The notes under the pieces are model-generated. The model saw only the letters and a program-made list of their open reading frames with translations. It did no database searches and was not told the origin of the DNA. Shown one piece after another: positions 1-45,122 of a DNA stretch of 45,122 bases. Numbering within the stretch: the first letter of the stretch is position 1; every line of letters starts with the position of its first letter. The DNA comes from a virus: positions 1 through 45,122 of the IMG/VR virus record IMGVR_UViG_3300036846_001448, one strand, 5' to 3'. The position numbers and the translations under genes are program-made.

Positions 1-127
1 ATAAGTGGCCACCCTTGATGCAACAAAATTGACCCTGGCAGACTGGGCCAAACGGCAGGATCCCGATGGGCGCACGCCCATGATCGCCGAGCTCTTGAGC
101 CAAAGTAATGAGGTCCTCGAGGACGCT
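1..127. repeat. Terminal direct repeat, left copy (identical to 44996-45122). Indicates a circular or circularly closed assembly with unique length 44,995 bp.
   Basis: Base-by-base comparison: ataagtggccacccttgatgcaac...gaggtcctcgaggacgct occurs at both ends with offset 44,995. Confidence 0.95.
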
Positions 128-1033
128 GTCTTCGTCGAGGGCAACCTCCCCACCGGGCACCGAGTCGTGATCCGCACCGGACTGCCCACCGTCTACTGGC
201 GCTCCATCAATCAAGGCGTGCCGCGGTCGAAATCGACCACCGCCACGGTGGACGACTCGGTGGGCATGCTCGAGGCCTACGCCGCGGTCGACAAGGACCT
301 GGCGGAGCTGAACGGCAACTCGGCGTCCTTCCGCTTGTCGGAGGACCTGGCCTTTCTGGAAGGCATGAACCAGGCCCAGGCGCAAACCCTGTTCTACGGC
401 ACGCCCAACACCGATCCCCGCATGTACTTGGGATTCGCGGGACGCTATAGCGCCATCAGCGGCGCCGGCAATGCCCAGAACGTGTTGTCGGGCGGTGGCG
501 CGGCCAGCGCGAACACCTCGGTCTGGCTGGTTGGATGGGGCGAAAACACCTGCTTCTGCCCCTTCCCCAAGGGCTCGAAAGCGGGCTTGATTTCCGAGGA
601 CGATGGCATTCTGACCATTTACGACGCCAACGGCAATCCCTACAAGGCCTACCAGACCCACTACCAGTGGAAGAACGGGCTATGCGTGAAGGACTGGCGC
701 TACGTGGTCCGGATCGCGAATCTGAACACCGCCGACTTCGCTTCCCTGTCCGGAACCCAGGCACCCACCGGCGCCTTCGCGACTTCGATTATTCACCTCA
801 TGTCGCGGGCTCTGGATCGCATTCCGAATTTAGGCAGCTGCCGGCCGGCCTTCTACATGAACCGCTCGGTCTTCAGCTTGCTGCGCCGGATGGCCATGGA
901 GAAGTCCATCTACGCGCTGGCCTTGGAAAACGGTATGAACCAGTTCGGCGCCCCGGCTCGCTGGCTCTCGTTTGAAGGCGTGCCCCTACGTCGGGTCGAT
1001 CAGCTGCTCAACACCGAAACCACCATTGTGTAA
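5..1033 (+). CDS. Major capsid protein (HK97-fold type inferred)
   Basis: 342-aa ORF with a GTG start. Its SD (GAAGGAGAG, 44986-44994) is visible only in the right-end copy. It follows the scaffold-like gene and precedes a small beta-rich gene, the usual scaffold-capsid order. Function rests on synteny and size, not on a catalytic motif. Confidence 0.75.
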   Translation: MATLDATKLTLADWAKRQDPDGRTPMIAELLSQSNEVLEDAVFVEGNLPTGHRVVIRTGLPTVYWRSINQGVPRSKSTTATVDDSVGMLEAYAAVDKDLAELNGNSASFRLSEDLAFLEGMNQAQAQTLFYGTPNTDPRMYLGFAGRYSAISGAGNAQNVLSGGGAASANTSVWLVGWGENTCFCPFPKGSKAGLISEDDGILTIYDANGNPYKAYQTHYQWKNGLCVKDWRYVVRIANLNTADFASLSGTQAPTGAFATSIIHLMSRALDRIPNLGSCRPAFYMNRSVFSLLRRMAMEKSIYALALENGMNQFGAPARWLSFEGVPLRRVDQLLNTETTIV

Positions 1034-1040
1034 ACCGCGC

Positions 1041-1070
1041 GCCAAACGACGCCAAATGACGCCAAAAGGA
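1041..1070. repeat. Three tandem 10-bp repeats (GCCAAACGAC GCCAAATGAC GCCAAAAGGA) in the capsid/decoration intergenic spacer
   Basis: Read directly. The third unit merges into the SD (AAAGGAG) of the 1079 gene. Confidence 0.8.
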
Positions 1071-1078
1071 GAAACAGT

Positions 1079-1546
1079 ATGTACGTTGATGCCAATTCCA
1101 TCGTAGCGGGCGGCGTATCGAATACCGGGGTGGTCACCTTCCAGACCGTCACCGGAGCGGCCGCGGTCCTTTCCACTAACACCATCGACCTCCTCCAGCA
1201 GCGCGACATGGGCTCGGGCGAAGATCTCTATCTTCGCGTGGAGGTGGGTACGGCGTTTGCCGGGCTCACTTCGATGGACGTCGAAGCCATCACCGCCGAC
1301 GATCCAGCGCTCACCACCAATGTGACCTGTATCGGCGCCCTCAAAGCGGTCCCCCTCGCCAACCTGGGCGCAGGCGCCCGCATAGCTATCGATTGCAGCC
1401 CCCTCATCGGGTCCCGCGGGCGGCGCTACCTCGGCGCCCGCTTCACCCCCAACGGCACCGGCACGGCGGGATCCGTAATCGCCGATTACGGGATCGAGGT
1501 CCAGGAAGCGGGCGACGCTTACCCGGTCGGCTTCAGCGTCATCTGA
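1079..1546 (+). CDS. Putative capsid decoration/cement protein (small beta-rich protein after the capsid gene)
   Basis: 155-aa ORF with SD AAAGGAGA 7 nt upstream. Gly/Val/Thr/Ala-rich with no TM segment. The position directly after the capsid gene is typical of decoration/cement proteins in BPP-1/epsilon15-like podoviruses. Function is positional inference. Confidence 0.5.
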   Translation: MYVDANSIVAGGVSNTGVVTFQTVTGAAAVLSTNTIDLLQQRDMGSGEDLYLRVEVGTAFAGLTSMDVEAITADDPALTTNVTCIGALKAVPLANLGAGARIAIDCSPLIGSRGRRYLGARFTPNGTGTAGSVIADYGIEVQEAGDAYPVGFSVI

Positions 1547-1598
1547 AGGCGGCTGCCAGCTATCAGCCGTCAGCTCTCAGTACGCCAATACGTCACTA

Positions 1599-1624
1599 CG
1601 TCATGAAGGAGTGAAGCTATGGCG
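1599..1624 (+). repeat. 26-nt translation-initiation cassette, copy 1 (cgtcatgaaggagtgaagctatggcg), identical to 41209-41234
   Basis: Exact 26/26 identity. Contains the mini-ORF ATG AAG GAG TGA, the SD GAAGGAG and the ATG GCG start of the downstream gene. Confidence 0.9.
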
Positions 1625-1849
1625 AAGTATCTAGTGAAAGAGAAGTCGGTAGTCAACAACCAAATCTACGAGGCGGGGGCGGTGGTCGAGTACACGCCTC
1701 CCGAAGGAGTCACGGTCTCGGCCAATCTCGAGCCCTACAAGGAGTCGGGCAAACACCAGCCCGACGAGGAAGAGGAAAAGACCAACCCCCAGGGGCCGCC
1801 GCGAGCGCAGCACACCTTCGCGGAAGAGGACAAAGGGAAAAAGAAATAG
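1619..1849 (+). CDS. Hypothetical small acidic/lysine-rich protein (76 aa)
   Basis: Strong SD (GAAGGAG) at correct spacing. An ordered N-terminal half is followed by an EEEEK/KGKKK tail, and an intrinsic terminator follows. Confidence 0.6.
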   Translation: MAKYLVKEKSVVNNQIYEAGAVVEYTPPEGVTVSANLEPYKESGKHQPDEEEEKTNPQGPPRAQHTFAEEDKGKKK

Positions 1850-1872
1850 CGGCAAAATGCGGTCTTTCCGCC

Positions 1873-1905
1873 AAGGGGCCGGTTGCCTCGGCCCTTTCTT
1901 TTTTG
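1873..1905 (+). terminator. Rho-independent terminator after the capsid gene block
   Basis: GGGCCG (1876-1881) / CGGCCC (1889-1894) stem with a 7-nt loop, followed by TTTCTTTTTT. Confidence 0.6.
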
Positions 1906-1915
1906 AGGTGAACGA

Positions 1916-2599
1916 ATGAACGCGGTGGGTATCTGTAATCTCGCCCTGGGTCACCTGGGGGACACCGCCACGGTGGCCGCGATCGATCCTCCCGACCAGT
2001 CGGTGCAGGCCCAGCTGTGCGCCCGCTTCTATCCCCAGGCGCGCAATACGCTGCTCGAGATGGCGGCCTGGAATTTTGCCACCAGGCGCGTGAGCCTGGC
2101 CCTCTATCAGACCAACCCATCGACCACCTGGCTCTACGCCTACGTGCAGCCCGGGGACATGATCAATGCTCTGGCGGTGATCGCCGCCGACGCCGCCGAT
2201 GACTACTCCCAGAGTTTTTACCCGCCGGTCAAATTTCCCTACCCCCAGGGCATCACCATGCCGCCCGGATTGAGCGTCTACGTTCCGCAGACTTATTCGC
2301 AGGAACGCTCGGCCGATGGCAAGACGGAACTCATTCTCACCAATGTCGAGAACGCGGTCCTGCGCTATACGTCCTATTCGACCGACACCACCCAGTACTC
2401 ATTTCTCTTCACCCAGGCTTTGAGCTACCTGCTCGCCTCGATGCTGGCCGGCCCGCTCATCAAAGGCACCGAGGGCGCCACCCTGGGCCAGCAGATGATG
2501 GCCCTGTTCAAGGTCTGGGACGCGCAGGCCGAAGCCTCGGACGCCAACCAACGCAAGATCGCGGCCATTCAATCGGTCCCATGGATCGTCAAGAGGTAA
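1916..2599 (+). CDS. Tail tubular protein A / adaptor (T7 gp11-like)
   Basis: 227 aa. The N-terminus MNAVGICNLALGHLGD...CARFYPQARNTLLEMAAWNFATRR matches the N..AL..LG...C...Y...R...L....W.FA pattern of podoviral gp11-like adaptors. It lies directly upstream of the gp12-like gene. Confidence 0.65.
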   Translation: MNAVGICNLALGHLGDTATVAAIDPPDQSVQAQLCARFYPQARNTLLEMAAWNFATRRVSLALYQTNPSTTWLYAYVQPGDMINALAVIAADAADDYSQSFYPPVKFPYPQGITMPPGLSVYVPQTYSQERSADGKTELILTNVENAVLRYTSYSTDTTQYSFLFTQALSYLLASMLAGPLIKGTEGATLGQQMMALFKVWDAQAEASDANQRKIAAIQSVPWIVKR

Positions 2600-2605
2600 G
2601 GAAGA

Positions 2606-5600
2606 ATGGCGTCGTCGCGCACCGTCAATCGATCCTTTGCCGGCGGGGAGCTGGGACCCGACATGTACGGCCGGATCGACGACCAGAAATATCAGAGCGG
2701 TGCTGCCCTGGTGCGCAATTTCATCACTCTGCCCCAGGGACCAGCGCAGAATAGACCTGGTTTTGAGTACGTCAATTCGACCAAGAACAACGGCATCGCG
2801 CGCCTGATTCCCTTCATCTACAACATCGATCAGACCACCATCATCGAGCTGGGCGACCAGTACGCCCGCTTTCACACCGACGCCGAGACCGTGCTCTACG
2901 ACTCGTCCACCCTCCGTGCCTGGCAGGGGCCGGCCGGAGCGACCACCTATACCCTGGCCACCCCCACGGTTATTTACTGGTTCGGACACGCACTCCTGAG
3001 CGGCGATCCGGTGCGCTTCTATGCCACCTCTTCAGACCCTCTGCCCATCGGCCTCCAGGTGGGTTATACCTACATCGCCGATGTCATCGACGTCAGCAAC
3101 TTCTACATCAAGGATCCCGCCACCGGGCTTCGCGTGGGTTTGTCCGCGCCTCCAGGAGGCACTGTCACTTACACCAACTACCCCGGCGCCGGCACTACTT
3201 CGACCAGCGTCTCCCTGGCCCCCAACCAGGTCGGCAGCCACACTTCGGGCGCGGTGGGCGGATTGGCGAATGTACCCATCTCCGGCGGAAGCGCATTCGT
3301 GAACGCGTCCTTCTCGGTGCAGGGATATAGCTACCAGGGGCCGTTTCAGGCAGAGCTTCAGTACTCGCTCGATGGGACGAACTGGCACACGCTGTACACG
3401 CTGAACACCCAGACCGTGGTCAATGTGCGCGTCTCCATCGCCCTCACCAATCTCGATCTTCTATCCCTGCGCACCTACATCTCGGCTACCACTGGTCCCT
3501 CGGGATCGGTCTCCCTCACCGCCGCGATTAACAGCTGGAGCGTGGATGTGCCCAGCGGGGGATCGAGCGGAGCGACAGCCACCATCATTTGCTATCGCTA
3601 CTACACCGCCGGCGACGCGGTCACCTACGGCGGCTCGGCCTGGCAATCGGTCAAGGCCGATTCCGGCGGCATCACCACCCCGGGAACCAACCCTGACATC
3701 TGGGCTCTGCTTCCCGCCAACGCGGTTTATGAGATCCCCACGCCCTACGCGGCCGCGGACGTGTTCGATATTCACTATGTGCAGTCGGCCGACGTCATCA
3801 CCCTGGTGCATCCCAACTACCCTCCGGCGGAGCTCAAACGCCTGGCGGCCACCACCTGGACGCTGACCAACGTCGTCTTCCAGCCTTCCATTCTTCCCCC
3901 GACGAGCGTCACGACCGCCGCCAGCCCGGGCTTCAAGGTCAAGATTCAGTCCATCTCCGGCACCCTGATCACCACCCAAACCAATCACACTCTCTCGTTA
4001 GGAGACCAGATCTACATCGATAGCCTGGTGGCCAATACCGGCGGCGACAAGAGCGGCTTCTACTTGGTGTCTGAGGTCCCGGTCAACACTTCGACCGGAG
4101 CTCTGATCCTCAATGAGCTGCGGGTGATGGACTACAACGGAGTGCAGCTGGACGTGACCTCCTGGGGCGGATACACGGGCTCGCCGACCATCCAGCTGGC
4201 CACCAAAAGCTACGATCCCACCAGCCACTACGTGGTCACCGCCATCGCTTCGGACGGGGTGGACGAGAGCCAGATTTCGAGCGATGTCTCAGTCTTGAAT
4301 AACTTGGACGTGCCCGGCTCCTTCAACACCATCAGTTGGTCCGCGGTGGCCACCGCGCTGCGCTACAACATCTACAAAATGCGCAACGGGCTCTACGGAT
4401 ATATCGGCGAAACCCCCAACCTGAGCTTCGTCGACGACAACATCGGTCCCGATTTTTCCATCACTCCGCCCAACTACGAAGTCATGTTTTCCGGCCCCGG
4501 GAACTACCCCGCCGCGGTAGGGTATGCGGAGCAGCGAAAGTGCTACGCGGGGACCGACAACCAGCCCCAGAATTTGTGGATGTCGAACTCCGGCACCGAG
4601 GACACGTTCAGCTATTCTCTGCCCATCAAGGACACCGACCGGATCGCCATCGCCATCGCTTCGCGCGAGGCCAATATCATCCGCCACATCGTGCCCATGA
4701 CCGAGTTGATGCTGCTCACCAGCTCGGCGGAGATCGTCATCAAGCCGGCCAATAGCGATGTCATCACTCCCGGCACCATCAGCGCCAAACCCCAGACCTA
4801 CGTGGGGGCCAACAACGTCCAGCCTTCGGTGATCAACACCGCCCTGGTCTACTGCGCCGCCCGCGGCGGCCACGTGCGCGAGCTGGGCTATGCCTGGACG
4901 GTCAACGGGTTCACCACCGGGGATCTCTCCCTGAGGGCGGCGCACCTGTTCGACAACCTCACCCTGGTCGACATGTGCTATCAGAAGGCGCCCCGGCCCA
5001 TCCTGTGGTTTGTTTCCTCGGGCGGCAACCTGCTGGGGCTGACCTATGTTCCCGAAGAGCAGATCGGAGCCTGGCATCATCACGATACCCAGGGCGTGTT
5101 TGAGTCTGTGGCCTGCGTGGCTGAGGGTGGGGAAGACCGTCTTTACGCGGTCATTCGCCGGCGCATCAACGGGACCACGGTGCGCTACGTAGAGCGCATG
5201 GCCTCGAGGATTCTGAGCGGCACCAATCAACTCCAAAACCCCAATTTCGAGGAAGGCACCGCGGGCTGGATTTTTCAAAGCGACCTGGTGAATGGAGGCA
5301 GCTGGCAACTGGGGAGCGCGGGGCCGTTGTATGTGGCTATCTGGAACGGAGCCGGAACGGCCGCGGTCATCAATCGCCAGCACATCGCCTGTTCCTCCGG
5401 AACCGAGATAGAGGCCAGCTGTCGGGCCCTGGGTGAGCCGGGCGCGACCGGCGACGCGGTACTGCGCATTAATTTCTTCGACGCCTCCGACGCGATTATC
5501 CAGAACTTCGCTAGCAGTCCCTGTCCCAATAACTACAATTGGACGACGCTCAGTCTCCTCAGCACGGCGCCCGCCGGGACAGCGTATGCAATGATCGATT

Positions 5601-6196
5601 TTGCCGTGCTCAGTGCCACCATGGCTCCCGGCGGCCCGCGCTGGTCGGCCACCAATTTTGTGGGCGGCTATGCGCCCACCCAGCAGAATTCCTTCTTTGT
5701 GGATGCCGGCGCCACCTACTCCGGCGCCCCCGCGACTACGGTCTCCGGACTCACCTGGCTGGAAGGGCAAACCGTCTCGGTTCTGGCCGATGGCGCGGTC
5801 TACCAAAACAAGGTGGTCTCGGGGGGAGCAATCACCCTCGAGCAGCCCGCCTCGCTGGTCACGGTGGGGCTTCCCTACACCTCCGACCTGGTAACCCTTC
5901 CGCCCGTTCTGCAGGTGGACGGGTTCGGGCAAGGGCGGATGCTGAACATCAATCGCGTGTGGATGAAGATCTTTGAATCCAGCCAGATCCTGATTGGGCC
6001 CGACGAGGATCACCTCACTCCCTACAAGCAGCGCACCACCGAGCCCTGGGGCACGCCGCCGGCGCTCATCACCGGGCAGATCGGCCCCATCGTGGTTACT
6101 CCCGAATGGGGTGCGGGGACGGTGTTCATCCGCCAGCAAGATCCTCTGCCTCTCACCGTGCTGGGGCTAACGATCGAACTGAGCATAGGAGGTTAA
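2606..6196 (+). CDS. Tail tubular protein B / nozzle (T7 gp12-like), enlarged by inserted carbohydrate-binding-type domains
   Basis: 1196 aa. The N-terminus ...RSFAGGELGPDMYGRIDDQKYQSGAALVRNFITLPQGPAQNRPGFEYV is typical of gp12-like proteins. Internal segments:
- YYTAGDAVTYGGSAWQSVKADSGGITTPGTNPDIWALL (CBM5/12-like);
- SWSAVATALRYNIYKMRNG (FN3-like);
- NQLQNPNFEEGTAGW... (CBM4/9 or galactose-binding-like). Confidence 0.7.
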   Translation: MASSRTVNRSFAGGELGPDMYGRIDDQKYQSGAALVRNFITLPQGPAQNRPGFEYVNSTKNNGIARLIPFIYNIDQTTIIELGDQYARFHTDAETVLYDSSTLRAWQGPAGATTYTLATPTVIYWFGHALLSGDPVRFYATSSDPLPIGLQVGYTYIADVIDVSNFYIKDPATGLRVGLSAPPGGTVTYTNYPGAGTTSTSVSLAPNQVGSHTSGAVGGLANVPISGGSAFVNASFSVQGYSYQGPFQAELQYSLDGTNWHTLYTLNTQTVVNVRVSIALTNLDLLSLRTYISATTGPSGSVSLTAAINSWSVDVPSGGSSGATATIICYRYYTAGDAVTYGGSAWQSVKADSGGITTPGTNPDIWALLPANAVYEIPTPYAAADVFDIHYVQSADVITLVHPNYPPAELKRLAATTWTLTNVVFQPSILPPTSVTTAASPGFKVKIQSISGTLITTQTNHTLSLGDQIYIDSLVANTGGDKSGFYLVSEVPVNTSTGALILNELRVMDYNGVQLDVTSWGGYTGSPTIQLATKSYDPTSHYVVTAIASDGVDESQISSDVSVLNNLDVPGSFNTISWSAVATALRYNIYKMRNGLYGYIGETPNLSFVDDNIGPDFSITPPNYEVMFSGPGNYPAAVGYAEQRKCYAGTDNQPQNLWMSNSGTEDTFSYSLPIKDTDRIAIAIASREANIIRHIVPMTELMLLTSSAEIVIKPANSDVITPGTISAKPQTYVGANNVQPSVINTALVYCAARGGHVRELGYAWTVNGFTTGDLSLRAAHLFDNLTLVDMCYQKAPRPILWFVSSGGNLLGLTYVPEEQIGAWHHHDTQGVFESVACVAEGGEDRLYAVIRRRINGTTVRYVERMASRILSGTNQLQNPNFEEGTAGWIFQSDLVNGGSWQLGSAGPLYVAIWNGAGTAAVINRQHIACSSGTEIEASCRALGEPGATGDAVLRINFFDASDAIIQNFASSPCPNNYNWTTLSLLSTAPAGTAYAMIDFAVLSATMAPGGPRWSATNFVGGYAPTQQNSFFVDAGATYSGAPATTVSGLTWLEGQTVSVLADGAVYQNKVVSGGAITLEQPASLVTVGLPYTSDLVTLPPVLQVDGFGQGRMLNINRVWMKIFESSQILIGPDEDHLTPYKQRTTEPWGTPPALITGQIGPIVVTPEWGAGTVFIRQQDPLPLTVLGLTIELSIGG

Positions 6197-6197
6197 T

Positions 6198-7031
6198 GTG
6201 GGCGACTTGCCGTATGGCGTTGTTCCCTTCGTGACTCCCGACGACCCGGCCTACTCCGGAGGCGCCTACCCAGGCCCTAGGCCTAATCTGCTCACCTCGT
6301 CGTGGAATGAGATCGAAAAGTTTTTCGGCATCAATGGTAAAACCACCGCCGATACGACGGGGATGACTCCAGACCAGGCCACGGCTGCCAGCACCGCGGC
6401 CACCATCCGCAACGTGGGCATGTTGGGCATGGCCTTCGGAGCCGCCAACCAGGCGGTGGGAAGCTACTACGCCGCCAAGAGTGCGCAGTACCAGGCTCAG
6501 TCGCAAGCCGCCACCTACCAGTACCAGGCGGATATGAACGCCATCAACGCCCGTACCCACGAGTACGCTGCCCAGGGCATCCTCGAGGCAGGCAAAACCC
6601 AGGTCCAGCAATACACCATGCGCGCGGGGCAAGAGGAAGCCACCACCACCGCGGAGATGGCCGGCCACGGGGTTCAGTTGGGGCAGGGAAGCGCCCGGGA
6701 TATTACCGCTTCTCAGAACATCGTCAAGCAGCTGGACGTCAACCAGATGAACGCCAACACGGTGCGCGCCGCGGCTAACGAGAGGATGGGAGCCACGCAG
6801 TTCGCCAATCAGGCGGCCCTGGACAGAATCTCTGCCCAGAATCTTAAAGCCGGAGCGGGAACCATCAGCCCATTTGGCGCAGCGGCCACGAGTTTGCTGG
6901 GCTCGGCTACTACCTTCGGCAGTCAGTGGGACTGGCGTCGGCGCCTGCAGATGCAGTTGGCTAGTCCTTCTCAAGGACAATATCTGGCCTACTCTTATCC
7001 GGGCTATGGTGCCGCGGGAGGACTGCCTTAA
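6198..7031 (+). CDS. Internal virion / ejection protein (gp14-like position)
   Basis: 277 aa with a GTG start and SD TAGGAGG. Ala/Gln-rich helical protein (AAKSAQYQAQSQAATYQYQADMNAINAR...) directly after the nozzle gene, as for podoviral core proteins. Confidence 0.55.
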   Translation: MGDLPYGVVPFVTPDDPAYSGGAYPGPRPNLLTSSWNEIEKFFGINGKTTADTTGMTPDQATAASTAATIRNVGMLGMAFGAANQAVGSYYAAKSAQYQAQSQAATYQYQADMNAINARTHEYAAQGILEAGKTQVQQYTMRAGQEEATTTAEMAGHGVQLGQGSARDITASQNIVKQLDVNQMNANTVRAAANERMGATQFANQAALDRISAQNLKAGAGTISPFGAAATSLLGSATTFGSQWDWRRRLQMQLASPSQGQYLAYSYPGYGAAGGLP

Positions 7032-9169
7032 TGCCGCCCATGCTGGTTCCGAGTATCGCTCCCGACCCCGGCCGTGCTCCGGATCTCCAGGGCACCCCCG
7101 TGGCGCCGATGTCGAATGCCGCTCCAGGGCAGATCTCGCAGATAGGCGAAGCCGTGTCGCGAGCCGGCTCGGCGGCGTTTCAAACCGGGCAGACGATGGG
7201 CGACAAGATCCAGGACACGATCGACGACGCCAACGTGCGCGCCGCGGAGACAGGCTTCCTCCAGAATGCCCAGGGCATCGTGACCGACTACACCCACCAG
7301 CTGGGCAAGAACGCAATGGACGCCTACGATCCGGCCACCCAGGCTCTCTCGAAAGCCAAGCAGGATGCCGCGGCCGGCCTCACCAATCCCATCCAGCAGA
7401 AGATGTTCAATTACGTTTCCAGCCAACATTTGATGATGTTCGGCCGGCAGATGGGGGACCACAATTTTCAGCAAACAGTTAATTACCGCGTCAAGGAGGG
7501 CAACGATTCGGCCGATGCTCAGGGGCAACTGGCAGCCCAGAACTATTCCGACTGGCAGCGTCCGGACGGGAATTACAACCAATACAAGACCAACACTATA
7601 AACGAAATCACCGCGGCCGCCCATCTGTCCGGAATCGGTCCGGGGGCTCAGCTCACGGCCGCCATTCAGCAAAAGACCTCCGGCATTGCGGACAGTGTTC
7701 TGCTCCAGATGACCGGCCAGGAACACTACGACGAAGCCAAAACGTTTTACGAAGCGGCCCTGGCCAATCATGAGCTCGACAAGCAGATGCAGGACAAGTG
7801 GGGCCCGGCGATCGAGCAAGGGCACAAGTCAGAGAAGGGCAAGAACCTGGGCGACAAGTGGGTACAGATAGCCATGGGAGCCTCGCCCGATCAGCAGAGG
7901 ACCCAGCCCATTCCTGGGGGCGCGATAACCGCAGTTCCGACTGTAGGAGAGCCTGGCCGGCAGGAGCCTGTCCAGGGCCCAATTACCGGTGTGATGGGAG
8001 ATCCGCGGGCCGGCCATGAGCACCATGGAATCGACACCGCTGTCCCTGTAGGAACTCCGGTGAAGGCGCCGGCGGATGGGACCGTGAGTCGGGTATGGGA
8101 CGACGGAAAAGCCGGGGGCGGGCTGTCGATGGAGGTGACTTACCCCAGCGGCTACAAAGAATATTTCATGCACCTTTCTGCACAGAATTATCAACAGGGG
8201 CAGAAGGTAACCCAGGGAGGCGTCCTGGGGCTGAGCGGACAGAGCGGGAACGCGACGGGCCCGGTTTTGCACGATGCGATGAAGGATCCCAAGGGACAGT
8301 GGGTCGACCCCCGCAACGTCTCCCCAGCCCCCAAGGACCCGCTGCAGTTCACCAATCCCAACTGGCTAGAAACCGCACTCCAGGGAGTGCGCCAGGATCC
8401 CGACTCCGACGATCGCGAAAAGGCGATCGCCGAGGCGCAGGTTTTGAAGCAGTACAACATCGCCAAAGATGTCGCGACCCAGAAGTACACCCAGGTGAGA
8501 AATACGGCCGTCGACTGGAAATACGCGCACGGCTCGCTCAATGGCCTAGATGCGAACGTCATGGCCAGTCTCAAACCTGAAGATCGATTCAATCTCTCCA
8601 AGCCTATCGAAGCCGACACCGATCCAGGGACCATGGCGGGGTTCATCCTCAACCCCGAAACCCTTACCGTGGACAACGTGAAGGCCGCCTACACTGGCGG
8701 CAAACTCTCGAACGGATCCTACCTGTCGCTCTTAACCGATGCCACTAAGTTGGCCAACAAGCCGGACAAGGTTTTGGCCGCCACCGTGGAGGCTGATCGC
8801 ATCAAGTTCTTTGCCGACCAGGCCGGCATTCCCCAGTTCAGCACTCAAACCGACGACCAGAAGCGCGAATACAACCAGCTCCTGGTCCGGATTCAGAGTG
8901 ATGTCAACACCGCCCAAATCAACAAGGGAGGTGAGCTTACCCAGGCGGAGAAGGATGCCATCACCCAGCGCAACCTGCAGCAGTACTCGATTAGCCACCT
9001 GCGCAGCGCCTGGAGCCCGTTGGCGTGGCTGGGGAATACGACTTACACCGACAAAGCTTATGGCTTCCAGATGCCTCCCGGGGCGACTGGAACGGTCACG
9101 AACAAGAAGGATGGCAAGCTGCACTATACCGACGGGAAAAATGATTTAGGGGCGGTGCCCGAACCATGA
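7031..9169 (+). CDS. Internal virion protein with an M23 (LytM-type) peptidoglycan endopeptidase domain (gp15-like position)
   Basis: 712 aa. The M23 signature is HEHHGIDTAVPVGTPVKAPADGTV...LSGQSGNATGPVLHD. The HxxxD motif is present, and the second HxH motif reads V-L-H. TAATG overlap with the upstream gene and ATGA overlap with the downstream gene. Confidence 0.8.
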   Translation: MPPMLVPSIAPDPGRAPDLQGTPVAPMSNAAPGQISQIGEAVSRAGSAAFQTGQTMGDKIQDTIDDANVRAAETGFLQNAQGIVTDYTHQLGKNAMDAYDPATQALSKAKQDAAAGLTNPIQQKMFNYVSSQHLMMFGRQMGDHNFQQTVNYRVKEGNDSADAQGQLAAQNYSDWQRPDGNYNQYKTNTINEITAAAHLSGIGPGAQLTAAIQQKTSGIADSVLLQMTGQEHYDEAKTFYEAALANHELDKQMQDKWGPAIEQGHKSEKGKNLGDKWVQIAMGASPDQQRTQPIPGGAITAVPTVGEPGRQEPVQGPITGVMGDPRAGHEHHGIDTAVPVGTPVKAPADGTVSRVWDDGKAGGGLSMEVTYPSGYKEYFMHLSAQNYQQGQKVTQGGVLGLSGQSGNATGPVLHDAMKDPKGQWVDPRNVSPAPKDPLQFTNPNWLETALQGVRQDPDSDDREKAIAEAQVLKQYNIAKDVATQKYTQVRNTAVDWKYAHGSLNGLDANVMASLKPEDRFNLSKPIEADTDPGTMAGFILNPETLTVDNVKAAYTGGKLSNGSYLSLLTDATKLANKPDKVLAATVEADRIKFFADQAGIPQFSTQTDDQKREYNQLLVRIQSDVNTAQINKGGELTQAEKDAITQRNLQQYSISHLRSAWSPLAWLGNTTYTDKAYGFQMPPGATGTVTNKKDGKLHYTDGKNDLGAVPEP

Positions 9170-12100
9170 GCCCAGACTCGAGCCCCGTGCCCCAGAGTTC
9201 CGACCTCGATTTCTCGACGTTCACGCCACTCCAGGAGACGCAGCAGAGCTCCGACCTGCGCCAGTCGCTCTCCTATGGGGTCACTCAAAATCCGGATGAG
9301 TACGCCAAGCTTCTCAAGCAGCAGCAGTCTACCGGAATGTCCCCGCAAGTTGCGCAGTCTGGCGCCGCCCAGACCCAGCAGGCGATCGATGTGGAATCCC
9401 TGCAGCCAGATCAGATGGGGATCACACATCCCCGCACCGCGGCCTGGACCGCGAATCCGGATAACGCTGCCGTGGCGGGAGCCGGCGAGTTGCACCGCCA
9501 GACGCGCATCGAACAGCACGCGGCTACCATTCGCGCCTATCAGCCGACCTGGAGAGATGCGGTCACCAATGCCGCTCAGTCCGCCTTCAATTTCATGGGC
9601 GGAAATGGCGACCTTAAAAATAAAGTCTTCTCCTATCCCGCCTTCCGTCTGGGCATCGAGGCTCTGGCCGGCACTGAAGAGACGCTGGGCAACGTCGGCT
9701 CATTCTTCGGATGGCACGGGGACAACGCCACTAGCCTGAACCAGCTGCAGATTGCGGCACGATCGCTCGAGCCCGGGCAATTTGGCGCCGAGGAGACCGG
9801 CCTCGACACTGTAGCCCGCCAGGCTGGTCCCATGATTCCCGCCATGCTGCTCACCGGGGGGACAGGATATCTGGCGCGCACGTTAGGGGTGAGCCCCCTG
9901 GCGGCCAAGGTTCTGGCCGGAATTACCGTGGGCGGCATGTTTACCTCCGACCAGGCCGGCAACACGTACTCGTCGCTCCGGGAATCTGGAGCCAGCGAGT
10001 ATCAGTCGCGCCTGGCGGCCAACCGGGTAGCGGCCCTGACCTCGCCGGCCAACATTCTGCTGGGCTTCCAGGAAATGGTTCCTTTCTTGCGCGACAACCC
10101 GTTTCTGGCATCTCTCGGATTGGGCGGAGTGCAGGGCGCATCTTCGCAAATTGCGCAGAACGTGGTCACCGGGCAGAAATGGTATCAGGGCACGGCCCAG
10201 GGCGCGGTGCAGGGCGCCGCAGCCCAGGCCGGCATGCATCTAGGGTTCGGATTCCTGGATTCGATGGGATCGATTATCGCGGAGTCCGAAGCTTCCCAAC
10301 TCAAGCAGCGCCACCTGGGAAAGTTTGAAGAGTCCCTGCAGTCAATCTTCTCTGGCGATCAAAGCCTGCGCGTTCCTGTGGAACAGTTCGACACCTACTT
10401 CCAGTCCCGGAATATGGATCCCGCGGTCGTCGCTTCCAACCTCGGCGTAGAGAACTACGGAGAAGCGAAGGCGATTGGAGAGGGCGCGGAAGTAGAGATC
10501 CCGCAGGCCAATTTCCATGCCCGCCTCGAGCCCGAGCACCAGCGCGGATTGATGCCGGATATCGTCGACCCCTCGATCGGCATGACCCACCGCCAGGCGG
10601 AAGCCGCCACCGAGGAGCTCAAGCAGTTTGCCGAATCAGGAGGCTTGGAAAGACTGGCGCAGGCCACCGCGGAAGTCGATGAGGAGACCAAGAAATCGGA
10701 CGAGTACAAGACGGTTCATGAGCAGATCCGGCAGCAGTACGTAGCCGCCGGAGAAACGCCGGCGGTAGCCGATGACCTGGCCACCCAACATGCCAATGTT
10801 TACTCCAACCTGGCGCGCGAATCGGGATTGAAGCCCAGCGAGCTGCTGAATCTTTACCCTCCGCGGATCGTCAGCGGAGAGGCTCCGGGCGCACCTCCTG
10901 GAGAGCCTATGGCGCCCGCTGCCGGGGAAGCAGAACCGCCGGTCGAGAAAGGAATGACGCGCCTCTATCACGGCTCGGCTTCGGGCGAGACCGAGGGTAA
11001 AGCATGGTTCACGACGGATCGTTCCTATGCCCGCGACTATCGCCCCGGCTCGCAGCTTCAATACGCCGACGTTCCCACCAGTGAACTGCAGAGTCGCCTG
11101 GGATGGGATGAGGAAACGCAAGGTCCATTTAAGGCTTCGACGCACAATCTCGAACTTAATTCCTCCGAGACGGGACCGCGAAAGGTCATGCCGGCGGCTG
11201 GAAGGGAGCCCCTCTACCAGTCCGCAACGATCAGGTCCGGCAAGGAAACCCTGGAGAAGTTCGGTCTCGATCCGGGCAAGAGCTACACCACCCGCGAGAT
11301 CGCCGCCGCCCTCGAAGCGCGCCAGCGCGAGAAATATGGAACCATCGACCCGACAGACCGCAGCCCCGAATCTTTAAAGAAAATCGCCAAGTGGATGCAG
11401 GCGGAAGTTGAATTCGAGATGCAGAACCCCGGCAAATCAGGGGTGGGCTGGTATAGCGAAAAATTCCAACGTGCCATCGACATCATGGGCGATACCTATC
11501 CGGAACTAAAGACTGACAAGAATGCCCGCGACTTGATGACGGCTCTCATCGCCATCACTTCTGATGGCCAGAAGGTCGTTCCCAACTTCATGCAGGCGAT
11601 GGATATCTATGGTCGCTTCCGCGAAGGCGGCGAGACGGAGGGCAAGTTTACCACCAGCCGCGGCCATCAGCGCATCGCCTCCATCCAAAACAACCTGGCA
11701 GTGCTTCAGCGCTTACACGACACGATGGGTCCGGAAGGTATGCATACATACCTGATGCAGGAGAAGACCATCTCCGAGCTGAAGCAGATCGCTAAAAAGA
11801 ACGGCCTAGAACTAAAGTCCGATTACCAGGCGCACATCAAGATGCCGATGTCTGCTGTGGAATTCGGACCGAAACTGGGAGCCTTCTACGCCAACCTGAT
11901 GGGCGCGCATGGCTACCTGACGATGGACCGCTGGTGGTCGCGCACCTTCAATCGTTATCGCGGAACGCTGCTGCAGGCCCCCACCGAGGCTGGCCTGGCG
12001 CGCTTCAAGGAATTGCTCGGCAAGCCAGATATGAGCAATGACGAGGCTATTGCGGCAACCGTATCTCACCGCAATTCCTATGCCGACAAGGGCTACAAGA

Positions 12101-15100
12101 ACGGCACCGAAATCGAGAAAGCCGCAAACACCATCTACAAGGCGGCATTCGAGAATTTGGAGGACGCTCCGTTCAATGCCAAGGACCGCACGTTCATGCT
12201 GGATGCGGTCAACAAAGCGCAGCAAGCCCTTCAGAAGAAAGGTTATAATCTATCAGTAGCCGACATTCAGGCAATTCTCTGGTACTACGAAAAGAGGCTG
12301 TATGGCGAACTCGGTGCACGGCAATCGGCAGACGTCAGTTACGAAGACGCCGCCCGCCGGGTCGTTGAAGCAGGACAGCGAGGGAAACAGCCTGTTTCTG
12401 GGGAGCCCGGAGAACCACCGGCGAATGGTGGAGCAGCTGCGAGCGGACTTCCTGTCGGCGAAGAAACCTTCCTCCAATCCGCTCCTGGTGGCGGCCCCGC
12501 CGGCGAGCCTGCCGGAGGAGCCCGAGGATGGTTCCGAATCCGCCCCGATGGATCTTACGAAATAGGCAAGACCTCCATCGGGGATCTCTCCACCTTCATC
12601 CACGAGCCCGCCCATTCCTACCTGGAATTGATTTCCCAATTGGTCAAGCGCCCCGAGGCCAGTGACGCGCTCAAGGCTGATTGGCAGAAGATCCAGGATT
12701 TCCTTGGCGCCAGGGAAGGCGAGCCGCTCACCCGCGAGCAGCATGAAAAATGGGCGCGCGCCAACGAGCAATACATGCGCCAGGGCAAGGCTCCCAGTCA
12801 GGATCTAAAGGGCGTCTTTCAGCGCTTCGCGGTCTGGCTCTCCTCCATCTATCACCGGGCCACCGACCTGGGCGTGGAGCTCAGCCCGGAGATTCATGGC
12901 GTCTTCGATCGCCTCTACGCCTCCGAGCAGGGCGTGAACCGGGTCGCCGATGAGGATGGCCCCAAACTCTTCAATTCTGCCGAGGAAGCTGGCTGGACAG
13001 AAGCCGATTTCAAAGCCTACGCCCAGCAACATGGACGCTCCATTGAGACCGCCAAGGCAGAGATCCTGGCCCGGCTGAATGAAGCCGCGGCCCGCGAACA
13101 AGCTTCGGACCGCAAAGCAGAAGCCTCCAACGTGCGCGCCGCCAGCACGGAAAGAATCGATGCCATGCCGCAGTACCGCGCCATCAAAGCCCTGCGCAAA
13201 GGCGCGATGGAAGACGGGACCGAAGTCTCCATCTCTCGCGACCAGCTGGTCAGCCTGATCGGTGAAGACCGGGTCAAGGCTCTGCAGAAGCAGCATCCCG
13301 GACTCTACCGCAACGAAGGCGGCCTGGATCTCGAGACCGCGTCGGAGATGATGGGATTCCCGGACGCCAACACCATGATCTCTTCGATGGAGAATTCTCC
13401 ACGCCGCGGCGATGCGATCGAGCAAGCGACCCGCCAATACATGACCGCCAAGCATGGCGACGTTCGCTACGACGGCACTCTCCCCGACGCGGTACGACTA
13501 GCGGTCGAGAACGATGTGCGCGCGTCGTCGATTCACAAAGAACTGGCTGCCCTGCAGAAACGGGCAGCGGAAACCGAGTCCCTGCGCGGCAAAGTCGCGG
13601 AGCTGAAAGCGCAAGAGAAGGAACGACGCGCCGCCCTACGTGCTATCCAAGTGGCGCCCATTGCCGCTTACCGCCAGGCGGCCAAGCAGGCCATTGATGG
13701 CAAGGCGGTGGCCGACATCGAGCCTACGCGTTACCTCGATCAGAGCCGCAAGTTTTCGCGCGAAGCTTTCGACGCCCTACGCAGAGGCGATGTCCAGGCC
13801 GCGGCCGCGGCCAAGCACAAAGAGCTGATGAACCACTTCCTGTTCCGGGAGGCGGCCGAAGCCAAAGAGTTCATCGGCAAATTTGAAGCCTACACCCAGC
13901 AGGCGGGACAGAAAGGGATCCAGACTCGCCTGGGAAGGGCCGGGGGAGATTTTCGCGATCAGTTCAACCGCCTGATGGCGCGCTATGGACTGGGCGCCAA
14001 GCCCAACCAGCCTACCCCGCGGCCGCTCGCCCAGTGGGCCCAGGAGCAGTACCTCAATGGGGAAGAGCCGGCCGTCAACGCCAGCTTGTTTGACGAGATG
14101 CGGGTGATCAACTATCGCGACGCTTCGGTGGCCGAGGCACGAGCGGTTTACGATGCGCTGCGCAATATCCAGAAGCTAGCTTCCCGGCAACTGGAGACCA
14201 TCGTCCACGGCAAGAAGATTGTGTTTGCGACCGCGGTCCAGGAGATGTCGGACAGGGCGCGATCCGTTAATCGCCAAAGGCCGGAGCGGGTGCTGGAACG
14301 CAATCGAACTTTTAGCGAGGGCGCCCTTAATCTGGCGAAGCGCGGCGACGCCTTGCTGCTAAAGGTCGAACGCATGATCGAAAGGCTTGATGGAGGCAAG
14401 ACCGGTCCCTGGCACGACAATCTCTGGCACCTGGCCGCGGATTCCCAGGGCCGGGAGTATGCGCTCCAGGAAGAGGTGACCAAGGCTCTCGGAGACCAGT
14501 TCGCGAAAATGCCGGCCGAGTTGCGCGCGCGTATGTTCGACAAGGTGACGGTGCCCGGAGTCGACGAGACTGTGACTCGCCACGATCTCGTCTCCTGGGC
14601 TCTGAATATTGGCAACGAGGGCAACCTCGATCGCCTGCAAAAAACCTTCCTGGCCCACGGTTGGGATGTATCCGCGATCGAGTCGGGCGTATCCCAGTTA
14701 AGCCGGCAGGAGTGGGATCTGGTTCAGAATGCCTGGAACACGCTTGAGATCCTGCGCCCTCATATGGTCGAACTCGAAAGGCGAATGACCGGTCTTCCTC
14801 CGGTGCTGGTGGAATCAAAGCCCTTCACGAGAACTCTCCCCGATGGGGAAACCGTGCACCTTGAAGGGGGCTACTACCCCATCGCCTACGATCCGCGCTA
14901 CTCCGCGGCCGGGGTTACGGCTGATGCCTCGAAGACTGCTCAGAATCAGATGGAAGCCGGCTATGTAAGGGCGGCCACTTCGCGCGGATACACCAATGAG
15001 CGCACCGGGTCGGCGGGCCCCCTTCTGCTCGACTTCGAGAGGGTCCTCAGTTCGCATACGGCCAAGATGGTGAAAGACCTCACTCATCGCGAGTTCATGC

Positions 15101-16281
15101 TGGCGGCCAACAGGCTCCTTCTTCATCCCGACGTCCGCTCCGCCATTCGCGAGACTCTGGGGCCGGCCTATGAAGAACAGTTCATGCCTTGGTTACGGAC
15201 CATCATCAACGATCGCAACGGGTCCAACGCTCAGGGACTGAGCGATTTCTCCAAGATGGTCCGCACCCTGCGCTCCAACCTGGTAACCGGCACGTTGAGT
15301 TACAAGTTGTCGACGACCCTCCTGCAGTTGACCCACGCTCCGCGCATGTTGCTCTATACGAAGCCCGGAGCCTGGATGCAGGCCATGATCGACTTTGCCG
15401 CCCATCCCGCGGAGATGACCCAGCAGATCAGAGACCTTTCCCCCAACGAGATGCGCTTTCGCGGCGACTCGATCGATCGCGACATCCGCGAGATGATGCG
15501 CGACATGACCGGGCAGACGGGGTTTCGCAAGACGGTCTTGAAGGCCGGCTCGAAGACCTTGGAGTGGACCGACCATGCGCTGAGCTTTCCTCTCTGGCTC
15601 TCGGTCTATCGCGAGGGACTCAAGGAAAATGTCGACCTACCTGAGGAAAAGGCTAAGTATCTGGCCATGCAAAAAGCCGACTCTGCCATTCGCCTGGGAT
15701 TGGGATCCTCGGCACCCAAAGACATGGCGGCCATCCTCAGAGGAAATGATCTGGCTAAAGTGCTGACCATGTTCTACGGCTTCCACAATGGGATCTACGG
15801 GCAGATCAGCGACATGGTTCGTAACACCCGTTCGGTGCGCGATGTCCCCAAGCTGACCTACGGACTGGCCATGGCGGTTCTGGTTCCCGCGGTCCTATCC
15901 CACCTGGTGACCGGGGACGGTCCCAAGGATGATGAGAACCCGGGACTGTGGGCGGCCCAGCGAGCTCTGTTCTTCGGGCTCGACACCCTTCCTGGAGTGC
16001 GAGATTTGGCCACTGCCATGGAGCGCAAGTCGGATGTCAAGGTGTCTCCCCTGGCCGACCTGATGGAGCACACGGGGAAACTCCTGCTGGAGGCGAGAAA
16101 AGAACACAAGGACTGGGCCGGCATGGGCCTGGACGCTCTCCAGGTAGCCGGCGGGTGGGTTGGGGTTCCAGGCACCACTCAGATTCTCAAGCCGCTGCGC
16201 TACTGGCGCCAGGTCGAAAAGGGCAAGATCTCTCACCCAAATCTCTGGGATGCCTTCGTGGGCAGTGCGCCCCGAAAATAG
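9166..16281 (+). CDS. Giant internal virion / DNA-ejection protein (gp16-like position) with polyvalent-protein architecture
   Basis: 2371-aa uninterrupted ORF. A hydrophobic Gly-rich segment lies near aa 230-360. Pro/Gly/Glu linkers separate the modules. Motifs include TRLYHGSASGETEGKAWFTTDRSYARDY (nt ~10954-11040) and the HExxH motif FIHEPAHSYLE (His codon at 12601). The C-terminal third is long and helical. Confidence 0.75.
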   Translation: MSPDSSPVPQSSDLDFSTFTPLQETQQSSDLRQSLSYGVTQNPDEYAKLLKQQQSTGMSPQVAQSGAAQTQQAIDVESLQPDQMGITHPRTAAWTANPDNAAVAGAGELHRQTRIEQHAATIRAYQPTWRDAVTNAAQSAFNFMGGNGDLKNKVFSYPAFRLGIEALAGTEETLGNVGSFFGWHGDNATSLNQLQIAARSLEPGQFGAEETGLDTVARQAGPMIPAMLLTGGTGYLARTLGVSPLAAKVLAGITVGGMFTSDQAGNTYSSLRESGASEYQSRLAANRVAALTSPANILLGFQEMVPFLRDNPFLASLGLGGVQGASSQIAQNVVTGQKWYQGTAQGAVQGAAAQAGMHLGFGFLDSMGSIIAESEASQLKQRHLGKFEESLQSIFSGDQSLRVPVEQFDTYFQSRNMDPAVVASNLGVENYGEAKAIGEGAEVEIPQANFHARLEPEHQRGLMPDIVDPSIGMTHRQAEAATEELKQFAESGGLERLAQATAEVDEETKKSDEYKTVHEQIRQQYVAAGETPAVADDLATQHANVYSNLARESGLKPSELLNLYPPRIVSGEAPGAPPGEPMAPAAGEAEPPVEKGMTRLYHGSASGETEGKAWFTTDRSYARDYRPGSQLQYADVPTSELQSRLGWDEETQGPFKASTHNLELNSSETGPRKVMPAAGREPLYQSATIRSGKETLEKFGLDPGKSYTTREIAAALEARQREKYGTIDPTDRSPESLKKIAKWMQAEVEFEMQNPGKSGVGWYSEKFQRAIDIMGDTYPELKTDKNARDLMTALIAITSDGQKVVPNFMQAMDIYGRFREGGETEGKFTTSRGHQRIASIQNNLAVLQRLHDTMGPEGMHTYLMQEKTISELKQIAKKNGLELKSDYQAHIKMPMSAVEFGPKLGAFYANLMGAHGYLTMDRWWSRTFNRYRGTLLQAPTEAGLARFKELLGKPDMSNDEAIAATVSHRNSYADKGYKNGTEIEKAANTIYKAAFENLEDAPFNAKDRTFMLDAVNKAQQALQKKGYNLSVADIQAILWYYEKRLYGELGARQSADVSYEDAARRVVEAGQRGKQPVSGEPGEPPANGGAAASGLPVGEETFLQSAPGGGPAGEPAGGARGWFRIRPDGSYEIGKTSIGDLSTFIHEPAHSYLELISQLVKRPEASDALKADWQKIQDFLGAREGEPLTREQHEKWARANEQYMRQGKAPSQDLKGVFQRFAVWLSSIYHRATDLGVELSPEIHGVFDRLYASEQGVNRVADEDGPKLFNSAEEAGWTEADFKAYAQQHGRSIETAKAEILARLNEAAAREQASDRKAEASNVRAASTERIDAMPQYRAIKALRKGAMEDGTEVSISRDQLVSLIGEDRVKALQKQHPGLYRNEGGLDLETASEMMGFPDANTMISSMENSPRRGDAIEQATRQYMTAKHGDVRYDGTLPDAVRLAVENDVRASSIHKELAALQKRAAETESLRGKVAELKAQEKERRAALRAIQVAPIAAYRQAAKQAIDGKAVADIEPTRYLDQSRKFSREAFDALRRGDVQAAAAAKHKELMNHFLFREAAEAKEFIGKFEAYTQQAGQKGIQTRLGRAGGDFRDQFNRLMARYGLGAKPNQPTPRPLAQWAQEQYLNGEEPAVNASLFDEMRVINYRDASVAEARAVYDALRNIQKLASRQLETIVHGKKIVFATAVQEMSDRARSVNRQRPERVLERNRTFSEGALNLAKRGDALLLKVERMIERLDGGKTGPWHDNLWHLAADSQGREYALQEEVTKALGDQFAKMPAELRARMFDKVTVPGVDETVTRHDLVSWALNIGNEGNLDRLQKTFLAHGWDVSAIESGVSQLSRQEWDLVQNAWNTLEILRPHMVELERRMTGLPPVLVESKPFTRTLPDGETVHLEGGYYPIAYDPRYSAAGVTADASKTAQNQMEAGYVRAATSRGYTNERTGSAGPLLLDFERVLSSHTAKMVKDLTHREFMLAANRLLLHPDVRSAIRETLGPAYEEQFMPWLRTIINDRNGSNAQGLSDFSKMVRTLRSNLVTGTLSYKLSTTLLQLTHAPRMLLYTKPGAWMQAMIDFAAHPAEMTQQIRDLSPNEMRFRGDSIDRDIREMMRDMTGQTGFRKTVLKAGSKTLEWTDHALSFPLWLSVYREGLKENVDLPEEKAKYLAMQKADSAIRLGLGSSAPKDMAAILRGNDLAKVLTMFYGFHNGIYGQISDMVRNTRSVRDVPKLTYGLAMAVLVPAVLSHLVTGDGPKDDENPGLWAAQRALFFGLDTLPGVRDLATAMERKSDVKVSPLADLMEHTGKLLLEARKEHKDWAGMGLDALQVAGGWVGVPGTTQILKPLRYWRQVEKGKISHPNLWDAFVGSAPRK

Positions 16282-16296
16282 CCAAGGAGTATAGCC

Positions 16297-16470
16297 ATGT
16301 CTCCATTCTCTAAGAAACAAGTCGCCTGGGCCCATACGCCGGCCGGCGAAAAAGCGCTGGGCTCCGCCACCGTGAACAAGTGGGATAAGGAAGTGAAAGG
16401 GAAGAAGCTTCCAGAGCGCTCCAAGGGTGCCCACGAGAGCGATTTGAAGAAGAAGAAAAAGAAGAGCTGA
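16297..16470 (+). CDS. Small basic protein (57 aa), below the ORF-track length cut-off
   Basis: ATG at 16297 with SD AAGGAG at 16284-16289. Product is MSPFSKKQVAWAHTPAGEKALGSATVNKWDKEVKGKKLPERSKGAHESDLKKKKKKS. TGA at 16468-16470. Confidence 0.55.
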   Translation: MSPFSKKQVAWAHTPAGEKALGSATVNKWDKEVKGKKLPERSKGAHESDLKKKKKKS

Positions 16471-16480
16471 TGCCCGTAAA
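16467..16480 (+). promoter_or_regulatory. Conserved intergenic motif, copy 1 (CTGATGCCCGTAAA)
   Basis: CTGATGCCCGTAA is identical to 40229-40241 and 44014-44026. It lies 27 nt upstream of the 16508 start. Confidence 0.4.
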
Positions 16481-16507
16481 ACCCTAAACGAGCGTTACCG
16501 TGGGCGC

Positions 16508-17242
16508 ATGACTGTCAGCTCCACGGTGCGAAAAGCAGGGCCGTTCACCGGCAATGGGTCGACGTCCACATTTCCCTTCAGCTTCAAAGCCTTCACCGAC
16601 CAGGATCTGGAGGTGGTCTGGCTGCCGGCGGCCACGGGAATAGAACACACCCTGGTGCTCGATTCCGATTACAGTGTGGCCCTGAACACTGACCAGGATT
16701 CCAGCCCGGGCGGATCAATTACCTTACTGGCCGGCCCTCTGGCCAGCGGCGATACGCTGGTCATCACCACCGACATTCCCGAATTGCAGCAGGCCGACAT
16801 CACCAACGGGGGAGGGTTCTACCCCGAGGTGATCACCGACGCTCTCGACTACGTGACCATCCTGGTGCAGCAGCTGGTGATCCTGGCCGAGTCCTCGCTG
16901 CGCTTCCCTCTGAGCGACGATCCGGGTTCGACCGAACTGCCGGCCGCCTCACAAAGAGCCAACAAGGTGCTGGGGTTTGGCCCGGATGGGTCCGTTTCAA
17001 TGTTTGCCGGAGGATTTTCCACGATGTTATCGCGCGCCAATGGGGGGCTCTCAGGCTCGCTCGACGGCACCAATCGCACGTTCAGTATGCCCTATGTGCC
17101 GTTCTTTCCCCAGGTATCGCTGCTTTGCCTTTCCGGGTCCATCCTCCCCCATGAGCTCTACACCATCAACGGAAACACGGTGACAATCAACACTCCAGTC
17201 CCCCCGCAAAGAGGAGACACCATTGAACTCTATTGCTCATAA
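16508..17242 (+). CDS. Tail fiber / fiber-adaptor protein with a T7 gp17 N-terminal-like domain
   Basis: 244 aa. AGPFTGNGSTSTFPFSFKAFTDQDLEVVWL...DSDYSV...GSITLL...GDTLVITTDIPELQQADITNGGGFYPEVITDALDYVTILVQQL follows the Y.GdG....F.f.F..........dY......G.i.......G..l.i.R pattern of podoviral fiber N-termini that dock on the tail. Confidence 0.7.
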   Translation: MTVSSTVRKAGPFTGNGSTSTFPFSFKAFTDQDLEVVWLPAATGIEHTLVLDSDYSVALNTDQDSSPGGSITLLAGPLASGDTLVITTDIPELQQADITNGGGFYPEVITDALDYVTILVQQLVILAESSLRFPLSDDPGSTELPAASQRANKVLGFGPDGSVSMFAGGFSTMLSRANGGLSGSLDGTNRTFSMPYVPFFPQVSLLCLSGSILPHELYTINGNTVTINTPVPPQRGDTIELYCS

Positions 17243-20015
17243 GCTTGGTGCTTTCCTGGCGGTCACGCTCTCGGCCGTCATGCTGTGGGGGCAGGGAGCA
17301 CAGTTGCCGAAATATAAAGTTTCTCAACTGCCCAATCCGACCCTGGTTCCTACGCACACGGTGCAGGTTATCGATGGGGCAAACTCGGCCGACTGTACGG
17401 TGGGCTACGGCAACTTTAATGTCATATGTATGGTCAATGGGGGAGCCTGGGTCCCAGCGGCTAATTCTGGTCCGGTGGGACCGCCGGGACCGCCCGGGCC
17501 GCCCGGCGGATCGCTTTCCTATCCCGGCGTCGTGAGCAACGGCAACAGTGGATTGAGTGTGCAGGGCACGATGACCACGCCGTCTGTGACCGGTTATCGA
17601 CAAAACAATCTAAATGCCCGTTCCCGTAATCGTGATGAAGTTCTTCAGATTACGATCACCCCACAGGACATGCCGGGATGCGCCAACTCTGGCATGGGGT
17701 TGATCGATGATGCCCCCTGCTTCAATGCCGCCATTCACTATCTGGCCAGCTTCGACGACAATGTGCAGCGCCGCTTGATCGCTCCCTACACACAATATGG
17801 CTATCAATTTCTTTCCGCCGGATACCAGCAGCCATTGCCGCACGATTTCGGCGACTACCACGGATTTGCCGGGTATGCGACCCAGGCATCTGTGCAGTTG
17901 CAAATAATCAATGGCGTGGTAGCGAGTTGTTCAACGGGAGGCGGCACCGCTTACGCTCCATCGGCAACCCTGCCAGTCTGGATTTATGATCCCTCACTGC
18001 AAGGATCAGGCGGGTATGCCACAGTCGCGACAGATACAACAGGAGCCCCGACTAGTTGCACAGTTGTGCAGGGAGGGATTAAGTATCCTCCGAGTGGAGT
18101 TATAGGACAAGTGGTGCCGATTGGCGGCGACGGAGCTTCGGCCAATGCAACCCTAGCCTCAAACACATTCTCCACCGGCCAGAATCCGATTACCGTCACG
18201 GGCGGATCGGGCTACGCTTCCTTGACCACCAATGTCCCGGTAAACACCTTCATCGGCCCATCAGCCTTGCAGTGCACTGCTTATCCCACCTTCACGGCGA
18301 CGTGCGCAGCGGGCGTATGCACGGCGGTCAATGTCGGCACGACAGGAACGAATTGCACCTACAACGGAAGCGCCAGTGCGACGGTCCCGCTCTATTTCGG
18401 AGCAACCTGCGGCGGAGCGCAATGCACGCTCATGGCCCCGGAGACTCCGATCAACCTGCCCTGCGCCGTGGGCTTGATAAACAACATAACCATCGAGGGA
18501 ATTGGAAACCCAACTATCACGACAGGCTGGGACCTTTCCACGGTCAACAACTCGCAGATGATCGCCTTCTGTGATCCAACCGGGATACAGTCAACCAACA
18601 TCACCATCAAGAATCTGACAATCAACGCAGCATTCATCGGGTTCTGGTTTCCGTACGTTGTCCATCATCTGGCGATGACCGACGTAACCTTTGGAGGTTC
18701 CACCGGGACGGTGGGGATTCCAGTTCACGCATACTCATTCAGTGGTGGTCCGCAATCAGGCAGCGCCGGTGCTAATAGCATCAACCTGCAAAATGTGGGA
18801 GCCAATCCCCCTTATCTCCCTTCCACCTTCACGAATATCGCCGACTACGGTTACGCGGGCATAACCTGCGGCGGAGAGTGGATTGGAAGGTCGGCGGCTG
18901 GGTACACGGCATCGTCGTCGCGCAACGTCATGCCGGGGGGTTATCAGACCATGCTCGCGGCGGCATTTTACAATGCATCTTCTGTCGCGGATGGGATGCG
19001 GCTATTCGCTCATTACAACGATTTTTCGGCGGTTTCTCCGTGCGGGAACGTGCGTGTCGATAACTACCTGTACAAACCGCTTCTGACCCATTCGACCACG
19101 ACGGACAATATCGACAAATGGTTCGAGCAGTACGTGTGGAAGACGCAAGATGGTCCGGCGAGTGCGGTCACGTTTACCAATACGACCAACTTTCTGTCTA
19201 ACGGTCTGGCCTCAGTGAGCAATGCTGGGCTTGGATGCAAGTTCACGCAGACCGTGGTTGACAGGACTATCGATTACCAGTTCGGGAACAACACGGCGGC
19301 GGGCACGTCGAACCCCGGCGGCGTGGCCAATTATCCCTTCTATCAATGTTTCCCTGGTGTCACTTTTACCCCGCTCTGGTTCATGCCACGGTACTCCGGG
19401 AACACGCTGATCACCAATCCAATGACGAGATTCATGAACATCTACACTGAGTCTTATGTGAACCGCCCGGTGGTCATGGGCAGATTCGACGATTTAAATG
19501 TGGAGCAAGTGAACATCTGGGCCAGAACGACATTCACCGATCCATATCAGCAGACCGGAGAGGCTAGGGCGGCGATCAATATGACCTCGCGGAAGACATC
19601 GTCTTCTCTCCTGAGAGACATCACTTCCGTTCCCACCGCTCCAACCTTTTCCCCGATGTATCAAAATCTCGTGTCTGGATTTGCATCGAATGTGGGCCAG
19701 CACATGTTCAACATCCAGAACACGCCCTTTACTTCAGGAGCTACGATAACCGGGTGCGGGACGCTGACCTCGCCACTCGGGGGCGCGGGGGAAACGCCCT
19801 GGCATATGGCGGGATCGTTCGTCAGCAACACGTCAGCCACTTGCACGGCTGTGATTACGCCCGGAAGCACCGCGCCCAATGGCTGGAGATGCGCCGGGAC
19901 GGACATAGGAACCCAGGCACCGCTCAACCAGAGCGTCACATCAACCGTCTCCTGCACGATTACCGGCACGACAACCTTAGGGCATGCGGTGACATGGATA
20001 GCAGACGCTTACTAG
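17223..20015 (+). CDS. Tail fiber/tailspike-like protein with a signal-peptide-like N-terminus, a collagen-like triplet run and a beta-helix-like body
   Basis: 930 aa. TTG start at 17223 with SD GAGGAG 7 nt upstream (in-frame ATG at 17280). N-terminus KLGAFLAVTLSAVMLWGQGA|QLP. GPVGPPGPPGPPGG run. Long Gly/Thr/Asn-rich repeats such as NITIEGIGNPTITTGW...NITIKNLTINAAF are typical of right-handed beta-helix depolymerases. Confidence 0.65.
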   Translation: MNSIAHKLGAFLAVTLSAVMLWGQGAQLPKYKVSQLPNPTLVPTHTVQVIDGANSADCTVGYGNFNVICMVNGGAWVPAANSGPVGPPGPPGPPGGSLSYPGVVSNGNSGLSVQGTMTTPSVTGYRQNNLNARSRNRDEVLQITITPQDMPGCANSGMGLIDDAPCFNAAIHYLASFDDNVQRRLIAPYTQYGYQFLSAGYQQPLPHDFGDYHGFAGYATQASVQLQIINGVVASCSTGGGTAYAPSATLPVWIYDPSLQGSGGYATVATDTTGAPTSCTVVQGGIKYPPSGVIGQVVPIGGDGASANATLASNTFSTGQNPITVTGGSGYASLTTNVPVNTFIGPSALQCTAYPTFTATCAAGVCTAVNVGTTGTNCTYNGSASATVPLYFGATCGGAQCTLMAPETPINLPCAVGLINNITIEGIGNPTITTGWDLSTVNNSQMIAFCDPTGIQSTNITIKNLTINAAFIGFWFPYVVHHLAMTDVTFGGSTGTVGIPVHAYSFSGGPQSGSAGANSINLQNVGANPPYLPSTFTNIADYGYAGITCGGEWIGRSAAGYTASSSRNVMPGGYQTMLAAAFYNASSVADGMRLFAHYNDFSAVSPCGNVRVDNYLYKPLLTHSTTTDNIDKWFEQYVWKTQDGPASAVTFTNTTNFLSNGLASVSNAGLGCKFTQTVVDRTIDYQFGNNTAAGTSNPGGVANYPFYQCFPGVTFTPLWFMPRYSGNTLITNPMTRFMNIYTESYVNRPVVMGRFDDLNVEQVNIWARTTFTDPYQQTGEARAAINMTSRKTSSSLLRDITSVPTAPTFSPMYQNLVSGFASNVGQHMFNIQNTPFTSGATITGCGTLTSPLGGAGETPWHMAGSFVSNTSATCTAVITPGSTAPNGWRCAGTDIGTQAPLNQSVTSTVSCTITGTTTLGHAVTWIADAY

Positions 20016-22690
20016 GAGTTGCTCTTTTGCTCTTTCCTACGCTTCTCGGGGCGCAGTCGAGTTCTATTGCATTCTCATTTACCATTCCGCAATCCACTTC
20101 GGACACCAGAACCTCGGCGGCGGTCCTCGACTCCAGCGGAGTGCTTGTCAAGACGCTCTGGGGCAATGTGACCTACCCTCCGGGAACGTACCGGGGGGGT
20201 TGGGATGGACTGCTCGATGGGGCAGCATTCGTAACTAGTTCTACAGCTACTATGACAGTCAATAGTACGACTCTTACGTTGTCATCACCTAATCCTAGTG
20301 TAGTTATTGGTCAGGCCATCATTGCGCCTCCTTATACAGGACTTGATGCTAAAGTTGTAAATGTGTCTGGCACTACCGTAACTATGTCTGTACCGGCGTT
20401 GGCTAGTGGTTCAAATGTATCTGCATCGTTCGCTACTTCTCCTATTCTCGCATCGGCAGGTCAGACGTACACCATCAAACTCCTGACCAATCAAGTTGCT
20501 TATGTTTACGACGGCCATCTAGGCTCCACTGACACTCAGTGGTACTACCCGCAGAAGTGGGAATGGCACTGTTCGGGCTGGTACAACGGGATGGCAAAGG
20601 TTATTTTTGTAGGCAAGTCCGGCTGGGCTGCGTGCGCTTACAACGAGGGCGCGTACAACGTTGCGACGTTCGATGCATCGACGCCGAACTACCCACGCCT
20701 TCCAAATCTGTCCTACTTCTCCACCGCACACCAAACTGCGGACATGGCCTCCGATGGAAAAACGATCTATTTAATGGAGTGGAAGGCGGTACAGAACAAT
20801 AATTTTGTCACCGCCATCGATGCTGGAACGTCGATGCCGTTCTATTTCACGAATGGAACCTACGACACCACCTTCATCTGGCCGGGCGGATTCATCGGCA
20901 ACAACAATTACGTCCCAACGCTGACCGGCACCTACATTGATCTTGTCGTTTCCCCCGCGACCGATGTGCAAACGGGAATTGCGGTGCAGCAGTCGGGGTC
21001 CATTCTCGCCGTGGCGCATGGCACGACTGGAACCATCAAGCTGTTCGACAAGGTTTCTGGATCGTCAGTCGGCACGATAAGCGGTGTTCACGTCTCGACC
21101 ATTACGCCCAACTTTACCCCGATGGCCTTTACGACTGAGGGTTTGTGGTACGTATCGGATGGTGGCTTGTACCTCATCACTGGCCTTCCGTCTTCGCCAG
21201 TGGTCACGCAGCCCATCGCGGGCCCGCCTTTTCAATATGTCGCCGCCATAGGAGCCAACCCTACGACTAACGGTCTTTACGTTGCGGATGGAGGGACAAA
21301 CCAACAGATTTACGAGTATGCGGTCAATACCCACTTACTGCTCAAAACGCTGGGAGTTTTGGGCGGATACCACGACTGCAACCCCACCATCACGCATACG
21401 CGATTTATGTTCGACGACACGGCGACAATCGGCAGCAATGCTGCGGGAAACTACTTCCACTACGTTTTCGTACAGCCCGACGCCAGCGACAACGTTTGGG
21501 TTGAAGACCTTTATGGGCGCAGGATTCAGCACTTCGATGCGAGCGGCAACTACGTCAACCAGATTCTCTACATGAAGCCTAGCTACGGAGGCGCAACGGC
21601 ATCCGAGACGATGCCCACCCGAACGTTCATTGGAATGTTCGAGTACGACATGAACTACACCGTGCCCAATCTTCCCGGAGACCCCGACCCCACGCTGGGC
21701 GGAAATGGATCGTGGACATTTGCAAAGGACTGGATGGTCTGCGCCCTGGGCGCTCACGGTTCTCCGCCTCTGACTGACGCCAATCAGGACAGATACTACT
21801 TTCTTCAGGTTGAGAACTTATCCAATAATCGCGTTTACGCAACGCTTACGTCGCATCCGGGAAATTTTAGAAACGTCTTTGAGTTACCCGTGAACGGGAC
21901 TTCTCCCGCCAGAAATACCGGGTTGTTATGGCCCAACAACTACACCATGTTGCGTAATGGAACGCTATCCTCGTGGTCTGTGAGCGGCAGTTCTCCTTCT
22001 AAGACGGTGTCTATTTTGAACGAAGCTCTGACGGGGTTTGATGGCAGTGGTAATCCTATTTGGGGAAGCCCTGCAACGGTAATCTCGACCACCACAAACG
22101 CCAGCAATGTGTTCCTGATTCCAGGGCAAGGGGGTATAGGCGGCAGCCGCTCCTCGGAACCAACAACCAGCGGATACTACCCTATTTGGCAGACCTCCGT
22201 TATTGGAACTTCGGGCTACCCGCACGCCGCCGCCATCAAGTCTGGATTTCCCTCGTACGCATGGACAACGATGCCAGAGAAGGCGCTGGTTGTTCCTGAT
22301 GGCATGTCTTATCCTTCAGGGGCATCTGCGGGGATGACCCCCGTGCGGACGGAAGGCACCAATATTCTCTACTGGTACGCAGGCAACTACAATGCCTATG
22401 GATCGCAGGTCTATCACTACTACGAAGACGGTCTGATGATTGGGCAATTCGGGAACACAACGGCGCTGCCGCCCAATGGCGAGAAATATCCCCTTCACCC
22501 CGGCAACATCGGCAACAGTCAATACATGAGTACCACGACTGTGAACGGGGACATCTACGTTTATCTGGGGGACGAAGCGCTTTCTCTGGCGCAACGCTGG
22601 CATGTAGCGAACCTGAATTCTATCCACGAATACGCCGGAACGGGAGTCTTACAACCGGGTGGCAGCGTAATACTGAACCCACTTTTCTAA
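19994..22690 (+). CDS. Large secreted-type / receptor-binding protein with a FlgD-Ig-like N-domain and an NHL-type beta-propeller
   Basis: Start moved to ATG 19994, because the track ORF from 19754 overlaps the previous gene. MDSRRLLGVALLLFPTLLGA|QSS looks like a Sec signal. AAVLDSSGVLVKTLWGNVTYPPGTYRGGWDG is FlgD-Ig-like. YVADGGTNQQIYEY and VWVEDLYGRRIQHFDASGNYVNQI are NHL-repeat-like. Confidence 0.6.
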   Translation: MDSRRLLGVALLLFPTLLGAQSSSIAFSFTIPQSTSDTRTSAAVLDSSGVLVKTLWGNVTYPPGTYRGGWDGLLDGAAFVTSSTATMTVNSTTLTLSSPNPSVVIGQAIIAPPYTGLDAKVVNVSGTTVTMSVPALASGSNVSASFATSPILASAGQTYTIKLLTNQVAYVYDGHLGSTDTQWYYPQKWEWHCSGWYNGMAKVIFVGKSGWAACAYNEGAYNVATFDASTPNYPRLPNLSYFSTAHQTADMASDGKTIYLMEWKAVQNNNFVTAIDAGTSMPFYFTNGTYDTTFIWPGGFIGNNNYVPTLTGTYIDLVVSPATDVQTGIAVQQSGSILAVAHGTTGTIKLFDKVSGSSVGTISGVHVSTITPNFTPMAFTTEGLWYVSDGGLYLITGLPSSPVVTQPIAGPPFQYVAAIGANPTTNGLYVADGGTNQQIYEYAVNTHLLLKTLGVLGGYHDCNPTITHTRFMFDDTATIGSNAAGNYFHYVFVQPDASDNVWVEDLYGRRIQHFDASGNYVNQILYMKPSYGGATASETMPTRTFIGMFEYDMNYTVPNLPGDPDPTLGGNGSWTFAKDWMVCALGAHGSPPLTDANQDRYYFLQVENLSNNRVYATLTSHPGNFRNVFELPVNGTSPARNTGLLWPNNYTMLRNGTLSSWSVSGSSPSKTVSILNEALTGFDGSGNPIWGSPATVISTTTNASNVFLIPGQGGIGGSRSSEPTTSGYYPIWQTSVIGTSGYPHAAAIKSGFPSYAWTTMPEKALVVPDGMSYPSGASAGMTPVRTEGTNILYWYAGNYNAYGSQVYHYYEDGLMIGQFGNTTALPPNGEKYPLHPGNIGNSQYMSTTTVNGDIYVYLGDEALSLAQRWHVANLNSIHEYAGTGVLQPGGSVILNPLF

Positions 22691-22705
22691 AAAGGAGGCC
22701 GGCAG

Positions 22706-22858
22706 ATGATTTCCCTGATTCTTCTCGCCCTGGCATTTGCGTGTTTTGTCATCGCGTCGTTCTGGAATCCCAATCCCCCACCGCGCTGGAGCCTGATCGC
22801 TGCCGGGCTGGCCTTCTGGGTGCTATCGGTCATCATCGGCGGCCACCTGGGGCGCTAG
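22706..22858 (+). CDS. Small two-TM membrane protein (50 aa), holin-like candidate, below the ORF-track cut-off
   Basis: ATG at 22706 with SD AAAGGAGG at 22691-22698. Product is MISLILLALAFACFVIASFWNPNPPPRWSLIAAGLAFWVLSVIIGGHLGR, two hydrophobic helices joined by a Pro-rich turn. It is the last gene of the rightward late block. Confidence 0.55.
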   Translation: MISLILLALAFACFVIASFWNPNPPPRWSLIAAGLAFWVLSVIIGGHLGR

Positions 22859-22860
22859 CT

Positions 22861-22926
22861 TACGAATGTCTTCGTATGATCGCCTGTAAATCGGCTATTC
22901 GCTATTAGACGCGCACTGTGGCGCGT
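22861..22926. terminator. Two short hairpins in the convergent gap between the late and early blocks (possible bidirectional terminators)
   Basis: TACGAA-tgtc-TTCGTA (22861-22876) and ACGCGC-actgtg-GCGCGT (22909-22926). There are no strong U-tracts, so confidence is low. Confidence 0.3.
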
Positions 22927-22953
22927 AGAGCCCTGAGGTGAAAAGTGGGTAGC

Positions 22954-23244
22954 CTACCCCACAGCCCGGGGGGTCGTCGCCGCAGCCTCGGGCGTTGTAC
23001 GGGCCCTGGCCGGACCCTTTCTGATCTGGGGCGACCCCTCAATTCCGCACGCTTTAGCCTCCGCTTCGATGACTTCGTACCAGCAGAGGCATTCGTCGGC
23101 TTCCTCGTGGGCCAGGCGCAGGGTGTCGACGCCCATGACAAACCGCATGGCCGCCTCGATGAAGCCCGGGTCGTTGCTCATCTCCGCCCGCCAGGCCATC
23201 TGCCGGCGCATGCGGTGCAGGTCTTTTGCGGGGAAGTTGCACAT
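22954..23244 (-). CDS. Hypothetical protein (96 aa), translationally coupled to the DnaB gene
   Basis: ATG at 23244 lies 3 nt after the dnaB stop, with an AGAGGTG SD inside the dnaB 3' end. The N-terminal ~70 aa have ordinary protein-like composition. Confidence 0.45.
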   Translation of the reverse strand: MCNFPAKDLHRMRRQMAWRAEMSNDPGFIEAAMRFVMGVDTLRLAHEEADECLCWYEVIEAEAKACGIEGSPQIRKGPARARTTPEAAATTPRAVG

Positions 23245-23247
23245 GGG

Positions 23248-24558
23248 TCACCTCTGCTTGAAGTGCAGATACTCTCCGTCAAGGTAGGTTGGGACTGAAT
23301 CGAGAAACCCGTTGCGATTCTTGGCAATGATCAGCTCGTCTTCGCCGGTGAAGCGTGAGGTTTCGATGTCGATCGGACGATAGGGCAGGACTACCACGTG
23401 AGCGACCTCCTCGAGAGCGCCAGATTCTTTCAGGCTGTGCATATTGGGCTTGGAGTTGATATCCCGGCCTTGGGGCCGGGGGCTCTGCGAGAGCAACAGT
23501 ACGGCGACGTTCTCGGTTTTGGCGAAGTCGCGTAGCCGGTAGGCTACCTGCGCGACCTGTTCGCGGATTTCCTTCCCAGGGGCGGAGATGATCTGGGCAT
23601 AATCGACAACCAGCAACTGAACGCCGTGGTGGCGGCGCTCTCGCGTGGCGTTCCAGAGGAGTCTTTCAAGGGTGACTGTGGCGGCATCGGAGATGTAAAG
23701 CGGCAGTTGTCCCAGGGCCAGCAGTCCCGAGCGCACGCGCTCCCGTTCGGTCAGGTTCAGAAGGCGTGGCTCGCGTATCTTCCACACCGGCATGCCTTCG
23801 AGCAGGCAGGCGGTGATATCGATCCACGACTTTTTGCTCATCTCTCCAGAATGCACCAGTGTCGGAATTCCCCGCAGGAGGGCACCGGCGACGATCTGCC
23901 GGGCGAGAGTCGTCTTCCCGCGTGAAGGTGCGGCTCCGACCACCCATAGCTCGCCCAGCCTCATCCCTCCCCCTGTGAGTTCGTCCAGGCCGCGGATGCC
24001 TGTTGGGATGATTTGAACTTCTTGCGGGTCGTCTACAAGCGCCCTGATGCTTTCCAGGGCTAGCTCTGCGGAGCTCCAGACCTCGTTGCCAGAATTCTGT
24101 TCCGCGGCGTCAGTGAGGGCCTTCAGGTGATCCCACAAGACCTTGAGGGCTGGCTCGGATTGATCTTCGGCGCGGGCCATTGTGACTGAGCAAGCTTTTA
24201 TCATCTGGCGCAGCAGGCTTTTGTCTTTCACGATCTCGACGTAATCGCTGATGACTGGCTGCCGCGGAAGGCCCTCAGTCAGAGATGCCAGGTAGGACAT
24301 CCCGCCCATGCCGGCTAGTTCCTTGTGGCGGTCCAACTCCTGGCCGAGCGTGACTAGGTCAACGGTGTGATCGGAAGCGAGCAGTTCACCTACGCGGCGG
24401 TAGATGCGCTGATGAGAATCAAGCCAAAAATCATCCACTGCGAGTTTGTCTTGAGCCTCGAGGTAATACGCGTTGTCGAGCAAGGTGGCGCCCAGGATGG
24501 TTTTTTCGGCGTAGGTATCGGCAGGGAATCCGCGTTCCTCGGATACATGAGGGTTCAT
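23248..24558 (-). CDS. dnaB: Replicative DNA helicase, DnaB family
   Basis: 436 aa. N-domain AEKTILGATLLDNAYYLEAQDKLAVDDFWLDSHQRIYRRVGELL. Walker A GIRGLDELTGGGMRLGELWVVGAAPSRGKTTLA. Walker B LLVVDYAQII. Confidence 0.9.
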   Translation of the reverse strand: MNPHVSEERGFPADTYAEKTILGATLLDNAYYLEAQDKLAVDDFWLDSHQRIYRRVGELLASDHTVDLVTLGQELDRHKELAGMGGMSYLASLTEGLPRQPVISDYVEIVKDKSLLRQMIKACSVTMARAEDQSEPALKVLWDHLKALTDAAEQNSGNEVWSSAELALESIRALVDDPQEVQIIPTGIRGLDELTGGGMRLGELWVVGAAPSRGKTTLARQIVAGALLRGIPTLVHSGEMSKKSWIDITACLLEGMPVWKIREPRLLNLTERERVRSGLLALGQLPLYISDAATVTLERLLWNATRERRHHGVQLLVVDYAQIISAPGKEIREQVAQVAYRLRDFAKTENVAVLLLSQSPRPQGRDINSKPNMHSLKESGALEEVAHVVVLPYRPIDIETSRFTGEDELIIAKNRNGFLDSVPTYLDGEYLHFKQR

Positions 24559-25337
24559 GGCTGGTGTCTCTCCTTCAACTGCTCGTTGCGTAGGGCTCTC
24601 TGGCGTTCAATGTCGAGGTCGTACTGGGTTTTAGGCTTCGGTGCGCCGTTCAGGTGCGCCGGCTGGTCTTCGGGGAACAGCACCCCCCGCCAGCCGCTCG
24701 AAATTGCCTTCTCTAAACGCTGGTTGGGGTCGATGCCGTAGCTGTGCAGTTTTTCGAGGTCGGAAAGGATGTTGGACCTGGCCCGGTCGGTGAAGGGAAC
24801 ACGAGGGATCTTTCGCCGCATTTCCACGAAGCCTTCCCAGGAATCCCGGTGCAGCCATTCAGGGAGCTCGGGAGAGGGTGGTTGTGACCCTACCTGACCT
24901 TTCTTGACCTTTACACCATTAAGGGGGTGCAGGGGGTTCTGCCTATTAGTCAGAGTTTCCAGACTATTAGTCAGAGTTTCTGCAGATTCATTACTCTGAC
25001 TAATAGGCAGAGTTTTATGGTCTAAACCCTGACTGGCAGTCACCCTTTCCGTGGTCTCTAAACTCTGACTATTAGGCACCCTTTTAATGAGGTGATATTG
25101 TGAAGTTTTTCCCCTCCCCCCGCCCTTCAGAATCTCCATCCATCCGTCTCTTTGGAGGTTGGAAATAGACCTACACACAGCTCGTTCGGAGAGACGTGTT
25201 CCTTTCACAACGTCGGCAATGGAAGGAAAGCAGAAGCCATCCTGATCTGCCCTGTATGCGAGTCTCAGAAGGACGAGATTGTCCTGAACATTTCCGGGGC
25301 CGTTTTCCCAAACCCAATCCGCCCAGTGAATGCTCAT
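24555..25337 (-). CDS. Replication initiator (winged-helix, lambda O-like logic) with the origin iterons inside its own coding sequence
   Basis: 260 aa. N-terminal wHTH-like NLVLLRLAYRADQDGFCFPSIADVVKGTRLSERAVCRSISNLQRDGWMEI. ATGA overlap with dnaB. The repeat cluster 24942-25076 encodes the repetitive linker ...ETLTNSLETLTNRQ... Confidence 0.65.
   Translation of the reverse strand: MSIHWADWVWENGPGNVQDNLVLLRLAYRADQDGFCFPSIADVVKGTRLSERAVCRSISNLQRDGWMEILKGGGRGKTSQYHLIKRVPNSQSLETTERVTASQGLDHKTLPISQSNESAETLTNSLETLTNRQNPLHPLNGVKVKKGQVGSQPPSPELPEWLHRDSWEGFVEMRRKIPRVPFTDRARSNILSDLEKLHSYGIDPNQRLEKAISSGWRGVLFPEDQPAHLNGAPKPKTQYDLDIERQRALRNEQLKERHQP
24942..25076. repeat. Iteron cluster, the candidate origin of replication
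   Basis: CTATTAGTCAGAGTTTC occurs at 24943-24959 and 24964-24980 (direct, 21-bp phasing). ACTCTGACTAATAGG at 24993-25007 is the exact inverse. AACTCTGACTATTAGG at 25061-25076 is inverse with one mismatch. An A/T-richer stretch (cttttaatgaggtgatattgtgaagttttt) follows at 25081-25110. Confidence 0.65.
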
Positions 25338-25412
25338 GAGGGATCGCTCCCCGCGAACGGCGCATGCGCGAATACATCAAAGCCCGGAGGCTTCCTGGCA
25401 AGCATCAGTGTT

Positions 25413-25470
25413 CCTTCAAAGTTCTTTATCAGCGGGCTCGCGGAACTTTGAAGGGATTACGCGAGCCCAC
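25413..25470. repeat. Two interleaved inverted repeats (A-B-A'-B') in the gap between the CSD-like gene and the initiator gene
   Basis: A CCTTCAAAGTTC (25413-25424) pairs with GAACTTTGAAGG (25443-25454), 12/12. B GCGGGCTCGCG (25432-25442) pairs with CGCGAGCCCAC (25460-25470), 10/11. Confidence 0.7.
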
Positions 25471-25579
25471 TGAAAAATACCTGCTGGCGCAGGGTGCGGG
25501 GATCAGCCGCGTCTAAATGATACCACCGGAAGACGTGGCTAAGCTGTTAAAGGGGTGTTTGAAGCTTTCAAAGGCTCTT

Positions 25580-25816
25580 TTAGGCTGCGGCCACCTCGAC
25601 CATGCGCACCTTGACGGCTCGTCGCTTTCGCTTTCCGGGATGGGGCACGACGTGGAACTCGACAATCGCAAAGTCCTCGGGCATTTCCTGGCCGTGGCAA
25701 TCGCGAATATGAAAGAAGACCTGCTCATGGCTGGTCGTCTCGATGAATCCCCAGGTGCGGTCGGGCTCGTGGATGAAGTACACCCGGCCGCGCACCACCT
25801 CTTCGATCGCAATCAT
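25580..25816 (-). CDS. Small OB-fold / cold-shock-domain-like protein (78 aa)
   Basis: SD AGGAGG upstream. RGRVYFIHEPDRTWGFIETTSHEQVFFHIRD...FAIVEFHVV resembles the G.V......GFGFI.......dvFvH pattern of CSD proteins, with a basic tail KRKRRAVK. Confidence 0.45.
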   Translation of the reverse strand: MIAIEEVVRGRVYFIHEPDRTWGFIETTSHEQVFFHIRDCHGQEMPEDFAIVEFHVVPHPGKRKRRAVKVRMVEVAAA

Positions 25817-25824
25817 GGCGCCTC

Positions 25825-26787
25825 CTAGGGTTTGTCGAGCTCGGCCTCGAGCTTGGAGATCAGGGCGTCTCGGTCGAGGTTGCGGTTAGCTTTGAGCCAT
25901 TTGGATTGGGTCTCAGGACTCCAGCCGAGGAGCGCGAATGCCTTGGCCATCTGGGGATGAACGGGCTCCGGAGCGGGCTCCGGAGGCGCCTTCTCTGGCT
26001 GGCTGGCTTCGATCTGCGGAGCCTCATCCTGGTAGCCGTTGGGAACGAACGTGCCCGCGATCGCTTCCTCGACAGAGATGGTCTGAGTCCCTTGCTCGGC
26101 GGCCTGGTCGAGGTTAACGGCGGTCTGCACCTCGACCGATTTGGGCATGTATTTGAGCACCTGCATCAGGGCTACCTTGCGTCCGTACATTTCAAAATTG
26201 TTCTCGTTCTGGAGGGCGTAGTGCTTCTCCCCCTGGCGGTTGTAGCGGCGGAGGTGATTGGTCACTTTGTTGCGTGACCGGACCTCGATGATGGGCCACT
26301 CCGCGTTGCGGATCCGGCCCACCGCGTACACGTAGGAAAAGGGGGTCTCATCGTCGTCGCCGGGCTCGTGGCTGATGGAGGGATTGGTCCCTTTGTGATA
26401 CTCGAAGCGGTCTCCAGGATGGACGGCATCGGTCCATACCGAGGCGCGGCCGGAGCGGCCCACTAGGTCCACGTACCCTTGCCATCCCGGGACCAGGGTG
26501 CAGACTCCCTTGTACGGAACCAGGTATGCCTGGCCCATAACTCCGGGCTCGAGGCCCAGCTGGGCGGCGATGATGATGGAGGCGAAGATGGTTTTGGGGT
26601 CGCACTTGGCCAGATCTGGATTCTTGCGGAACTCGGTCAGCGCGATGCGCGCCATGCGGTCGGCATTCAGATGCCTGGGAAGGGCGGAGGCGATCTGATT
26701 TTTGTAGCCTTCGAGCATGTCGGGAAACGTCAGGGCCCGGGTTTTGGGGGCCAGTCCGGTGCTTTTCTTCAGTTCTGCGACAGTCAC
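25825..26787 (-). CDS. recT: RecT-family single-strand annealing recombinase
   Basis: Start set to GTG 26787 (SD AAGGAGA, GTGA overlap with the upstream gene). IASALPRHLNADRMARIALTEFRKNPDLAKCDPKTIFASIIIAAQLGLEPG..QAYLVPYKG...GWQGYVDLVGRSG matches the RecT family pattern. The track ORF extension to 26931 was rejected. Confidence 0.85.
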   Translation of the reverse strand: MTVAELKKSTGLAPKTRALTFPDMLEGYKNQIASALPRHLNADRMARIALTEFRKNPDLAKCDPKTIFASIIIAAQLGLEPGVMGQAYLVPYKGVCTLVPGWQGYVDLVGRSGRASVWTDAVHPGDRFEYHKGTNPSISHEPGDDDETPFSYVYAVGRIRNAEWPIIEVRSRNKVTNHLRRYNRQGEKHYALQNENNFEMYGRKVALMQVLKYMPKSVEVQTAVNLDQAAEQGTQTISVEEAIAGTFVPNGYQDEAPQIEASQPEKAPPEPAPEPVHPQMAKAFALLGWSPETQSKWLKANRNLDRDALISKLEAELDKP

Positions 26788-27023
26788 GGTTTCTCCTTGG
26801 GTTCGGGGGGTAGGGGTGGTGCGCTCAGGGCGCCCAAAGCCCAGCAGTAACGGCAGGGGCCGCCATTGTGCCAGCCGGCGCCCTCGCATTCCAGGCAGGT
26901 GGTGAGCCGCCTGGTTCCCCGACAGGTGCACGTCTTATCGTGTCTTCGGGCTTGGCTGTAGGGGCAGTTGAACGCCTGCTTGCTTAAGGCGCCCAGGGCT
27001 AAGACCTCACTGATGGCCACCAT
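26784..27023 (-). CDS. Small Cys-rich zinc-finger protein (DnaJ-type CxxCxGxG motif)
   Basis: 79 aa. ...CPYSQARRHDKTCTCRGTRRLTTCLECEGAGWHNGGPCRYCW... Translationally coupled between the exonuclease and recT genes. Confidence 0.6.
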   Translation of the reverse strand: MVAISEVLALGALSKQAFNCPYSQARRHDKTCTCRGTRRLTTCLECEGAGWHNGGPCRYCWALGALSAPPLPPEPKEKP

Positions 27024-27038
27024 GGGAAACCTCCAGAT

Positions 27039-27941
27039 TTAGGCCGCGCGGAAGACGCGGAAGGACGTGGGCTCGACGGTGAATCCCTTGCGTTGTTGCA
27101 GCTTGCGGGTGGCTAGCTTGTGGCCTTCGGAATCGACGATCTCGCTGCGATCGCCCATGAACTTGAAGATCTCGAGCTCCAGCAATTCGCGCTTGGCCTC
27201 ATCGCCGGCCACGCTTTTGCCCAGCAATTTGTGGTGGGCGATCATCGCGGCGATTTCCGGAGTCGCTTCGATGGCTCGTCCGAAGTCAATCGGCCAGGCC
27301 AGGTTGATGTCCTTGAGGGTGGTCACGGGGGGTGGGTTGCGAGTCTGGACCCGCTCCCAGAATTTTTCTGCCTCTTCTCTCAGCCAGGCGATGACCTCGT
27401 CGTCGCGCTCCACGCGGTAGATCCGGAGGTCGTCGGCGCCGATCAGGGCGGTACACAGGGTGCGATCACGGTCGGTGATCATCTGCCCGAACAGGAATTG
27501 GATGGCGTAGTAGTCGGGGATCTCGTCGCTTCCTTCCTCCCCCCACTCGTGCGCCTGCTGGGGGTGTACGGTCTTGACGTCGGCATTCTGAACCCCGTCG
27601 AGGTCCTGCCACTCAAAATCGATTTCGCAGCTGAGGAAGGGGAGTTCTTTGTCGAAGTAGCGCTGGTTGCGGGCGGTGATCTCGAGGTTGTAGTCCTGGC
27701 GGGCCATCTCCAGTACCACCGGCTCCAGCATCCGCCCCCGGCGGAACAGCTTTTCCCGGTCCGGATCGATGGGTTCGATATACTGGCCGGTCTTTTCGAG
27801 GTAGAGCTGGTAGGGGGTCTTCCAGGAGCTCTTGCCCACCACCGCGGCCATGTCCGATCCCCCCAGGAAGAGGGACCGGTCATGGGCCACCAGCGAGGCC
27901 TTCAATTGTTGGTTCAGGATCGCATCCACAGAAATCTCCAC
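27039..27941 (-). CDS. YqaJ-type (lambda Exo-like) recombination exonuclease
   Basis: 300 aa with a GTG start. LFLGGSDMAAVVGKSSWKTPYQLYLEKTG...RGRMLEPVVLEM...CEIDFEW...DVKTV matches the YqaJ viral recombinase pattern. Paired with RecT. Confidence 0.85.
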   Translation of the reverse strand: MEISVDAILNQQLKASLVAHDRSLFLGGSDMAAVVGKSSWKTPYQLYLEKTGQYIEPIDPDREKLFRRGRMLEPVVLEMARQDYNLEITARNQRYFDKELPFLSCEIDFEWQDLDGVQNADVKTVHPQQAHEWGEEGSDEIPDYYAIQFLFGQMITDRDRTLCTALIGADDLRIYRVERDDEVIAWLREEAEKFWERVQTRNPPPVTTLKDINLAWPIDFGRAIEATPEIAAMIAHHKLLGKSVAGDEAKRELLELEIFKFMGDRSEIVDSEGHKLATRKLQQRKGFTVEPTSFRVFRAA

Positions 27942-28186
27942 AGCAGGTAGAGGATGGAAACGAACCCCGCTTCGGCGGCCACGAGGAACAAAGCCACGCG
28001 CACGAAGAGGGGCAGGGGCCGGCGGCTCTGATTGCGGCCGGGGCGAAGAATGAGGGCGTGGGGGTAGGTCTTGGCGGGATGGACCGAGGCGATGGTTTCG
28101 TGGAGGACGAAAATAACCTGGCTGGCTTCCTCGCTGAGGGGTTGGTTTTCAGAGGATGGTTGAATAGAGGGCCATGAATATGACAT
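27914..28186 (-). CDS. Hypothetical protein with a C-terminal hydrophobic segment, first gene of the leftward early operon
   Basis: 90 aa with SD GGAGAG 7 nt upstream of ATG 28186. C-terminus PLFVRVALFLVAAEAGFVSILYLLWRFLW. Overlaps the exonuclease start by 28 nt. Confidence 0.5.
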   Translation of the reverse strand: MSYSWPSIQPSSENQPLSEEASQVIFVLHETIASVHPAKTYPHALILRPGRNQSRRPLPLFVRVALFLVAAEAGFVSILYLLWRFLWMRS

Positions 28187-28331
28187 GCAAGAACTCTCCT
28201 AGCACTGCTTAAACCGCTCGTACCCTGATTCTGTGCGGTCTATGCATGAATGACCCCTCATCGTAGTAAGCATCTAAACGCGATGTCAAGGCCGATTCTG
28301 TGCATAATTGGATAGAGGAGTACAACCTCTT
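28187..28331. promoter_or_regulatory. Divergent early control region with a 10-bp direct repeat (GATTCTGTGC at 28227-28236 and 28294-28303)
   Basis: 145-bp gap between divergent operons. The second repeat runs into TGCATAATT, an extended -10-like element. The first repeat overlaps a possible leftward -35. The promoter hexamers themselves are weak. Confidence 0.4.
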
Positions 28332-28589
28332 ATGAGCGACGAAAAGCCACATCAAGCCGTGAAATGGTTTACGACGCGAGAATTGGCGGGATTGTTGGGG
28401 ATGTCGATCGACCACCTCGGCGTCCTGCGCAACAAGCGGCTTGGTCCGCGCTACAAAAAACTGGGTCCGAATCCCCAATCTGCAGTCGTTTATTCGGAGC
28501 CCGACGTGGCCGAGTGGCAAGCCCGGCAGCTCACCATCGATACCACCTATCCGGACTACGGGCCGGCAAAAACGGGTGAGGAAGACTGA
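28332..28589 (+). CDS. Excisionase/AlpA-type (MerR-like HTH_17) DNA-binding protein, candidate early regulator
   Basis: Start set to ATG 28332 (SD GAGGAG). WFTTRELAGLLGMSIDHLGVLRNKRLGPRYKKLG....VVYSEPDVAEW fits the w.t..E.A..lg.S...l...r..g.gP...klG....v.Y....v..W pattern. Confidence 0.65.
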   Translation: MSDEKPHQAVKWFTTRELAGLLGMSIDHLGVLRNKRLGPRYKKLGPNPQSAVVYSEPDVAEWQARQLTIDTTYPDYGPAKTGEED

Positions 28590-28668
28590 TTATTTTGGCA
28601 GTCGCTATCGGGGTGAAGCCGTGTTTAATTAGCTAGGTTTTAAGTGAGGCACAGGAGCGCCTCCCCCA

Positions 28669-29049
28669 ATGGTGCAGTCCCCCGATTTTTACGAGGAGAT
28701 CGATGCGTCTTTTCATTGGCGGATCCAGGAACTGGTAGCTGACCCCGGGTGGTCTCGATCTACCGATTGGGACGCATATATATGCCTCGAGGAGCTAGGA
28801 GGTCTCAAAGCTTTGCTCGAAGAGGCGCAAGCGGTCACGATTCTCGTGGAGAAGAAAAGACAAGCAAGCACTCATAACCCTCATCCGGATCGTGAGCTGG
28901 ATCTGATTTTAGGTCTGCTCGATTTGCTTAAGGAGGAAGAAGCAGACTTTCGTCGTCACTTGTTTCCCGCTTGGGAAGGAGTTCACCGTTTGGTGCAGAT
29001 CCTTGCAGAAGCTTTCACACTACTGTATGAAGCTGTGATATGCATCTAA
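28669..29049 (+). CDS. Hypothetical helical protein (126 aa) in the lower-GC accessory cassette
   Basis: Clean ORF with protein-like composition and no recognisable motif. Confidence 0.5.
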   Translation: MVQSPDFYEEIDASFHWRIQELVADPGWSRSTDWDAYICLEELGGLKALLEEAQAVTILVEKKRQASTHNPHPDRELDLILGLLDLLKEEEADFRRHLFPAWEGVHRLVQILAEAFTLLYEAVICI

Positions 29050-29067
29050 GTAGCTAGTACAGGCTTA

Positions 29068-29586
29068 TTGATGGAAATGGCAATGTCTTCACCTCTTCCC
29101 GACGCGGGCCGAGAGCGCATTAGCATCAACGATCCTTCGTCGGAGCACGGAGACCTGGTACGGATGCGGACACGTTTGCTGCTGGAATTGGTGGATGAAT
29201 TAGGCCGAGACCGGCGCAAGGAAATCGTGGCCACCATACGAGCTCTTGATGAGGCCATCGCAACGCGTGTTCGGCGAGCTCCAGAGACGCCCTTTGGGCG
29301 CTTTAAGGATGTCCGCAGCGCTATCAAGCAACACCTATGTGAGCGCGGCTCGGCCGCACCGCCAGAGGAGATTGTAGAAGCTTTGTGGCAAGGAGGATTT
29401 CGCCGCGAGCCCGTGTCCATTGATAATCCTAGCGCTCAGCAAATTGAGGAGCACACCCGCACTCGGATAAGGAAGTCGCTCGGTTTTCATCTCAACAATC
29501 CTCGTGGCATTTTGGTCCACCTCTTTCGTGAGGAGCATGGCCTCGTAGGCTTATGGGACTGGGAAGCGGAGAGGTTCGAGCGGTGA
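29068..29586 (+). CDS. Hypothetical protein (172 aa) in the accessory cassette
   Basis: Clean ORF. Arg-rich helical N-half, possible winged-helix-like segment AIKQHLCERGSAAPPEEIVEALWQGGF. No confident family call. Confidence 0.5.
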   Translation: MMEMAMSSPLPDAGRERISINDPSSEHGDLVRMRTRLLLELVDELGRDRRKEIVATIRALDEAIATRVRRAPETPFGRFKDVRSAIKQHLCERGSAAPPEEIVEALWQGGFRREPVSIDNPSAQQIEEHTRTRIRKSLGFHLNNPRGILVHLFREEHGLVGLWDWEAERFER

Positions 29587-29774
29587 GCAGTTTAGAAACC
29601 ATCCGCGATCGAATCGTGCGGGCGGCCTTTTGTGCCTACATTATGGCCAAAGAAAATTGCGATCAGGACACGGCTCTCGGAATCATGACGCAGCTATGCG
29701 TGCTCTGCCAGCTCGCTCTTGGGATCAGTACTGAGGAGGCGTTTGCCGACGAGGTTAAAAGCAATGATGACTGA
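29583..29774 (+). CDS. Hypothetical small protein (63 aa)
   Basis: GTG 29583 overlaps the upstream stop (GTGA). The track start at 29553 would overlap by 34 nt. Confidence 0.4.
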   Translation: MSSLETIRDRIVRAAFCAYIMAKENCDQDTALGIMTQLCVLCQLALGISTEEAFADEVKSNDD

Positions 29775-30201
29775 GCAGCAAAAAATTGCTCTAGCGTTTC
29801 CTTGTGTGGAAGCGGAGCAGACCATCGACCGGCGCTTCTACTGGGAGATCGCCGACTGGAATCTTTGCCTGACGATGAACGTGGGCTTTGAGTGAATTGA
29901 GTTCTTTGATGGGTGGCCCGTGTGGCACGCCTCGATTGCCAGTCATGACCGCAAGCACCAGCGCACGCTGCACATTTCTGAATGGACCAGGGCGATGCAC
30001 GAAAAAGCGCGGAGAATTTTAACCGACAGTCTGCATGGCGTAGGCGGCGACTGGCAGATGTGGGAAGACGGCGAATGCGCCAAACACACTCGCCGCCGGC
30101 TTACTCCCGCGGAGATGCGGCGCCTCTTCCTGATCCTGCCCGAGGCGCCGGTCTTCACCCACGGCAAGGCGCTCGAATCCCTTGCCCTAATTAAGCCATG
30201 A
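29764..30201 (+). pseudogene. Hypothetical gene interrupted by a single in-frame TGA (29893-29895). This is a nonsense-disrupted gene, or two cistrons, or a read-through candidate.
   Basis: ATG 29764 opens MMTEQQKIALAFPCVEAEQTIDRRFYWEIADWNLCLTMNVGFE-TGA-IEFFDGWPVWHASIASHDRKHQ... The track ORF 29920-30201 (GTG start) is in the same frame (both coordinates are 1 mod 3). Confidence 0.45.
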
Positions 30202-30220
30202 CGCATACACGTCACGACGT

Positions 30221-30463
30221 CTAGACGCTGAGCTGCGGCAATCCTTTAGCCTTGAGCGCCAGGTTGAAGCCGGTCAGGGCCAGGGCCTGGAGGCTGGTGC
30301 CTTCGGACATGGCGACGGTTTGCAGGCGGATCCACTCGTGTTTGGGAAGGCGCACGGTGATGGCCACATTTGCTCCCCGGCCGCGGGTACGTTGGCCGGC
30401 GGCGGGGGGAGCGATTCTATTGGAGTGCTTCTGGGTAAAGGCTTGCAGTTGGTTCTTCTTCAT
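30221..30463 (-). CDS. Ribbon-helix-helix (CopG/ParG-like) DNA-binding protein, candidate centromere-binding partner of ParA
   Basis: 80 aa with SD AGGAGA. Basic disordered N-tail, then ANVAITVRLPKHEWIRLQTVAMSEGTSLQALALTGFNLALKAKG, the beta-strand/helix/helix pattern of RHH proteins. Last gene of the parA operon. Confidence 0.65.
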   Translation of the reverse strand: MKKNQLQAFTQKHSNRIAPPAAGQRTRGRGANVAITVRLPKHEWIRLQTVAMSEGTSLQALALTGFNLALKAKGLPQLSV

Positions 30464-30472
30464 ATGGTTCTC

Positions 30473-30604
30473 CTAGGCGGTCAATTGCTGTTCTGCTGGG
30501 GGCGCGGGGGCGGTGTTTTTGTGCGGAGCTTTTTGTTTGGCTTTGGCTAAATCGCGGTTTCTCTGGTGGCGCAGCCGGTCTCGGTCTCTGCGCTTTTGGG
30601 TCAT
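30473..30604 (-). CDS. Possible 43-aa highly basic peptide between parA and the RHH gene
   Basis: My own translation gives MTQKRRDRDRLRHQRNRDLAKAKQKAPHKNTAPAPPAEQQLTA. GAGGA lies 9 nt upstream, and the stop overlaps the SD of the RHH gene. Not in the ORF track (<60 aa), so weak. Confidence 0.3.
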   Translation of the reverse strand: MTQKRRDRDRLRHQRNRDLAKAKQKAPHKNTAPAPPAEQQLTA

Positions 30605-30660
30605 GTTGGGGGGTCCTCATGGGGTTAGTCTCTGCTTTCCTGGTTGAGGGTTGAGGTTGA

Positions 30661-31278
30661 TTATGAGAGTTGCTGCCTGAGCCACTTCCACAAGCAGCGC
30701 ACCTCGGCGGCGGCTTTGCCCTGGGATTCAAATTCGGTCACCGCGCGTCCTGAGGAGATGGCGCGCGAGTAGGCCCGGCGATCGGAGATCTGCCCGGGAA
30801 AGACGGGCAGACCGTAGGTGCGCAAGACGGTGCGCGACTCTTCGACCTCGGGGGCCCGCACGGGGCAGGCAGAGAGCACAAACACCGCCTGGCGGGAGAG
30901 TGCCCGAACCATGTCGACAGCTCGCCCTACGGCCACCAGGTCAAAGGCGGTAGGCCGGCAGGGGATGACCAGGAGATCGGAGCGCAGGGCGACCTGGGTG
31001 GCATCGGGCGCGGTATGGGGAGCGGTGTCGACCACCGCCAGGGTGGTTTCGTCAGAGCGCTCCCCATCGAGGACCGCGGCCAGCTGGGAAGCTGAAACTG
31101 TGACCACCGATGGATATTCAGCGGTGCGCGAGCTTTTCCAGATAGCCGCCGAACACTGGGGATCGGTGTCGATGATCACCACCTGCTCGCCGGCCTGCTG
31201 GGCGGCCACCGCGACGTGTACGGCGAGGGTGGTTTTGCCGGAGCCGCCTTTCTGGCCCAGGAGGGTGAGGACTTTCAC
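30661..31278 (-). CDS. parA: ParA/Soj-type partition ATPase (small type Ib form without an N-terminal HTH)
   Basis: 205 aa. Deviant Walker A MKVLTLLGQKGGSGKTTLA. Also VVIIDTDPQ and DLLVIPCRPTAFDL. Confidence 0.85.
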   Translation of the reverse strand: MKVLTLLGQKGGSGKTTLAVHVAVAAQQAGEQVVIIDTDPQCSAAIWKSSRTAEYPSVVTVSASQLAAVLDGERSDETTLAVVDTAPHTAPDATQVALRSDLLVIPCRPTAFDLVAVGRAVDMVRALSRQAVFVLSACPVRAPEVEESRTVLRTYGLPVFPGQISDRRAYSRAISSGRAVTEFESQGKAAAEVRCLWKWLRQQLS

Positions 31279-31511
31279 GCGGTTGGGCCCTCCGGGGCGT
31301 CATCATCGATTTCCTGTTCCAGTTTCTCGAGCACATTGATGCGCACTTCGTGGTCGAGGGCGATGCGCAGGGCATACTGGCGCAGGCGGTTCAGACCCAC
31401 CGCCATGCGGTTGACGTTCTTGGTTAGATCGCTTACGTCGTGGCTCAACAACTCCAGATGCGTAGTGAGGGCGTCGATGCGCTCATCGATGGTGCGGGGC
31501 TTGTTGTTCAT
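31275..31511 (-). CDS. Small coiled-coil protein (78 aa) upstream of and overlapping parA
   Basis: ATG 31511 (AAAGG upstream; alternative ATG at 31535). MNNKPRTIDERIDALTTHLELLSHDVSDLTKNVNRMAVGLNRLRQYALRIALDHEVRINVLEKLEQE. 4-nt overlap with parA. Confidence 0.5.
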   Translation of the reverse strand: MNNKPRTIDERIDALTTHLELLSHDVSDLTKNVNRMAVGLNRLRQYALRIALDHEVRINVLEKLEQEIDDDAPEGPTA

Positions 31512-31552
31512 TGGGCGCCTTTCAATTTTCTCCATCCGGCGGCCAGCAGTTG

Positions 31553-31690
31553 TCAAGCGGTGAACACAACTGCAAGGCATATTGTGACAAGGACCAAAAA
31601 CAACAAGATCCGCCACCAGAGGTAGATCTGGTAGGCCACGAAGGCAACCGTTAAAACGAGAGCAAAAAAAATTCCAAATGTGTTTTTCAT
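31553..31690 (-). CDS. Possible 45-aa double-TM hydrophobic peptide at the head of the par operon
   Basis: My own translation gives MKNTFGIFFALVLTVAFVAYQIYLWWRILLFLVLVTICLAVVFTA. There is no clear SD, and the start codon lies inside a 12-bp palindrome. Below the track cut-off. Confidence 0.35.
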   Translation of the reverse strand: MKNTFGIFFALVLTVAFVAYQIYLWWRILLFLVLVTICLAVVFTA

Positions 31691-31699
31691 GACGTCATG
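31688..31699. promoter_or_regulatory. Perfect 12-bp palindrome CATGACGTCATG at the start of the par operon
   Basis: Read directly. It overlaps the ATG of the 45-aa ORF, and related ATGACG/CGTCAT arms occur at 41197-41214 and 30198-30214. Confidence 0.5.
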
Positions 31700-31753
31700 G
31701 TATCACGGCGTAATGGCGCGGGGAGTGGTGCCGGAGGTTCCCTGCTTGACGGC

Positions 31754-31785
31754 ACAAAAAAGGCCGCGGGGTTTAGCCGCGGCCC
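31754..31785 (-). terminator. Rho-independent terminator on the minus strand after the 31808 gene
   Basis: GGCCGCGG (31762-31769) / CCGCGGCC (31777-31784) 8-bp stem. On the minus strand it is followed by TTTTTTG (plus-strand A-run 31756-31761). Confidence 0.7.
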
Positions 31786-31807
31786 AGGAGTTGGATGAAC
31801 TCTCTTT

Positions 31808-32059
31808 CTATCCCTTGGATTCTATCTCTTTCTGGCATTGGGGTTGGTGTTTTCTCAGTTCGCCGGTGGGAAGCTTGGCACCGCATTTGGTGCATGGGCG
31901 CAGCACCACGGGGCGGCCGCCGGTCTTCGCGCCTCGTTTGGCGGAGCGCCGGCGGTTGTACTCGCTGGTGAGATCTTCGTCGGGGATGGTAAATAAATCC
32001 CATGAAAGCCGATACTTCAAGTTGGCACCTCGTGGTATTCGCCGCCGACTGCACTCCAT
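31808..32059 (-). CDS. Small zinc-ribbon protein (83 aa)
   Basis: LSWDLFTIPDEDLTSEYNRRRSAKRGAKTGGRPVVLRPCTKCGAKLPTGELRKHQPQC has a CxxC...HxxxxC arrangement. The true start may be internal (TTG 32020). Confidence 0.55.
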   Translation of the reverse strand: MECSRRRIPRGANLKYRLSWDLFTIPDEDLTSEYNRRRSAKRGAKTGGRPVVLRPCTKCGAKLPTGELRKHQPQCQKEIESKG

Positions 32060-32193
32060 GTCCGGAGTGTGGCGAGCTGGTTTGTCCGGTTTGCGGCACT
32101 CACTACGCGGAGTGTGGCTGTCCTGGGCCCACCATAGATGAGTACGAGTACAAAGAAAAAGCGGGCAAGCTATACGCTCGCCAGCTTCGTTAA
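32002..32193 (+). CDS. Possible Cys-rich small protein (63 aa) on the opposite strand, overlapping both flanking minus-strand genes
   Basis: ADCTPCPECGELVCPVCGTHYAECGCPGPTIDEYEYKEKAGKLYA looks like a genuine zinc-ribbon protein, and it fills a 110-bp hole in minus-strand coding. No promoter room is evident. Confidence 0.4.
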   Translation: MKADTSSWHLVVFAADCTPCPECGELVCPVCGTHYAECGCPGPTIDEYEYKEKAGKLYARQLR

Positions 32194-32367
32194 CTTGCTT
32201 GTTTTGGGAACTGCTATCACTTCGCTACCCATTTGCCTTGCGGCTTTTTCAGCATCTTCTCTCGGGCCATATTTGCCGGAGCCGTTTTTCCCCCACCAGC
32301 AAATCACTTCTCCGCTGTCCACCATCACTATCTTGTACAGTTGGTTTTTCTTAGACTTTTGCATCAT
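32170..32367 (-). CDS. Hypothetical small protein (65 aa)
   Basis: Start set to ATG 32367 (ATGA overlap with the upstream gene). MMQKSKKNQLYKIVMVDSGEVICWWGKNGSGKYGPREDAEKAARQMGSEVIAVPKTSKL. The N-terminal 70 aa of the track ORF were rejected. Confidence 0.55.
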   Translation of the reverse strand: MMQKSKKNQLYKIVMVDSGEVICWWGKNGSGKYGPREDAEKAARQMGSEVIAVPKTSKLTKLASV

Positions 32368-32552
32368 GGCTTCTCCCGTGTAAACAGGGGTGTTTCTTTT
32401 ACGAACAGTTGTCGTGCCACCCATCCGGCTTCCGGCCGGCGGATAGTGATGCGGTTGGGACGGACTTCTTCGACGATGTAGCGGATACCATCGCGGACTA
32501 CCATCTCGCCGACCTGCAACGATTTGCGTTCTTGTAGTGTCATAGTTCTCAT
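32364..32552 (-). CDS. Hypothetical small protein (62 aa), first gene of a leftward operon
   Basis: SD AGGAG 10 nt upstream of ATG 32552. MRTMTLQERKSLQVGEMVVRDGIRYIVEEVRPNRITIRRPEAGW has an SH3/KOW-like beta character. Confidence 0.55.
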   Translation of the reverse strand: MRTMTLQERKSLQVGEMVVRDGIRYIVEEVRPNRITIRRPEAGWVARQLFVKETPLFTREKP

Positions 32553-32584
32553 ACTGCAACAACTCCTGACTTAATGTCAAGTGC

Positions 32585-32594
32585 TGCCCGTAAA
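32585..32594 (+). promoter_or_regulatory. Partial fourth copy of the conserved motif (TGCCCGTAAA)
   Basis: gtgcTGCCCGTAAAg, at the left edge of the 265-bp non-coding region that precedes the rightward late block. Confidence 0.3.
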
Positions 32595-32818
32595 GCCGGC
32601 TGTCGGGTGGAGAGTGGTTCTCAGCAGACGAATTGAAGCGCGAATTGCTGTTGCAAGCGGTAGCACCTGCGGGTGTGACGAGGGCTTAGGGCAGGATTCC
32701 CCGGGTAGTGATACCCGATCCGGCGGATACGCGGTGGCCGAAAGGCTGGGACGGTCTGACGGGAGCTCGGGCGGCTCTACGCATAGCGCTTCAGATCCGA
32801 AGGCTAATTGATGAAGCT

Positions 32819-33169
32819 ATGGCGCCCCTAAGCCACATCCTTGTCCCGCCACGCCCCCTTTCCAGGCTTTTGCTTTTGTTGTTGCTTCTAAGCACGTTCC
32901 CAGCTCTGGCCGGCAATGATGAAGCGGTTTCCCGCGCCGAGCTCGAATCTCGCGCTCATATCGCCGAGCGGCAATTATTAGAGCTGCAGAATCAGATTCG
33001 CGGCAACCAGGAAGCCGCGGAGCGCAATCAGCAGGCCATCCACGATGTACACGCCGAAGTGGCGCATTTGAAGGGGACGCTAGCCGCCTGGGGCGCCATG
33101 ATCGGCATCCTGTCCGGATCCGGTCTGGTCGTAACCCTGATCAAACGACGGTTCCCCAACCATCACTAA
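32819..33169 (+). CDS. Membrane protein with an N-terminal signal-like segment, a coiled coil and a C-terminal TM anchor (XhlA-like architecture)
   Basis: Start set to ATG 32819, which shares the TGAAGCTATGGCG start context. RLLLLLLLLSTFPALA|GNDE. Coiled coil ERQLLELQNQIRGNQEAAERNQQAIHDVHAEVAHLKG. TM segment AAWGAMIGILSGSGLVVTLI, then KRRF. Confidence 0.6.
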   Translation: MAPLSHILVPPRPLSRLLLLLLLLSTFPALAGNDEAVSRAELESRAHIAERQLLELQNQIRGNQEAAERNQQAIHDVHAEVAHLKGTLAAWGAMIGILSGSGLVVTLIKRRFPNHH

Positions 33170-33178
33170 AAGGAGAGC

Positions 33179-33937
33179 ATGATGCTGTTACTTGATCGCA
33201 ATCTGCAACGCAACACTGATCTCTGGATCCCGCGCACTGATACCAGCGTCAACCCCGTGCCCGCGGATTACTACGCCGCCACCTCGGGCGGAGATGACGG
33301 CACCATGGTCGTCACCTGCGGCTATAACGGCCCCAAGCAGTATCCCGGCGGCCTGTGTTCCAATAAGCGGCCCTTCCTCACAGTCAATGGCCAAATGCTG
33401 CAAAACGTGGCCATGCATCTCGAATTTATGTGGCCGGCCTGGGCCTATGAGCTGATTTCGCACCACGAGACCGATCTCAAGGTGTGCTTCCGCACCAGGC
33501 CCAACTCGACCACCTACATCCGCAATGTGGCCAACTTTTCAGTGCAATGGAATCGCAACAAGGGCGAATTTCAATTGGATCACGATCCCCCCGCCTGGGT
33601 AGGAAGCGGATTCATGGTTCCCGACATCGCGCCCGACGTCTGGCACAGTCTTGATTTTCGCTACTGGTACGATCCTCAGCCGGCCAATCCAGTGTTTAGC
33701 GTGCTCAGTATCAACCTCGATGGCGACAAATACATGGTGCCACCCGAGCATCAGAACATCCCGGCCCAGTCGACCAACTGGGAACAAATCGCCAACCCCC
33801 AGCAGCAGAACGAAATCTTTGCCAAAGGCTCGAGCGTCATCCAGTACAACCGCTGGACGATCGGGTGGAGCGATCAGCCCATCGGCGACCTGTCTTTCGA
33901 TCAGTTAGACGGGGAAGGATTAGATATTTCCCTCTAA
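33179..33937 (+). CDS. Hypothetical 252-aa Trp-rich beta protein of unknown function
   Basis: SD AAAGGAGAG (ATG 33179 or 33182). No lysozyme, amidase or transglycosylase motif recognised. WHSLDFRYWYDP...FSVLSINLDGDKY is suggestive of a jelly-roll/lectin-like fold only. Confidence 0.55.
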   Translation: MMLLLDRNLQRNTDLWIPRTDTSVNPVPADYYAATSGGDDGTMVVTCGYNGPKQYPGGLCSNKRPFLTVNGQMLQNVAMHLEFMWPAWAYELISHHETDLKVCFRTRPNSTTYIRNVANFSVQWNRNKGEFQLDHDPPAWVGSGFMVPDIAPDVWHSLDFRYWYDPQPANPVFSVLSINLDGDKYMVPPEHQNIPAQSTNWEQIANPQQQNEIFAKGSSVIQYNRWTIGWSDQPIGDLSFDQLDGEGLDISL

Positions 33938-33949
33938 AGAGGCCTGGCT

Positions 33950-34273
33950 ATGCTATTGTGGCCCTCAGAAGCACCCCCTCAACCACATATTCATTGCCCA
34001 TTTCTCCCCGATGGATATGTGCGTATGGTGATCACCGCCGGCCGAGTCTACGTGGCGCTCAATGAATCCGGGCGCCGTATCGGCGAGACTCACCATAACG
34101 CCAGCATTCCCGATCTCATCGTAGAGCAGATCCGCGATCGCCATGAATACGACGGGATCACCTATCGGGCCCTGGTCGCGGAATTCTCGCTTTCGCTCAA
34201 CACCATCAGCAAAATTTTGACCTATCAGCGCCGCGCGCAAACGCCGGTGCGCTGGAAAGCGGCTCGCCTATGA
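33950..34273 (+). CDS. HTH DNA-binding protein upstream of terS
   Basis: 107 aa. GETHHNASIPDLIVEQIRDRHEYDGITYRALVAEFSLSLNTISKILTYQRR fits a ge.H..a.l....V..IR.......s...lA..f.vs...I..I pattern. ATGA overlap with terS. Confidence 0.55.
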   Translation: MLLWPSEAPPQPHIHCPFLPDGYVRMVITAGRVYVALNESGRRIGETHHNASIPDLIVEQIRDRHEYDGITYRALVAEFSLSLNTISKILTYQRRAQTPVRWKAARL

Positions 34274-34704
34274 CTAAGTCCACAGGCGTTGGCCGCGGCT
34301 TCGGCGGAGGCCGGCCATTAGAGTACAAGGCGGAATTTAACACCCTCGCCACGAACTATTGCCTGCTCGGTGCCAAAGATACGCAACTAGCTCATTTCTT
34401 TGGAGTTAGCACTGAAGCAGTCAGTGTCTGGAAGCGCCAATACCCAAAGTTTCTACAAGCAATTAAGTCGGGTCGTGAAGGTGCTGATGCCGCGGTTGCT
34501 AAAGCGCTTTATCGTAAAGCTTTAAATGGCGACACCGCGGCCTGTATTTTCTGGCTAAAGAACAGACATCCGGAAGAATGGCGCGACACCAGGGATCTTC
34601 GCCATTCGGGAATGGTCACCCTGGCGGCTTTGATCTCAGGTGAAGAAGAAGAATCTGAACCAAAGCCCATCCAACAAATCGAAGCTTCGCGCGACGAAGA
34701 ATGA
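34270..34704 (+). CDS. terS: Terminase small subunit
   Basis: 144 aa. GGRPLEYKAEFNTLATNYCLLGAKDTQLAHFFGVSTEAVSVWKRQYPKFLQAIKSGREGADAAVAKALYRKALNGDTAACIFWLKNRHPEEWRD is the classic terS/gp3-type HTH pattern. Overlaps terL. Confidence 0.85.
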   Translation: MTKSTGVGRGFGGGRPLEYKAEFNTLATNYCLLGAKDTQLAHFFGVSTEAVSVWKRQYPKFLQAIKSGREGADAAVAKALYRKALNGDTAACIFWLKNRHPEEWRDTRDLRHSGMVTLAALISGEEEESEPKPIQQIEASRDEE

Positions 34705-36203
34705 CCACAGCCAAGCAACAACGGGCTACGGAACGCATTCGCCGCTGGCGTCACGATCCGTTGGCATTTGTTCGCGAGCTGTTCCACGCTGAGCCGGATG
34801 CCTGGCAGGCGGATGTGCTCCAGCTGATGGCCAAGCCAGGGCGCAAACATATTGCCATGAAGAGCTGCGCCGGCCCGGGCAAAACCGCGGTGCTGGCCTG
34901 GGCAGGATGGCATCGGCTGGTCTGCTTCTGCACCCTCAAAGAGCATCCCAAAGGCTCTGCAGTATCAATTACAAGCGACAATTTGCGCGACAACTTATGG
35001 TCGGAGCTGGCCCGCTGGCAGAATGAAAGCCGATTTCTGCTGCAGACGTTTCAGTGGAACAAAGAAAGAGTCACGGCCATCGATCATCCCGAAACGTTCT
35101 TCCTGGCGGCTAAAGGATGGAACAAAACCGCGGATCTCGAGACCATCGGAAGAACGCTCAGCGGCATGCACTCGCGCTTCCCGTTCTACCTCATCGATGA
35201 ATCCGGCGACATCCCGCCCAACATGCTGCGCTCCGCCGAACAAGGGCTGACTAGCTGTGAAGATGGGTTGATTATCACCGCCGGCAACACCACCTCGCAG
35301 GTTGGAATGTTGTACGAGGTTTGCACCAACCAGAGAGATCACTGGGATGTGGTGTCGATCACCGGCGATCCGGATGATCCTAAGCGAAGCCCGCGGGTGG
35401 GTCTTGAATGGGCTAAACAGCAGATCGCGCTTTACGGAAGAGAAAACCCCTGGGTCATGGCCTATGTGCTGGGCCAGTTTCCACCCGGCAGCATTAACGC
35501 TTTGCTTTCAGTCGATGAAGTGGAAGCGGCCATCAACCGCAATGCCCCCATTGAGAGCTTCGACTGGAGCGAAAAACGGCTGGGTGTTGATGTGGCGCGC
35601 TTCGGGGACGATCGCACCGTGATCTTTCCGCGGCAGGGCATTTGCGCCTTTCTGCCTATTGTGATGAGGCATCAAAGAGGGTCTTCGGTTTCGGTCGACA
35701 TCGCCAATCGGGTGATGAACAAGAAGATCGAGTGGAACGCCAATTCGGCGCCCAATGCCCTGAATTCAGGACCGCTGATCACTCAGGAATTCTTTGATGA
35801 CACGGTTGGATGGTCACATGGAGCGGTTGATGTGTTGCGCGCCAGCGGACATTCGCCGATTGCGGTGCAATTCGACAAACCGTCGTCAAATCCTCGGTAC
35901 GTGAACCTGAGAGCGGAAATGTGGATGAAGATGGCCGAGTGGGTAAAGGAGCACGGCTGCCTGCCGCAGCTGCCAGAGATCATCTCGGAGCTGACGGCGC
36001 CCACCTACTTCTTCTCCAATGGCAAGTTCCAGATCGAGGCTAAAGACCAGATTAAGAAGAGGATAGGCAAATCGCCCGATCTGGCAGATGCTTTGGCGCT
36101 TACGTTCGCGATCCCTGATATGCCGGCTGGAATGCGGCTTCCAGGGATCAACCGGACCAGGCAGCGCCAGGAATACGACCCCTACGCGAAGATCCTTTCG
36201 TAA
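34701..36203 (+). CDS. terL: Terminase large subunit
   Basis: 500 aa. Walker A-like MKSCAGPGKTAVLA. Walker B FPFYLIDESGDI. C-terminal nuclease-like LGVDVARFGDDRTVIF...SPDLADALALTF. Confidence 0.9.
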   Translation: MTTAKQQRATERIRRWRHDPLAFVRELFHAEPDAWQADVLQLMAKPGRKHIAMKSCAGPGKTAVLAWAGWHRLVCFCTLKEHPKGSAVSITSDNLRDNLWSELARWQNESRFLLQTFQWNKERVTAIDHPETFFLAAKGWNKTADLETIGRTLSGMHSRFPFYLIDESGDIPPNMLRSAEQGLTSCEDGLIITAGNTTSQVGMLYEVCTNQRDHWDVVSITGDPDDPKRSPRVGLEWAKQQIALYGRENPWVMAYVLGQFPPGSINALLSVDEVEAAINRNAPIESFDWSEKRLGVDVARFGDDRTVIFPRQGICAFLPIVMRHQRGSSVSVDIANRVMNKKIEWNANSAPNALNSGPLITQEFFDDTVGWSHGAVDVLRASGHSPIAVQFDKPSSNPRYVNLRAEMWMKMAEWVKEHGCLPQLPEIISELTAPTYFFSNGKFQIEAKDQIKKRIGKSPDLADALALTFAIPDMPAGMRLPGINRTRQRQEYDPYAKILS

Positions 36204-36360
36204 GCGCGCTACTGGAGGCTGACAAAGGGGTGGTTGGGAGGGTAATGGTTACCTGCTCCGAGCGCCTGCGGCCGGCGCCTGGCTGGCCTCGAGGGCCGAC
36301 CACCCCTCAAAGGGGACCCTAGCCGGCGGGGGAGGGCCCCAATGGCGTCGGGCGCCGGGC

Positions 36361-36395
36361 CTAGTTCCTGGCGAGCACGTCCATGAAATTTTCAG
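36361..36395 (+). repeat. Bipartite repeat unit 1 (CTAGTTCC-N17-AAATTTTCAG) in the non-coding locus
   Basis: CTAGTTCC at 36361-36368 and AAATTTTCAG at 36386-36395. Same architecture as 36568-36602. Confidence 0.8.
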
Positions 36396-36567
36396 ACTTT
36401 TCTAGGGAAAATTTTATAAGCTGAAGTTCGCAGCGGCGGCGTGGTATGGACACGCAATAGTCGACACGGAGACTAGAAACCCGTGATAGCCCAGTAGGCG
36501 GCGCAGGCTCCGGAACGCGCTATTTCCGTACCTGAAAAGTCTAGCCGGATGACGGCCCGGCCCGCTG

Positions 36568-36602
36568 CTAGTTCCCGCCGGGGACGCCAACCAAATTTTC
36601 AG
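36568..36602 (+). repeat. Bipartite repeat unit 2 (CTAGTTCC-N17-AAATTTTCAG)
   Basis: CTAGTTCC at 36568-36575 and AAATTTTCAG at 36593-36602, 207 bp from unit 1. Both units are followed by TAGGGAA. Confidence 0.8.
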
Positions 36603-36668
36603 CTTAATATGGCGGTAGGGAACCACTTCGCTTGCGGAGTGGCCGGTGAACATTGAGTTCGCCACCAG

Positions 36669-36694
36669 GCCGGCAGTGGTTGCACACTGCCGGC
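36669..36694 (+). terminator. Perfect 10-bp GC-rich hairpin (GCCGGCAGTG-gttgca-CACTGCCGGC) followed by TTTCC. Possible weak terminator or regulatory hairpin.
   Basis: Read directly. The U-tract is only 3 nt. Confidence 0.35.
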
Positions 36695-36743
36695 TTTCCT
36701 CAGAATTTTATGAGAGACTGACGATTCCACTGAGGCTTCTGTA

Positions 36744-36947
36744 GTGCTCTACTTCAACACTTCCAACGGACAACATATCGTCATTCTCGAACCAGAGAAC
36801 CTTGAAGCACTGAAGACCGGGCAGTTTGCTGTTTCCTCTAACAAGGCAGTCATGATCGCGTACACATCATTACTGAAAGGGAAGGGTCTGGTGATGTGGG
36901 GCGGTTTCTGGACTCGCTGTCACGGCGCTGCGTGGTGCCCAACGTGA
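36744..36947 (+). CDS. Hypothetical small protein (67 aa)
   Basis: GTG start with TGAGG 8 nt upstream. LYFNTSNGQHIVILEPENLEALKTGQFAVSSNKAVMIAYT is protein-like. The C-terminal third is odd (Trp/Cys/Gly-rich). Confidence 0.4.
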   Translation: MLYFNTSNGQHIVILEPENLEALKTGQFAVSSNKAVMIAYTSLLKGKGLVMWGGFWTRCHGAAWCPT

Positions 36948-37045
36948 CCTCGCCGCGGCTGGCGGGGATGCTGATGCGGAGGGGATTCGCGCCGCGCCAT
37001 AATGATTTGGTGGATGTTTGGGAGAGATGATCCAGCCAGGAATTT

Positions 37046-37264
37046 TTACCGTGAAGGCGCCGCGGCAGAGGTCAACTGTCCGGCGACGCGCTTGTCGAGG
37101 TCATGCACTGTTTCGATCAAACGATCGATCTTGGCTCCCTGGATGGCGATTCCATCGCGCAATGGATCAATTTTGGCGTTGATATACAGGATGATGATGG
37201 TGGTTTGTCCAGCCATCAGCGCCAAAGTGGTGCTGATGAGAGTAAGTAGTTGGAAGTTTGTCAC
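37046..37264 (-). CDS. Small membrane protein with an N-terminal TM and a coiled coil (72 aa), last gene of the recombinase operon
   Basis: GTG start with SD AAGGAGA. TNFQLLTLISTTLALMAGQTTIIILYI, then IDPLRDGIAIQGAKIDRLIETVHDLDKRV. Confidence 0.6.
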   Translation of the reverse strand: MTNFQLLTLISTTLALMAGQTTIIILYINAKIDPLRDGIAIQGAKIDRLIETVHDLDKRVAGQLTSAAAPSR

Positions 37265-37282
37265 TGATTTCTCCTTACAAAG

Positions 37283-37960
37283 TTAGCGGGCGTCGAGGAT
37301 ATTCTTGACGCCCTGGTGAGAGATCTGAAACCCCTGCGCCTGCATGGCTGCGGCGATGGCGCGTAAACTCTCGCCCTGCTCGCGAATGCGCTTCACTACC
37401 TCAATCGCTTTCTGCTGCTCCGGATCCTTCTCGAGCGCGCCCTCGGCGGTGCGCACGAAGCCGAAGGGGACAGTGCCGCCCAGGAAGCGGTGGCGCTTTT
37501 TCTGGTCGGCTTTGACTTCCTGAATGCGCTCCCGGGTACGATCGCGTTCCGCCTCGGCCACCGCGCTCAGGATGGTGAAGACCAACTTCGAGATGCCATT
37601 GCCGGTGACGTCGCCGCCCAGGTCGATCATGTGCAGGGAAACGCCGGCGGCTTTGAGATCGGCGAGGACGGCCAGGGCGTCGAGGGCGCTGCGAAACATG
37701 CGATCCAGTTTTGGGGTGATGACTACGTCGCCGGGCTGGAGACGGGCGAGCAGCTTCTGGCCCTGGGGGCGATCGCGGAGGGGGACCGAGCCGGAGACCC
37801 CTTTTTCGATGAACATCTGATCCAGGGTGAGCCCCTGCATCATGGCGTAGCCTTCGATCTTGCGCTGTTGTGTCTCCAGGCTCTCGCCCTGTTCCAGGCG
37901 CGGGTCTTTGACTTCGGTCTGCTTTTTGGTGGAGACGCGGGTGTAGCCGTAGACTGCCAT
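37283..37960 (-). CDS. Small serine recombinase (resolvase/invertase family) with a C-terminal HTH
   Basis: 225 aa. MAVYGYTRVSTKKQ contains the catalytic Ser. Also VVITPKLDRMFRS, LSAVAEAERDRTRERI and a C-terminal helix-turn-helix SLRAIAAAMQAQGFQISHQGVKNIL. Confidence 0.85.
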   Translation of the reverse strand: MAVYGYTRVSTKKQTEVKDPRLEQGESLETQQRKIEGYAMMQGLTLDQMFIEKGVSGSVPLRDRPQGQKLLARLQPGDVVITPKLDRMFRSALDALAVLADLKAAGVSLHMIDLGGDVTGNGISKLVFTILSAVAEAERDRTRERIQEVKADQKKRHRFLGGTVPFGFVRTAEGALEKDPEQQKAIEVVKRIREQGESLRAIAAAMQAQGFQISHQGVKNILDAR

Positions 37961-38206
37961 TTACTCCCCCTGGTGCGCAGACAACCGCTGCGCATTTAAG
38001 CGAATCACCATTCCTACGTGCTCCACCGTGACCGGATGGAAGTCACCATCAGAGATGGCATTGGGATCGAAGAACACCCACCCTTTGGGTAGGTAGTCTT
38101 CGACTGTGCGCGTGCTCCACTGCTCGATTGCGTGGGCGTTAATATCGGCGATGAACCGCCGTGCCGCAGCCCGCGATGCCTTGACGGTCAATTGGTCTCG
38201 TTTCAT
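37961..38206 (-). CDS. Hypothetical protein (81 aa) immediately upstream of the recombinase
   Basis: ATGA overlap with the upstream gene and abuts the recombinase start. No confident family call. Confidence 0.5.
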   Translation of the reverse strand: MKRDQLTVKASRAAARRFIADINAHAIEQWSTRTVEDYLPKGWVFFDPNAISDGDFHPVTVEHVGMVIRLNAQRLSAHQGE

Positions 38207-38379
38207 ACTTTTTCCTTGTCTTTTCTCTTTGAGATCAATTCTGCATACGCCAATTCGCTGGCTTCGTCCCGGCTCTTCCCGGCGGCCATATACTTCTTCA
38301 TCAGCTCAAAATGCTTGGCGAGCTGCGTCTGCGCTCGTCTCGCCCTGGTCTTGTAGTCGCGATTATTTCCTAAACCCAT
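38203..38379 (-). CDS. Hypothetical small helical basic protein (58 aa), first gene of the recombinase operon
   Basis: Start set to ATG 38379 (SD AGGAGAG). MGLGNNRDYKTRARRAQTQLAKHFELMKKYMAAGKSRDEASELAYAELISKRKDKEKV. Confidence 0.5.
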   Translation of the reverse strand: MGLGNNRDYKTRARRAQTQLAKHFELMKKYMAAGKSRDEASELAYAELISKRKDKEKV

Positions 38380-38413
38380 ATTCTCTCCTGTAAAAGGTGT
38401 AAACCTGTATATA

Positions 38414-38442
38414 ACAGTAAAGGAAGAAGTGGCGTGTGTCAA
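38414..38442 (-). promoter_or_regulatory. Sigma70-like promoter for the recombinase operon (TTGACA-N17-TACTGT on the minus strand)
   Basis: tgtcaa at 38437-38442 (= TTGACA) and acagta at 38414-38419 (= TACTGT), with a 17-bp spacer. About 30 nt upstream of the SD of the 38379 gene. Confidence 0.45.
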
Positions 38443-38465
38443 ACTGCACAAGGAGGCTTACAAGA

Positions 38466-38672
38466 ATGATCCTGAAGTTTCAGAGACCGTTGGCTAGCAG
38501 CAAGGCGGATCCTCCGGTTCTTGTCTGCGATAAGAGTCGTGTGTTTGCCAGGCTGGTTCCCTTCGCCGACTACCAGCACTTTTTTGAGTTCGTGGATAAG
38601 TTCTATGCCAAATGTCTGGTTCGGAATGGTGCGATTGTGATCAGGAAGGTAATCGAAGATCAAGGATGGTGA
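38466..38672 (+). CDS. Hypothetical small protein (68 aa)
   Basis: Start set to ATG 38466 (SD AAGGAGG 9 nt upstream). MILKFQRPLASSKADPPVLVCDKSRVFARLVPFADYQHFFEFVDKFYAKCLV... Confidence 0.5.
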   Translation: MILKFQRPLASSKADPPVLVCDKSRVFARLVPFADYQHFFEFVDKFYAKCLVRNGAIVIRKVIEDQGW

Positions 38673-38776
38673 AGCTCGAGGATATGCGGGCCGGAAATAT
38701 GGAAGCGGTAGCAGAGGCGATCGACAGGATGGTGGAGGAAGACCTATGAAGCTGTCCACCAGGAGAAGGCTATAAA

Positions 38777-38989
38777 ATGAGCGGAACCCTTCAGATGTGG
38801 ACCATCTACTACAACCCGCTCGATCACCCGGGGAAATTCGTGGTCCGCCGTTGGGTGGGCCTTGTGCCCTCGAACACCTACGTCCTGGCGCCCACGCTGG
38901 AGATGGCCAGAGCTCACATCCCGCCCGGTCTCTACTGCCTGGGACGCTACGCGGAGGACGAGGTTCAGATTGTGGAGACTTGGATCTGA
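38777..38989 (+). CDS. Hypothetical small protein (70 aa)
   Basis: MSGTLQMWTIYYNPLDHPGKFVVRRWVGLVPSNTYVLAPTLEMARAHIPPGLYCLGRYAEDEVQIVETWI. Well-formed globular composition. Confidence 0.6.
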   Translation: MSGTLQMWTIYYNPLDHPGKFVVRRWVGLVPSNTYVLAPTLEMARAHIPPGLYCLGRYAEDEVQIVETWI

Positions 38990-39000
38990 AACAGTTCACC

Positions 39001-39297
39001 ATGCCGGTCACTACCCCGCGCTGCGACTTTTGCAGTAAGCCCGAAGTCTGGGCCCGCTATCCCGCGCAATCGTTTATCTACCGTCATATCGACGACCTGG
39101 CCTTGATCTCCGGCGAAGACTGGCTGGCTTGCCAGGAGTGCGCCACCCTGGTGGGCGAAGAAAAGTGGGACGCCCTGCTTTTACGAGCCGTTCACTCCTT
39201 TCGGATGGACCATCCCGATATCCCTCCAGACTTCGTTTGGAGAGAGGTGGGGCGGCTGCAAAAGCAGTTTCGCGACCACCGGAGGCCAATCCAATGA
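39001..39297 (+). CDS. Hypothetical Cys-containing (CxxC...CxxC) protein (98 aa)
   Basis: Start set to ATG 39001. PRCDFCSKPEVWARYPA...DWLACQECATLV. The N-terminal part of the track ORF overlaps the previous gene and was rejected. Confidence 0.55.
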   Translation: MPVTTPRCDFCSKPEVWARYPAQSFIYRHIDDLALISGEDWLACQECATLVGEEKWDALLLRAVHSFRMDHPDIPPDFVWREVGRLQKQFRDHRRPIQ

Positions 39298-39337
39298 TCA
39301 AGCCCGACTGCTTCAGTGAAGCCAGTGAAGGAGAATA

Positions 39338-39574
39338 ATGACCCTCAAACGCGGGGACGCTGTGTGGGCCACCATTGAAGGGCAGCGCCACTTCGCCGGC
39401 GTGCTGCTGGCGTCCGACTACACCCTGGCACTGCATTTCTGTAACGGACCGGTGGCGATGGGTGGGGCAGATAACTATGGCGTGGTGGCTTTGTGGTGGG
39501 ACGAGCCCAGCCGGGTCTGGCGCGATCTCGAAACCAAAATGGAAGTCGGGATTGAGCCGGCGGAGTGGAAATGA
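39338..39574 (+). CDS. Hypothetical small protein (78 aa)
   Basis: SD GAAGGAGA directly upstream. Beta-rich (SH3/Tudor-like feel). Confidence 0.55.
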   Translation: MTLKRGDAVWATIEGQRHFAGVLLASDYTLALHFCNGPVAMGGADNYGVVALWWDEPSRVWRDLETKMEVGIEPAEWK

Positions 39575-39575
39575 A

Positions 39576-39773
39576 ATGACAGAGTTAGTCTGGGATACCT
39601 ACAAGTGTGAGTGTGGCGGAACCGCAGTCATGCCCCTGGTGAGCCTGGTCGCGCACTGCGACCAATGCCCGCGAGTATTCGCGGCGGTGAGTATTGGTGA
39701 TCGACGATGGTTCGCGAACATCGACGAAGCCAACGCCGCTTATGGTGCCGCCCAGAAGTTGAGGCAAATGTGA
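39576..39773 (+). CDS. Hypothetical zinc-ribbon protein (65 aa)
   Basis: Start set to ATG 39576. YKCECGGTAVMPLVSLVAHCDQCPRVF. Confidence 0.5.
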   Translation: MTELVWDTYKCECGGTAVMPLVSLVAHCDQCPRVFAAVSIGDRRWFANIDEANAAYGAAQKLRQM

Positions 39774-40222
39774 TGGCCTATGGAGCGACCGAGGTCCCGG
39801 TCTCGAAATCCCAGGAAGCCATTCGCAAACTGATCTACGCCCATAAGGGCACCGGGGTCATGCTGGTCAGCCAACCCCCGCGGGAAGGATTCGAGGCCAT
39901 GGTCACCATGGCGGACACCGCCTACCACATCCGCGTCATGGCCACCTGCAAAGAGGTGTCCCGAAAACAGAAGGGCAGCTGGCGCGACAAGTCGGCCCTT
40001 GTCTATCAAAGCCACGTGGAGCAGGAAGAGCGGCGCGTGTGGCGGGTCTTGTTCTGGCACCTGAAAGCGATGTTTGAGGCCGCCGACGCGGGGGTGATCG
40101 ACATTCGCGACATCATCATGCCCTACGTGGTGCTGCGCGATGGGCGAACCCTGGCGGACCACATCAAGCCCCGCATGGCGGATCTGGTGACCACCGATCC
40201 GGAGCGACTGCTGTCGGCGTAA
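39773..40222 (+). CDS. Conserved-looking hypothetical phage protein (149 aa)
   Basis: ATG 39773 overlaps the upstream stop (TGATG). ...EQEERRVWRVLFWHLKAMFEAADAGVIDIRDIIMPYVVLRDGRTLADHI. Confidence 0.55.
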   Translation: MAYGATEVPVSKSQEAIRKLIYAHKGTGVMLVSQPPREGFEAMVTMADTAYHIRVMATCKEVSRKQKGSWRDKSALVYQSHVEQEERRVWRVLFWHLKAMFEAADAGVIDIRDIIMPYVVLRDGRTLADHIKPRMADLVTTDPERLLSA

Positions 40223-40225
40223 CAA

Positions 40226-40243
40226 CCCCTGATGCCCGTAAGA
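40226..40243 (+). promoter_or_regulatory. Conserved intergenic motif, copy 3 (CCCCTGATGCCCGTAAGA), identical to 44011-44028
   Basis: 18/18 identity. Followed, as in copy 4, by CCCTAC about 12 nt downstream and then the start codon (ATG 40263). Confidence 0.45.
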
Positions 40244-40262
40244 GAGGCCGCCTGGCCCTACG

Positions 40263-40715
40263 ATGGCGTCTATGGCCGCCATTCTCGCCGTCCGCCATTC
40301 TGACATCCTGGGAGCTCCCAATGCCGGGGAGCTGATCGACCAGTACGCTTCTGAGTGTGCGGTGGATATCCATCCCCAGGCGGAGCAGTATGCCCAGATG
40401 GAACAAGTCGGCGCTCTGCAGTGCTTCGGGGTATATGAGGATGGTCCCACTCTGGTGGGCTTCGCCTCCATCCTCAGCGCGGTGATGCCCCACAACGGGC
40501 TCAAGGTGGGGACGGTAGAATCAATCTTCGTCGCCGATGGCTACCGCCGCGGACTCTCCATCAAATTGCTCGATTTCCTCGAGGACTATGCCGAGCACGC
40601 CGGCTGCGTGACCCTGCTCTACAACGTACGCGTGGGCAGCGCCTTGGAGAAAGTGCTTTCCCGGCGGCCCAAGTGCACCCATACTCATGCCATCTACTCG
40701 AGGTGGTTCCAATGA
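40263..40715 (+). CDS. GNAT-family N-acetyltransferase
   Basis: 150 aa. VGFASILSAVMPHNGLKVGTVESIFVADGYRRGLSIKLLDFLEDYAEHAG is the acetyl-CoA-binding beta4-alpha3 region pattern of GNATs. Confidence 0.65.
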   Translation: MASMAAILAVRHSDILGAPNAGELIDQYASECAVDIHPQAEQYAQMEQVGALQCFGVYEDGPTLVGFASILSAVMPHNGLKVGTVESIFVADGYRRGLSIKLLDFLEDYAEHAGCVTLLYNVRVGSALEKVLSRRPKCTHTHAIYSRWFQ

Positions 40716-41197
40716 GCGAATCGATTCAACCCTCTAACCATCGGGTCGTGCGGTTTCCCGGCCGCCTGCCGGCGCCCTCGGCCGCGGCACTCGATGTGAT
40801 CATGAACGCCCAGTCGTTCATTTTCTCTCTGCCCCAGATTCCTATGCCCACCGAGCACGTACTCCATGCCGGACTGTACGTGCGCACCATCCGCATGCTT
40901 GACGGCAACGTGGTCATCGGGTCGCTGATCCGCCTGCCCACGGTAGTGATCCTCAACGGGCCCTGCTCGGTGCTGGCCGGCGACGGAGTGGCCGAGTACG
41001 AAGGCTATAACGTGATTCCCGGATCCGCGGGCAGAAAGAGCGTGTTTGTGGCCCGCGGAGACGTGGATCTGACCATGATCTTTTCCACCCGGGCGCAGTC
41101 GATCGAAGATGCCGAGAATGAAGTGTTCGCGGAAGCTGATCTGCTGATGTCGCGGAATGATGATTCGCTCGACACGGTGGTGATCACTGGAGAGTAA
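40712..41197 (+). CDS. Hypothetical beta-rich (cupin-like?) protein (161 aa)
   Basis: ATG 40712 overlaps the GNAT stop (ATGA). HVLHAGLYVRTIRMLDGNVVIGSLIRLPTVVILNGPCSVLAGDG... Confidence 0.5.
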   Translation: MSESIQPSNHRVVRFPGRLPAPSAAALDVIMNAQSFIFSLPQIPMPTEHVLHAGLYVRTIRMLDGNVVIGSLIRLPTVVILNGPCSVLAGDGVAEYEGYNVIPGSAGRKSVFVARGDVDLTMIFSTRAQSIEDAENEVFAEADLLMSRNDDSLDTVVITGE

Positions 41198-41208
41198 TGA
41201 CGTAGTGG

Positions 41209-41234
41209 CGTCATGAAGGAGTGAAGCTATGGCG
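41209..41234 (+). repeat. 26-nt translation-initiation cassette, copy 2 (identical to 1599-1624)
   Basis: Exact identity. Preceded by the hairpin ATGACG-tagtgg-CGTCAT (41197-41214). Confidence 0.9.
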
Positions 41235-41564
41235 GGTTCGATAGCGGCAACCACGGCGGCGATAGCCGCCGCCAGCCTGGGCTATGGGATTTACTCCGGC
41301 CAGAAGGCCCAGGCCGGCCAGCAGAAGGCCCTGGCCCTGCAGAAGACCGGCCAGCAGCAGGCGGTACAGTCGGCTTTGTCGACCCAGCGCCAGGGGGCCA
41401 TCGCCCAGAATGCGGCCAACCAAAAAGCTCCGGACGTCGCCTCCATCCTGCAGCGCGCGGCGCTCGCGGCTAAGGGTGGGATGGGCTCGACCATGCTCAC
41501 GGGCGCGGGCGGGATCCAGCCGGGGATGTTGAACCTGGGCAAGACTAGTTTGTTGGGGAGCTAA
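41229..41564 (+). CDS. Small Ala/Gln-rich protein with an N-terminal hydrophobic segment (111 aa), probable virion or membrane-associated protein upstream of the portal
   Basis: MAGSIAATTAAIAAASLGYGIYSG...QQKALALQKTGQQQAV...STMLTGAGGIQPGMLNLGKTSLLGS. Strong SD. Confidence 0.55.
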   Translation: MAGSIAATTAAIAAASLGYGIYSGQKAQAGQQKALALQKTGQQQAVQSALSTQRQGAIAQNAANQKAPDVASILQRAALAAKGGMGSTMLTGAGGIQPGMLNLGKTSLLGS

Positions 41565-41565
41565 G

Positions 41566-43278
41566 ATGCCAGACGCCCACCAGATTCGCCAGAATTGTTT
41601 GAAACGCTGGGGGTCTCTGAAGACCGAGCGAGCATCCTGGTGGGCTCACTATCAGGAGATCACCTCCTATCTCTTGCCCTACAACGGCCGCTACTTCCGC
41701 CAGGATCGCAACCGCGGCTGGAAGCGCAACGCCAATATCTACGACAACACCGCCACCAAGGCCCTGCGCACCCTGGGCGCGGGGATGATGGCCGGAGCCA
41801 CGTCCCCTGCCCGGCCCTGGTTCCGGCTGTCATCTTCTGATCAGGACCTGGATCGCTATCAGCCGGTCAAGATCTGGCTCGACGACATAGCGCGCGCTAT
41901 GAACACCGTGTTCCAGAAGAGCAATACCTATCGGGCCCTCCACCAGGTCTACGAAGAGTTGGGCGCCTTCGGGACCGCGGCCACTCTGGTGCTGCCCGAC
42001 TACCTCACCGTGATCCATCACTATCCGGTCACCACCGGGGAATACTGCATCGCCGCCGATGCCAAAGGCCAGGTGTGCACCCTCTATCGGGAGTTTGAGA
42101 TGCAGGTGGCCGCGGTGATCAAAGAGTTCGGCCTGGACAAAGTTTCAACCGGGGTCAAGAACATGTACGAGAAGGGCAACGGACTCGATCAGTGGGTGCC
42201 TATTCTCCACGCCATCGAACCGCGGGCCGATCGCCAGCCAGGCAAGCTCAACGGCAAGAACATGCCCTGGGCTTCGTACTACATGGAAGTCGCGGCCGAT
42301 TCTGAATCCCTGCTGCGCGAATCCGGCTACAAGAACTTCTGCGGCCTGGTGCCGCGCTGGGCGGTAGCCGGCGGGGACGTCTACGGCAACGGACCGGGCA
42401 TGGAAGCCCTGGGGGACATCAAGCAGCTGCAGCATGAGCAGCTGAGGAAAGCCAACGCCATCGACTTTCAATCCAATCCGCCCTTGCAGGTGCCGGTGGA
42501 ATTGAAGAACAAGGAAGTCGATCTGATGCCCGGAGGCACGACCTACTACACCTTGGGCTCGCAGGTGGCGCCCATCAAATCTCTCTTCGAGGTCAATCTC
42601 AATCTGCAGTTCCTGCTCGAGGATCTGCGGGATTGTCGGGAGCGAATCAACGCATCCTTCTTCGCCGATCTCTTCATGATGATCTCGGAAGCCGGCGACC
42701 AGCCCGGCTCGCGCATGACCGCCACCGAAGTGGCGCAGCGCCAGGAAGAGAAGATGCTGATGCTGGGGCCGGTTCTCGAGCGGCTGAACAACGAGCTCTT
42801 GTATCCCCTGATCGAGAACACTTTCATTCATATGATGGCCGCCAACGCCATTCCTCCCGCGCCTCAGGAGATGGCCGGCAAAGAGCTGAGCGTCGAATTT
42901 ATCTCCGTATTCGCGCAGGCCCAGAAAGCGATCGGTACCAACAGCAGCGATCGCCTGGTGGGCTCGCTCGGAGTGGTGGCCCAGCTCAAGCAGGATGTGC
43001 TCGACAAGTTCGATGCCGATGCCTGGATCGATTCCTACTCCGACCAGCTGGGCGTCGATCCGCGCATGATTATGGCTTCGGACCAGGTGGCCATCATCCG
43101 CCAGCAGAGATCGCAGGCCCAGGCCGCCCAACAGCAGACCGCCATGCAGGAGCAGCAATCCAAGACCACCAAGAATTTGGCCGCCGCGCCGGTGGGGCAG
43201 AACAACGCCTTGGACCTGTTGAATCAATTTTCCGGCTACGGATCCCCGTCGCCGGCGCAGCCGCTGCCGCCGGCGTAG
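41566..43278 (+). CDS. Portal (head-to-tail connector) protein, podovirus/T7 gp8 type
   Basis: 570 aa. N-terminus ...RWGSLKTERASWWAHYQEITSYLLPYNGRYF...IYDNTATKALRTLGAGMMAGATSPARPWFRL. C-region SRMTATEVAQRQEEKMLMLGPVLERLNNELLYPLIENTF parallels T7 gp8 ERVTAEEIRYV..ELEDTLGGVYSILSQELQLPLV. Confidence 0.9.
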   Translation: MPDAHQIRQNCLKRWGSLKTERASWWAHYQEITSYLLPYNGRYFRQDRNRGWKRNANIYDNTATKALRTLGAGMMAGATSPARPWFRLSSSDQDLDRYQPVKIWLDDIARAMNTVFQKSNTYRALHQVYEELGAFGTAATLVLPDYLTVIHHYPVTTGEYCIAADAKGQVCTLYREFEMQVAAVIKEFGLDKVSTGVKNMYEKGNGLDQWVPILHAIEPRADRQPGKLNGKNMPWASYYMEVAADSESLLRESGYKNFCGLVPRWAVAGGDVYGNGPGMEALGDIKQLQHEQLRKANAIDFQSNPPLQVPVELKNKEVDLMPGGTTYYTLGSQVAPIKSLFEVNLNLQFLLEDLRDCRERINASFFADLFMMISEAGDQPGSRMTATEVAQRQEEKMLMLGPVLERLNNELLYPLIENTFIHMMAANAIPPAPQEMAGKELSVEFISVFAQAQKAIGTNSSDRLVGSLGVVAQLKQDVLDKFDADAWIDSYSDQLGVDPRMIMASDQVAIIRQQRSQAQAAQQQTAMQEQQSKTTKNLAAAPVGQNNALDLLNQFSGYGSPSPAQPLPPA

Positions 43279-43292
43279 GCGGCCAAGACGCT

Positions 43293-43841
43293 ATGGCCGA
43301 ACAATTGTTCCTTTACGGTCTATCGGATACACCCTGGATTCCCGTCAAGGACGGGAACGATACAACTCGTTCGATCTTCGATAGGCATTATTCTCGCTAC
43401 TTCTACAAGGATGGGCGCAATCCGCGGCTGTTTGTTGGGCCCGGACATAAGATAGTGCTACTCACCCAGAACTGTAAGGCGCTCTTTGTGTGGCGCCGAT
43501 TTCGCAGCTTTGACAATCGGATCGGGGCCAATTGTGCAGTGTTCAGAAACGAGGCTAGCGGCTATAGATCAAGCGATCTGATTCGGGCCGCTGAGCGCTG
43601 GATCGATGAATCGTGGGGAACATGCAGGCATTACACTTACGTAAACCCGGCAAAACTTCATACGGTCAAGCGGCGCGGGCGCGAAATATGCCCATGGCCC
43701 CCAGGGCGGTGCTTCCTTGAGGCGGGTTGGACTTTCTGCGGTTGGACGAAAAAACGTCACTATATGATCTTTGCGAACATGCACCCTCAGCCCCAGGTGC
43801 CGCGGGCATGCTCGGCGGCCTCTTCCTGGCTGTTGAAGTAA
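43293..43841 (+). CDS. Hypothetical protein with a GNAT-like core motif (182 aa)
   Basis: Start set to ATG 43293, because the track ORF from 42633 runs out of frame through the portal gene. KALFVWRRFRSFDNRIGANCAVFRNEASGYRSSDLIRAAERWIDESW...YTYVNPAKL...GRCFLEAGWTFCGWTKK recalls a prophage family I cannot name with certainty. Confidence 0.55.
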   Translation: MAEQLFLYGLSDTPWIPVKDGNDTTRSIFDRHYSRYFYKDGRNPRLFVGPGHKIVLLTQNCKALFVWRRFRSFDNRIGANCAVFRNEASGYRSSDLIRAAERWIDESWGTCRHYTYVNPAKLHTVKRRGREICPWPPGRCFLEAGWTFCGWTKKRHYMIFANMHPQPQVPRACSAASSWLLK

Positions 43842-43993
43842 GCCACGCGATCGCGCCCCCGCGAGACCCCATCCTCGTGCTCGACCCAGCAGGATCCCGA
43901 CCAGGCCAGCTCCGGATCGCGTGGATTGACGATCATCCAGCGTCCGAAAGTGTTGCGGATGATGTGGTAGCGCAGAGCTGTTTCGAGAGCCAT
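43787..43993 (-). CDS. Possible antisense-oriented small protein (68 aa) inside the late block
   Basis: MALETALRYHIIRNTFGRWMIVNPRDPELAWSGSCWVEHEDGVSRGRDRVAYFNSQEEAAEHARGTWG has globular composition. Overlaps the 3' end of the 43293 gene by 55 nt. The SD is weak. Confidence 0.4.
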   Translation of the reverse strand: MALETALRYHIIRNTFGRWMIVNPRDPELAWSGSCWVEHEDGVSRGRDRVAYFNSQEEAAEHARGTWG

Positions 43994-44010
43994 GGCAGCA
44001 TTCTAGTCCG

Positions 44011-44028
44011 CCCCTGATGCCCGTAAGA
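44011..44028 (+). promoter_or_regulatory. Conserved intergenic motif, copy 4 (CCCCTGATGCCCGTAAGA)
   Basis: Identical to 40226-40243. CCCTAC follows at 44042-44047, and the GTG start is at 44055. Confidence 0.45.
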
Positions 44029-44054
44029 AAGAAAACCACCCCTACAGTGGCATT

Positions 44055-44408
44055 GTGAGTTCCGCCGATCCCTTTGACCTGCCGGCCCAGCTCCACGCCC
44101 GCGAAGAACAAGTCGAGCGCGCGCGCCTGGCCCAAAGGATAGAGATCTCCGACCTCAAGTGGCTCATGGCCGATAAGCGCGGGCGCCGCTTCATCTGGCG
44201 CCTGCTCGAGCAAGCGGGTGTATTCCAGAGTTCGTTTTCTCCCAACAACGCGGTGATGGCGTTCAACGAGGGGAAGAGGAACTACGGAGTCTGGATGCTG
44301 GCGCAGATCAACGCCCATTGTCCGGAAAGCTACATCGTCATGGCCAAGGAAGCAAAAGAACTGGAGTTGACAAGTGCCCGAAACGGTGACGGCCCCAAAT
44401 CCAACTGA
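44055..44408 (+). CDS. Conserved phage protein upstream of the scaffold (117 aa)
   Basis: DLKWLMADKRGRRFIWRLLEQAGVFQSSFSPNNAVMAFNEGKRNYGVWMLAQINAHCPESYIVMAKE. The pattern recalls a family seen in BPP-1-like podoviruses (Bbp19-like), unverified. Confidence 0.55.
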   Translation: MSSADPFDLPAQLHAREEQVERARLAQRIEISDLKWLMADKRGRRFIWRLLEQAGVFQSSFSPNNAVMAFNEGKRNYGVWMLAQINAHCPESYIVMAKEAKELELTSARNGDGPKSN

Positions 44409-44982
44409 AGCCAATGCCACCGCGGCTCCGCCGGTTGCGCCTCCTCAAGAAGCGCCGCCTGCGACCCCACCGCCTGCACCACCCGCCGCTCCGCCGGCCA
44501 CCCCGCCGGCAACCCCACCGCCGGAGACGCCCGCAACTTACGAGTTCAAGGCGCCCGAAGGCAAAGAATACGACGCCCAGTTGATCGGCGCCTATTCGGA
44601 AGGGGCCAAAGCCGCTGGGCTGACGCAGGAGAAAGCGCAGCAACTGCTCGAGACTATGGCTCCGGTATTGGCGCAGCGCCAGCAGGAGCAGATCACAGCA
44701 GTGCAACAGGGCTGGATCGAATCCGCCAAAACCGACAAGGAATTCGGAGGCGACAAGTTCCAGGAAAATCTCGGCATTGCCAAGCAAGCGCTGAAGCAAT
44801 TCGGGAGCCCTGAGCTGCAGGCCCTGCTCGACCAGACCAGCCTCGGTTCACACCCCGAGGTGATTCGCCTTCTGGTCAAGGCAGGAAAAGCATTGGCCGA
44901 GGACGGATACGTCAATGGCAGCCCGCCAGCGGGCGCGGTCAAAGACGCCAAGTCCTTCTACGAAAACAGCAAGATGAGCTGA
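44374..44982 (+). CDS. Capsid scaffolding protein
   Basis: 202 aa. Pro/Ala-rich N-tail, then the helical TYEFKAPEGKEYDAQLIGAYSEGAKAAGLTQEKAQQLLETMAPVLAQRQQEQITAVQQGW... It sits immediately upstream of the capsid gene. Confidence 0.7.
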   Translation: MPETVTAPNPTEANATAAPPVAPPQEAPPATPPPAPPAAPPATPPATPPPETPATYEFKAPEGKEYDAQLIGAYSEGAKAAGLTQEKAQQLLETMAPVLAQRQQEQITAVQQGWIESAKTDKEFGGDKFQENLGIAKQALKQFGSPELQALLDQTSLGSHPEVIRLLVKAGKALAEDGYVNGSPPAGAVKDAKSFYENSKMS

Positions 44983-44995
44983 CGAGAAGGAGAGT

Positions 44996-45122
44996 ATAAG
45001 TGGCCACCCTTGATGCAACAAAATTGACCCTGGCAGACTGGGCCAAACGGCAGGATCCCGATGGGCGCACGCCCATGATCGCCGAGCTCTTGAGCCAAAG
45101 TAATGAGGTCCTCGAGGACGCT
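44996..45122. repeat. Terminal direct repeat, right copy. It contains the SD-proximal region and the first 41 codons of the capsid gene (GTG at 45000).
   Basis: Identical to 1-127. Confidence 0.95.

What the first reader, a model, noticed from the sequence alone, without database searches (positions are those of the whole stretch)
9166..16281. 2371-aa injected giant with polyvalent-protein architecture: possible ART-like and HExxH effector modules
The gene sits where T7-like phages encode gp16, but it is nearly twice as long. Pro/Gly/Glu linkers (GEAPGAPPGEPMAPAAGEAEPP; GEPGEPPANGGAAASG...GGGPAGEPAGG) break it into modules.

Between the linkers lie two notable segments:
- (a) GMTRLYHGSASGETEGKAWFTTDRSYARDY (nt ~10954-11040). 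Its HGS plus aromatic-strand layout recalls H-Y-E type ADP-ribosyltransferases.
- (b) a module with FIHEPAHSYLE (HExxH, nt 12601-12615) followed by ...EKWARANEQYMRQGKAPS..., a zincin-like signature.

Phage and conjugative-element polyvalent proteins, delivered with the DNA to disarm host defences, are described as having exactly this kind of ART, metallopeptidase and helical-domain mix. If this is correct, the phage injects enzymatic effectors as part of its ejectosome. The ART assignment rests on a short motif and is the weakest part of the argument.
Basis: partly seen in the sequence, partly recalled or inferred. Interest (0 to 1): 0.65.

Follow-up and report, generated by a model that had tools for sequence, protein, structure and literature searches.

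The report
Giant polyvalent phage ejection protein
This 2371-residue gene is the phage's gp16-type injected internal protein, built like those of Bordetella phage BPP-1 and its relatives with a swappable cargo section; the HExxH motif is a feature of the whole family, and the proposed ADP-ribosyltransferase is an 85-residue module with only weak ART resemblance.

Summary
In detail: one ORF (9166-16281, 2371 aa), two Pro/Gly/Glu/Ala linkers, one HExxH, and an 'RLYHGS...AWFTT' segment. The polyvalent-protein reading is well supported. The N-terminus hits Pfam LPD22 above cutoff. Eight syntenic counterparts (BPP-1 Bbp10, AF, CP2, Jess A and others; 2039-2986 aa) share one plan: LPD22 unit, variable cassette slot, invariant HExxH module, ~1200-aa C-terminal half. 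Their slots hold PBECR1, PBECR5, LPD23 or true ART-PolyVal domains. Giant size is therefore normal for this group. HExxH is not a special effector here. It is invariant in 89/89 relatives, with two invariant downstream Glu, and lies at the cargo/anchor junction. A confident model puts it in a helix after a beta-hairpin, but no zincin fold or Pfam family is retrieved, so a processing metallopeptidase is likely but unproven. The 'ART-like' segment is a real, shuffled ~85-aa domain (54 clusters, absent from Pfam). Its evidence for ART kinship is consistent but sub-threshold: hhalign P 4e-4, and top Foldseek hits Tpt1/KptA, AcrIF11, Scabin and PARP15 at E >= 0.07. The ~380-aa module after it is weakly DUF7178-like. 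Verdict: a new member of a known kind, of moderate interest.

The parts
9166..16281 (+). Whole gene: giant polyvalent internal-virion (IVP-D/gp16-position) protein, 2371 aa
   Evidence: ORF and translation. Synteny. Homology of aa ~1117-2360 to BPP-1 Bbp10, AF gp16, CP2 ORF24 and others.
9166..10875 (+). Conserved N-terminal unit (aa 1-570): LPD22, a Gly/Ala/Ser/Thr-rich low-charge stretch (aa ~215-375) and a helical acidic part (aa ~365-570)
   Evidence: aa 333-576 match the equivalent regions of the UFJF_PfDIW6, Carin1, Manatee, BPP-1 and CP2 proteins. Composition.
9259..9477 (+). LPD22 domain (aa 32-104)
   Evidence: Pfam PF18834, 32-34.5 bits against a curated cutoff of 28.6. The same domain scores 50-91 bits at the N-terminus of seven of the eight counterparts; in Octadecabacter BD1 it scores 24.3 bits, below the cutoff.
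10876..10941 (+). Linker 1, Pro/Gly/Glu/Ala-rich (aa 571-592)
   Evidence: P+G+E+A fraction up to 0.88 in a 25-aa window.
10942..11190 (+). Mini-domain (aa 593-675), ART-like, not in Pfam. Conserved R599, Y601, H602, W614, Y621, Y625, R626, Y633, D635, P637, Q652, E663
   Evidence: 54 representative clusters at E<=1e-3. Family alignments. AF2 model with pLDDT 88 and pTM 0.79. Sub-threshold ART-superfamily fold hits. hhalign against ART-PolyVal.
11263..12399 (+). Cargo module 2 (aa ~700-1078), function unknown, remotely DUF7178-like. Invariant core FGPKLGAFYANLxGxxGYLTMDRWWxRTFNRYRG
   Evidence: 24 homologues. Alignment A6. 9 of 17 members hit DUF7178 below cutoff, best E 2.7e-4. No PDB relative. 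Also present in the Octadecabacter BD1 and Manatee phage giants.
12400..12519 (+). Linker 2, Pro/Gly/Glu/Ala-rich (aa 1079-1118)
12520..13065 (+). HExxH module (aa 1119-1300): beta-hairpin, HExxH helix and four to five further helices; putative zincin-like processing metallopeptidase
   Evidence: Invariant in all counterparts. More than 120 homologues. AF2 model with pLDDT 84. No significant fold or family match.
12601..12615 (+). HEPAH motif (H1146, E1147, H1150). Candidate third ligands are E1194 or E1201 (nt 12745-12747, 12766-12768)
   Evidence: H, E and H each 89/89; E1194 125/126; E1201 125/125. The motif lies in helix 26-43 of the model and the Glu residues in helix 73-89.
13066..16278 (+). 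Conserved C-terminal half (aa 1301-2371), the IVP-D-like ejection/anchor part
   Evidence: PHROG 9880, E 6.5e-251. 23-30% identity to eight phage counterparts over about 1100 aa. No PDB relative by sequence.
15844..15921 (+). Only strongly hydrophobic, TM-like segment (aa ~2227-2252)
   Evidence: Kyte-Doolittle scan.
7031..9169 (+). Upstream partner: IVP-C-position internal protein with an M23 peptidoglycan endopeptidase domain
   Evidence: PHROG and NCBIfam M23 hits at aa ~327-431.
6198..7031 (+). Upstream partner: internal virion protein (IVP-B-like)
   Evidence: phrog_418, 'internal virion protein', E 1.4e-7.

Best explanation
The gene encodes the phage's IVP-D (T7 gp16-position) ejection protein, in the polyvalent form typical of BPP-1/AF/CP2-like podoviruses. 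Two conserved parts frame a variable cassette slot bounded by Pro/Gly/Glu/Ala linkers: an N-terminal LPD22-containing unit (aa 1-570) and a C-terminal ~1250-aa unit (aa 1119-2371).

In this phage the slot holds two cargo modules. One is an ~85-aa mini-domain with an ART-like core (H602, W614, E663). The other is a ~380-aa DUF7178-like module of unknown chemistry.

Inferred mechanism: the protein is packaged in the capsid core and ejected through the tail ahead of or with the DNA. The C-terminal half, together with the IVP-B-like and M23-peptidase proteins encoded upstream, builds the trans-envelope conduit. The cargo reaches the cytoplasm. The invariant HExxH module at the cargo/anchor junction acts as a zincin-like metallopeptidase that cuts the polyprotein, probably in or near the linkers, to release or activate the cargo.

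Sub-confidences: polyvalent IVP-D protein with swappable cargo, about 0.85. HExxH module being a catalytic metallopeptidase, about 0.6, and specifically self-processing, about 0.4. Mini-domain having an ART-superfamily fold, about 0.5, and being an active NAD-using transferase, about 0.3.
For: Shown here:
- Synteny with the T7-type structural module.
- LPD22 above the curated cutoff.
- Eight counterparts share LPD22, a variable slot, HExxH and the C-terminal half. Their slots hold PBECR1 (BPP-1), LPD23 (AF), ART-PolyVal (Jess A, Octadecabacter BD1, Manatee phage) or PBECR5 (Carin1).
- In metagenomic fragments the HExxH module is directly preceded by PBECR1/2/3, LPD3 or ART-PolyVal domains.
- HExxH and two downstream Glu are invariant. 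In a pLDDT-84 model HExxH is in a helix after a beta-hairpin and the Glu residues are in a later helix.
- The only PDB sequences matched at E<=10 by the 44-sequence profile are Spartan SprT, aligned on its catalytic helix. Five of 44 members give weak Peptidase_M78 hits.
- The mini-domain has 54 clusters, nearly all inside giant proteins. Carriers scanned hold ART-PolyVal, LPD38, LPD22, InPase or DNA methylase domains.
- The mini-domain model has pLDDT 88. Its Foldseek hits at ranks 1, 2, 6, 11 and 21 are Tpt1 (1wfx), KptA (9ldc), AcrIF11 (6kyf), Scabin and PARP15 (identities checked).
- BFVD hits include a MuF-type protein, an LPD38 protein and an ART-PolyVal-like protein.
- hhalign against ART-PolyVal aligns strand 1 (YH), strand 2 (WFST with YFT), the helix (YAxxY with AxxYA) and strand 3. 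The score is 26.8, against 11-17 for reversed and decoy profiles.

From the literature:
- Bbp10 is listed as an IVP-D homologue, and IVPs are said to host cytoplasm-destined domains (PMC4819975).
- Zincin-like MPTases are the hub domain of polyvalent proteins, with proposed autoprocessing (PMC5512222).
- A 2811-aa polyvalent protein of podovirus phi24B is present in virions by proteomics and is proposed to be an ejection protein (bioRxiv 10.64898/2026.04.10.717836).
Against: - No experimental datum exists for this protein or for any BPP-1-type counterpart. Packaging, ejection, cleavage and enzymatic activity are all inferred.
- The HExxH model retrieves no zincin fold (best Foldseek E 0.42, TM about 0.2) and no peptidase family above threshold. 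It shows a two-stranded hairpin, whereas the described zincin core has a three-stranded sheet plus an N-terminal helix.
- In this phage the motif is HEPAH. A Pro inside the catalytic helix is unusual; relatives have HEsGH or HEtGH.
- I could not inspect model coordinates, so the metal-site geometry is untested.
- No individual ART hit for the mini-domain is significant (best E 0.07, TMq 0.39). The block-shuffle control gives only p about 0.02.
- The mini-domain has four strands, fewer than canonical ART cores, and Trp replaces the strand-2 Tyr.
- The mini-domain co-occurs with full ART-PolyVal domains in 3 of 54 carriers, so it is not simply their substitute.
- The query copy departs from the family consensus near the last strand (KASTHNLEL against KGFTWNVEL).
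- The C-terminal half shows no detectable sequence similarity to anything in the PDB.
Confidence: 0.7

Rival explanations
1. The HExxH module is an effector or wall-breaching protease rather than a self-processing one. It would cleave host proteins such as defence or housekeeping factors, or peptidoglycan cross-links, during entry.
For: Iyer et al. explicitly allow MPTases of polyvalent proteins to act as effectors (PMC5512222, read). The phi24B authors propose a peptidoglycan role for the metallopeptidase of gp47. The motif residues are invariant, as expected of any active enzyme.
Against: Peptidoglycan hydrolysis is already supplied by the adjacent internal protein: M23 here, and a protein annotated as endolysin or lysozyme in BPP-1 and others. 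The module is the one constant enzymatic-looking element while the true effector slot varies. It always sits exactly at the junction of variable cargo and conserved anchor, a placement that is more readily explained by cis-processing.
Confidence: 0.2
2. The mini-domain is not an enzyme. It would be a small non-catalytic adaptor, for example a ligand-, nucleotide- or protein-binding or packaging/spacer module, and its YHG...WFST resemblance to ARTs would be convergent or vestigial.
For: It is only about 85 aa with four strands. There is no Pfam ART hit. All fold matches are sub-threshold. It co-occurs with full ART-PolyVal domains in P0149, P0175 and P0190. Trp replaces the canonical strand-2 Tyr.
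Against: The invariant or near-invariant residues are mostly polar or aromatic (R, Y, H, W, Y, R, D, Q, E), the pattern typical of a binding or catalytic pocket. Five ART-superfamily proteins appear among the top 21 PDB fold hits, far more than expected if the similarity were random. By my own estimate, not computed here, ART folds are about 1% or less of PDB chains. The order of conserved elements matches ART-PolyVal.
Confidence: 0.4
3. The protein is purely structural: a long helical ejectosome or tape-like component. The HExxH and HGS motifs would have only structural roles, such as metal-stabilised folding, and no enzymatic cargo would be delivered by this particular phage.
For: Most of the C-terminal 1200 aa has no recognisable enzymatic domain. 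Neither cargo module of this phage matches a characterised enzyme family above threshold.
Against: Orthologous slots in sister phages carry bona fide nuclease (PBECR1, PBECR5) and ART-PolyVal domains at E 1e-8 to 1e-22. Module 2 has 13 invariant residues, mostly Gly or polar (G, K, N, T, D, W, R), across 17 sequences at 25-66% identity. The absolute invariance of H-E-x-x-H plus two Glu over 89-126 sequences exceeds what a structural helix needs.
Confidence: 0.1

Closest known systems
Bordetella phage BPP-1 Bbp10 and its counterparts (Pseudomonas phages AF gp16 and UFJF_PfDIW6, Xanthomonas CP2 ORF24, Caulobacter Jess A gp039c, Cobetia Carin1 gp32, Octadecabacter BD1/OANV1 gp16)
   Same: Same gene position and the same plan: LPD22, variable slot, invariant LSTFxHExxHxYLE module and a ~1200-aa C-terminal half. 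Identity is 23-32% over about 1100-1200 aa. Octadecabacter BD1 and the Manatee phage also share module 2.
   Different: The cargo differs. Those phages carry PBECR1, LPD23, ART-PolyVal or PBECR5; this one carries the mini-domain plus a DUF7178-like module. There is no DNA-level relative among 50,697 phage records. GenBank names for these proteins ('lysin', 'crystallin beta/gamma motif-containing protein', 'lysis protein') are not supported by anything found here.
Polyvalent proteins of phages and conjugative elements (Iyer, Burroughs, Anand, de Souza, Aravind 2017, PMC5512222)
   Same: A giant multidomain protein with LPD domains, unrelated modules joined by linkers, a zincin-like HExxH hub and ART-type cargo in relatives. 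Predicted delivery with the DNA.
   Different: The HExxH module and the mini-domain match no Pfam polyvalent family (MPTase-PolyVal, ART-PolyVal) with HMMER. Whether they fall in one of that paper's 12 MPTase clades could not be checked, because the supplementary alignments are not held.
T7 gp16 / IVP-D ejection proteins; N4 gp50 virion RNA polymerase; phi24B gp47
   Same: The last large gene of the internal-virion-protein block. Hardies et al. place Bbp10 in the IVP-D family and note cargo domains embedded in IVP-D homologues, such as the N4 vRNAP (PMC4819975). phi24B gp47 is a 2811-aa polyvalent protein found in virions by proteomics.
   Different: I detected no sequence similarity to T7 gp16 or any solved structure. 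T7 gp16 carries a lytic transglycosylase (my own knowledge), whereas here wall hydrolysis sits in the neighbouring M23 protein. The cargo types also differ.
ART-PolyVal (PF18760; H-Y-D ARTs of polyvalent proteins) and minimal ART-fold proteins (Tpt1/KptA NAD lobe, AcrIF11)
   Same: The order of conserved elements in the mini-domain matches: strand 1 with aromatic-His, strand 2 with an aromatic residue followed by Ser/Thr, a helix with YAxxY, strand 3, and a late strand with an acidic residue. The top fold hits are Tpt1/KptA and AcrIF11.
   Different: It is about 85 aa against about 140, and has four predicted strands. Trp replaces the strand-2 Tyr. The acidic residue is a Glu in an NxE strand, rather than the family's strand-5 Asp. 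There is no HMM hit, and all structural matches have E >= 0.025.
Zincin-like metallopeptidases (MPTase of polyvalent proteins; SprT/Spartan; ImmA/IrrE M78)
   Same: HExxH in a helix that follows a beta element, with an invariant Glu in a downstream helix after an insert. The sole PDB sequence hit is the Spartan catalytic helix.
   Different: There is no significant fold or profile match. A two-stranded hairpin replaces the three-stranded sheet plus N-terminal helix. This phage has Pro at the third motif position.

Membership tests
Polyvalent proteins (Iyer et al. 2017) | Contains domains of the polyvalent-protein domain network (e.g. LPD families) | tested here: met
   LPD22 (PF18834), 32-34.5 bits against a cutoff of 28.6 at aa 32-104.
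Polyvalent proteins (Iyer et al. 2017) | Several unrelated modules in one giant polypeptide, with the module set varying between related elements | tested here: met
   Eight counterparts carry PBECR1, LPD23, ART-PolyVal or PBECR5 in the same slot. The query has two different cargo modules between linkers.
Polyvalent proteins (Iyer et al. 2017) | Encoded by a phage or conjugative element and delivered into the host with the DNA | not testable with these tools
   Phage origin and structural-module position are shown. Packaging and ejection are inferred from Bbp10 being listed as an IVP-D homologue (PMC4819975) and from phi24B gp47 proteomics.
T7 gp16 / IVP-D ejection protein family | Position: last large gene of the IVP block, after tubular tail B and before the fibre genes | tested here: met
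   Gene order established.
T7 gp16 / IVP-D ejection protein family | Detectable sequence or profile homology to T7 gp16 | tested here: inconclusive
   A profile of the C-terminal half finds nothing in the PDB, and PHROG 9880 is unannotated. Hardies et al. report an HMM-HMM link for Bbp10 (PMC4819975), which I did not reproduce.
ART-PolyVal (PF18760) | Match to the family HMM at or above the gathering score | tested here: not met
   No hit even at E<=10 for aa 593-850. True members in sister phages score 58-81 bits.
ART-PolyVal (PF18760) | His in strand 1, Tyr in strand 2, Asp in strand 5 (H-Y-D; PMC5512222) | tested here: inconclusive
   H602 is invariant in predicted strand 1. The strand-2 aromatic residue is an invariant Trp (W614), not Tyr. 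An acidic residue (E663, conserved in at least 90%) lies in the last predicted strand, and only four strands are predicted.
ADP-ribosyltransferase superfamily (fold level) | Significant structural match to ART-fold proteins | tested here: inconclusive
   Foldseek against the PDB: Tpt1 1wfx at E 0.07, probability 0.66, TMq 0.39. KptA, AcrIF11, Scabin and PARP15 are also in the top 21, and none has E<=1e-3. hhalign probability is 35%, with an empirical p of about 0.02.
Zincin-like metallopeptidase (MPTase of polyvalent proteins) | HExxH in an alpha-helix, plus a Glu ligand in a following helix | tested here: met
   HExxH lies in model helix 26-43. Invariant E1194 and E1201 lie in helix 73-89.
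Zincin-like metallopeptidase (MPTase of polyvalent proteins) | [quoted passage not shown] | tested here: not met
   Only a two-stranded hairpin is predicted. The best Foldseek PDB hit has E 0.42. No Pfam peptidase reaches its cutoff; there are weak M78 hits in 5 of 44 members. Spartan scores E=1.
Zincin-like metallopeptidase (MPTase of polyvalent proteins) | Zn binding and proteolytic activity | not testable with these tools
No biochemistry exists.
DUF7178 (PF23802) | Match to the family HMM at or above the gathering score (27 bits) | tested here: not met
   The query scores 15.2 bits (E 0.02). Nine of 17 family members hit, all below cutoff, best E 2.7e-4. This points to a remote relationship at most.

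The most novel reading that the evidence does not exclude
The ~85-aa mini-domain (aa 593-675) is a previously undescribed, minimal and catalytically active branch of the ADP-ribosyltransferase superfamily with an H-W-E site. At roughly the size of the Tpt1 NAD lobe, it would be among the smallest ART-fold units. It is shuffled as a cassette among dozens of giant injected proteins, and it modifies a host protein or nucleic-acid target at the moment of DNA entry. The invariant HExxH module would be the dedicated protease that frees such cargo from the ejectosome anchor.
Probability: 0.25. Interest if true: 0.65.

Novelty: new member of a known kind. Interest (0 to 1): 0.4.

Why it matters
The result shows that a whole assemblage of BPP-1/AF/CP2-like podoviruses uses its gp16-position ejection protein as a modular delivery vehicle. 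The chassis is constant (LPD22 unit, HExxH module, C-terminal conduit part), and one slot is exchanged between nucleases, ADP-ribosyltransferases and unknown modules. This gives clear, testable handles:
- The invariant HExxH site, for asking whether injected polyproteins are self-processed.
- Two uncharacterised cargo families, the 85-aa ART-like mini-domain and the DUF7178-like module, which are candidates for new anti-defence or host-takeover activities.

It also corrects database names such as 'lysin' and 'crystallin motif protein' now attached to these genes. The general concept was already published in 2016-2017, so the value lies in the specific modules and in the clean natural 'cassette swap' series, not in a new principle.

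Tried and rejected
- Direct Pfam and NCBIfam scans of the whole protein and of seven sub-segments at E<=10 gave no ART-PolyVal, MPTase-PolyVal or any peptidase family.
- A first profile comparison with thin alignments (2 against 4 sequences) matched only the pentapeptide YHGS. It was repeated with 51 against 9 sequences and calibrated against controls.
- Sequence-profile searches of the PDB found nothing useful for the HExxH module (only Spartan at E=1), the mini-domain, module 2 or the C-terminal half.
- Foldseek of the HExxH model against the PDB returned only generic helical bundles. I therefore do not claim a zincin fold.
- I looked for DNA repeats at the two linkers that might mediate cassette exchange. 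Only short two-copy matches of 17-19 nt at 79-88% identity turned up, which are probably chance.
- I considered that the mini-domain is a degenerate ART-PolyVal occupying the same slot. I rejected this because three proteins carry both, and because only 3 of 54 carriers have this backbone.
- I considered the GenBank labels 'lysin', 'lysis protein' and 'crystallin beta/gamma motif'. No muralytic or crystallin domain was found in the query or in the N-terminal halves of eight counterparts.
- A literature search for virion proteomics on BPP-1-type giants found none in the held library.
- A metal-site geometry check was impossible because model coordinates are not exposed.
Full report
**1. Observation**

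The window is a complete 45,122-bp JGI/IMG contig. The ORF at 9166-16281 (+) is real: 2371 codons with no internal stop. Its start overlaps the stop of the upstream gene.

All quoted peptides are present at the stated places:
- Linker 1 is aa 571-592.
- 'GMTRLYHGS...ARDY' is aa 596-625.
- Linker 2 is aa 1079-1118.
- HEPAH is aa 1146-1150 (nt 12601-12615) and is the only HExxH in the protein.

One chance HExxH is expected 0.07 times in a protein of this composition.

The surrounding genes are major capsid (5-1033), tubular tail A (1916-2599), tubular tail B (2606-6196), an IVP-B-like internal virion protein (6198-7031), a 712-aa internal protein with an M23 peptidoglycan endopeptidase domain (7031-9169), the giant gene, and then a tail-fibre N-terminal adaptor gene (16508-17242).

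**2. Giant size is normal for this phage group**

A tblastn search against 50,697 phage records finds 51 records, all below 60% identity. In most of them the match covers only aa ~1130-2290. I retrieved eight counterparts:

| Phage | Length (aa) |
|---|---|
| BPP-1 Bbp10 | 2052 |
| UFJF_PfDIW6 | 2039 |
| AF gp16 | 2213 |
| CP2 ORF24 | 2478 |
| Caulobacter Jess A | 2039 |
| Octadecabacter BD1 gp16 | 2986 |
| Manatee Spring podovirus | 2792 |
| Cobetia Carin1 gp32 | 2854 |

All lie after an internal lysozyme or M23 protein and before the fibre genes. 'Twice as long as gp16' is therefore true against T7 but ordinary here. No phage record is similar at the DNA level.

**3. Polyvalent architecture is confirmed**

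Pfam places LPD22 ('large polyvalent protein-associated domain 22') at aa 32-104, above the curated cutoff. Seven of the eight counterparts have LPD22 at the N-terminus at 50-91 bits; Octadecabacter BD1 has a sub-cutoff match (24 bits). Between the N-terminal unit and the shared C-terminal half they carry different domains of the polyvalent-protein repertoire:
- PBECR1 nuclease in BPP-1.
- LPD23 in AF.
- ART-PolyVal in Jess A, Octadecabacter BD1 and the Manatee phage (58-81 bits).
- PBECR5 in Carin1.

Pairwise BLAST shows that the query shares aa ~333-576 and aa ~1117-2360 with them. The intervening segment is shared only in part: module 2 matches the Octadecabacter and Manatee proteins. The family plan is thus a conserved N-terminal unit, a variable cassette slot, and a conserved HExxH module plus C-terminal half.

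This is the architecture defined by Iyer et al. 2017 (PMC5512222). Hardies et al. 2016 (PMC4819975) had already listed Bbp10 as a T7 IVP-D homologue and noted that IVPs host 'domains destined for the cytoplasm'. A 2026 preprint reports a 2811-aa polyvalent protein in phi24B virions by proteomics and proposes it is an ejection protein.

**4. The HExxH module (aa 1119-1300)**

The motif is not special to this phage. 'LSTF[LI]HExxHxYLE' is present in all eight counterparts, exactly at the start of the shared half.

A profile search found more than 120 homologues. Across all aligned sequences:
- H1146, E1147 and H1150 are each invariant in 89/89.
- E1194 is conserved in 125/126.
- E1201 is conserved in 125/125.
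- G1207 and P1210 are essentially invariant.

On metagenomic fragments the module is directly preceded by PBECR1/2/3, LPD3 or ART-PolyVal domains.

AlphaFold2 with a 44-sequence alignment gives a confident model (pLDDT 84). It has a beta-hairpin, HExxH in helix 26-43, an insert helix, and the invariant Glu residues in helix 73-89. This is the element order Iyer et al. describe for polyvalent-protein MPTases: an HExxH helix, a variable insert, then a Glu helix.

Membership could not be demonstrated, however:
- Foldseek against the PDB gives nothing better than E 0.42 and TM ~0.2.
- Pfam has no match. Five of 44 members give sub-threshold Peptidase_M78 hits and one gives M3.
- The only PDB sequences at E<=10 for the 44-sequence profile are Spartan SprT, aligned on its catalytic helix at E=1.
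- The sheet is two-stranded, and this phage has Pro in the motif (HEPAH).

From memory, not tested here, the downstream 'HEQFARGFEAY' resembles the 'ExFAxxF' third-ligand helix of lethal-factor-like and ImmA/IrrE zincins.

I conclude that a catalytic metal site is likely (about 0.6). Its fixed position at the cargo/anchor junction favours a processing role over a host-directed effector role. Peptidoglycan hydrolysis is already provided by the adjacent M23 protein.

**5. The 'ART-like' segment (aa 593-675)**

An exhaustive HMMER search of 1.84 billion representatives found 54 clusters at E<=1e-3. Nearly all are inside giant proteins of up to 4435 aa. This is a genuine ~85-aa domain with a sharp signature:
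- Invariant: R599, Y601, H602, W614, Y621, D635.
- At least 90% conserved: S/T616, A622, Y625, R626, Y633, P637, Q652, G/A657, E663.

It is absent from Pfam. Only 3 of 54 carriers have the HExxH/IVP-D backbone, and 3 also carry a full ART-PolyVal domain. Other carriers scanned hold LPD38, LPD22, InPase or DNA methylase domains. It is therefore an independent cassette shuffled among polyvalent proteins.

The AlphaFold2 model is confident (pLDDT 88, pTM 0.79). Its elements are b1 (..RLYHGS), b2 (AWFT), a helix (YARDY), b3 (LQYADVP), a helix, and b4 (NLEL).

Evidence for ART kinship is consistent but sub-threshold.
- **Profile comparison.** hhalign against nine ART-PolyVal domains aligns b1, b2, the helix and b3 in register, with pairwise P 4e-4 and probability 35%. 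The score is 26.8, against 11-13 for reversed profiles and 14-17 for unrelated families. Four of 200 block-shuffled templates reach the real score.
- **PDB fold search.** Rank 1 is Tpt1 1wfx (E 0.07, probability 0.66, TMq 0.39). Rank 2 is a KptA/DNA/ADPR complex, rank 6 is AcrIF11 6kyf, rank 11 is Scabin and rank 21 is PARP15. The identities of 1wfx and 6kyf were checked.
- **BFVD fold search.** Hits include a MuF-type protein, an LPD38 polyvalent protein and an 'ART-PolyVal-like' protein. The best hit overall has E 0.025.

Evidence against:
- There is no HMM hit.
- Only four strands are predicted.
- Trp replaces the strand-2 Tyr of the H-Y-D site that Iyer et al. describe for ART-PolyVal.
- The query copy deviates from consensus before the last strand.

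I rate an ART-superfamily fold at about 0.5 and actual transferase activity at about 0.3.

**6. Module 2 (aa ~700-1078)**

This is the largest cargo element. It has 24 homologues and a strongly conserved core, FGPKLGAFYANLxGxxGYLTMDRWWxRTFNRYRG, with 13 invariant residues. In one fragment (P0022) its C-terminal end is followed by a true ART-PolyVal domain.

Nine of 17 members hit DUF7178 below cutoff. The PDB gives nothing.

**7. C-terminal half (aa 1301-2371)**

It matches PHROG 9880, of unknown function, at E 6.5e-251. It is 23-30% identical to the counterparts, has no PDB relative by sequence, and contains the protein's only TM-like segment at aa ~2227-2252. By position, and through Bbp10's published IVP-D assignment, it is the ejection or conduit part.

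**8. Mechanism**

Shown: the domain plan, the conservation patterns, the cassette variability and the structural-module synteny.

Inferred: packaging in the capsid core; ejection with the DNA; conduit formation by the C-terminal half together with the IVP-B-like and M23 proteins; delivery of cargo to the cytoplasm; and HExxH-mediated cleavage near the linkers.

**9. Verdict**

The polyvalent-protein reading is right and is now backed by domain hits and a comparative series. The HExxH is a family-wide and probably processing element, not a special effector. The ART call remains a plausible but unproven remote relationship for a new small domain family.

Because both the polyvalent-protein concept and cargo-bearing IVP-D proteins are published, this is a new member of a known kind. 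It carries two uncharacterised cargo families that are worth biochemical follow-up.

Noticed in passing
window 2606-6196 (+): The tubular tail B (nozzle) gene is unusually long at 1196 aa. It matches phrog_376 in two stretches, with only aa 1-871 covering profile positions 1-536 of 712, which suggests large insertions or a C-terminal extension.
   Followed up: no
window 17223-20015 (+) and 19754-22690 (+): Two large ORFs (930 and 978 aa) downstream of the fibre-adaptor gene overlap by about 260 nt in different frames and have no PHROG match. They lie in the lowest-GC part of the window (0.53-0.56 against about 0.61). They may be horizontally acquired receptor-binding or depolymerase genes, or a mis-called start.
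   Followed up: no
window 23248-31278 (-) and 37283-37960 (-): A temperate-looking early region: DnaB-like helicase, lambda O-like initiator, RecT and RecE-like recombination pair, ParA-like partition protein and a serine recombinase/invertase. ParA together with a serine recombinase could indicate a plasmid-prophage lifestyle.
   Followed up: partly
P0023 (metagenomic protein, aa ~540-640), not in the window: Directly after its copy of the mini-domain, P0023 has a second small segment, 'DIVLYRAGDSDILTGATSFSPDLETAEAYL'. It has the same layout but Arg in place of His and an SFS strand, which recalls R-S-E type ARTs. If real, H-type and R-type mini-modules occur in tandem. Pfam finds nothing in P0023.
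   Followed up: no
L003 (phage AF gp16, aa ~807) and L004 (CP2 ORF24, aa ~926): The AF and CP2 giants carry a second, different HExxH motif (VVMHEVQHAIQ; VVLHEVLHGVT) inside their variable slot, upstream of the family-wide one. These may be additional MPTase-type cargo not recognised by Pfam at E<=0.01.
   Followed up: no
GenBank annotations of counterparts (L001, L005, L006, L007): Counterparts are named 'crystallin beta/gamma motif-containing protein', 'lysin containing a beta/gamma crystallin motif' or 'lysis protein'. No crystallin or muralytic domain was detected in their N-terminal halves or in the query. These labels seem to be propagated annotation errors.
   Followed up: partly
window 9166 versus JGI gene call: The public gene call for this protein (P0145) is 2364 aa, 7 residues shorter than the ORF from the ATG at 9166. 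That ATG overlaps the upstream stop codon (ATGA-type coupling), so the true start is ambiguous.
   Followed up: no
window 9800-10290 (aa ~215-375 of the giant): A Gly/Ala/Ser/Thr-rich (44%), low-charge (10% KRDE, net charge 0) stretch with repeated small-residue patterns (GGxxG, AxxxG) sits inside the conserved N-terminal unit. It could be a membrane-active or glycine-zipper-like segment. It does not reach the hydropathy threshold used.
   Followed up: no

Follow-up and report, generated by a model that had tools for sequence, protein, structure and literature searches.

A podovirus genome in which a ParA gene and a small ribbon-helix-helix (RHH) gene lie in one operon raises the question of whether the phage is inherited as a plasmid and, if so, where its partition genes came from. 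Our answer, which we hold to be probable though not by much, is that the prophage is kept as a low-copy circular plasmid (a phage-plasmid) equipped with a functional, captured type Ib partition locus. Plasmid inheritance is the most likely mode because the genome combines this par locus with a lambda O-like initiator, iteron and DnaB replicon and a small serine recombinase, and has no tyrosine integrase. The features on which the argument draws are summarized in Table 1.

Table 1. Coordinates of the partition locus, the replicon and other features of the window.
Feature	Position	Strand	Basis or description
DnaB-like replicative helicase	23248-24558	-	PHROG 19, E=5e-73
Lambda O-like replication initiator	24555-25337	-	PHROG 678, E=6e-25
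Iteron origin within initiator gene	24938-25084		21-nt repeat in four copies (consensus about TCTGACTATTAGTCAGAGTTT) and one more pair related to it
AlpA/excisionase-like HTH gene	28308-28589		weak match
Downstream array, centromere-like (parC2-like)	30197-30228	-	four 8-bp units: GCGTCTAG ACGTCGTG ACGTGTAT GCGTCATG
RHH protein, 80 aa, ParG-like architecture (disordered basic N-tail, C-terminal RHH), predicted centromere-binding	30221-30463	-	AlphaFold2, Foldseek, homology
43-aa ORF, apparent deletion remnant	30473-30604	-	comparison with L047/L048
ParA, ParF-like (type Ib) Walker-type partition ATPase, 205 aa	30661-31278	-	Pfam, PHROG, NCBIfam, PDB
78-aa coiled-coil ORF	31275-31511	-	sequence
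45-aa hydrophobic ORF (putative coding), first in operon	31553-31690	-	ORF list
Upstream array, centromere/operator-like (parC1-like)	31688-31719	-	four 8-bp units: GCGCCATT ACGCCGTG ATACCATG ACGTCATG
Intrinsic terminator closing upstream gene	31761-31785	-	nine-pair stem with 8 G-C pairs, then TTTTTT
Large terminase	34701-36203		PHROG
Small serine recombinase, 225 aa, candidate multimer resolvase	37283-37960	-	PF00239, E=9e-32, residues 3-156

The window, meaning the whole stretch of 45,122 nucleotides that was analysed, is a circular contig of a 45-kb podovirus: in an overlap comparison the first 127 nt were identical to the last 127 nt, which bears out its preliminary description as a complete genome. 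Circularity is in line with plasmid inheritance; that it is equally expected from circularly permuted virion DNA or from an excised phage tells against the plasmid reading. The virion and packaging genes present comprise portal, protease/scaffold, major head, tail tube A/B, internal virion protein, fibre and TerS/TerL genes. This virion module, at first taken to be T7-like, is closer to BPP-1/epsilon15, a group of known temperate podoviruses, than to T7 proper. Lysis genes were not pinned down, except for a peptidase/endolysin-like (lysis-category) domain within a 712-aa virion protein. The host is probably a soil member of the Acidobacteria (Acidobacteriota), and two relatives of the phage are prophages within Acidobacteria chromosomal contigs of 190-249 kb. 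No near-identical DNA was found when the early region was compared by megablast with phage and plasmid collections. A search for a CI/Cro-type repressor among the small ORFs returned none, its sole result being the weak AlpA/Xis-like HTH; no toxin-antitoxin pair was identified in the genome, and a Phd-like antitoxin candidate at 38466-38672 found no support. That neither a CI-type repressor nor a toxin-antitoxin pair was identified weighs against the plasmid reading.

All five ORFs originally listed for the operon are present where they had been placed, on the minus strand. The ParA protein carries the deviant Walker A motif GQKGGSGKTT at residues 8-17, including the signature lysine of KGGxxGK[ST], and has no N-terminal extension. 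Its closest solved relative is ParF of TP228 (E=6e-21), with residues 1-198 aligning to residues 1-199 of the 206-aa ParF; motif and full-length alignment together confirm the initial call of a ParA with a deviant Walker A and no N-terminal HTH. The Pfam matches are CbiA/AAA_31, and the PHROG match is 'ParA-like partition protein' (E=3e-37). The NCBIfam model NF041546, 'ParA family partition ATPase', is matched over profile positions 1-203 of 203 at 174 bits, 6 bits under its cut-off of 180, a shortfall that counts against the plasmid reading; the next-best NCBIfam model reaches 50 bits, and the MinD, SopA and RepA models 20-27 bits. Among solved relatives, no MinD or Soj chain reaches 1e-5. 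Identity to the parA products of 14-65 kb plasmids is 55-61%.

The small gene downstream of parA encodes a protein for which an AlphaFold2 model built on a 104-sequence alignment has a pLDDT of 85.8, exceeding 93 for residues 30-80. The model predicts a disordered segment at residues 1-30 (low confidence), an extended segment at 31-39 and helices at 41-54 and 58-72, and its best Foldseek matches (Arc, AmrZ, ORF56 and CopG; target TM 0.7-0.8) are all ribbon-helix-helix proteins. A single-sequence AlphaFold2 model, with a pLDDT of 60 and the wrong topology, was dropped. Alignment to ParG (1P94) with hhalign places the whole RHH domain in register over 43 columns at a marginal E=0.003 and probability of 10%, Pfam Antitox_RHH is matched at E=0.0045, under the Pfam cut-off, and a profile HMM of the RHH family run against PDB sequences gave chance-level matches, none below E=0.1. 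Homologues sharing 35-54% identity occur in 34 plasmid records, where they are annotated 'hypothetical protein' and lie directly downstream of parA in every record checked; the RHH partition-protein family comprises 116 representative clusters. In the plasmid relatives the two genes are adjacent and overlap or abut, whereas in the window the RHH gene follows parA on the same strand after 197 nt, with no terminator-like site on that strand in between. The uncoupling of the two genes by 197 nt of remnant DNA is a point against the plasmid reading. The preliminary interpretation as a type Ib-like ParA with an RHH centromere-binding partner is supported, and the pair is homologous as a unit to plasmid parA and its downstream small gene.

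Two 32-bp arrays, each with a box RCGYC every 8 bp, lie on either side of the par operon, the upstream one overlapping the first start codon of the operon and the downstream one the stop codon of the RHH gene. The arrays were first spotted by eye when relatives were compared and were afterwards tested by pattern counts; generic repeat finders run on the par region missed them. The pattern ACGYCNTG-N8-RCGYCATG (a 24-bp core) has two copies in the window, in the upstream array and at 30197-30220, against an expected 0.07. It was found in 10 of the 139 loci fetched, exclusively at par cassettes of the same family and there at the operon start or just past the RHH gene. The upstream site also precedes the operon in L004, L006, L007 and L008 and in plasmid L002. 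L004, L046, L047 and L048 keep the downstream site after the RHH gene, and L005 and L008 have 8-bp arrays related to it. A (C/T)ATGACGC box is common to the window arrays and plasmids L001 and L002. Plasmid relatives have 5-11 tandem 8-bp units at both positions, and the four units of each window array, being fewer, speak against the plasmid reading. Of the centromere candidates put forward earlier, 31688-31699 falls inside the upstream array, itself a candidate centromere. The other, the repeats at 36204-36743, is neither centromere-like nor a set of iterons: this stretch, which follows the terminase gene, is a hot spot for insertions, and its 'repeats' amount to two loose copies of an element of ~40 nt without par-type boxes.

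Because a terminator closes the upstream gene, the par operon forms a separate transcription unit. At the position of the leading 45-aa ORF, relatives carry other small ORFs, such as a hydrophobic one of ~75 aa in L006 (read from the sequence, not called as a gene). The stop codon of the 78-aa ORF overlaps the ParA start (GTGA), and its product has no match in Pfam, PHROG or NCBIfam; where the window has the 78-aa and 45-aa ORFs, L004 has a non-homologous helical (coiled-coil) ORF of 65 aa, again read from the sequence. Between parA and the RHH gene, every relative has a different spacer. In the window the spacer holds the 43-aa ORF, which consists of the MTQ of a 111-aa ORF joined to the last 40 aa of a 109-aa ORF, both found in L047/L048. 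What had been listed as a 43-aa basic peptide of the operon is thus an in-frame deletion remnant of two genes present in those relatives; to judge from this comparison, these were cargo genes and the remnant stands outside the partition machinery.

Comparison with known partition systems places the locus among plasmid cassettes. The parH site of TP228 lies upstream of parF and has the box ACTC, whereas the window box is RCGYC, and the centromere sites of pB171 par2 are multi-repeat, whereas the window arrays are much shorter. The locus further departs from TP228 in having two short flanking arrays instead of a single site of ~100 bp, additional small ORFs ahead of parA and a remnant that separates parA from the RHH gene, as well as in the marginal sequence similarity of its RHH protein to ParG. 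It resembles TP228 parFGH in its ParF-like ATPase, in a partner with the ParG architecture of N-tail and C-terminal RHH, and in short boxes with an 8-bp period, which match the ParG site type of tetramer boxes with 4-bp spacers (PMC3130281). The likeness to pB171 par2, another type Ib locus, is one of layout: its order parC1-parA-parB-parC2, with centromere sites upstream and downstream of both genes (PMC4270457), is matched in the window. True homologues are the parA plus small-gene cassettes carried by small plasmids of Proteobacteria (for example Comamonas plasmid II NZ_LN879548, Laribacter pHLHK22, Nitrosomonas eutropha p1 and Zymomonas plasmids), which have the same gene order and 8-bp arrays on both sides; there the two genes overlap or lie end to end, with 5-11 units per array, whereas the window cassette is phage-borne, has four-unit arrays and is split by 197 nt. 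The region is best explained as a type Ib (ParF/ParG-like) plasmid partition locus that is complete and functional and was taken whole from a plasmid backbone; DNA binding, ATPase stimulation and autoregulation are its predicted activities.

In such a locus, RHH dimers would bind the RCGYC boxes at their 8-bp spacing in both arrays, and the upstream array would also act as the operator for autoregulation. Once bound, the RHH protein would use its disordered basic N-tail to stimulate the ATPase of nucleoid-bound ParA dimers, so that replicated copies would be drawn apart along a ParA-ATP gradient, and the small serine recombinase might resolve dimers. The replicon credited to the phage at the outset is present with its iteron origin, initiator and DnaB; the iterons themselves lie within the initiator gene and not at 36204-36743.

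The role of the serine recombinase is less uniform in its indications. It is a genuine PF00239 protein with a C-terminal HTH predicted from sequence only, its size fits the resolvase type (about 180-230 aa), and the solved structures closest to it are those of gamma-delta and Tn3 resolvase (E=3e-14). The PHROG matches are 'integrase' (3e-43, the best) and 'DNA invertase' (6e-36), and the best NCBIfam matches, both weak, are XisF and CcrB. Its contexts were surveyed in two chromosomal loci (L014 and L016), 80 metagenome loci and two close variants. Relatives at about 70% identity lie beside chromosomal genes on long contigs, one of them a 1.78-Mb contig of Acidobacteria, and in eight loci a relative lies within about 10 kb of a ParA-like gene, which it directly adjoins in two of them (L097 and L130). 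In six chromosomal loci the relative has a tyrosine integrase of its own nearby, and the serine enzyme therefore need not be the integrase there. A search for res-site subsites at 36000-39700 yielded no convincing repeat set, and the gene is co-transcribed with upstream ORFs rather than following an intergenic res site. The contexts give a mixed picture that does not favour a resolvase over an integrase, and the enzyme may also be an invertase; the earlier label 'resolvase-type' stands as to protein family, and multimer resolution is not assignable, since relatives at ~70% identity are also found in chromosomal mobile elements.

As first described, the genome has neither a tyrosine nor a large-serine integrase, which was borne out by ORF annotation and a six-frame profile search: no tyrosine integrase was found among ORFs of at least 150 aa, nor in six frames with a profile of the relatives' integrases. 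A tyrosine integrase is present in three of the four relatives sharing the virion module (L054, L055 and L057), located after the tail-fibre genes, and in 21 relatives the 10-kb stretch upstream of TerL holds no integrase. We tentatively propose, at somewhat less than even confidence, that a sub-lineage of normally integrating BPP-1-like Acidobacteriota podoviruses swapped its tyrosine integrase for a ParF/ParG-like cassette of proteobacterial-plasmid type with its two arrays, together with a resolvase. In mycobacteriophage cluster A, parABS stands in place of an integrase, and the window phage is similar in being without the integrase that its relatives carry.

The strongest rival to plasmid inheritance is an integrating temperate phage in which the 225-aa serine recombinase acts as integrase and the par cassette stabilises the circular genome ahead of integration or following excision, or permits switching between integrated and plasmid states. 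The small serine recombinase of the filamentous phage phiRSM acts as an integrase, and the best PHROG match, the weak XisF and CcrB matches, the ~70% identical recombinases beside chromosomal genes in long contigs and the AlpA/excisionase-like gene all favour this alternative; the 'integrase' PHROG, the relatives in chromosomal mobile elements and the AlpA-like gene also count against the plasmid reading. In L008, a related phage, this par cassette and a tyrosine integrase lie 1.4 kb apart, which likewise favours the rival. Ochrobactrum phage POI1126 too carries both par genes and an integrase (PMC5492332), so a par cassette does not exclude integration. We nonetheless consider integration unlikely: the recombinase is resolvase-sized, has no large C-terminal domain like that of serine integrases, and finds its nearest solved relatives in gamma-delta and Tn3; several of its chromosomal relatives have their own tyrosine integrase; and eight relatives lie near ParA-like genes, as in plasmid backbones. 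Scans of the window for tRNAs (ARAGORN) and Rfam families were both empty, and the lack of a tRNA gene also argues against integration.

Decidedly less probable is that the cassette is a plasmid-derived passenger with no role in inheritance, the phage being lytic or pseudolysogenic, or that it serves to displace competing plasmids by incompatibility. The early region is indeed strongly mosaic, with morons exchanged among close relatives, no repressor was found and the parA-RHH spacer is decaying. Against this, ParA, the RHH protein and both arrays are retained in relatives spanning 97% to 58% ParA identity while the surrounding DNA is exchanged, and the RHH gene is nucleotide-identical in L047 (JGI 3300036785) and L048 (Logan SRR11833744), from other samples, despite differing adjacent DNA. 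Codon differences, moreover, are strongly skewed to synonymous: 23 synonymous and 8 non-synonymous for ParA against L004 (97% identical), 10:1 and 7:0 for the RHH gene against L004 and L046, and 22:6 for the recombinase against L138, with 39:11 in a second comparison. ParA, the RHH protein and the serine recombinase are under purifying selection. Very improbable, finally, is a MinD/McdA-type non-partition role for the ATPase, such as positioning replication or assembly sites in lytic growth: ParA/MinD-family ATPases do position many cargos and McdB appears, distant and at low rank, in the Foldseek list, but all of the nearest ParA relatives are encoded by plasmid parA genes accompanied by the same partner and repeat arrays, and MinD models score about 21-26 bits.

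If the phage is a plasmid prophage, it joins a known class in a new setting. The combination had been presented as unusual, which was an overstatement: POI1126, a podovirus whose prophage is a plasmid bearing par genes, has been published (PMC5492332), and Pfeifer et al. found phage-plasmids to be almost entirely siphoviruses and myoviruses, with a few podoviral ones (PMC7969092). Podoviral plasmid prophages are thus already known (POI1126 and the F116 group), and what would be new is the virus lineage and host group. The podoviral phage-plasmids (POI1126 of the Bcep22-like group; the F116 community) share with the window phage a tailed-phage virion module, an own replicon and a par operon; they differ in virion lineage, which is BPP-1/epsilon15-like here, and in the presumed host phylum, here Acidobacteriota. 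For POI1126 the plasmid state has been demonstrated (PMC5492332), whereas for the window phage it is a prediction. Were plasmid inheritance confirmed, this would be the first phage-plasmid described for the Acidobacteriota, as far as the literature searched shows, extending the phage-plasmid world to this lineage of podoviruses and to a soil phylum that is major but poorly studied, and offering a natural case of a partition system replacing an integrase within one virion lineage. The iteron origin, O and DnaB genes and the 1.5-kb par locus with both arrays could then yield stable vectors for Acidobacteria, a phylum without genetic tools. Whatever the lifestyle, the 8-bp box arrays are a candidate centromere for a widespread, uncharacterised RHH partition family. 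In keeping with plasmid inheritance, the nearest ParA in the phage collection lies on L003, a P2-like phage deposited as a plasmid. That record also has a small ORF downstream and a serine 'DNA invertase'.

The ParA-RHH pair encoded on the minus strand is a predicted plasmid partition cassette, and its gene content and flanking repeats indicate a partition locus that is real and complete in its predicted function. All five minus-strand ORFs that the preliminary description placed in this operon are present in the window, and the positions of the features discussed here are collected in the table. The ATPase matches the Pfam families CbiA and AAA_31 as well as PHROG 164 ('ParA-like partition protein', E=3e-37). 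Among solved structures, its best relative is ParF of TP228 (4dzz; E=6e-21, residues 1-198 against 1-199), and no MinD or Soj chain matched it at E<=1e-5. Against the NCBIfam models, it scores 174 bits over its full length with NF041546 ('ParA family partition ATPase', cut-off 180) and 20-27 bits with the MinD, SopA and RepA models. The top tblastn matches (55-61%) are small-plasmid parA genes of Klebsiella, Comamonas, Serratia, Laribacter, Thiothrix, Nitrosomonas, Zymomonas and rhizobia; in the phage collection, the match of highest identity lies in a P2-like phage deposited as a Haematospirillum plasmid, whose record further includes a serine 'DNA invertase' and a small ORF located downstream. 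Directly 3' of the ParA stop (30642-30660), the coding strand carries the repeat TCAACC TCAACC CTCAACC, which is kept in L004, a locus with a related cassette.

Features of the window and their coordinates
Feature	Position	Strand	Remarks
ParA/MinD-family ATPase	30661-31278	-	205 aa; N-terminus MKVLTLLGQKGGSGKTT
RHH ORF	30221-30463	-	80 aa
78-aa ORF		-	ends in GTGA, overlapping ParA start
Upstream array	31719-31688		coding strand: GCGCCATT ACGCCGTG ATACCATG ACGTCATG
Downstream array	30228-30197		coding strand: GCGTCTAG ACGTCGTG ACGTGTAT GCGTCATG
Strong terminator (predicted)	31785-31761		shields operon from upstream transcription
AlpA/excisionase-like HTH protein	28308-28589	+	93 aa; HTH_17 E=0.015; PHROG 66 'excisionase and transcriptional regulator' E=6e-4
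O-like initiator	24555-25337		PHROG scans
DnaB	23248-24558		PHROG scans
Iterons	24938-25084		inside O-like initiator gene; 4 copies, 21 nt, plus further related pair
2371-aa single ORF	9166-16281	+	internal-virion-protein position, after internal virion proteins
Insertion block	36204-40262		~4 kb; between TerL and GNAT gene; holds serine recombinase
Serine recombinase	37283-37960	-	225 aa
68-aa ORF	38466-38672	+	N-terminus like Phd/YefM antitoxins, by eye

The partner protein was characterized through its family and its predicted structure; its sole Pfam match, Antitox_RHH, is sub-threshold. In the matched plasmids, an 83-98-aa 'hypothetical' gene lies immediately 3' of parA and is a homologue of the 80-aa ORF (35-54% identity), and all plasmid records with a match to this ORF (34/34) also contain a ParA match. 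The C-terminal consensus of the family is ...KGLPxL, and the closest members, from the window and plasmid L001, end in LSV. An exhaustive HMMER search yielded 116 representative clusters of the small protein. The AlphaFold2 model, generated with 104 clusters as the alignment (pLDDT 85.8), comprises a disordered segment (residues 1-30), an extended segment (31-39) and two helices (41-54 and 58-72). Its top Foldseek matches, Arc, AmrZ, ORF56, CdbA, CopG and PutA, are all ribbon-helix-helix proteins (rmsd 1.3-1.5 Å over ~43 residues), and hhalign placed the RHH domain in register with residues 32-74 of ParG (E=0.003), whose sequence was checked against 1P94. The model, the structural matches and this register together assign a predicted ParG architecture to the protein, which is thus ParG-like by architecture and only a candidate member of the ParG family by sequence.

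Generic repeat finders detected no repeats in the par region; two candidate centromere arrays with an 8-bp period were found by comparing the DNA upstream and downstream of the operon with that of relatives. The palindrome at 31688-31699, previously put forward as a candidate site, falls within the upstream array. The core ACGYCNTG-N8-RCGYCATG occurs twice in the window, both times in the arrays, against 0.07 occurrences expected, and is present in only 10 of the 139 fetched loci; in all ten, including plasmid pHLHK22, it belongs to a cassette of this par family and lies just 5' of the operon or just 3' of the RHH gene. At both positions, the arrays of plasmid relatives are longer than those of the window, with units TATGACGC/TAGCGTCA in plasmids L001 and L002, and GAAACCAT x11 upstream and GCAACCAT x5 downstream in Nitrosomonas p1. 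These candidate arrays are of the same site type as parH, the ParG site, which consists of tetramer boxes with spacers (PMC3130281), and their two-site layout matches that of pB171 par2, ordered parC1-parA-parB-parC2 (PMC4270457).

Close relatives, represented by fragments from sister JGI samples and a single Logan run, carry the same cassette. Most codon differences are synonymous, the synonymous to non-synonymous counts being 23:8 for ParA, 10:1 and 7:0 for the RHH gene, and 22:6 and 39:11 for the serine recombinase. The parA-RHH spacer DNA is distinct in every relative, and the small ORFs 5' of parA vary. The 43-aa ORF joins, in frame, the first 3 codons of one ORF (111 aa) to the last 40 codons of another (109 aa), both of which occur in the related loci L047 and L048; it is therefore a remnant rather than a partition component, and was rejected as part of the cassette. 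A two-gene block, g73-g93 (29553-30201), adjoins the RHH gene; in L019 (ParA 72%), it is inverted and located 3' of the terminase gene, at 8379-8788, so that it has been translocated or inverted.

Nucleotides 1-127 of the window are identical to its last 127 (44996-45122), an assembly overlap that leaves a unique length of 44,995 nt and indicates a circular or circularly permuted genome. Across the circular join, the capsid gene at the window start comes next after the scaffold/protease gene at its end. PHROG scans define a podovirus virion module with portal, protease/scaffold, major head, tail tube A and B, internal virion proteins and a tail-fibre N-terminal adaptor. Its portal shares 58% identity with the portal of Bordetella phage BPP-1 and 45% with the epsilon15 portal, and BPP-1 has its genes in the same order, TerS through fibres. 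The 2371-aa ORF, 55-59% identical in four IMG/VR relatives, was called a putative internal protein from its position and its likeness to the 2052-aa bbp10 of BPP-1. The early region is lambdoid: besides the O-like initiator and DnaB, it encodes RecT and a RecE-like exonuclease, and its iterons, internally palindromic with a consensus of about TCTGACTATTAGTCAGAGTTT, lie within the initiator gene as in the lambda ori. ORF 34701-36203 was rejected as a helicase, its PHROG match being the large terminase. The closest genomic relatives (TerL 69%) sit within 190-249 kb contigs of Alloacidobacterium and Silvibacterium MAGs, so that Acidobacteriota is probably the host phylum; this location also shows that relatives integrate.

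From its sequence, the window is a credible candidate phage-plasmid. Plasmid lysogeny is favored by the complete predicted par locus, the phage's own replicon, the circular contig, the plasmid-deposited P2-like phage with the ParA match described above, and the lack of a tyrosine integrase: none was found in the window by ORF domain and PHROG scans or by a search of all frames, and three loci sharing its virion module (L054, L055, L057) carry one 3' of the tail-fibre genes. L008, a viral IMG/VR contig of 32 kb with a large terminase and a portal from PHROG families other than the window's, has the same O/DnaB module and a par cassette with 8-bp arrays (ParA 58%, RHH 45%) directly after a tyrosine integrase, 1.4 kb away (7541-10842). 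This make-up implies that the same backbone is joined there to another phage and that par co-exists with an integrase, which counts against plasmid lysogeny or leaves it undecided. The podovirus POI1126, whose plasmid prophage state was shown by experiment, likewise combines par genes with an integrase gene (PMC5492332), and neither a repressor nor an addiction module could be recognised in the window; these two points also count against plasmid lysogeny or leave it undecided. The AlpA-like gene, conserved in L005 and L006, two loci with related cassettes, leads a rightward cluster situated between the RecET operon and the par operon. Phage-plasmids are already known, the few podoviral ones (PMC7969092) including POI1126, and our literature search found none reported for Acidobacteriota or among BPP-1-like phages. 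The cassette itself belongs to a plasmid family that is widespread but uncharacterised as regards its RHH partner and its centromere.

Dimer resolution is the tentatively favored role of the serine recombinase, which is resolvase-sized and has gamma-delta and Tn3 resolvase as its best solved relatives; its best PHROG match is 'integrase'. Homologues sharing 60-70% identity with it abound in soil metagenomes, and eight of them have a ParA-like gene no more than about 10 kb away, directly adjacent in L097 and L130 (in another of the eight, L082, ParA is 59% and RHH 40% identical), an arrangement that matches the par-plus-res organization of plasmid backbones. Other homologues occur in long chromosomal contigs, several with their own tyrosine integrase nearby, and no res-like or att-like site was definable in the recombinase region of the window. 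About 25 relatives, and BPP-1 as well, lack the surrounding block, and its cargo differs even between variants of 95-98% identity (e.g., a 487-aa secreted protein in L138). The block resembles a hot spot for moron insertion. The 68-aa ORF in this block had no PDB sequence match and no recognised toxin partner; its DNA stretch is 97-98% identical in the close variants L017 and L138, exceeding the conservation of neighbouring genes. In GC-rich non-coding DNA 3' of the terminase gene, two copies of CTAGTTCC..G.ACG.. then AAATTTTCAG (36360-36400 and 36567-36610) stand 207 nt apart; they had no Rfam match, and possible roles include those of promoters or of a small RNA.
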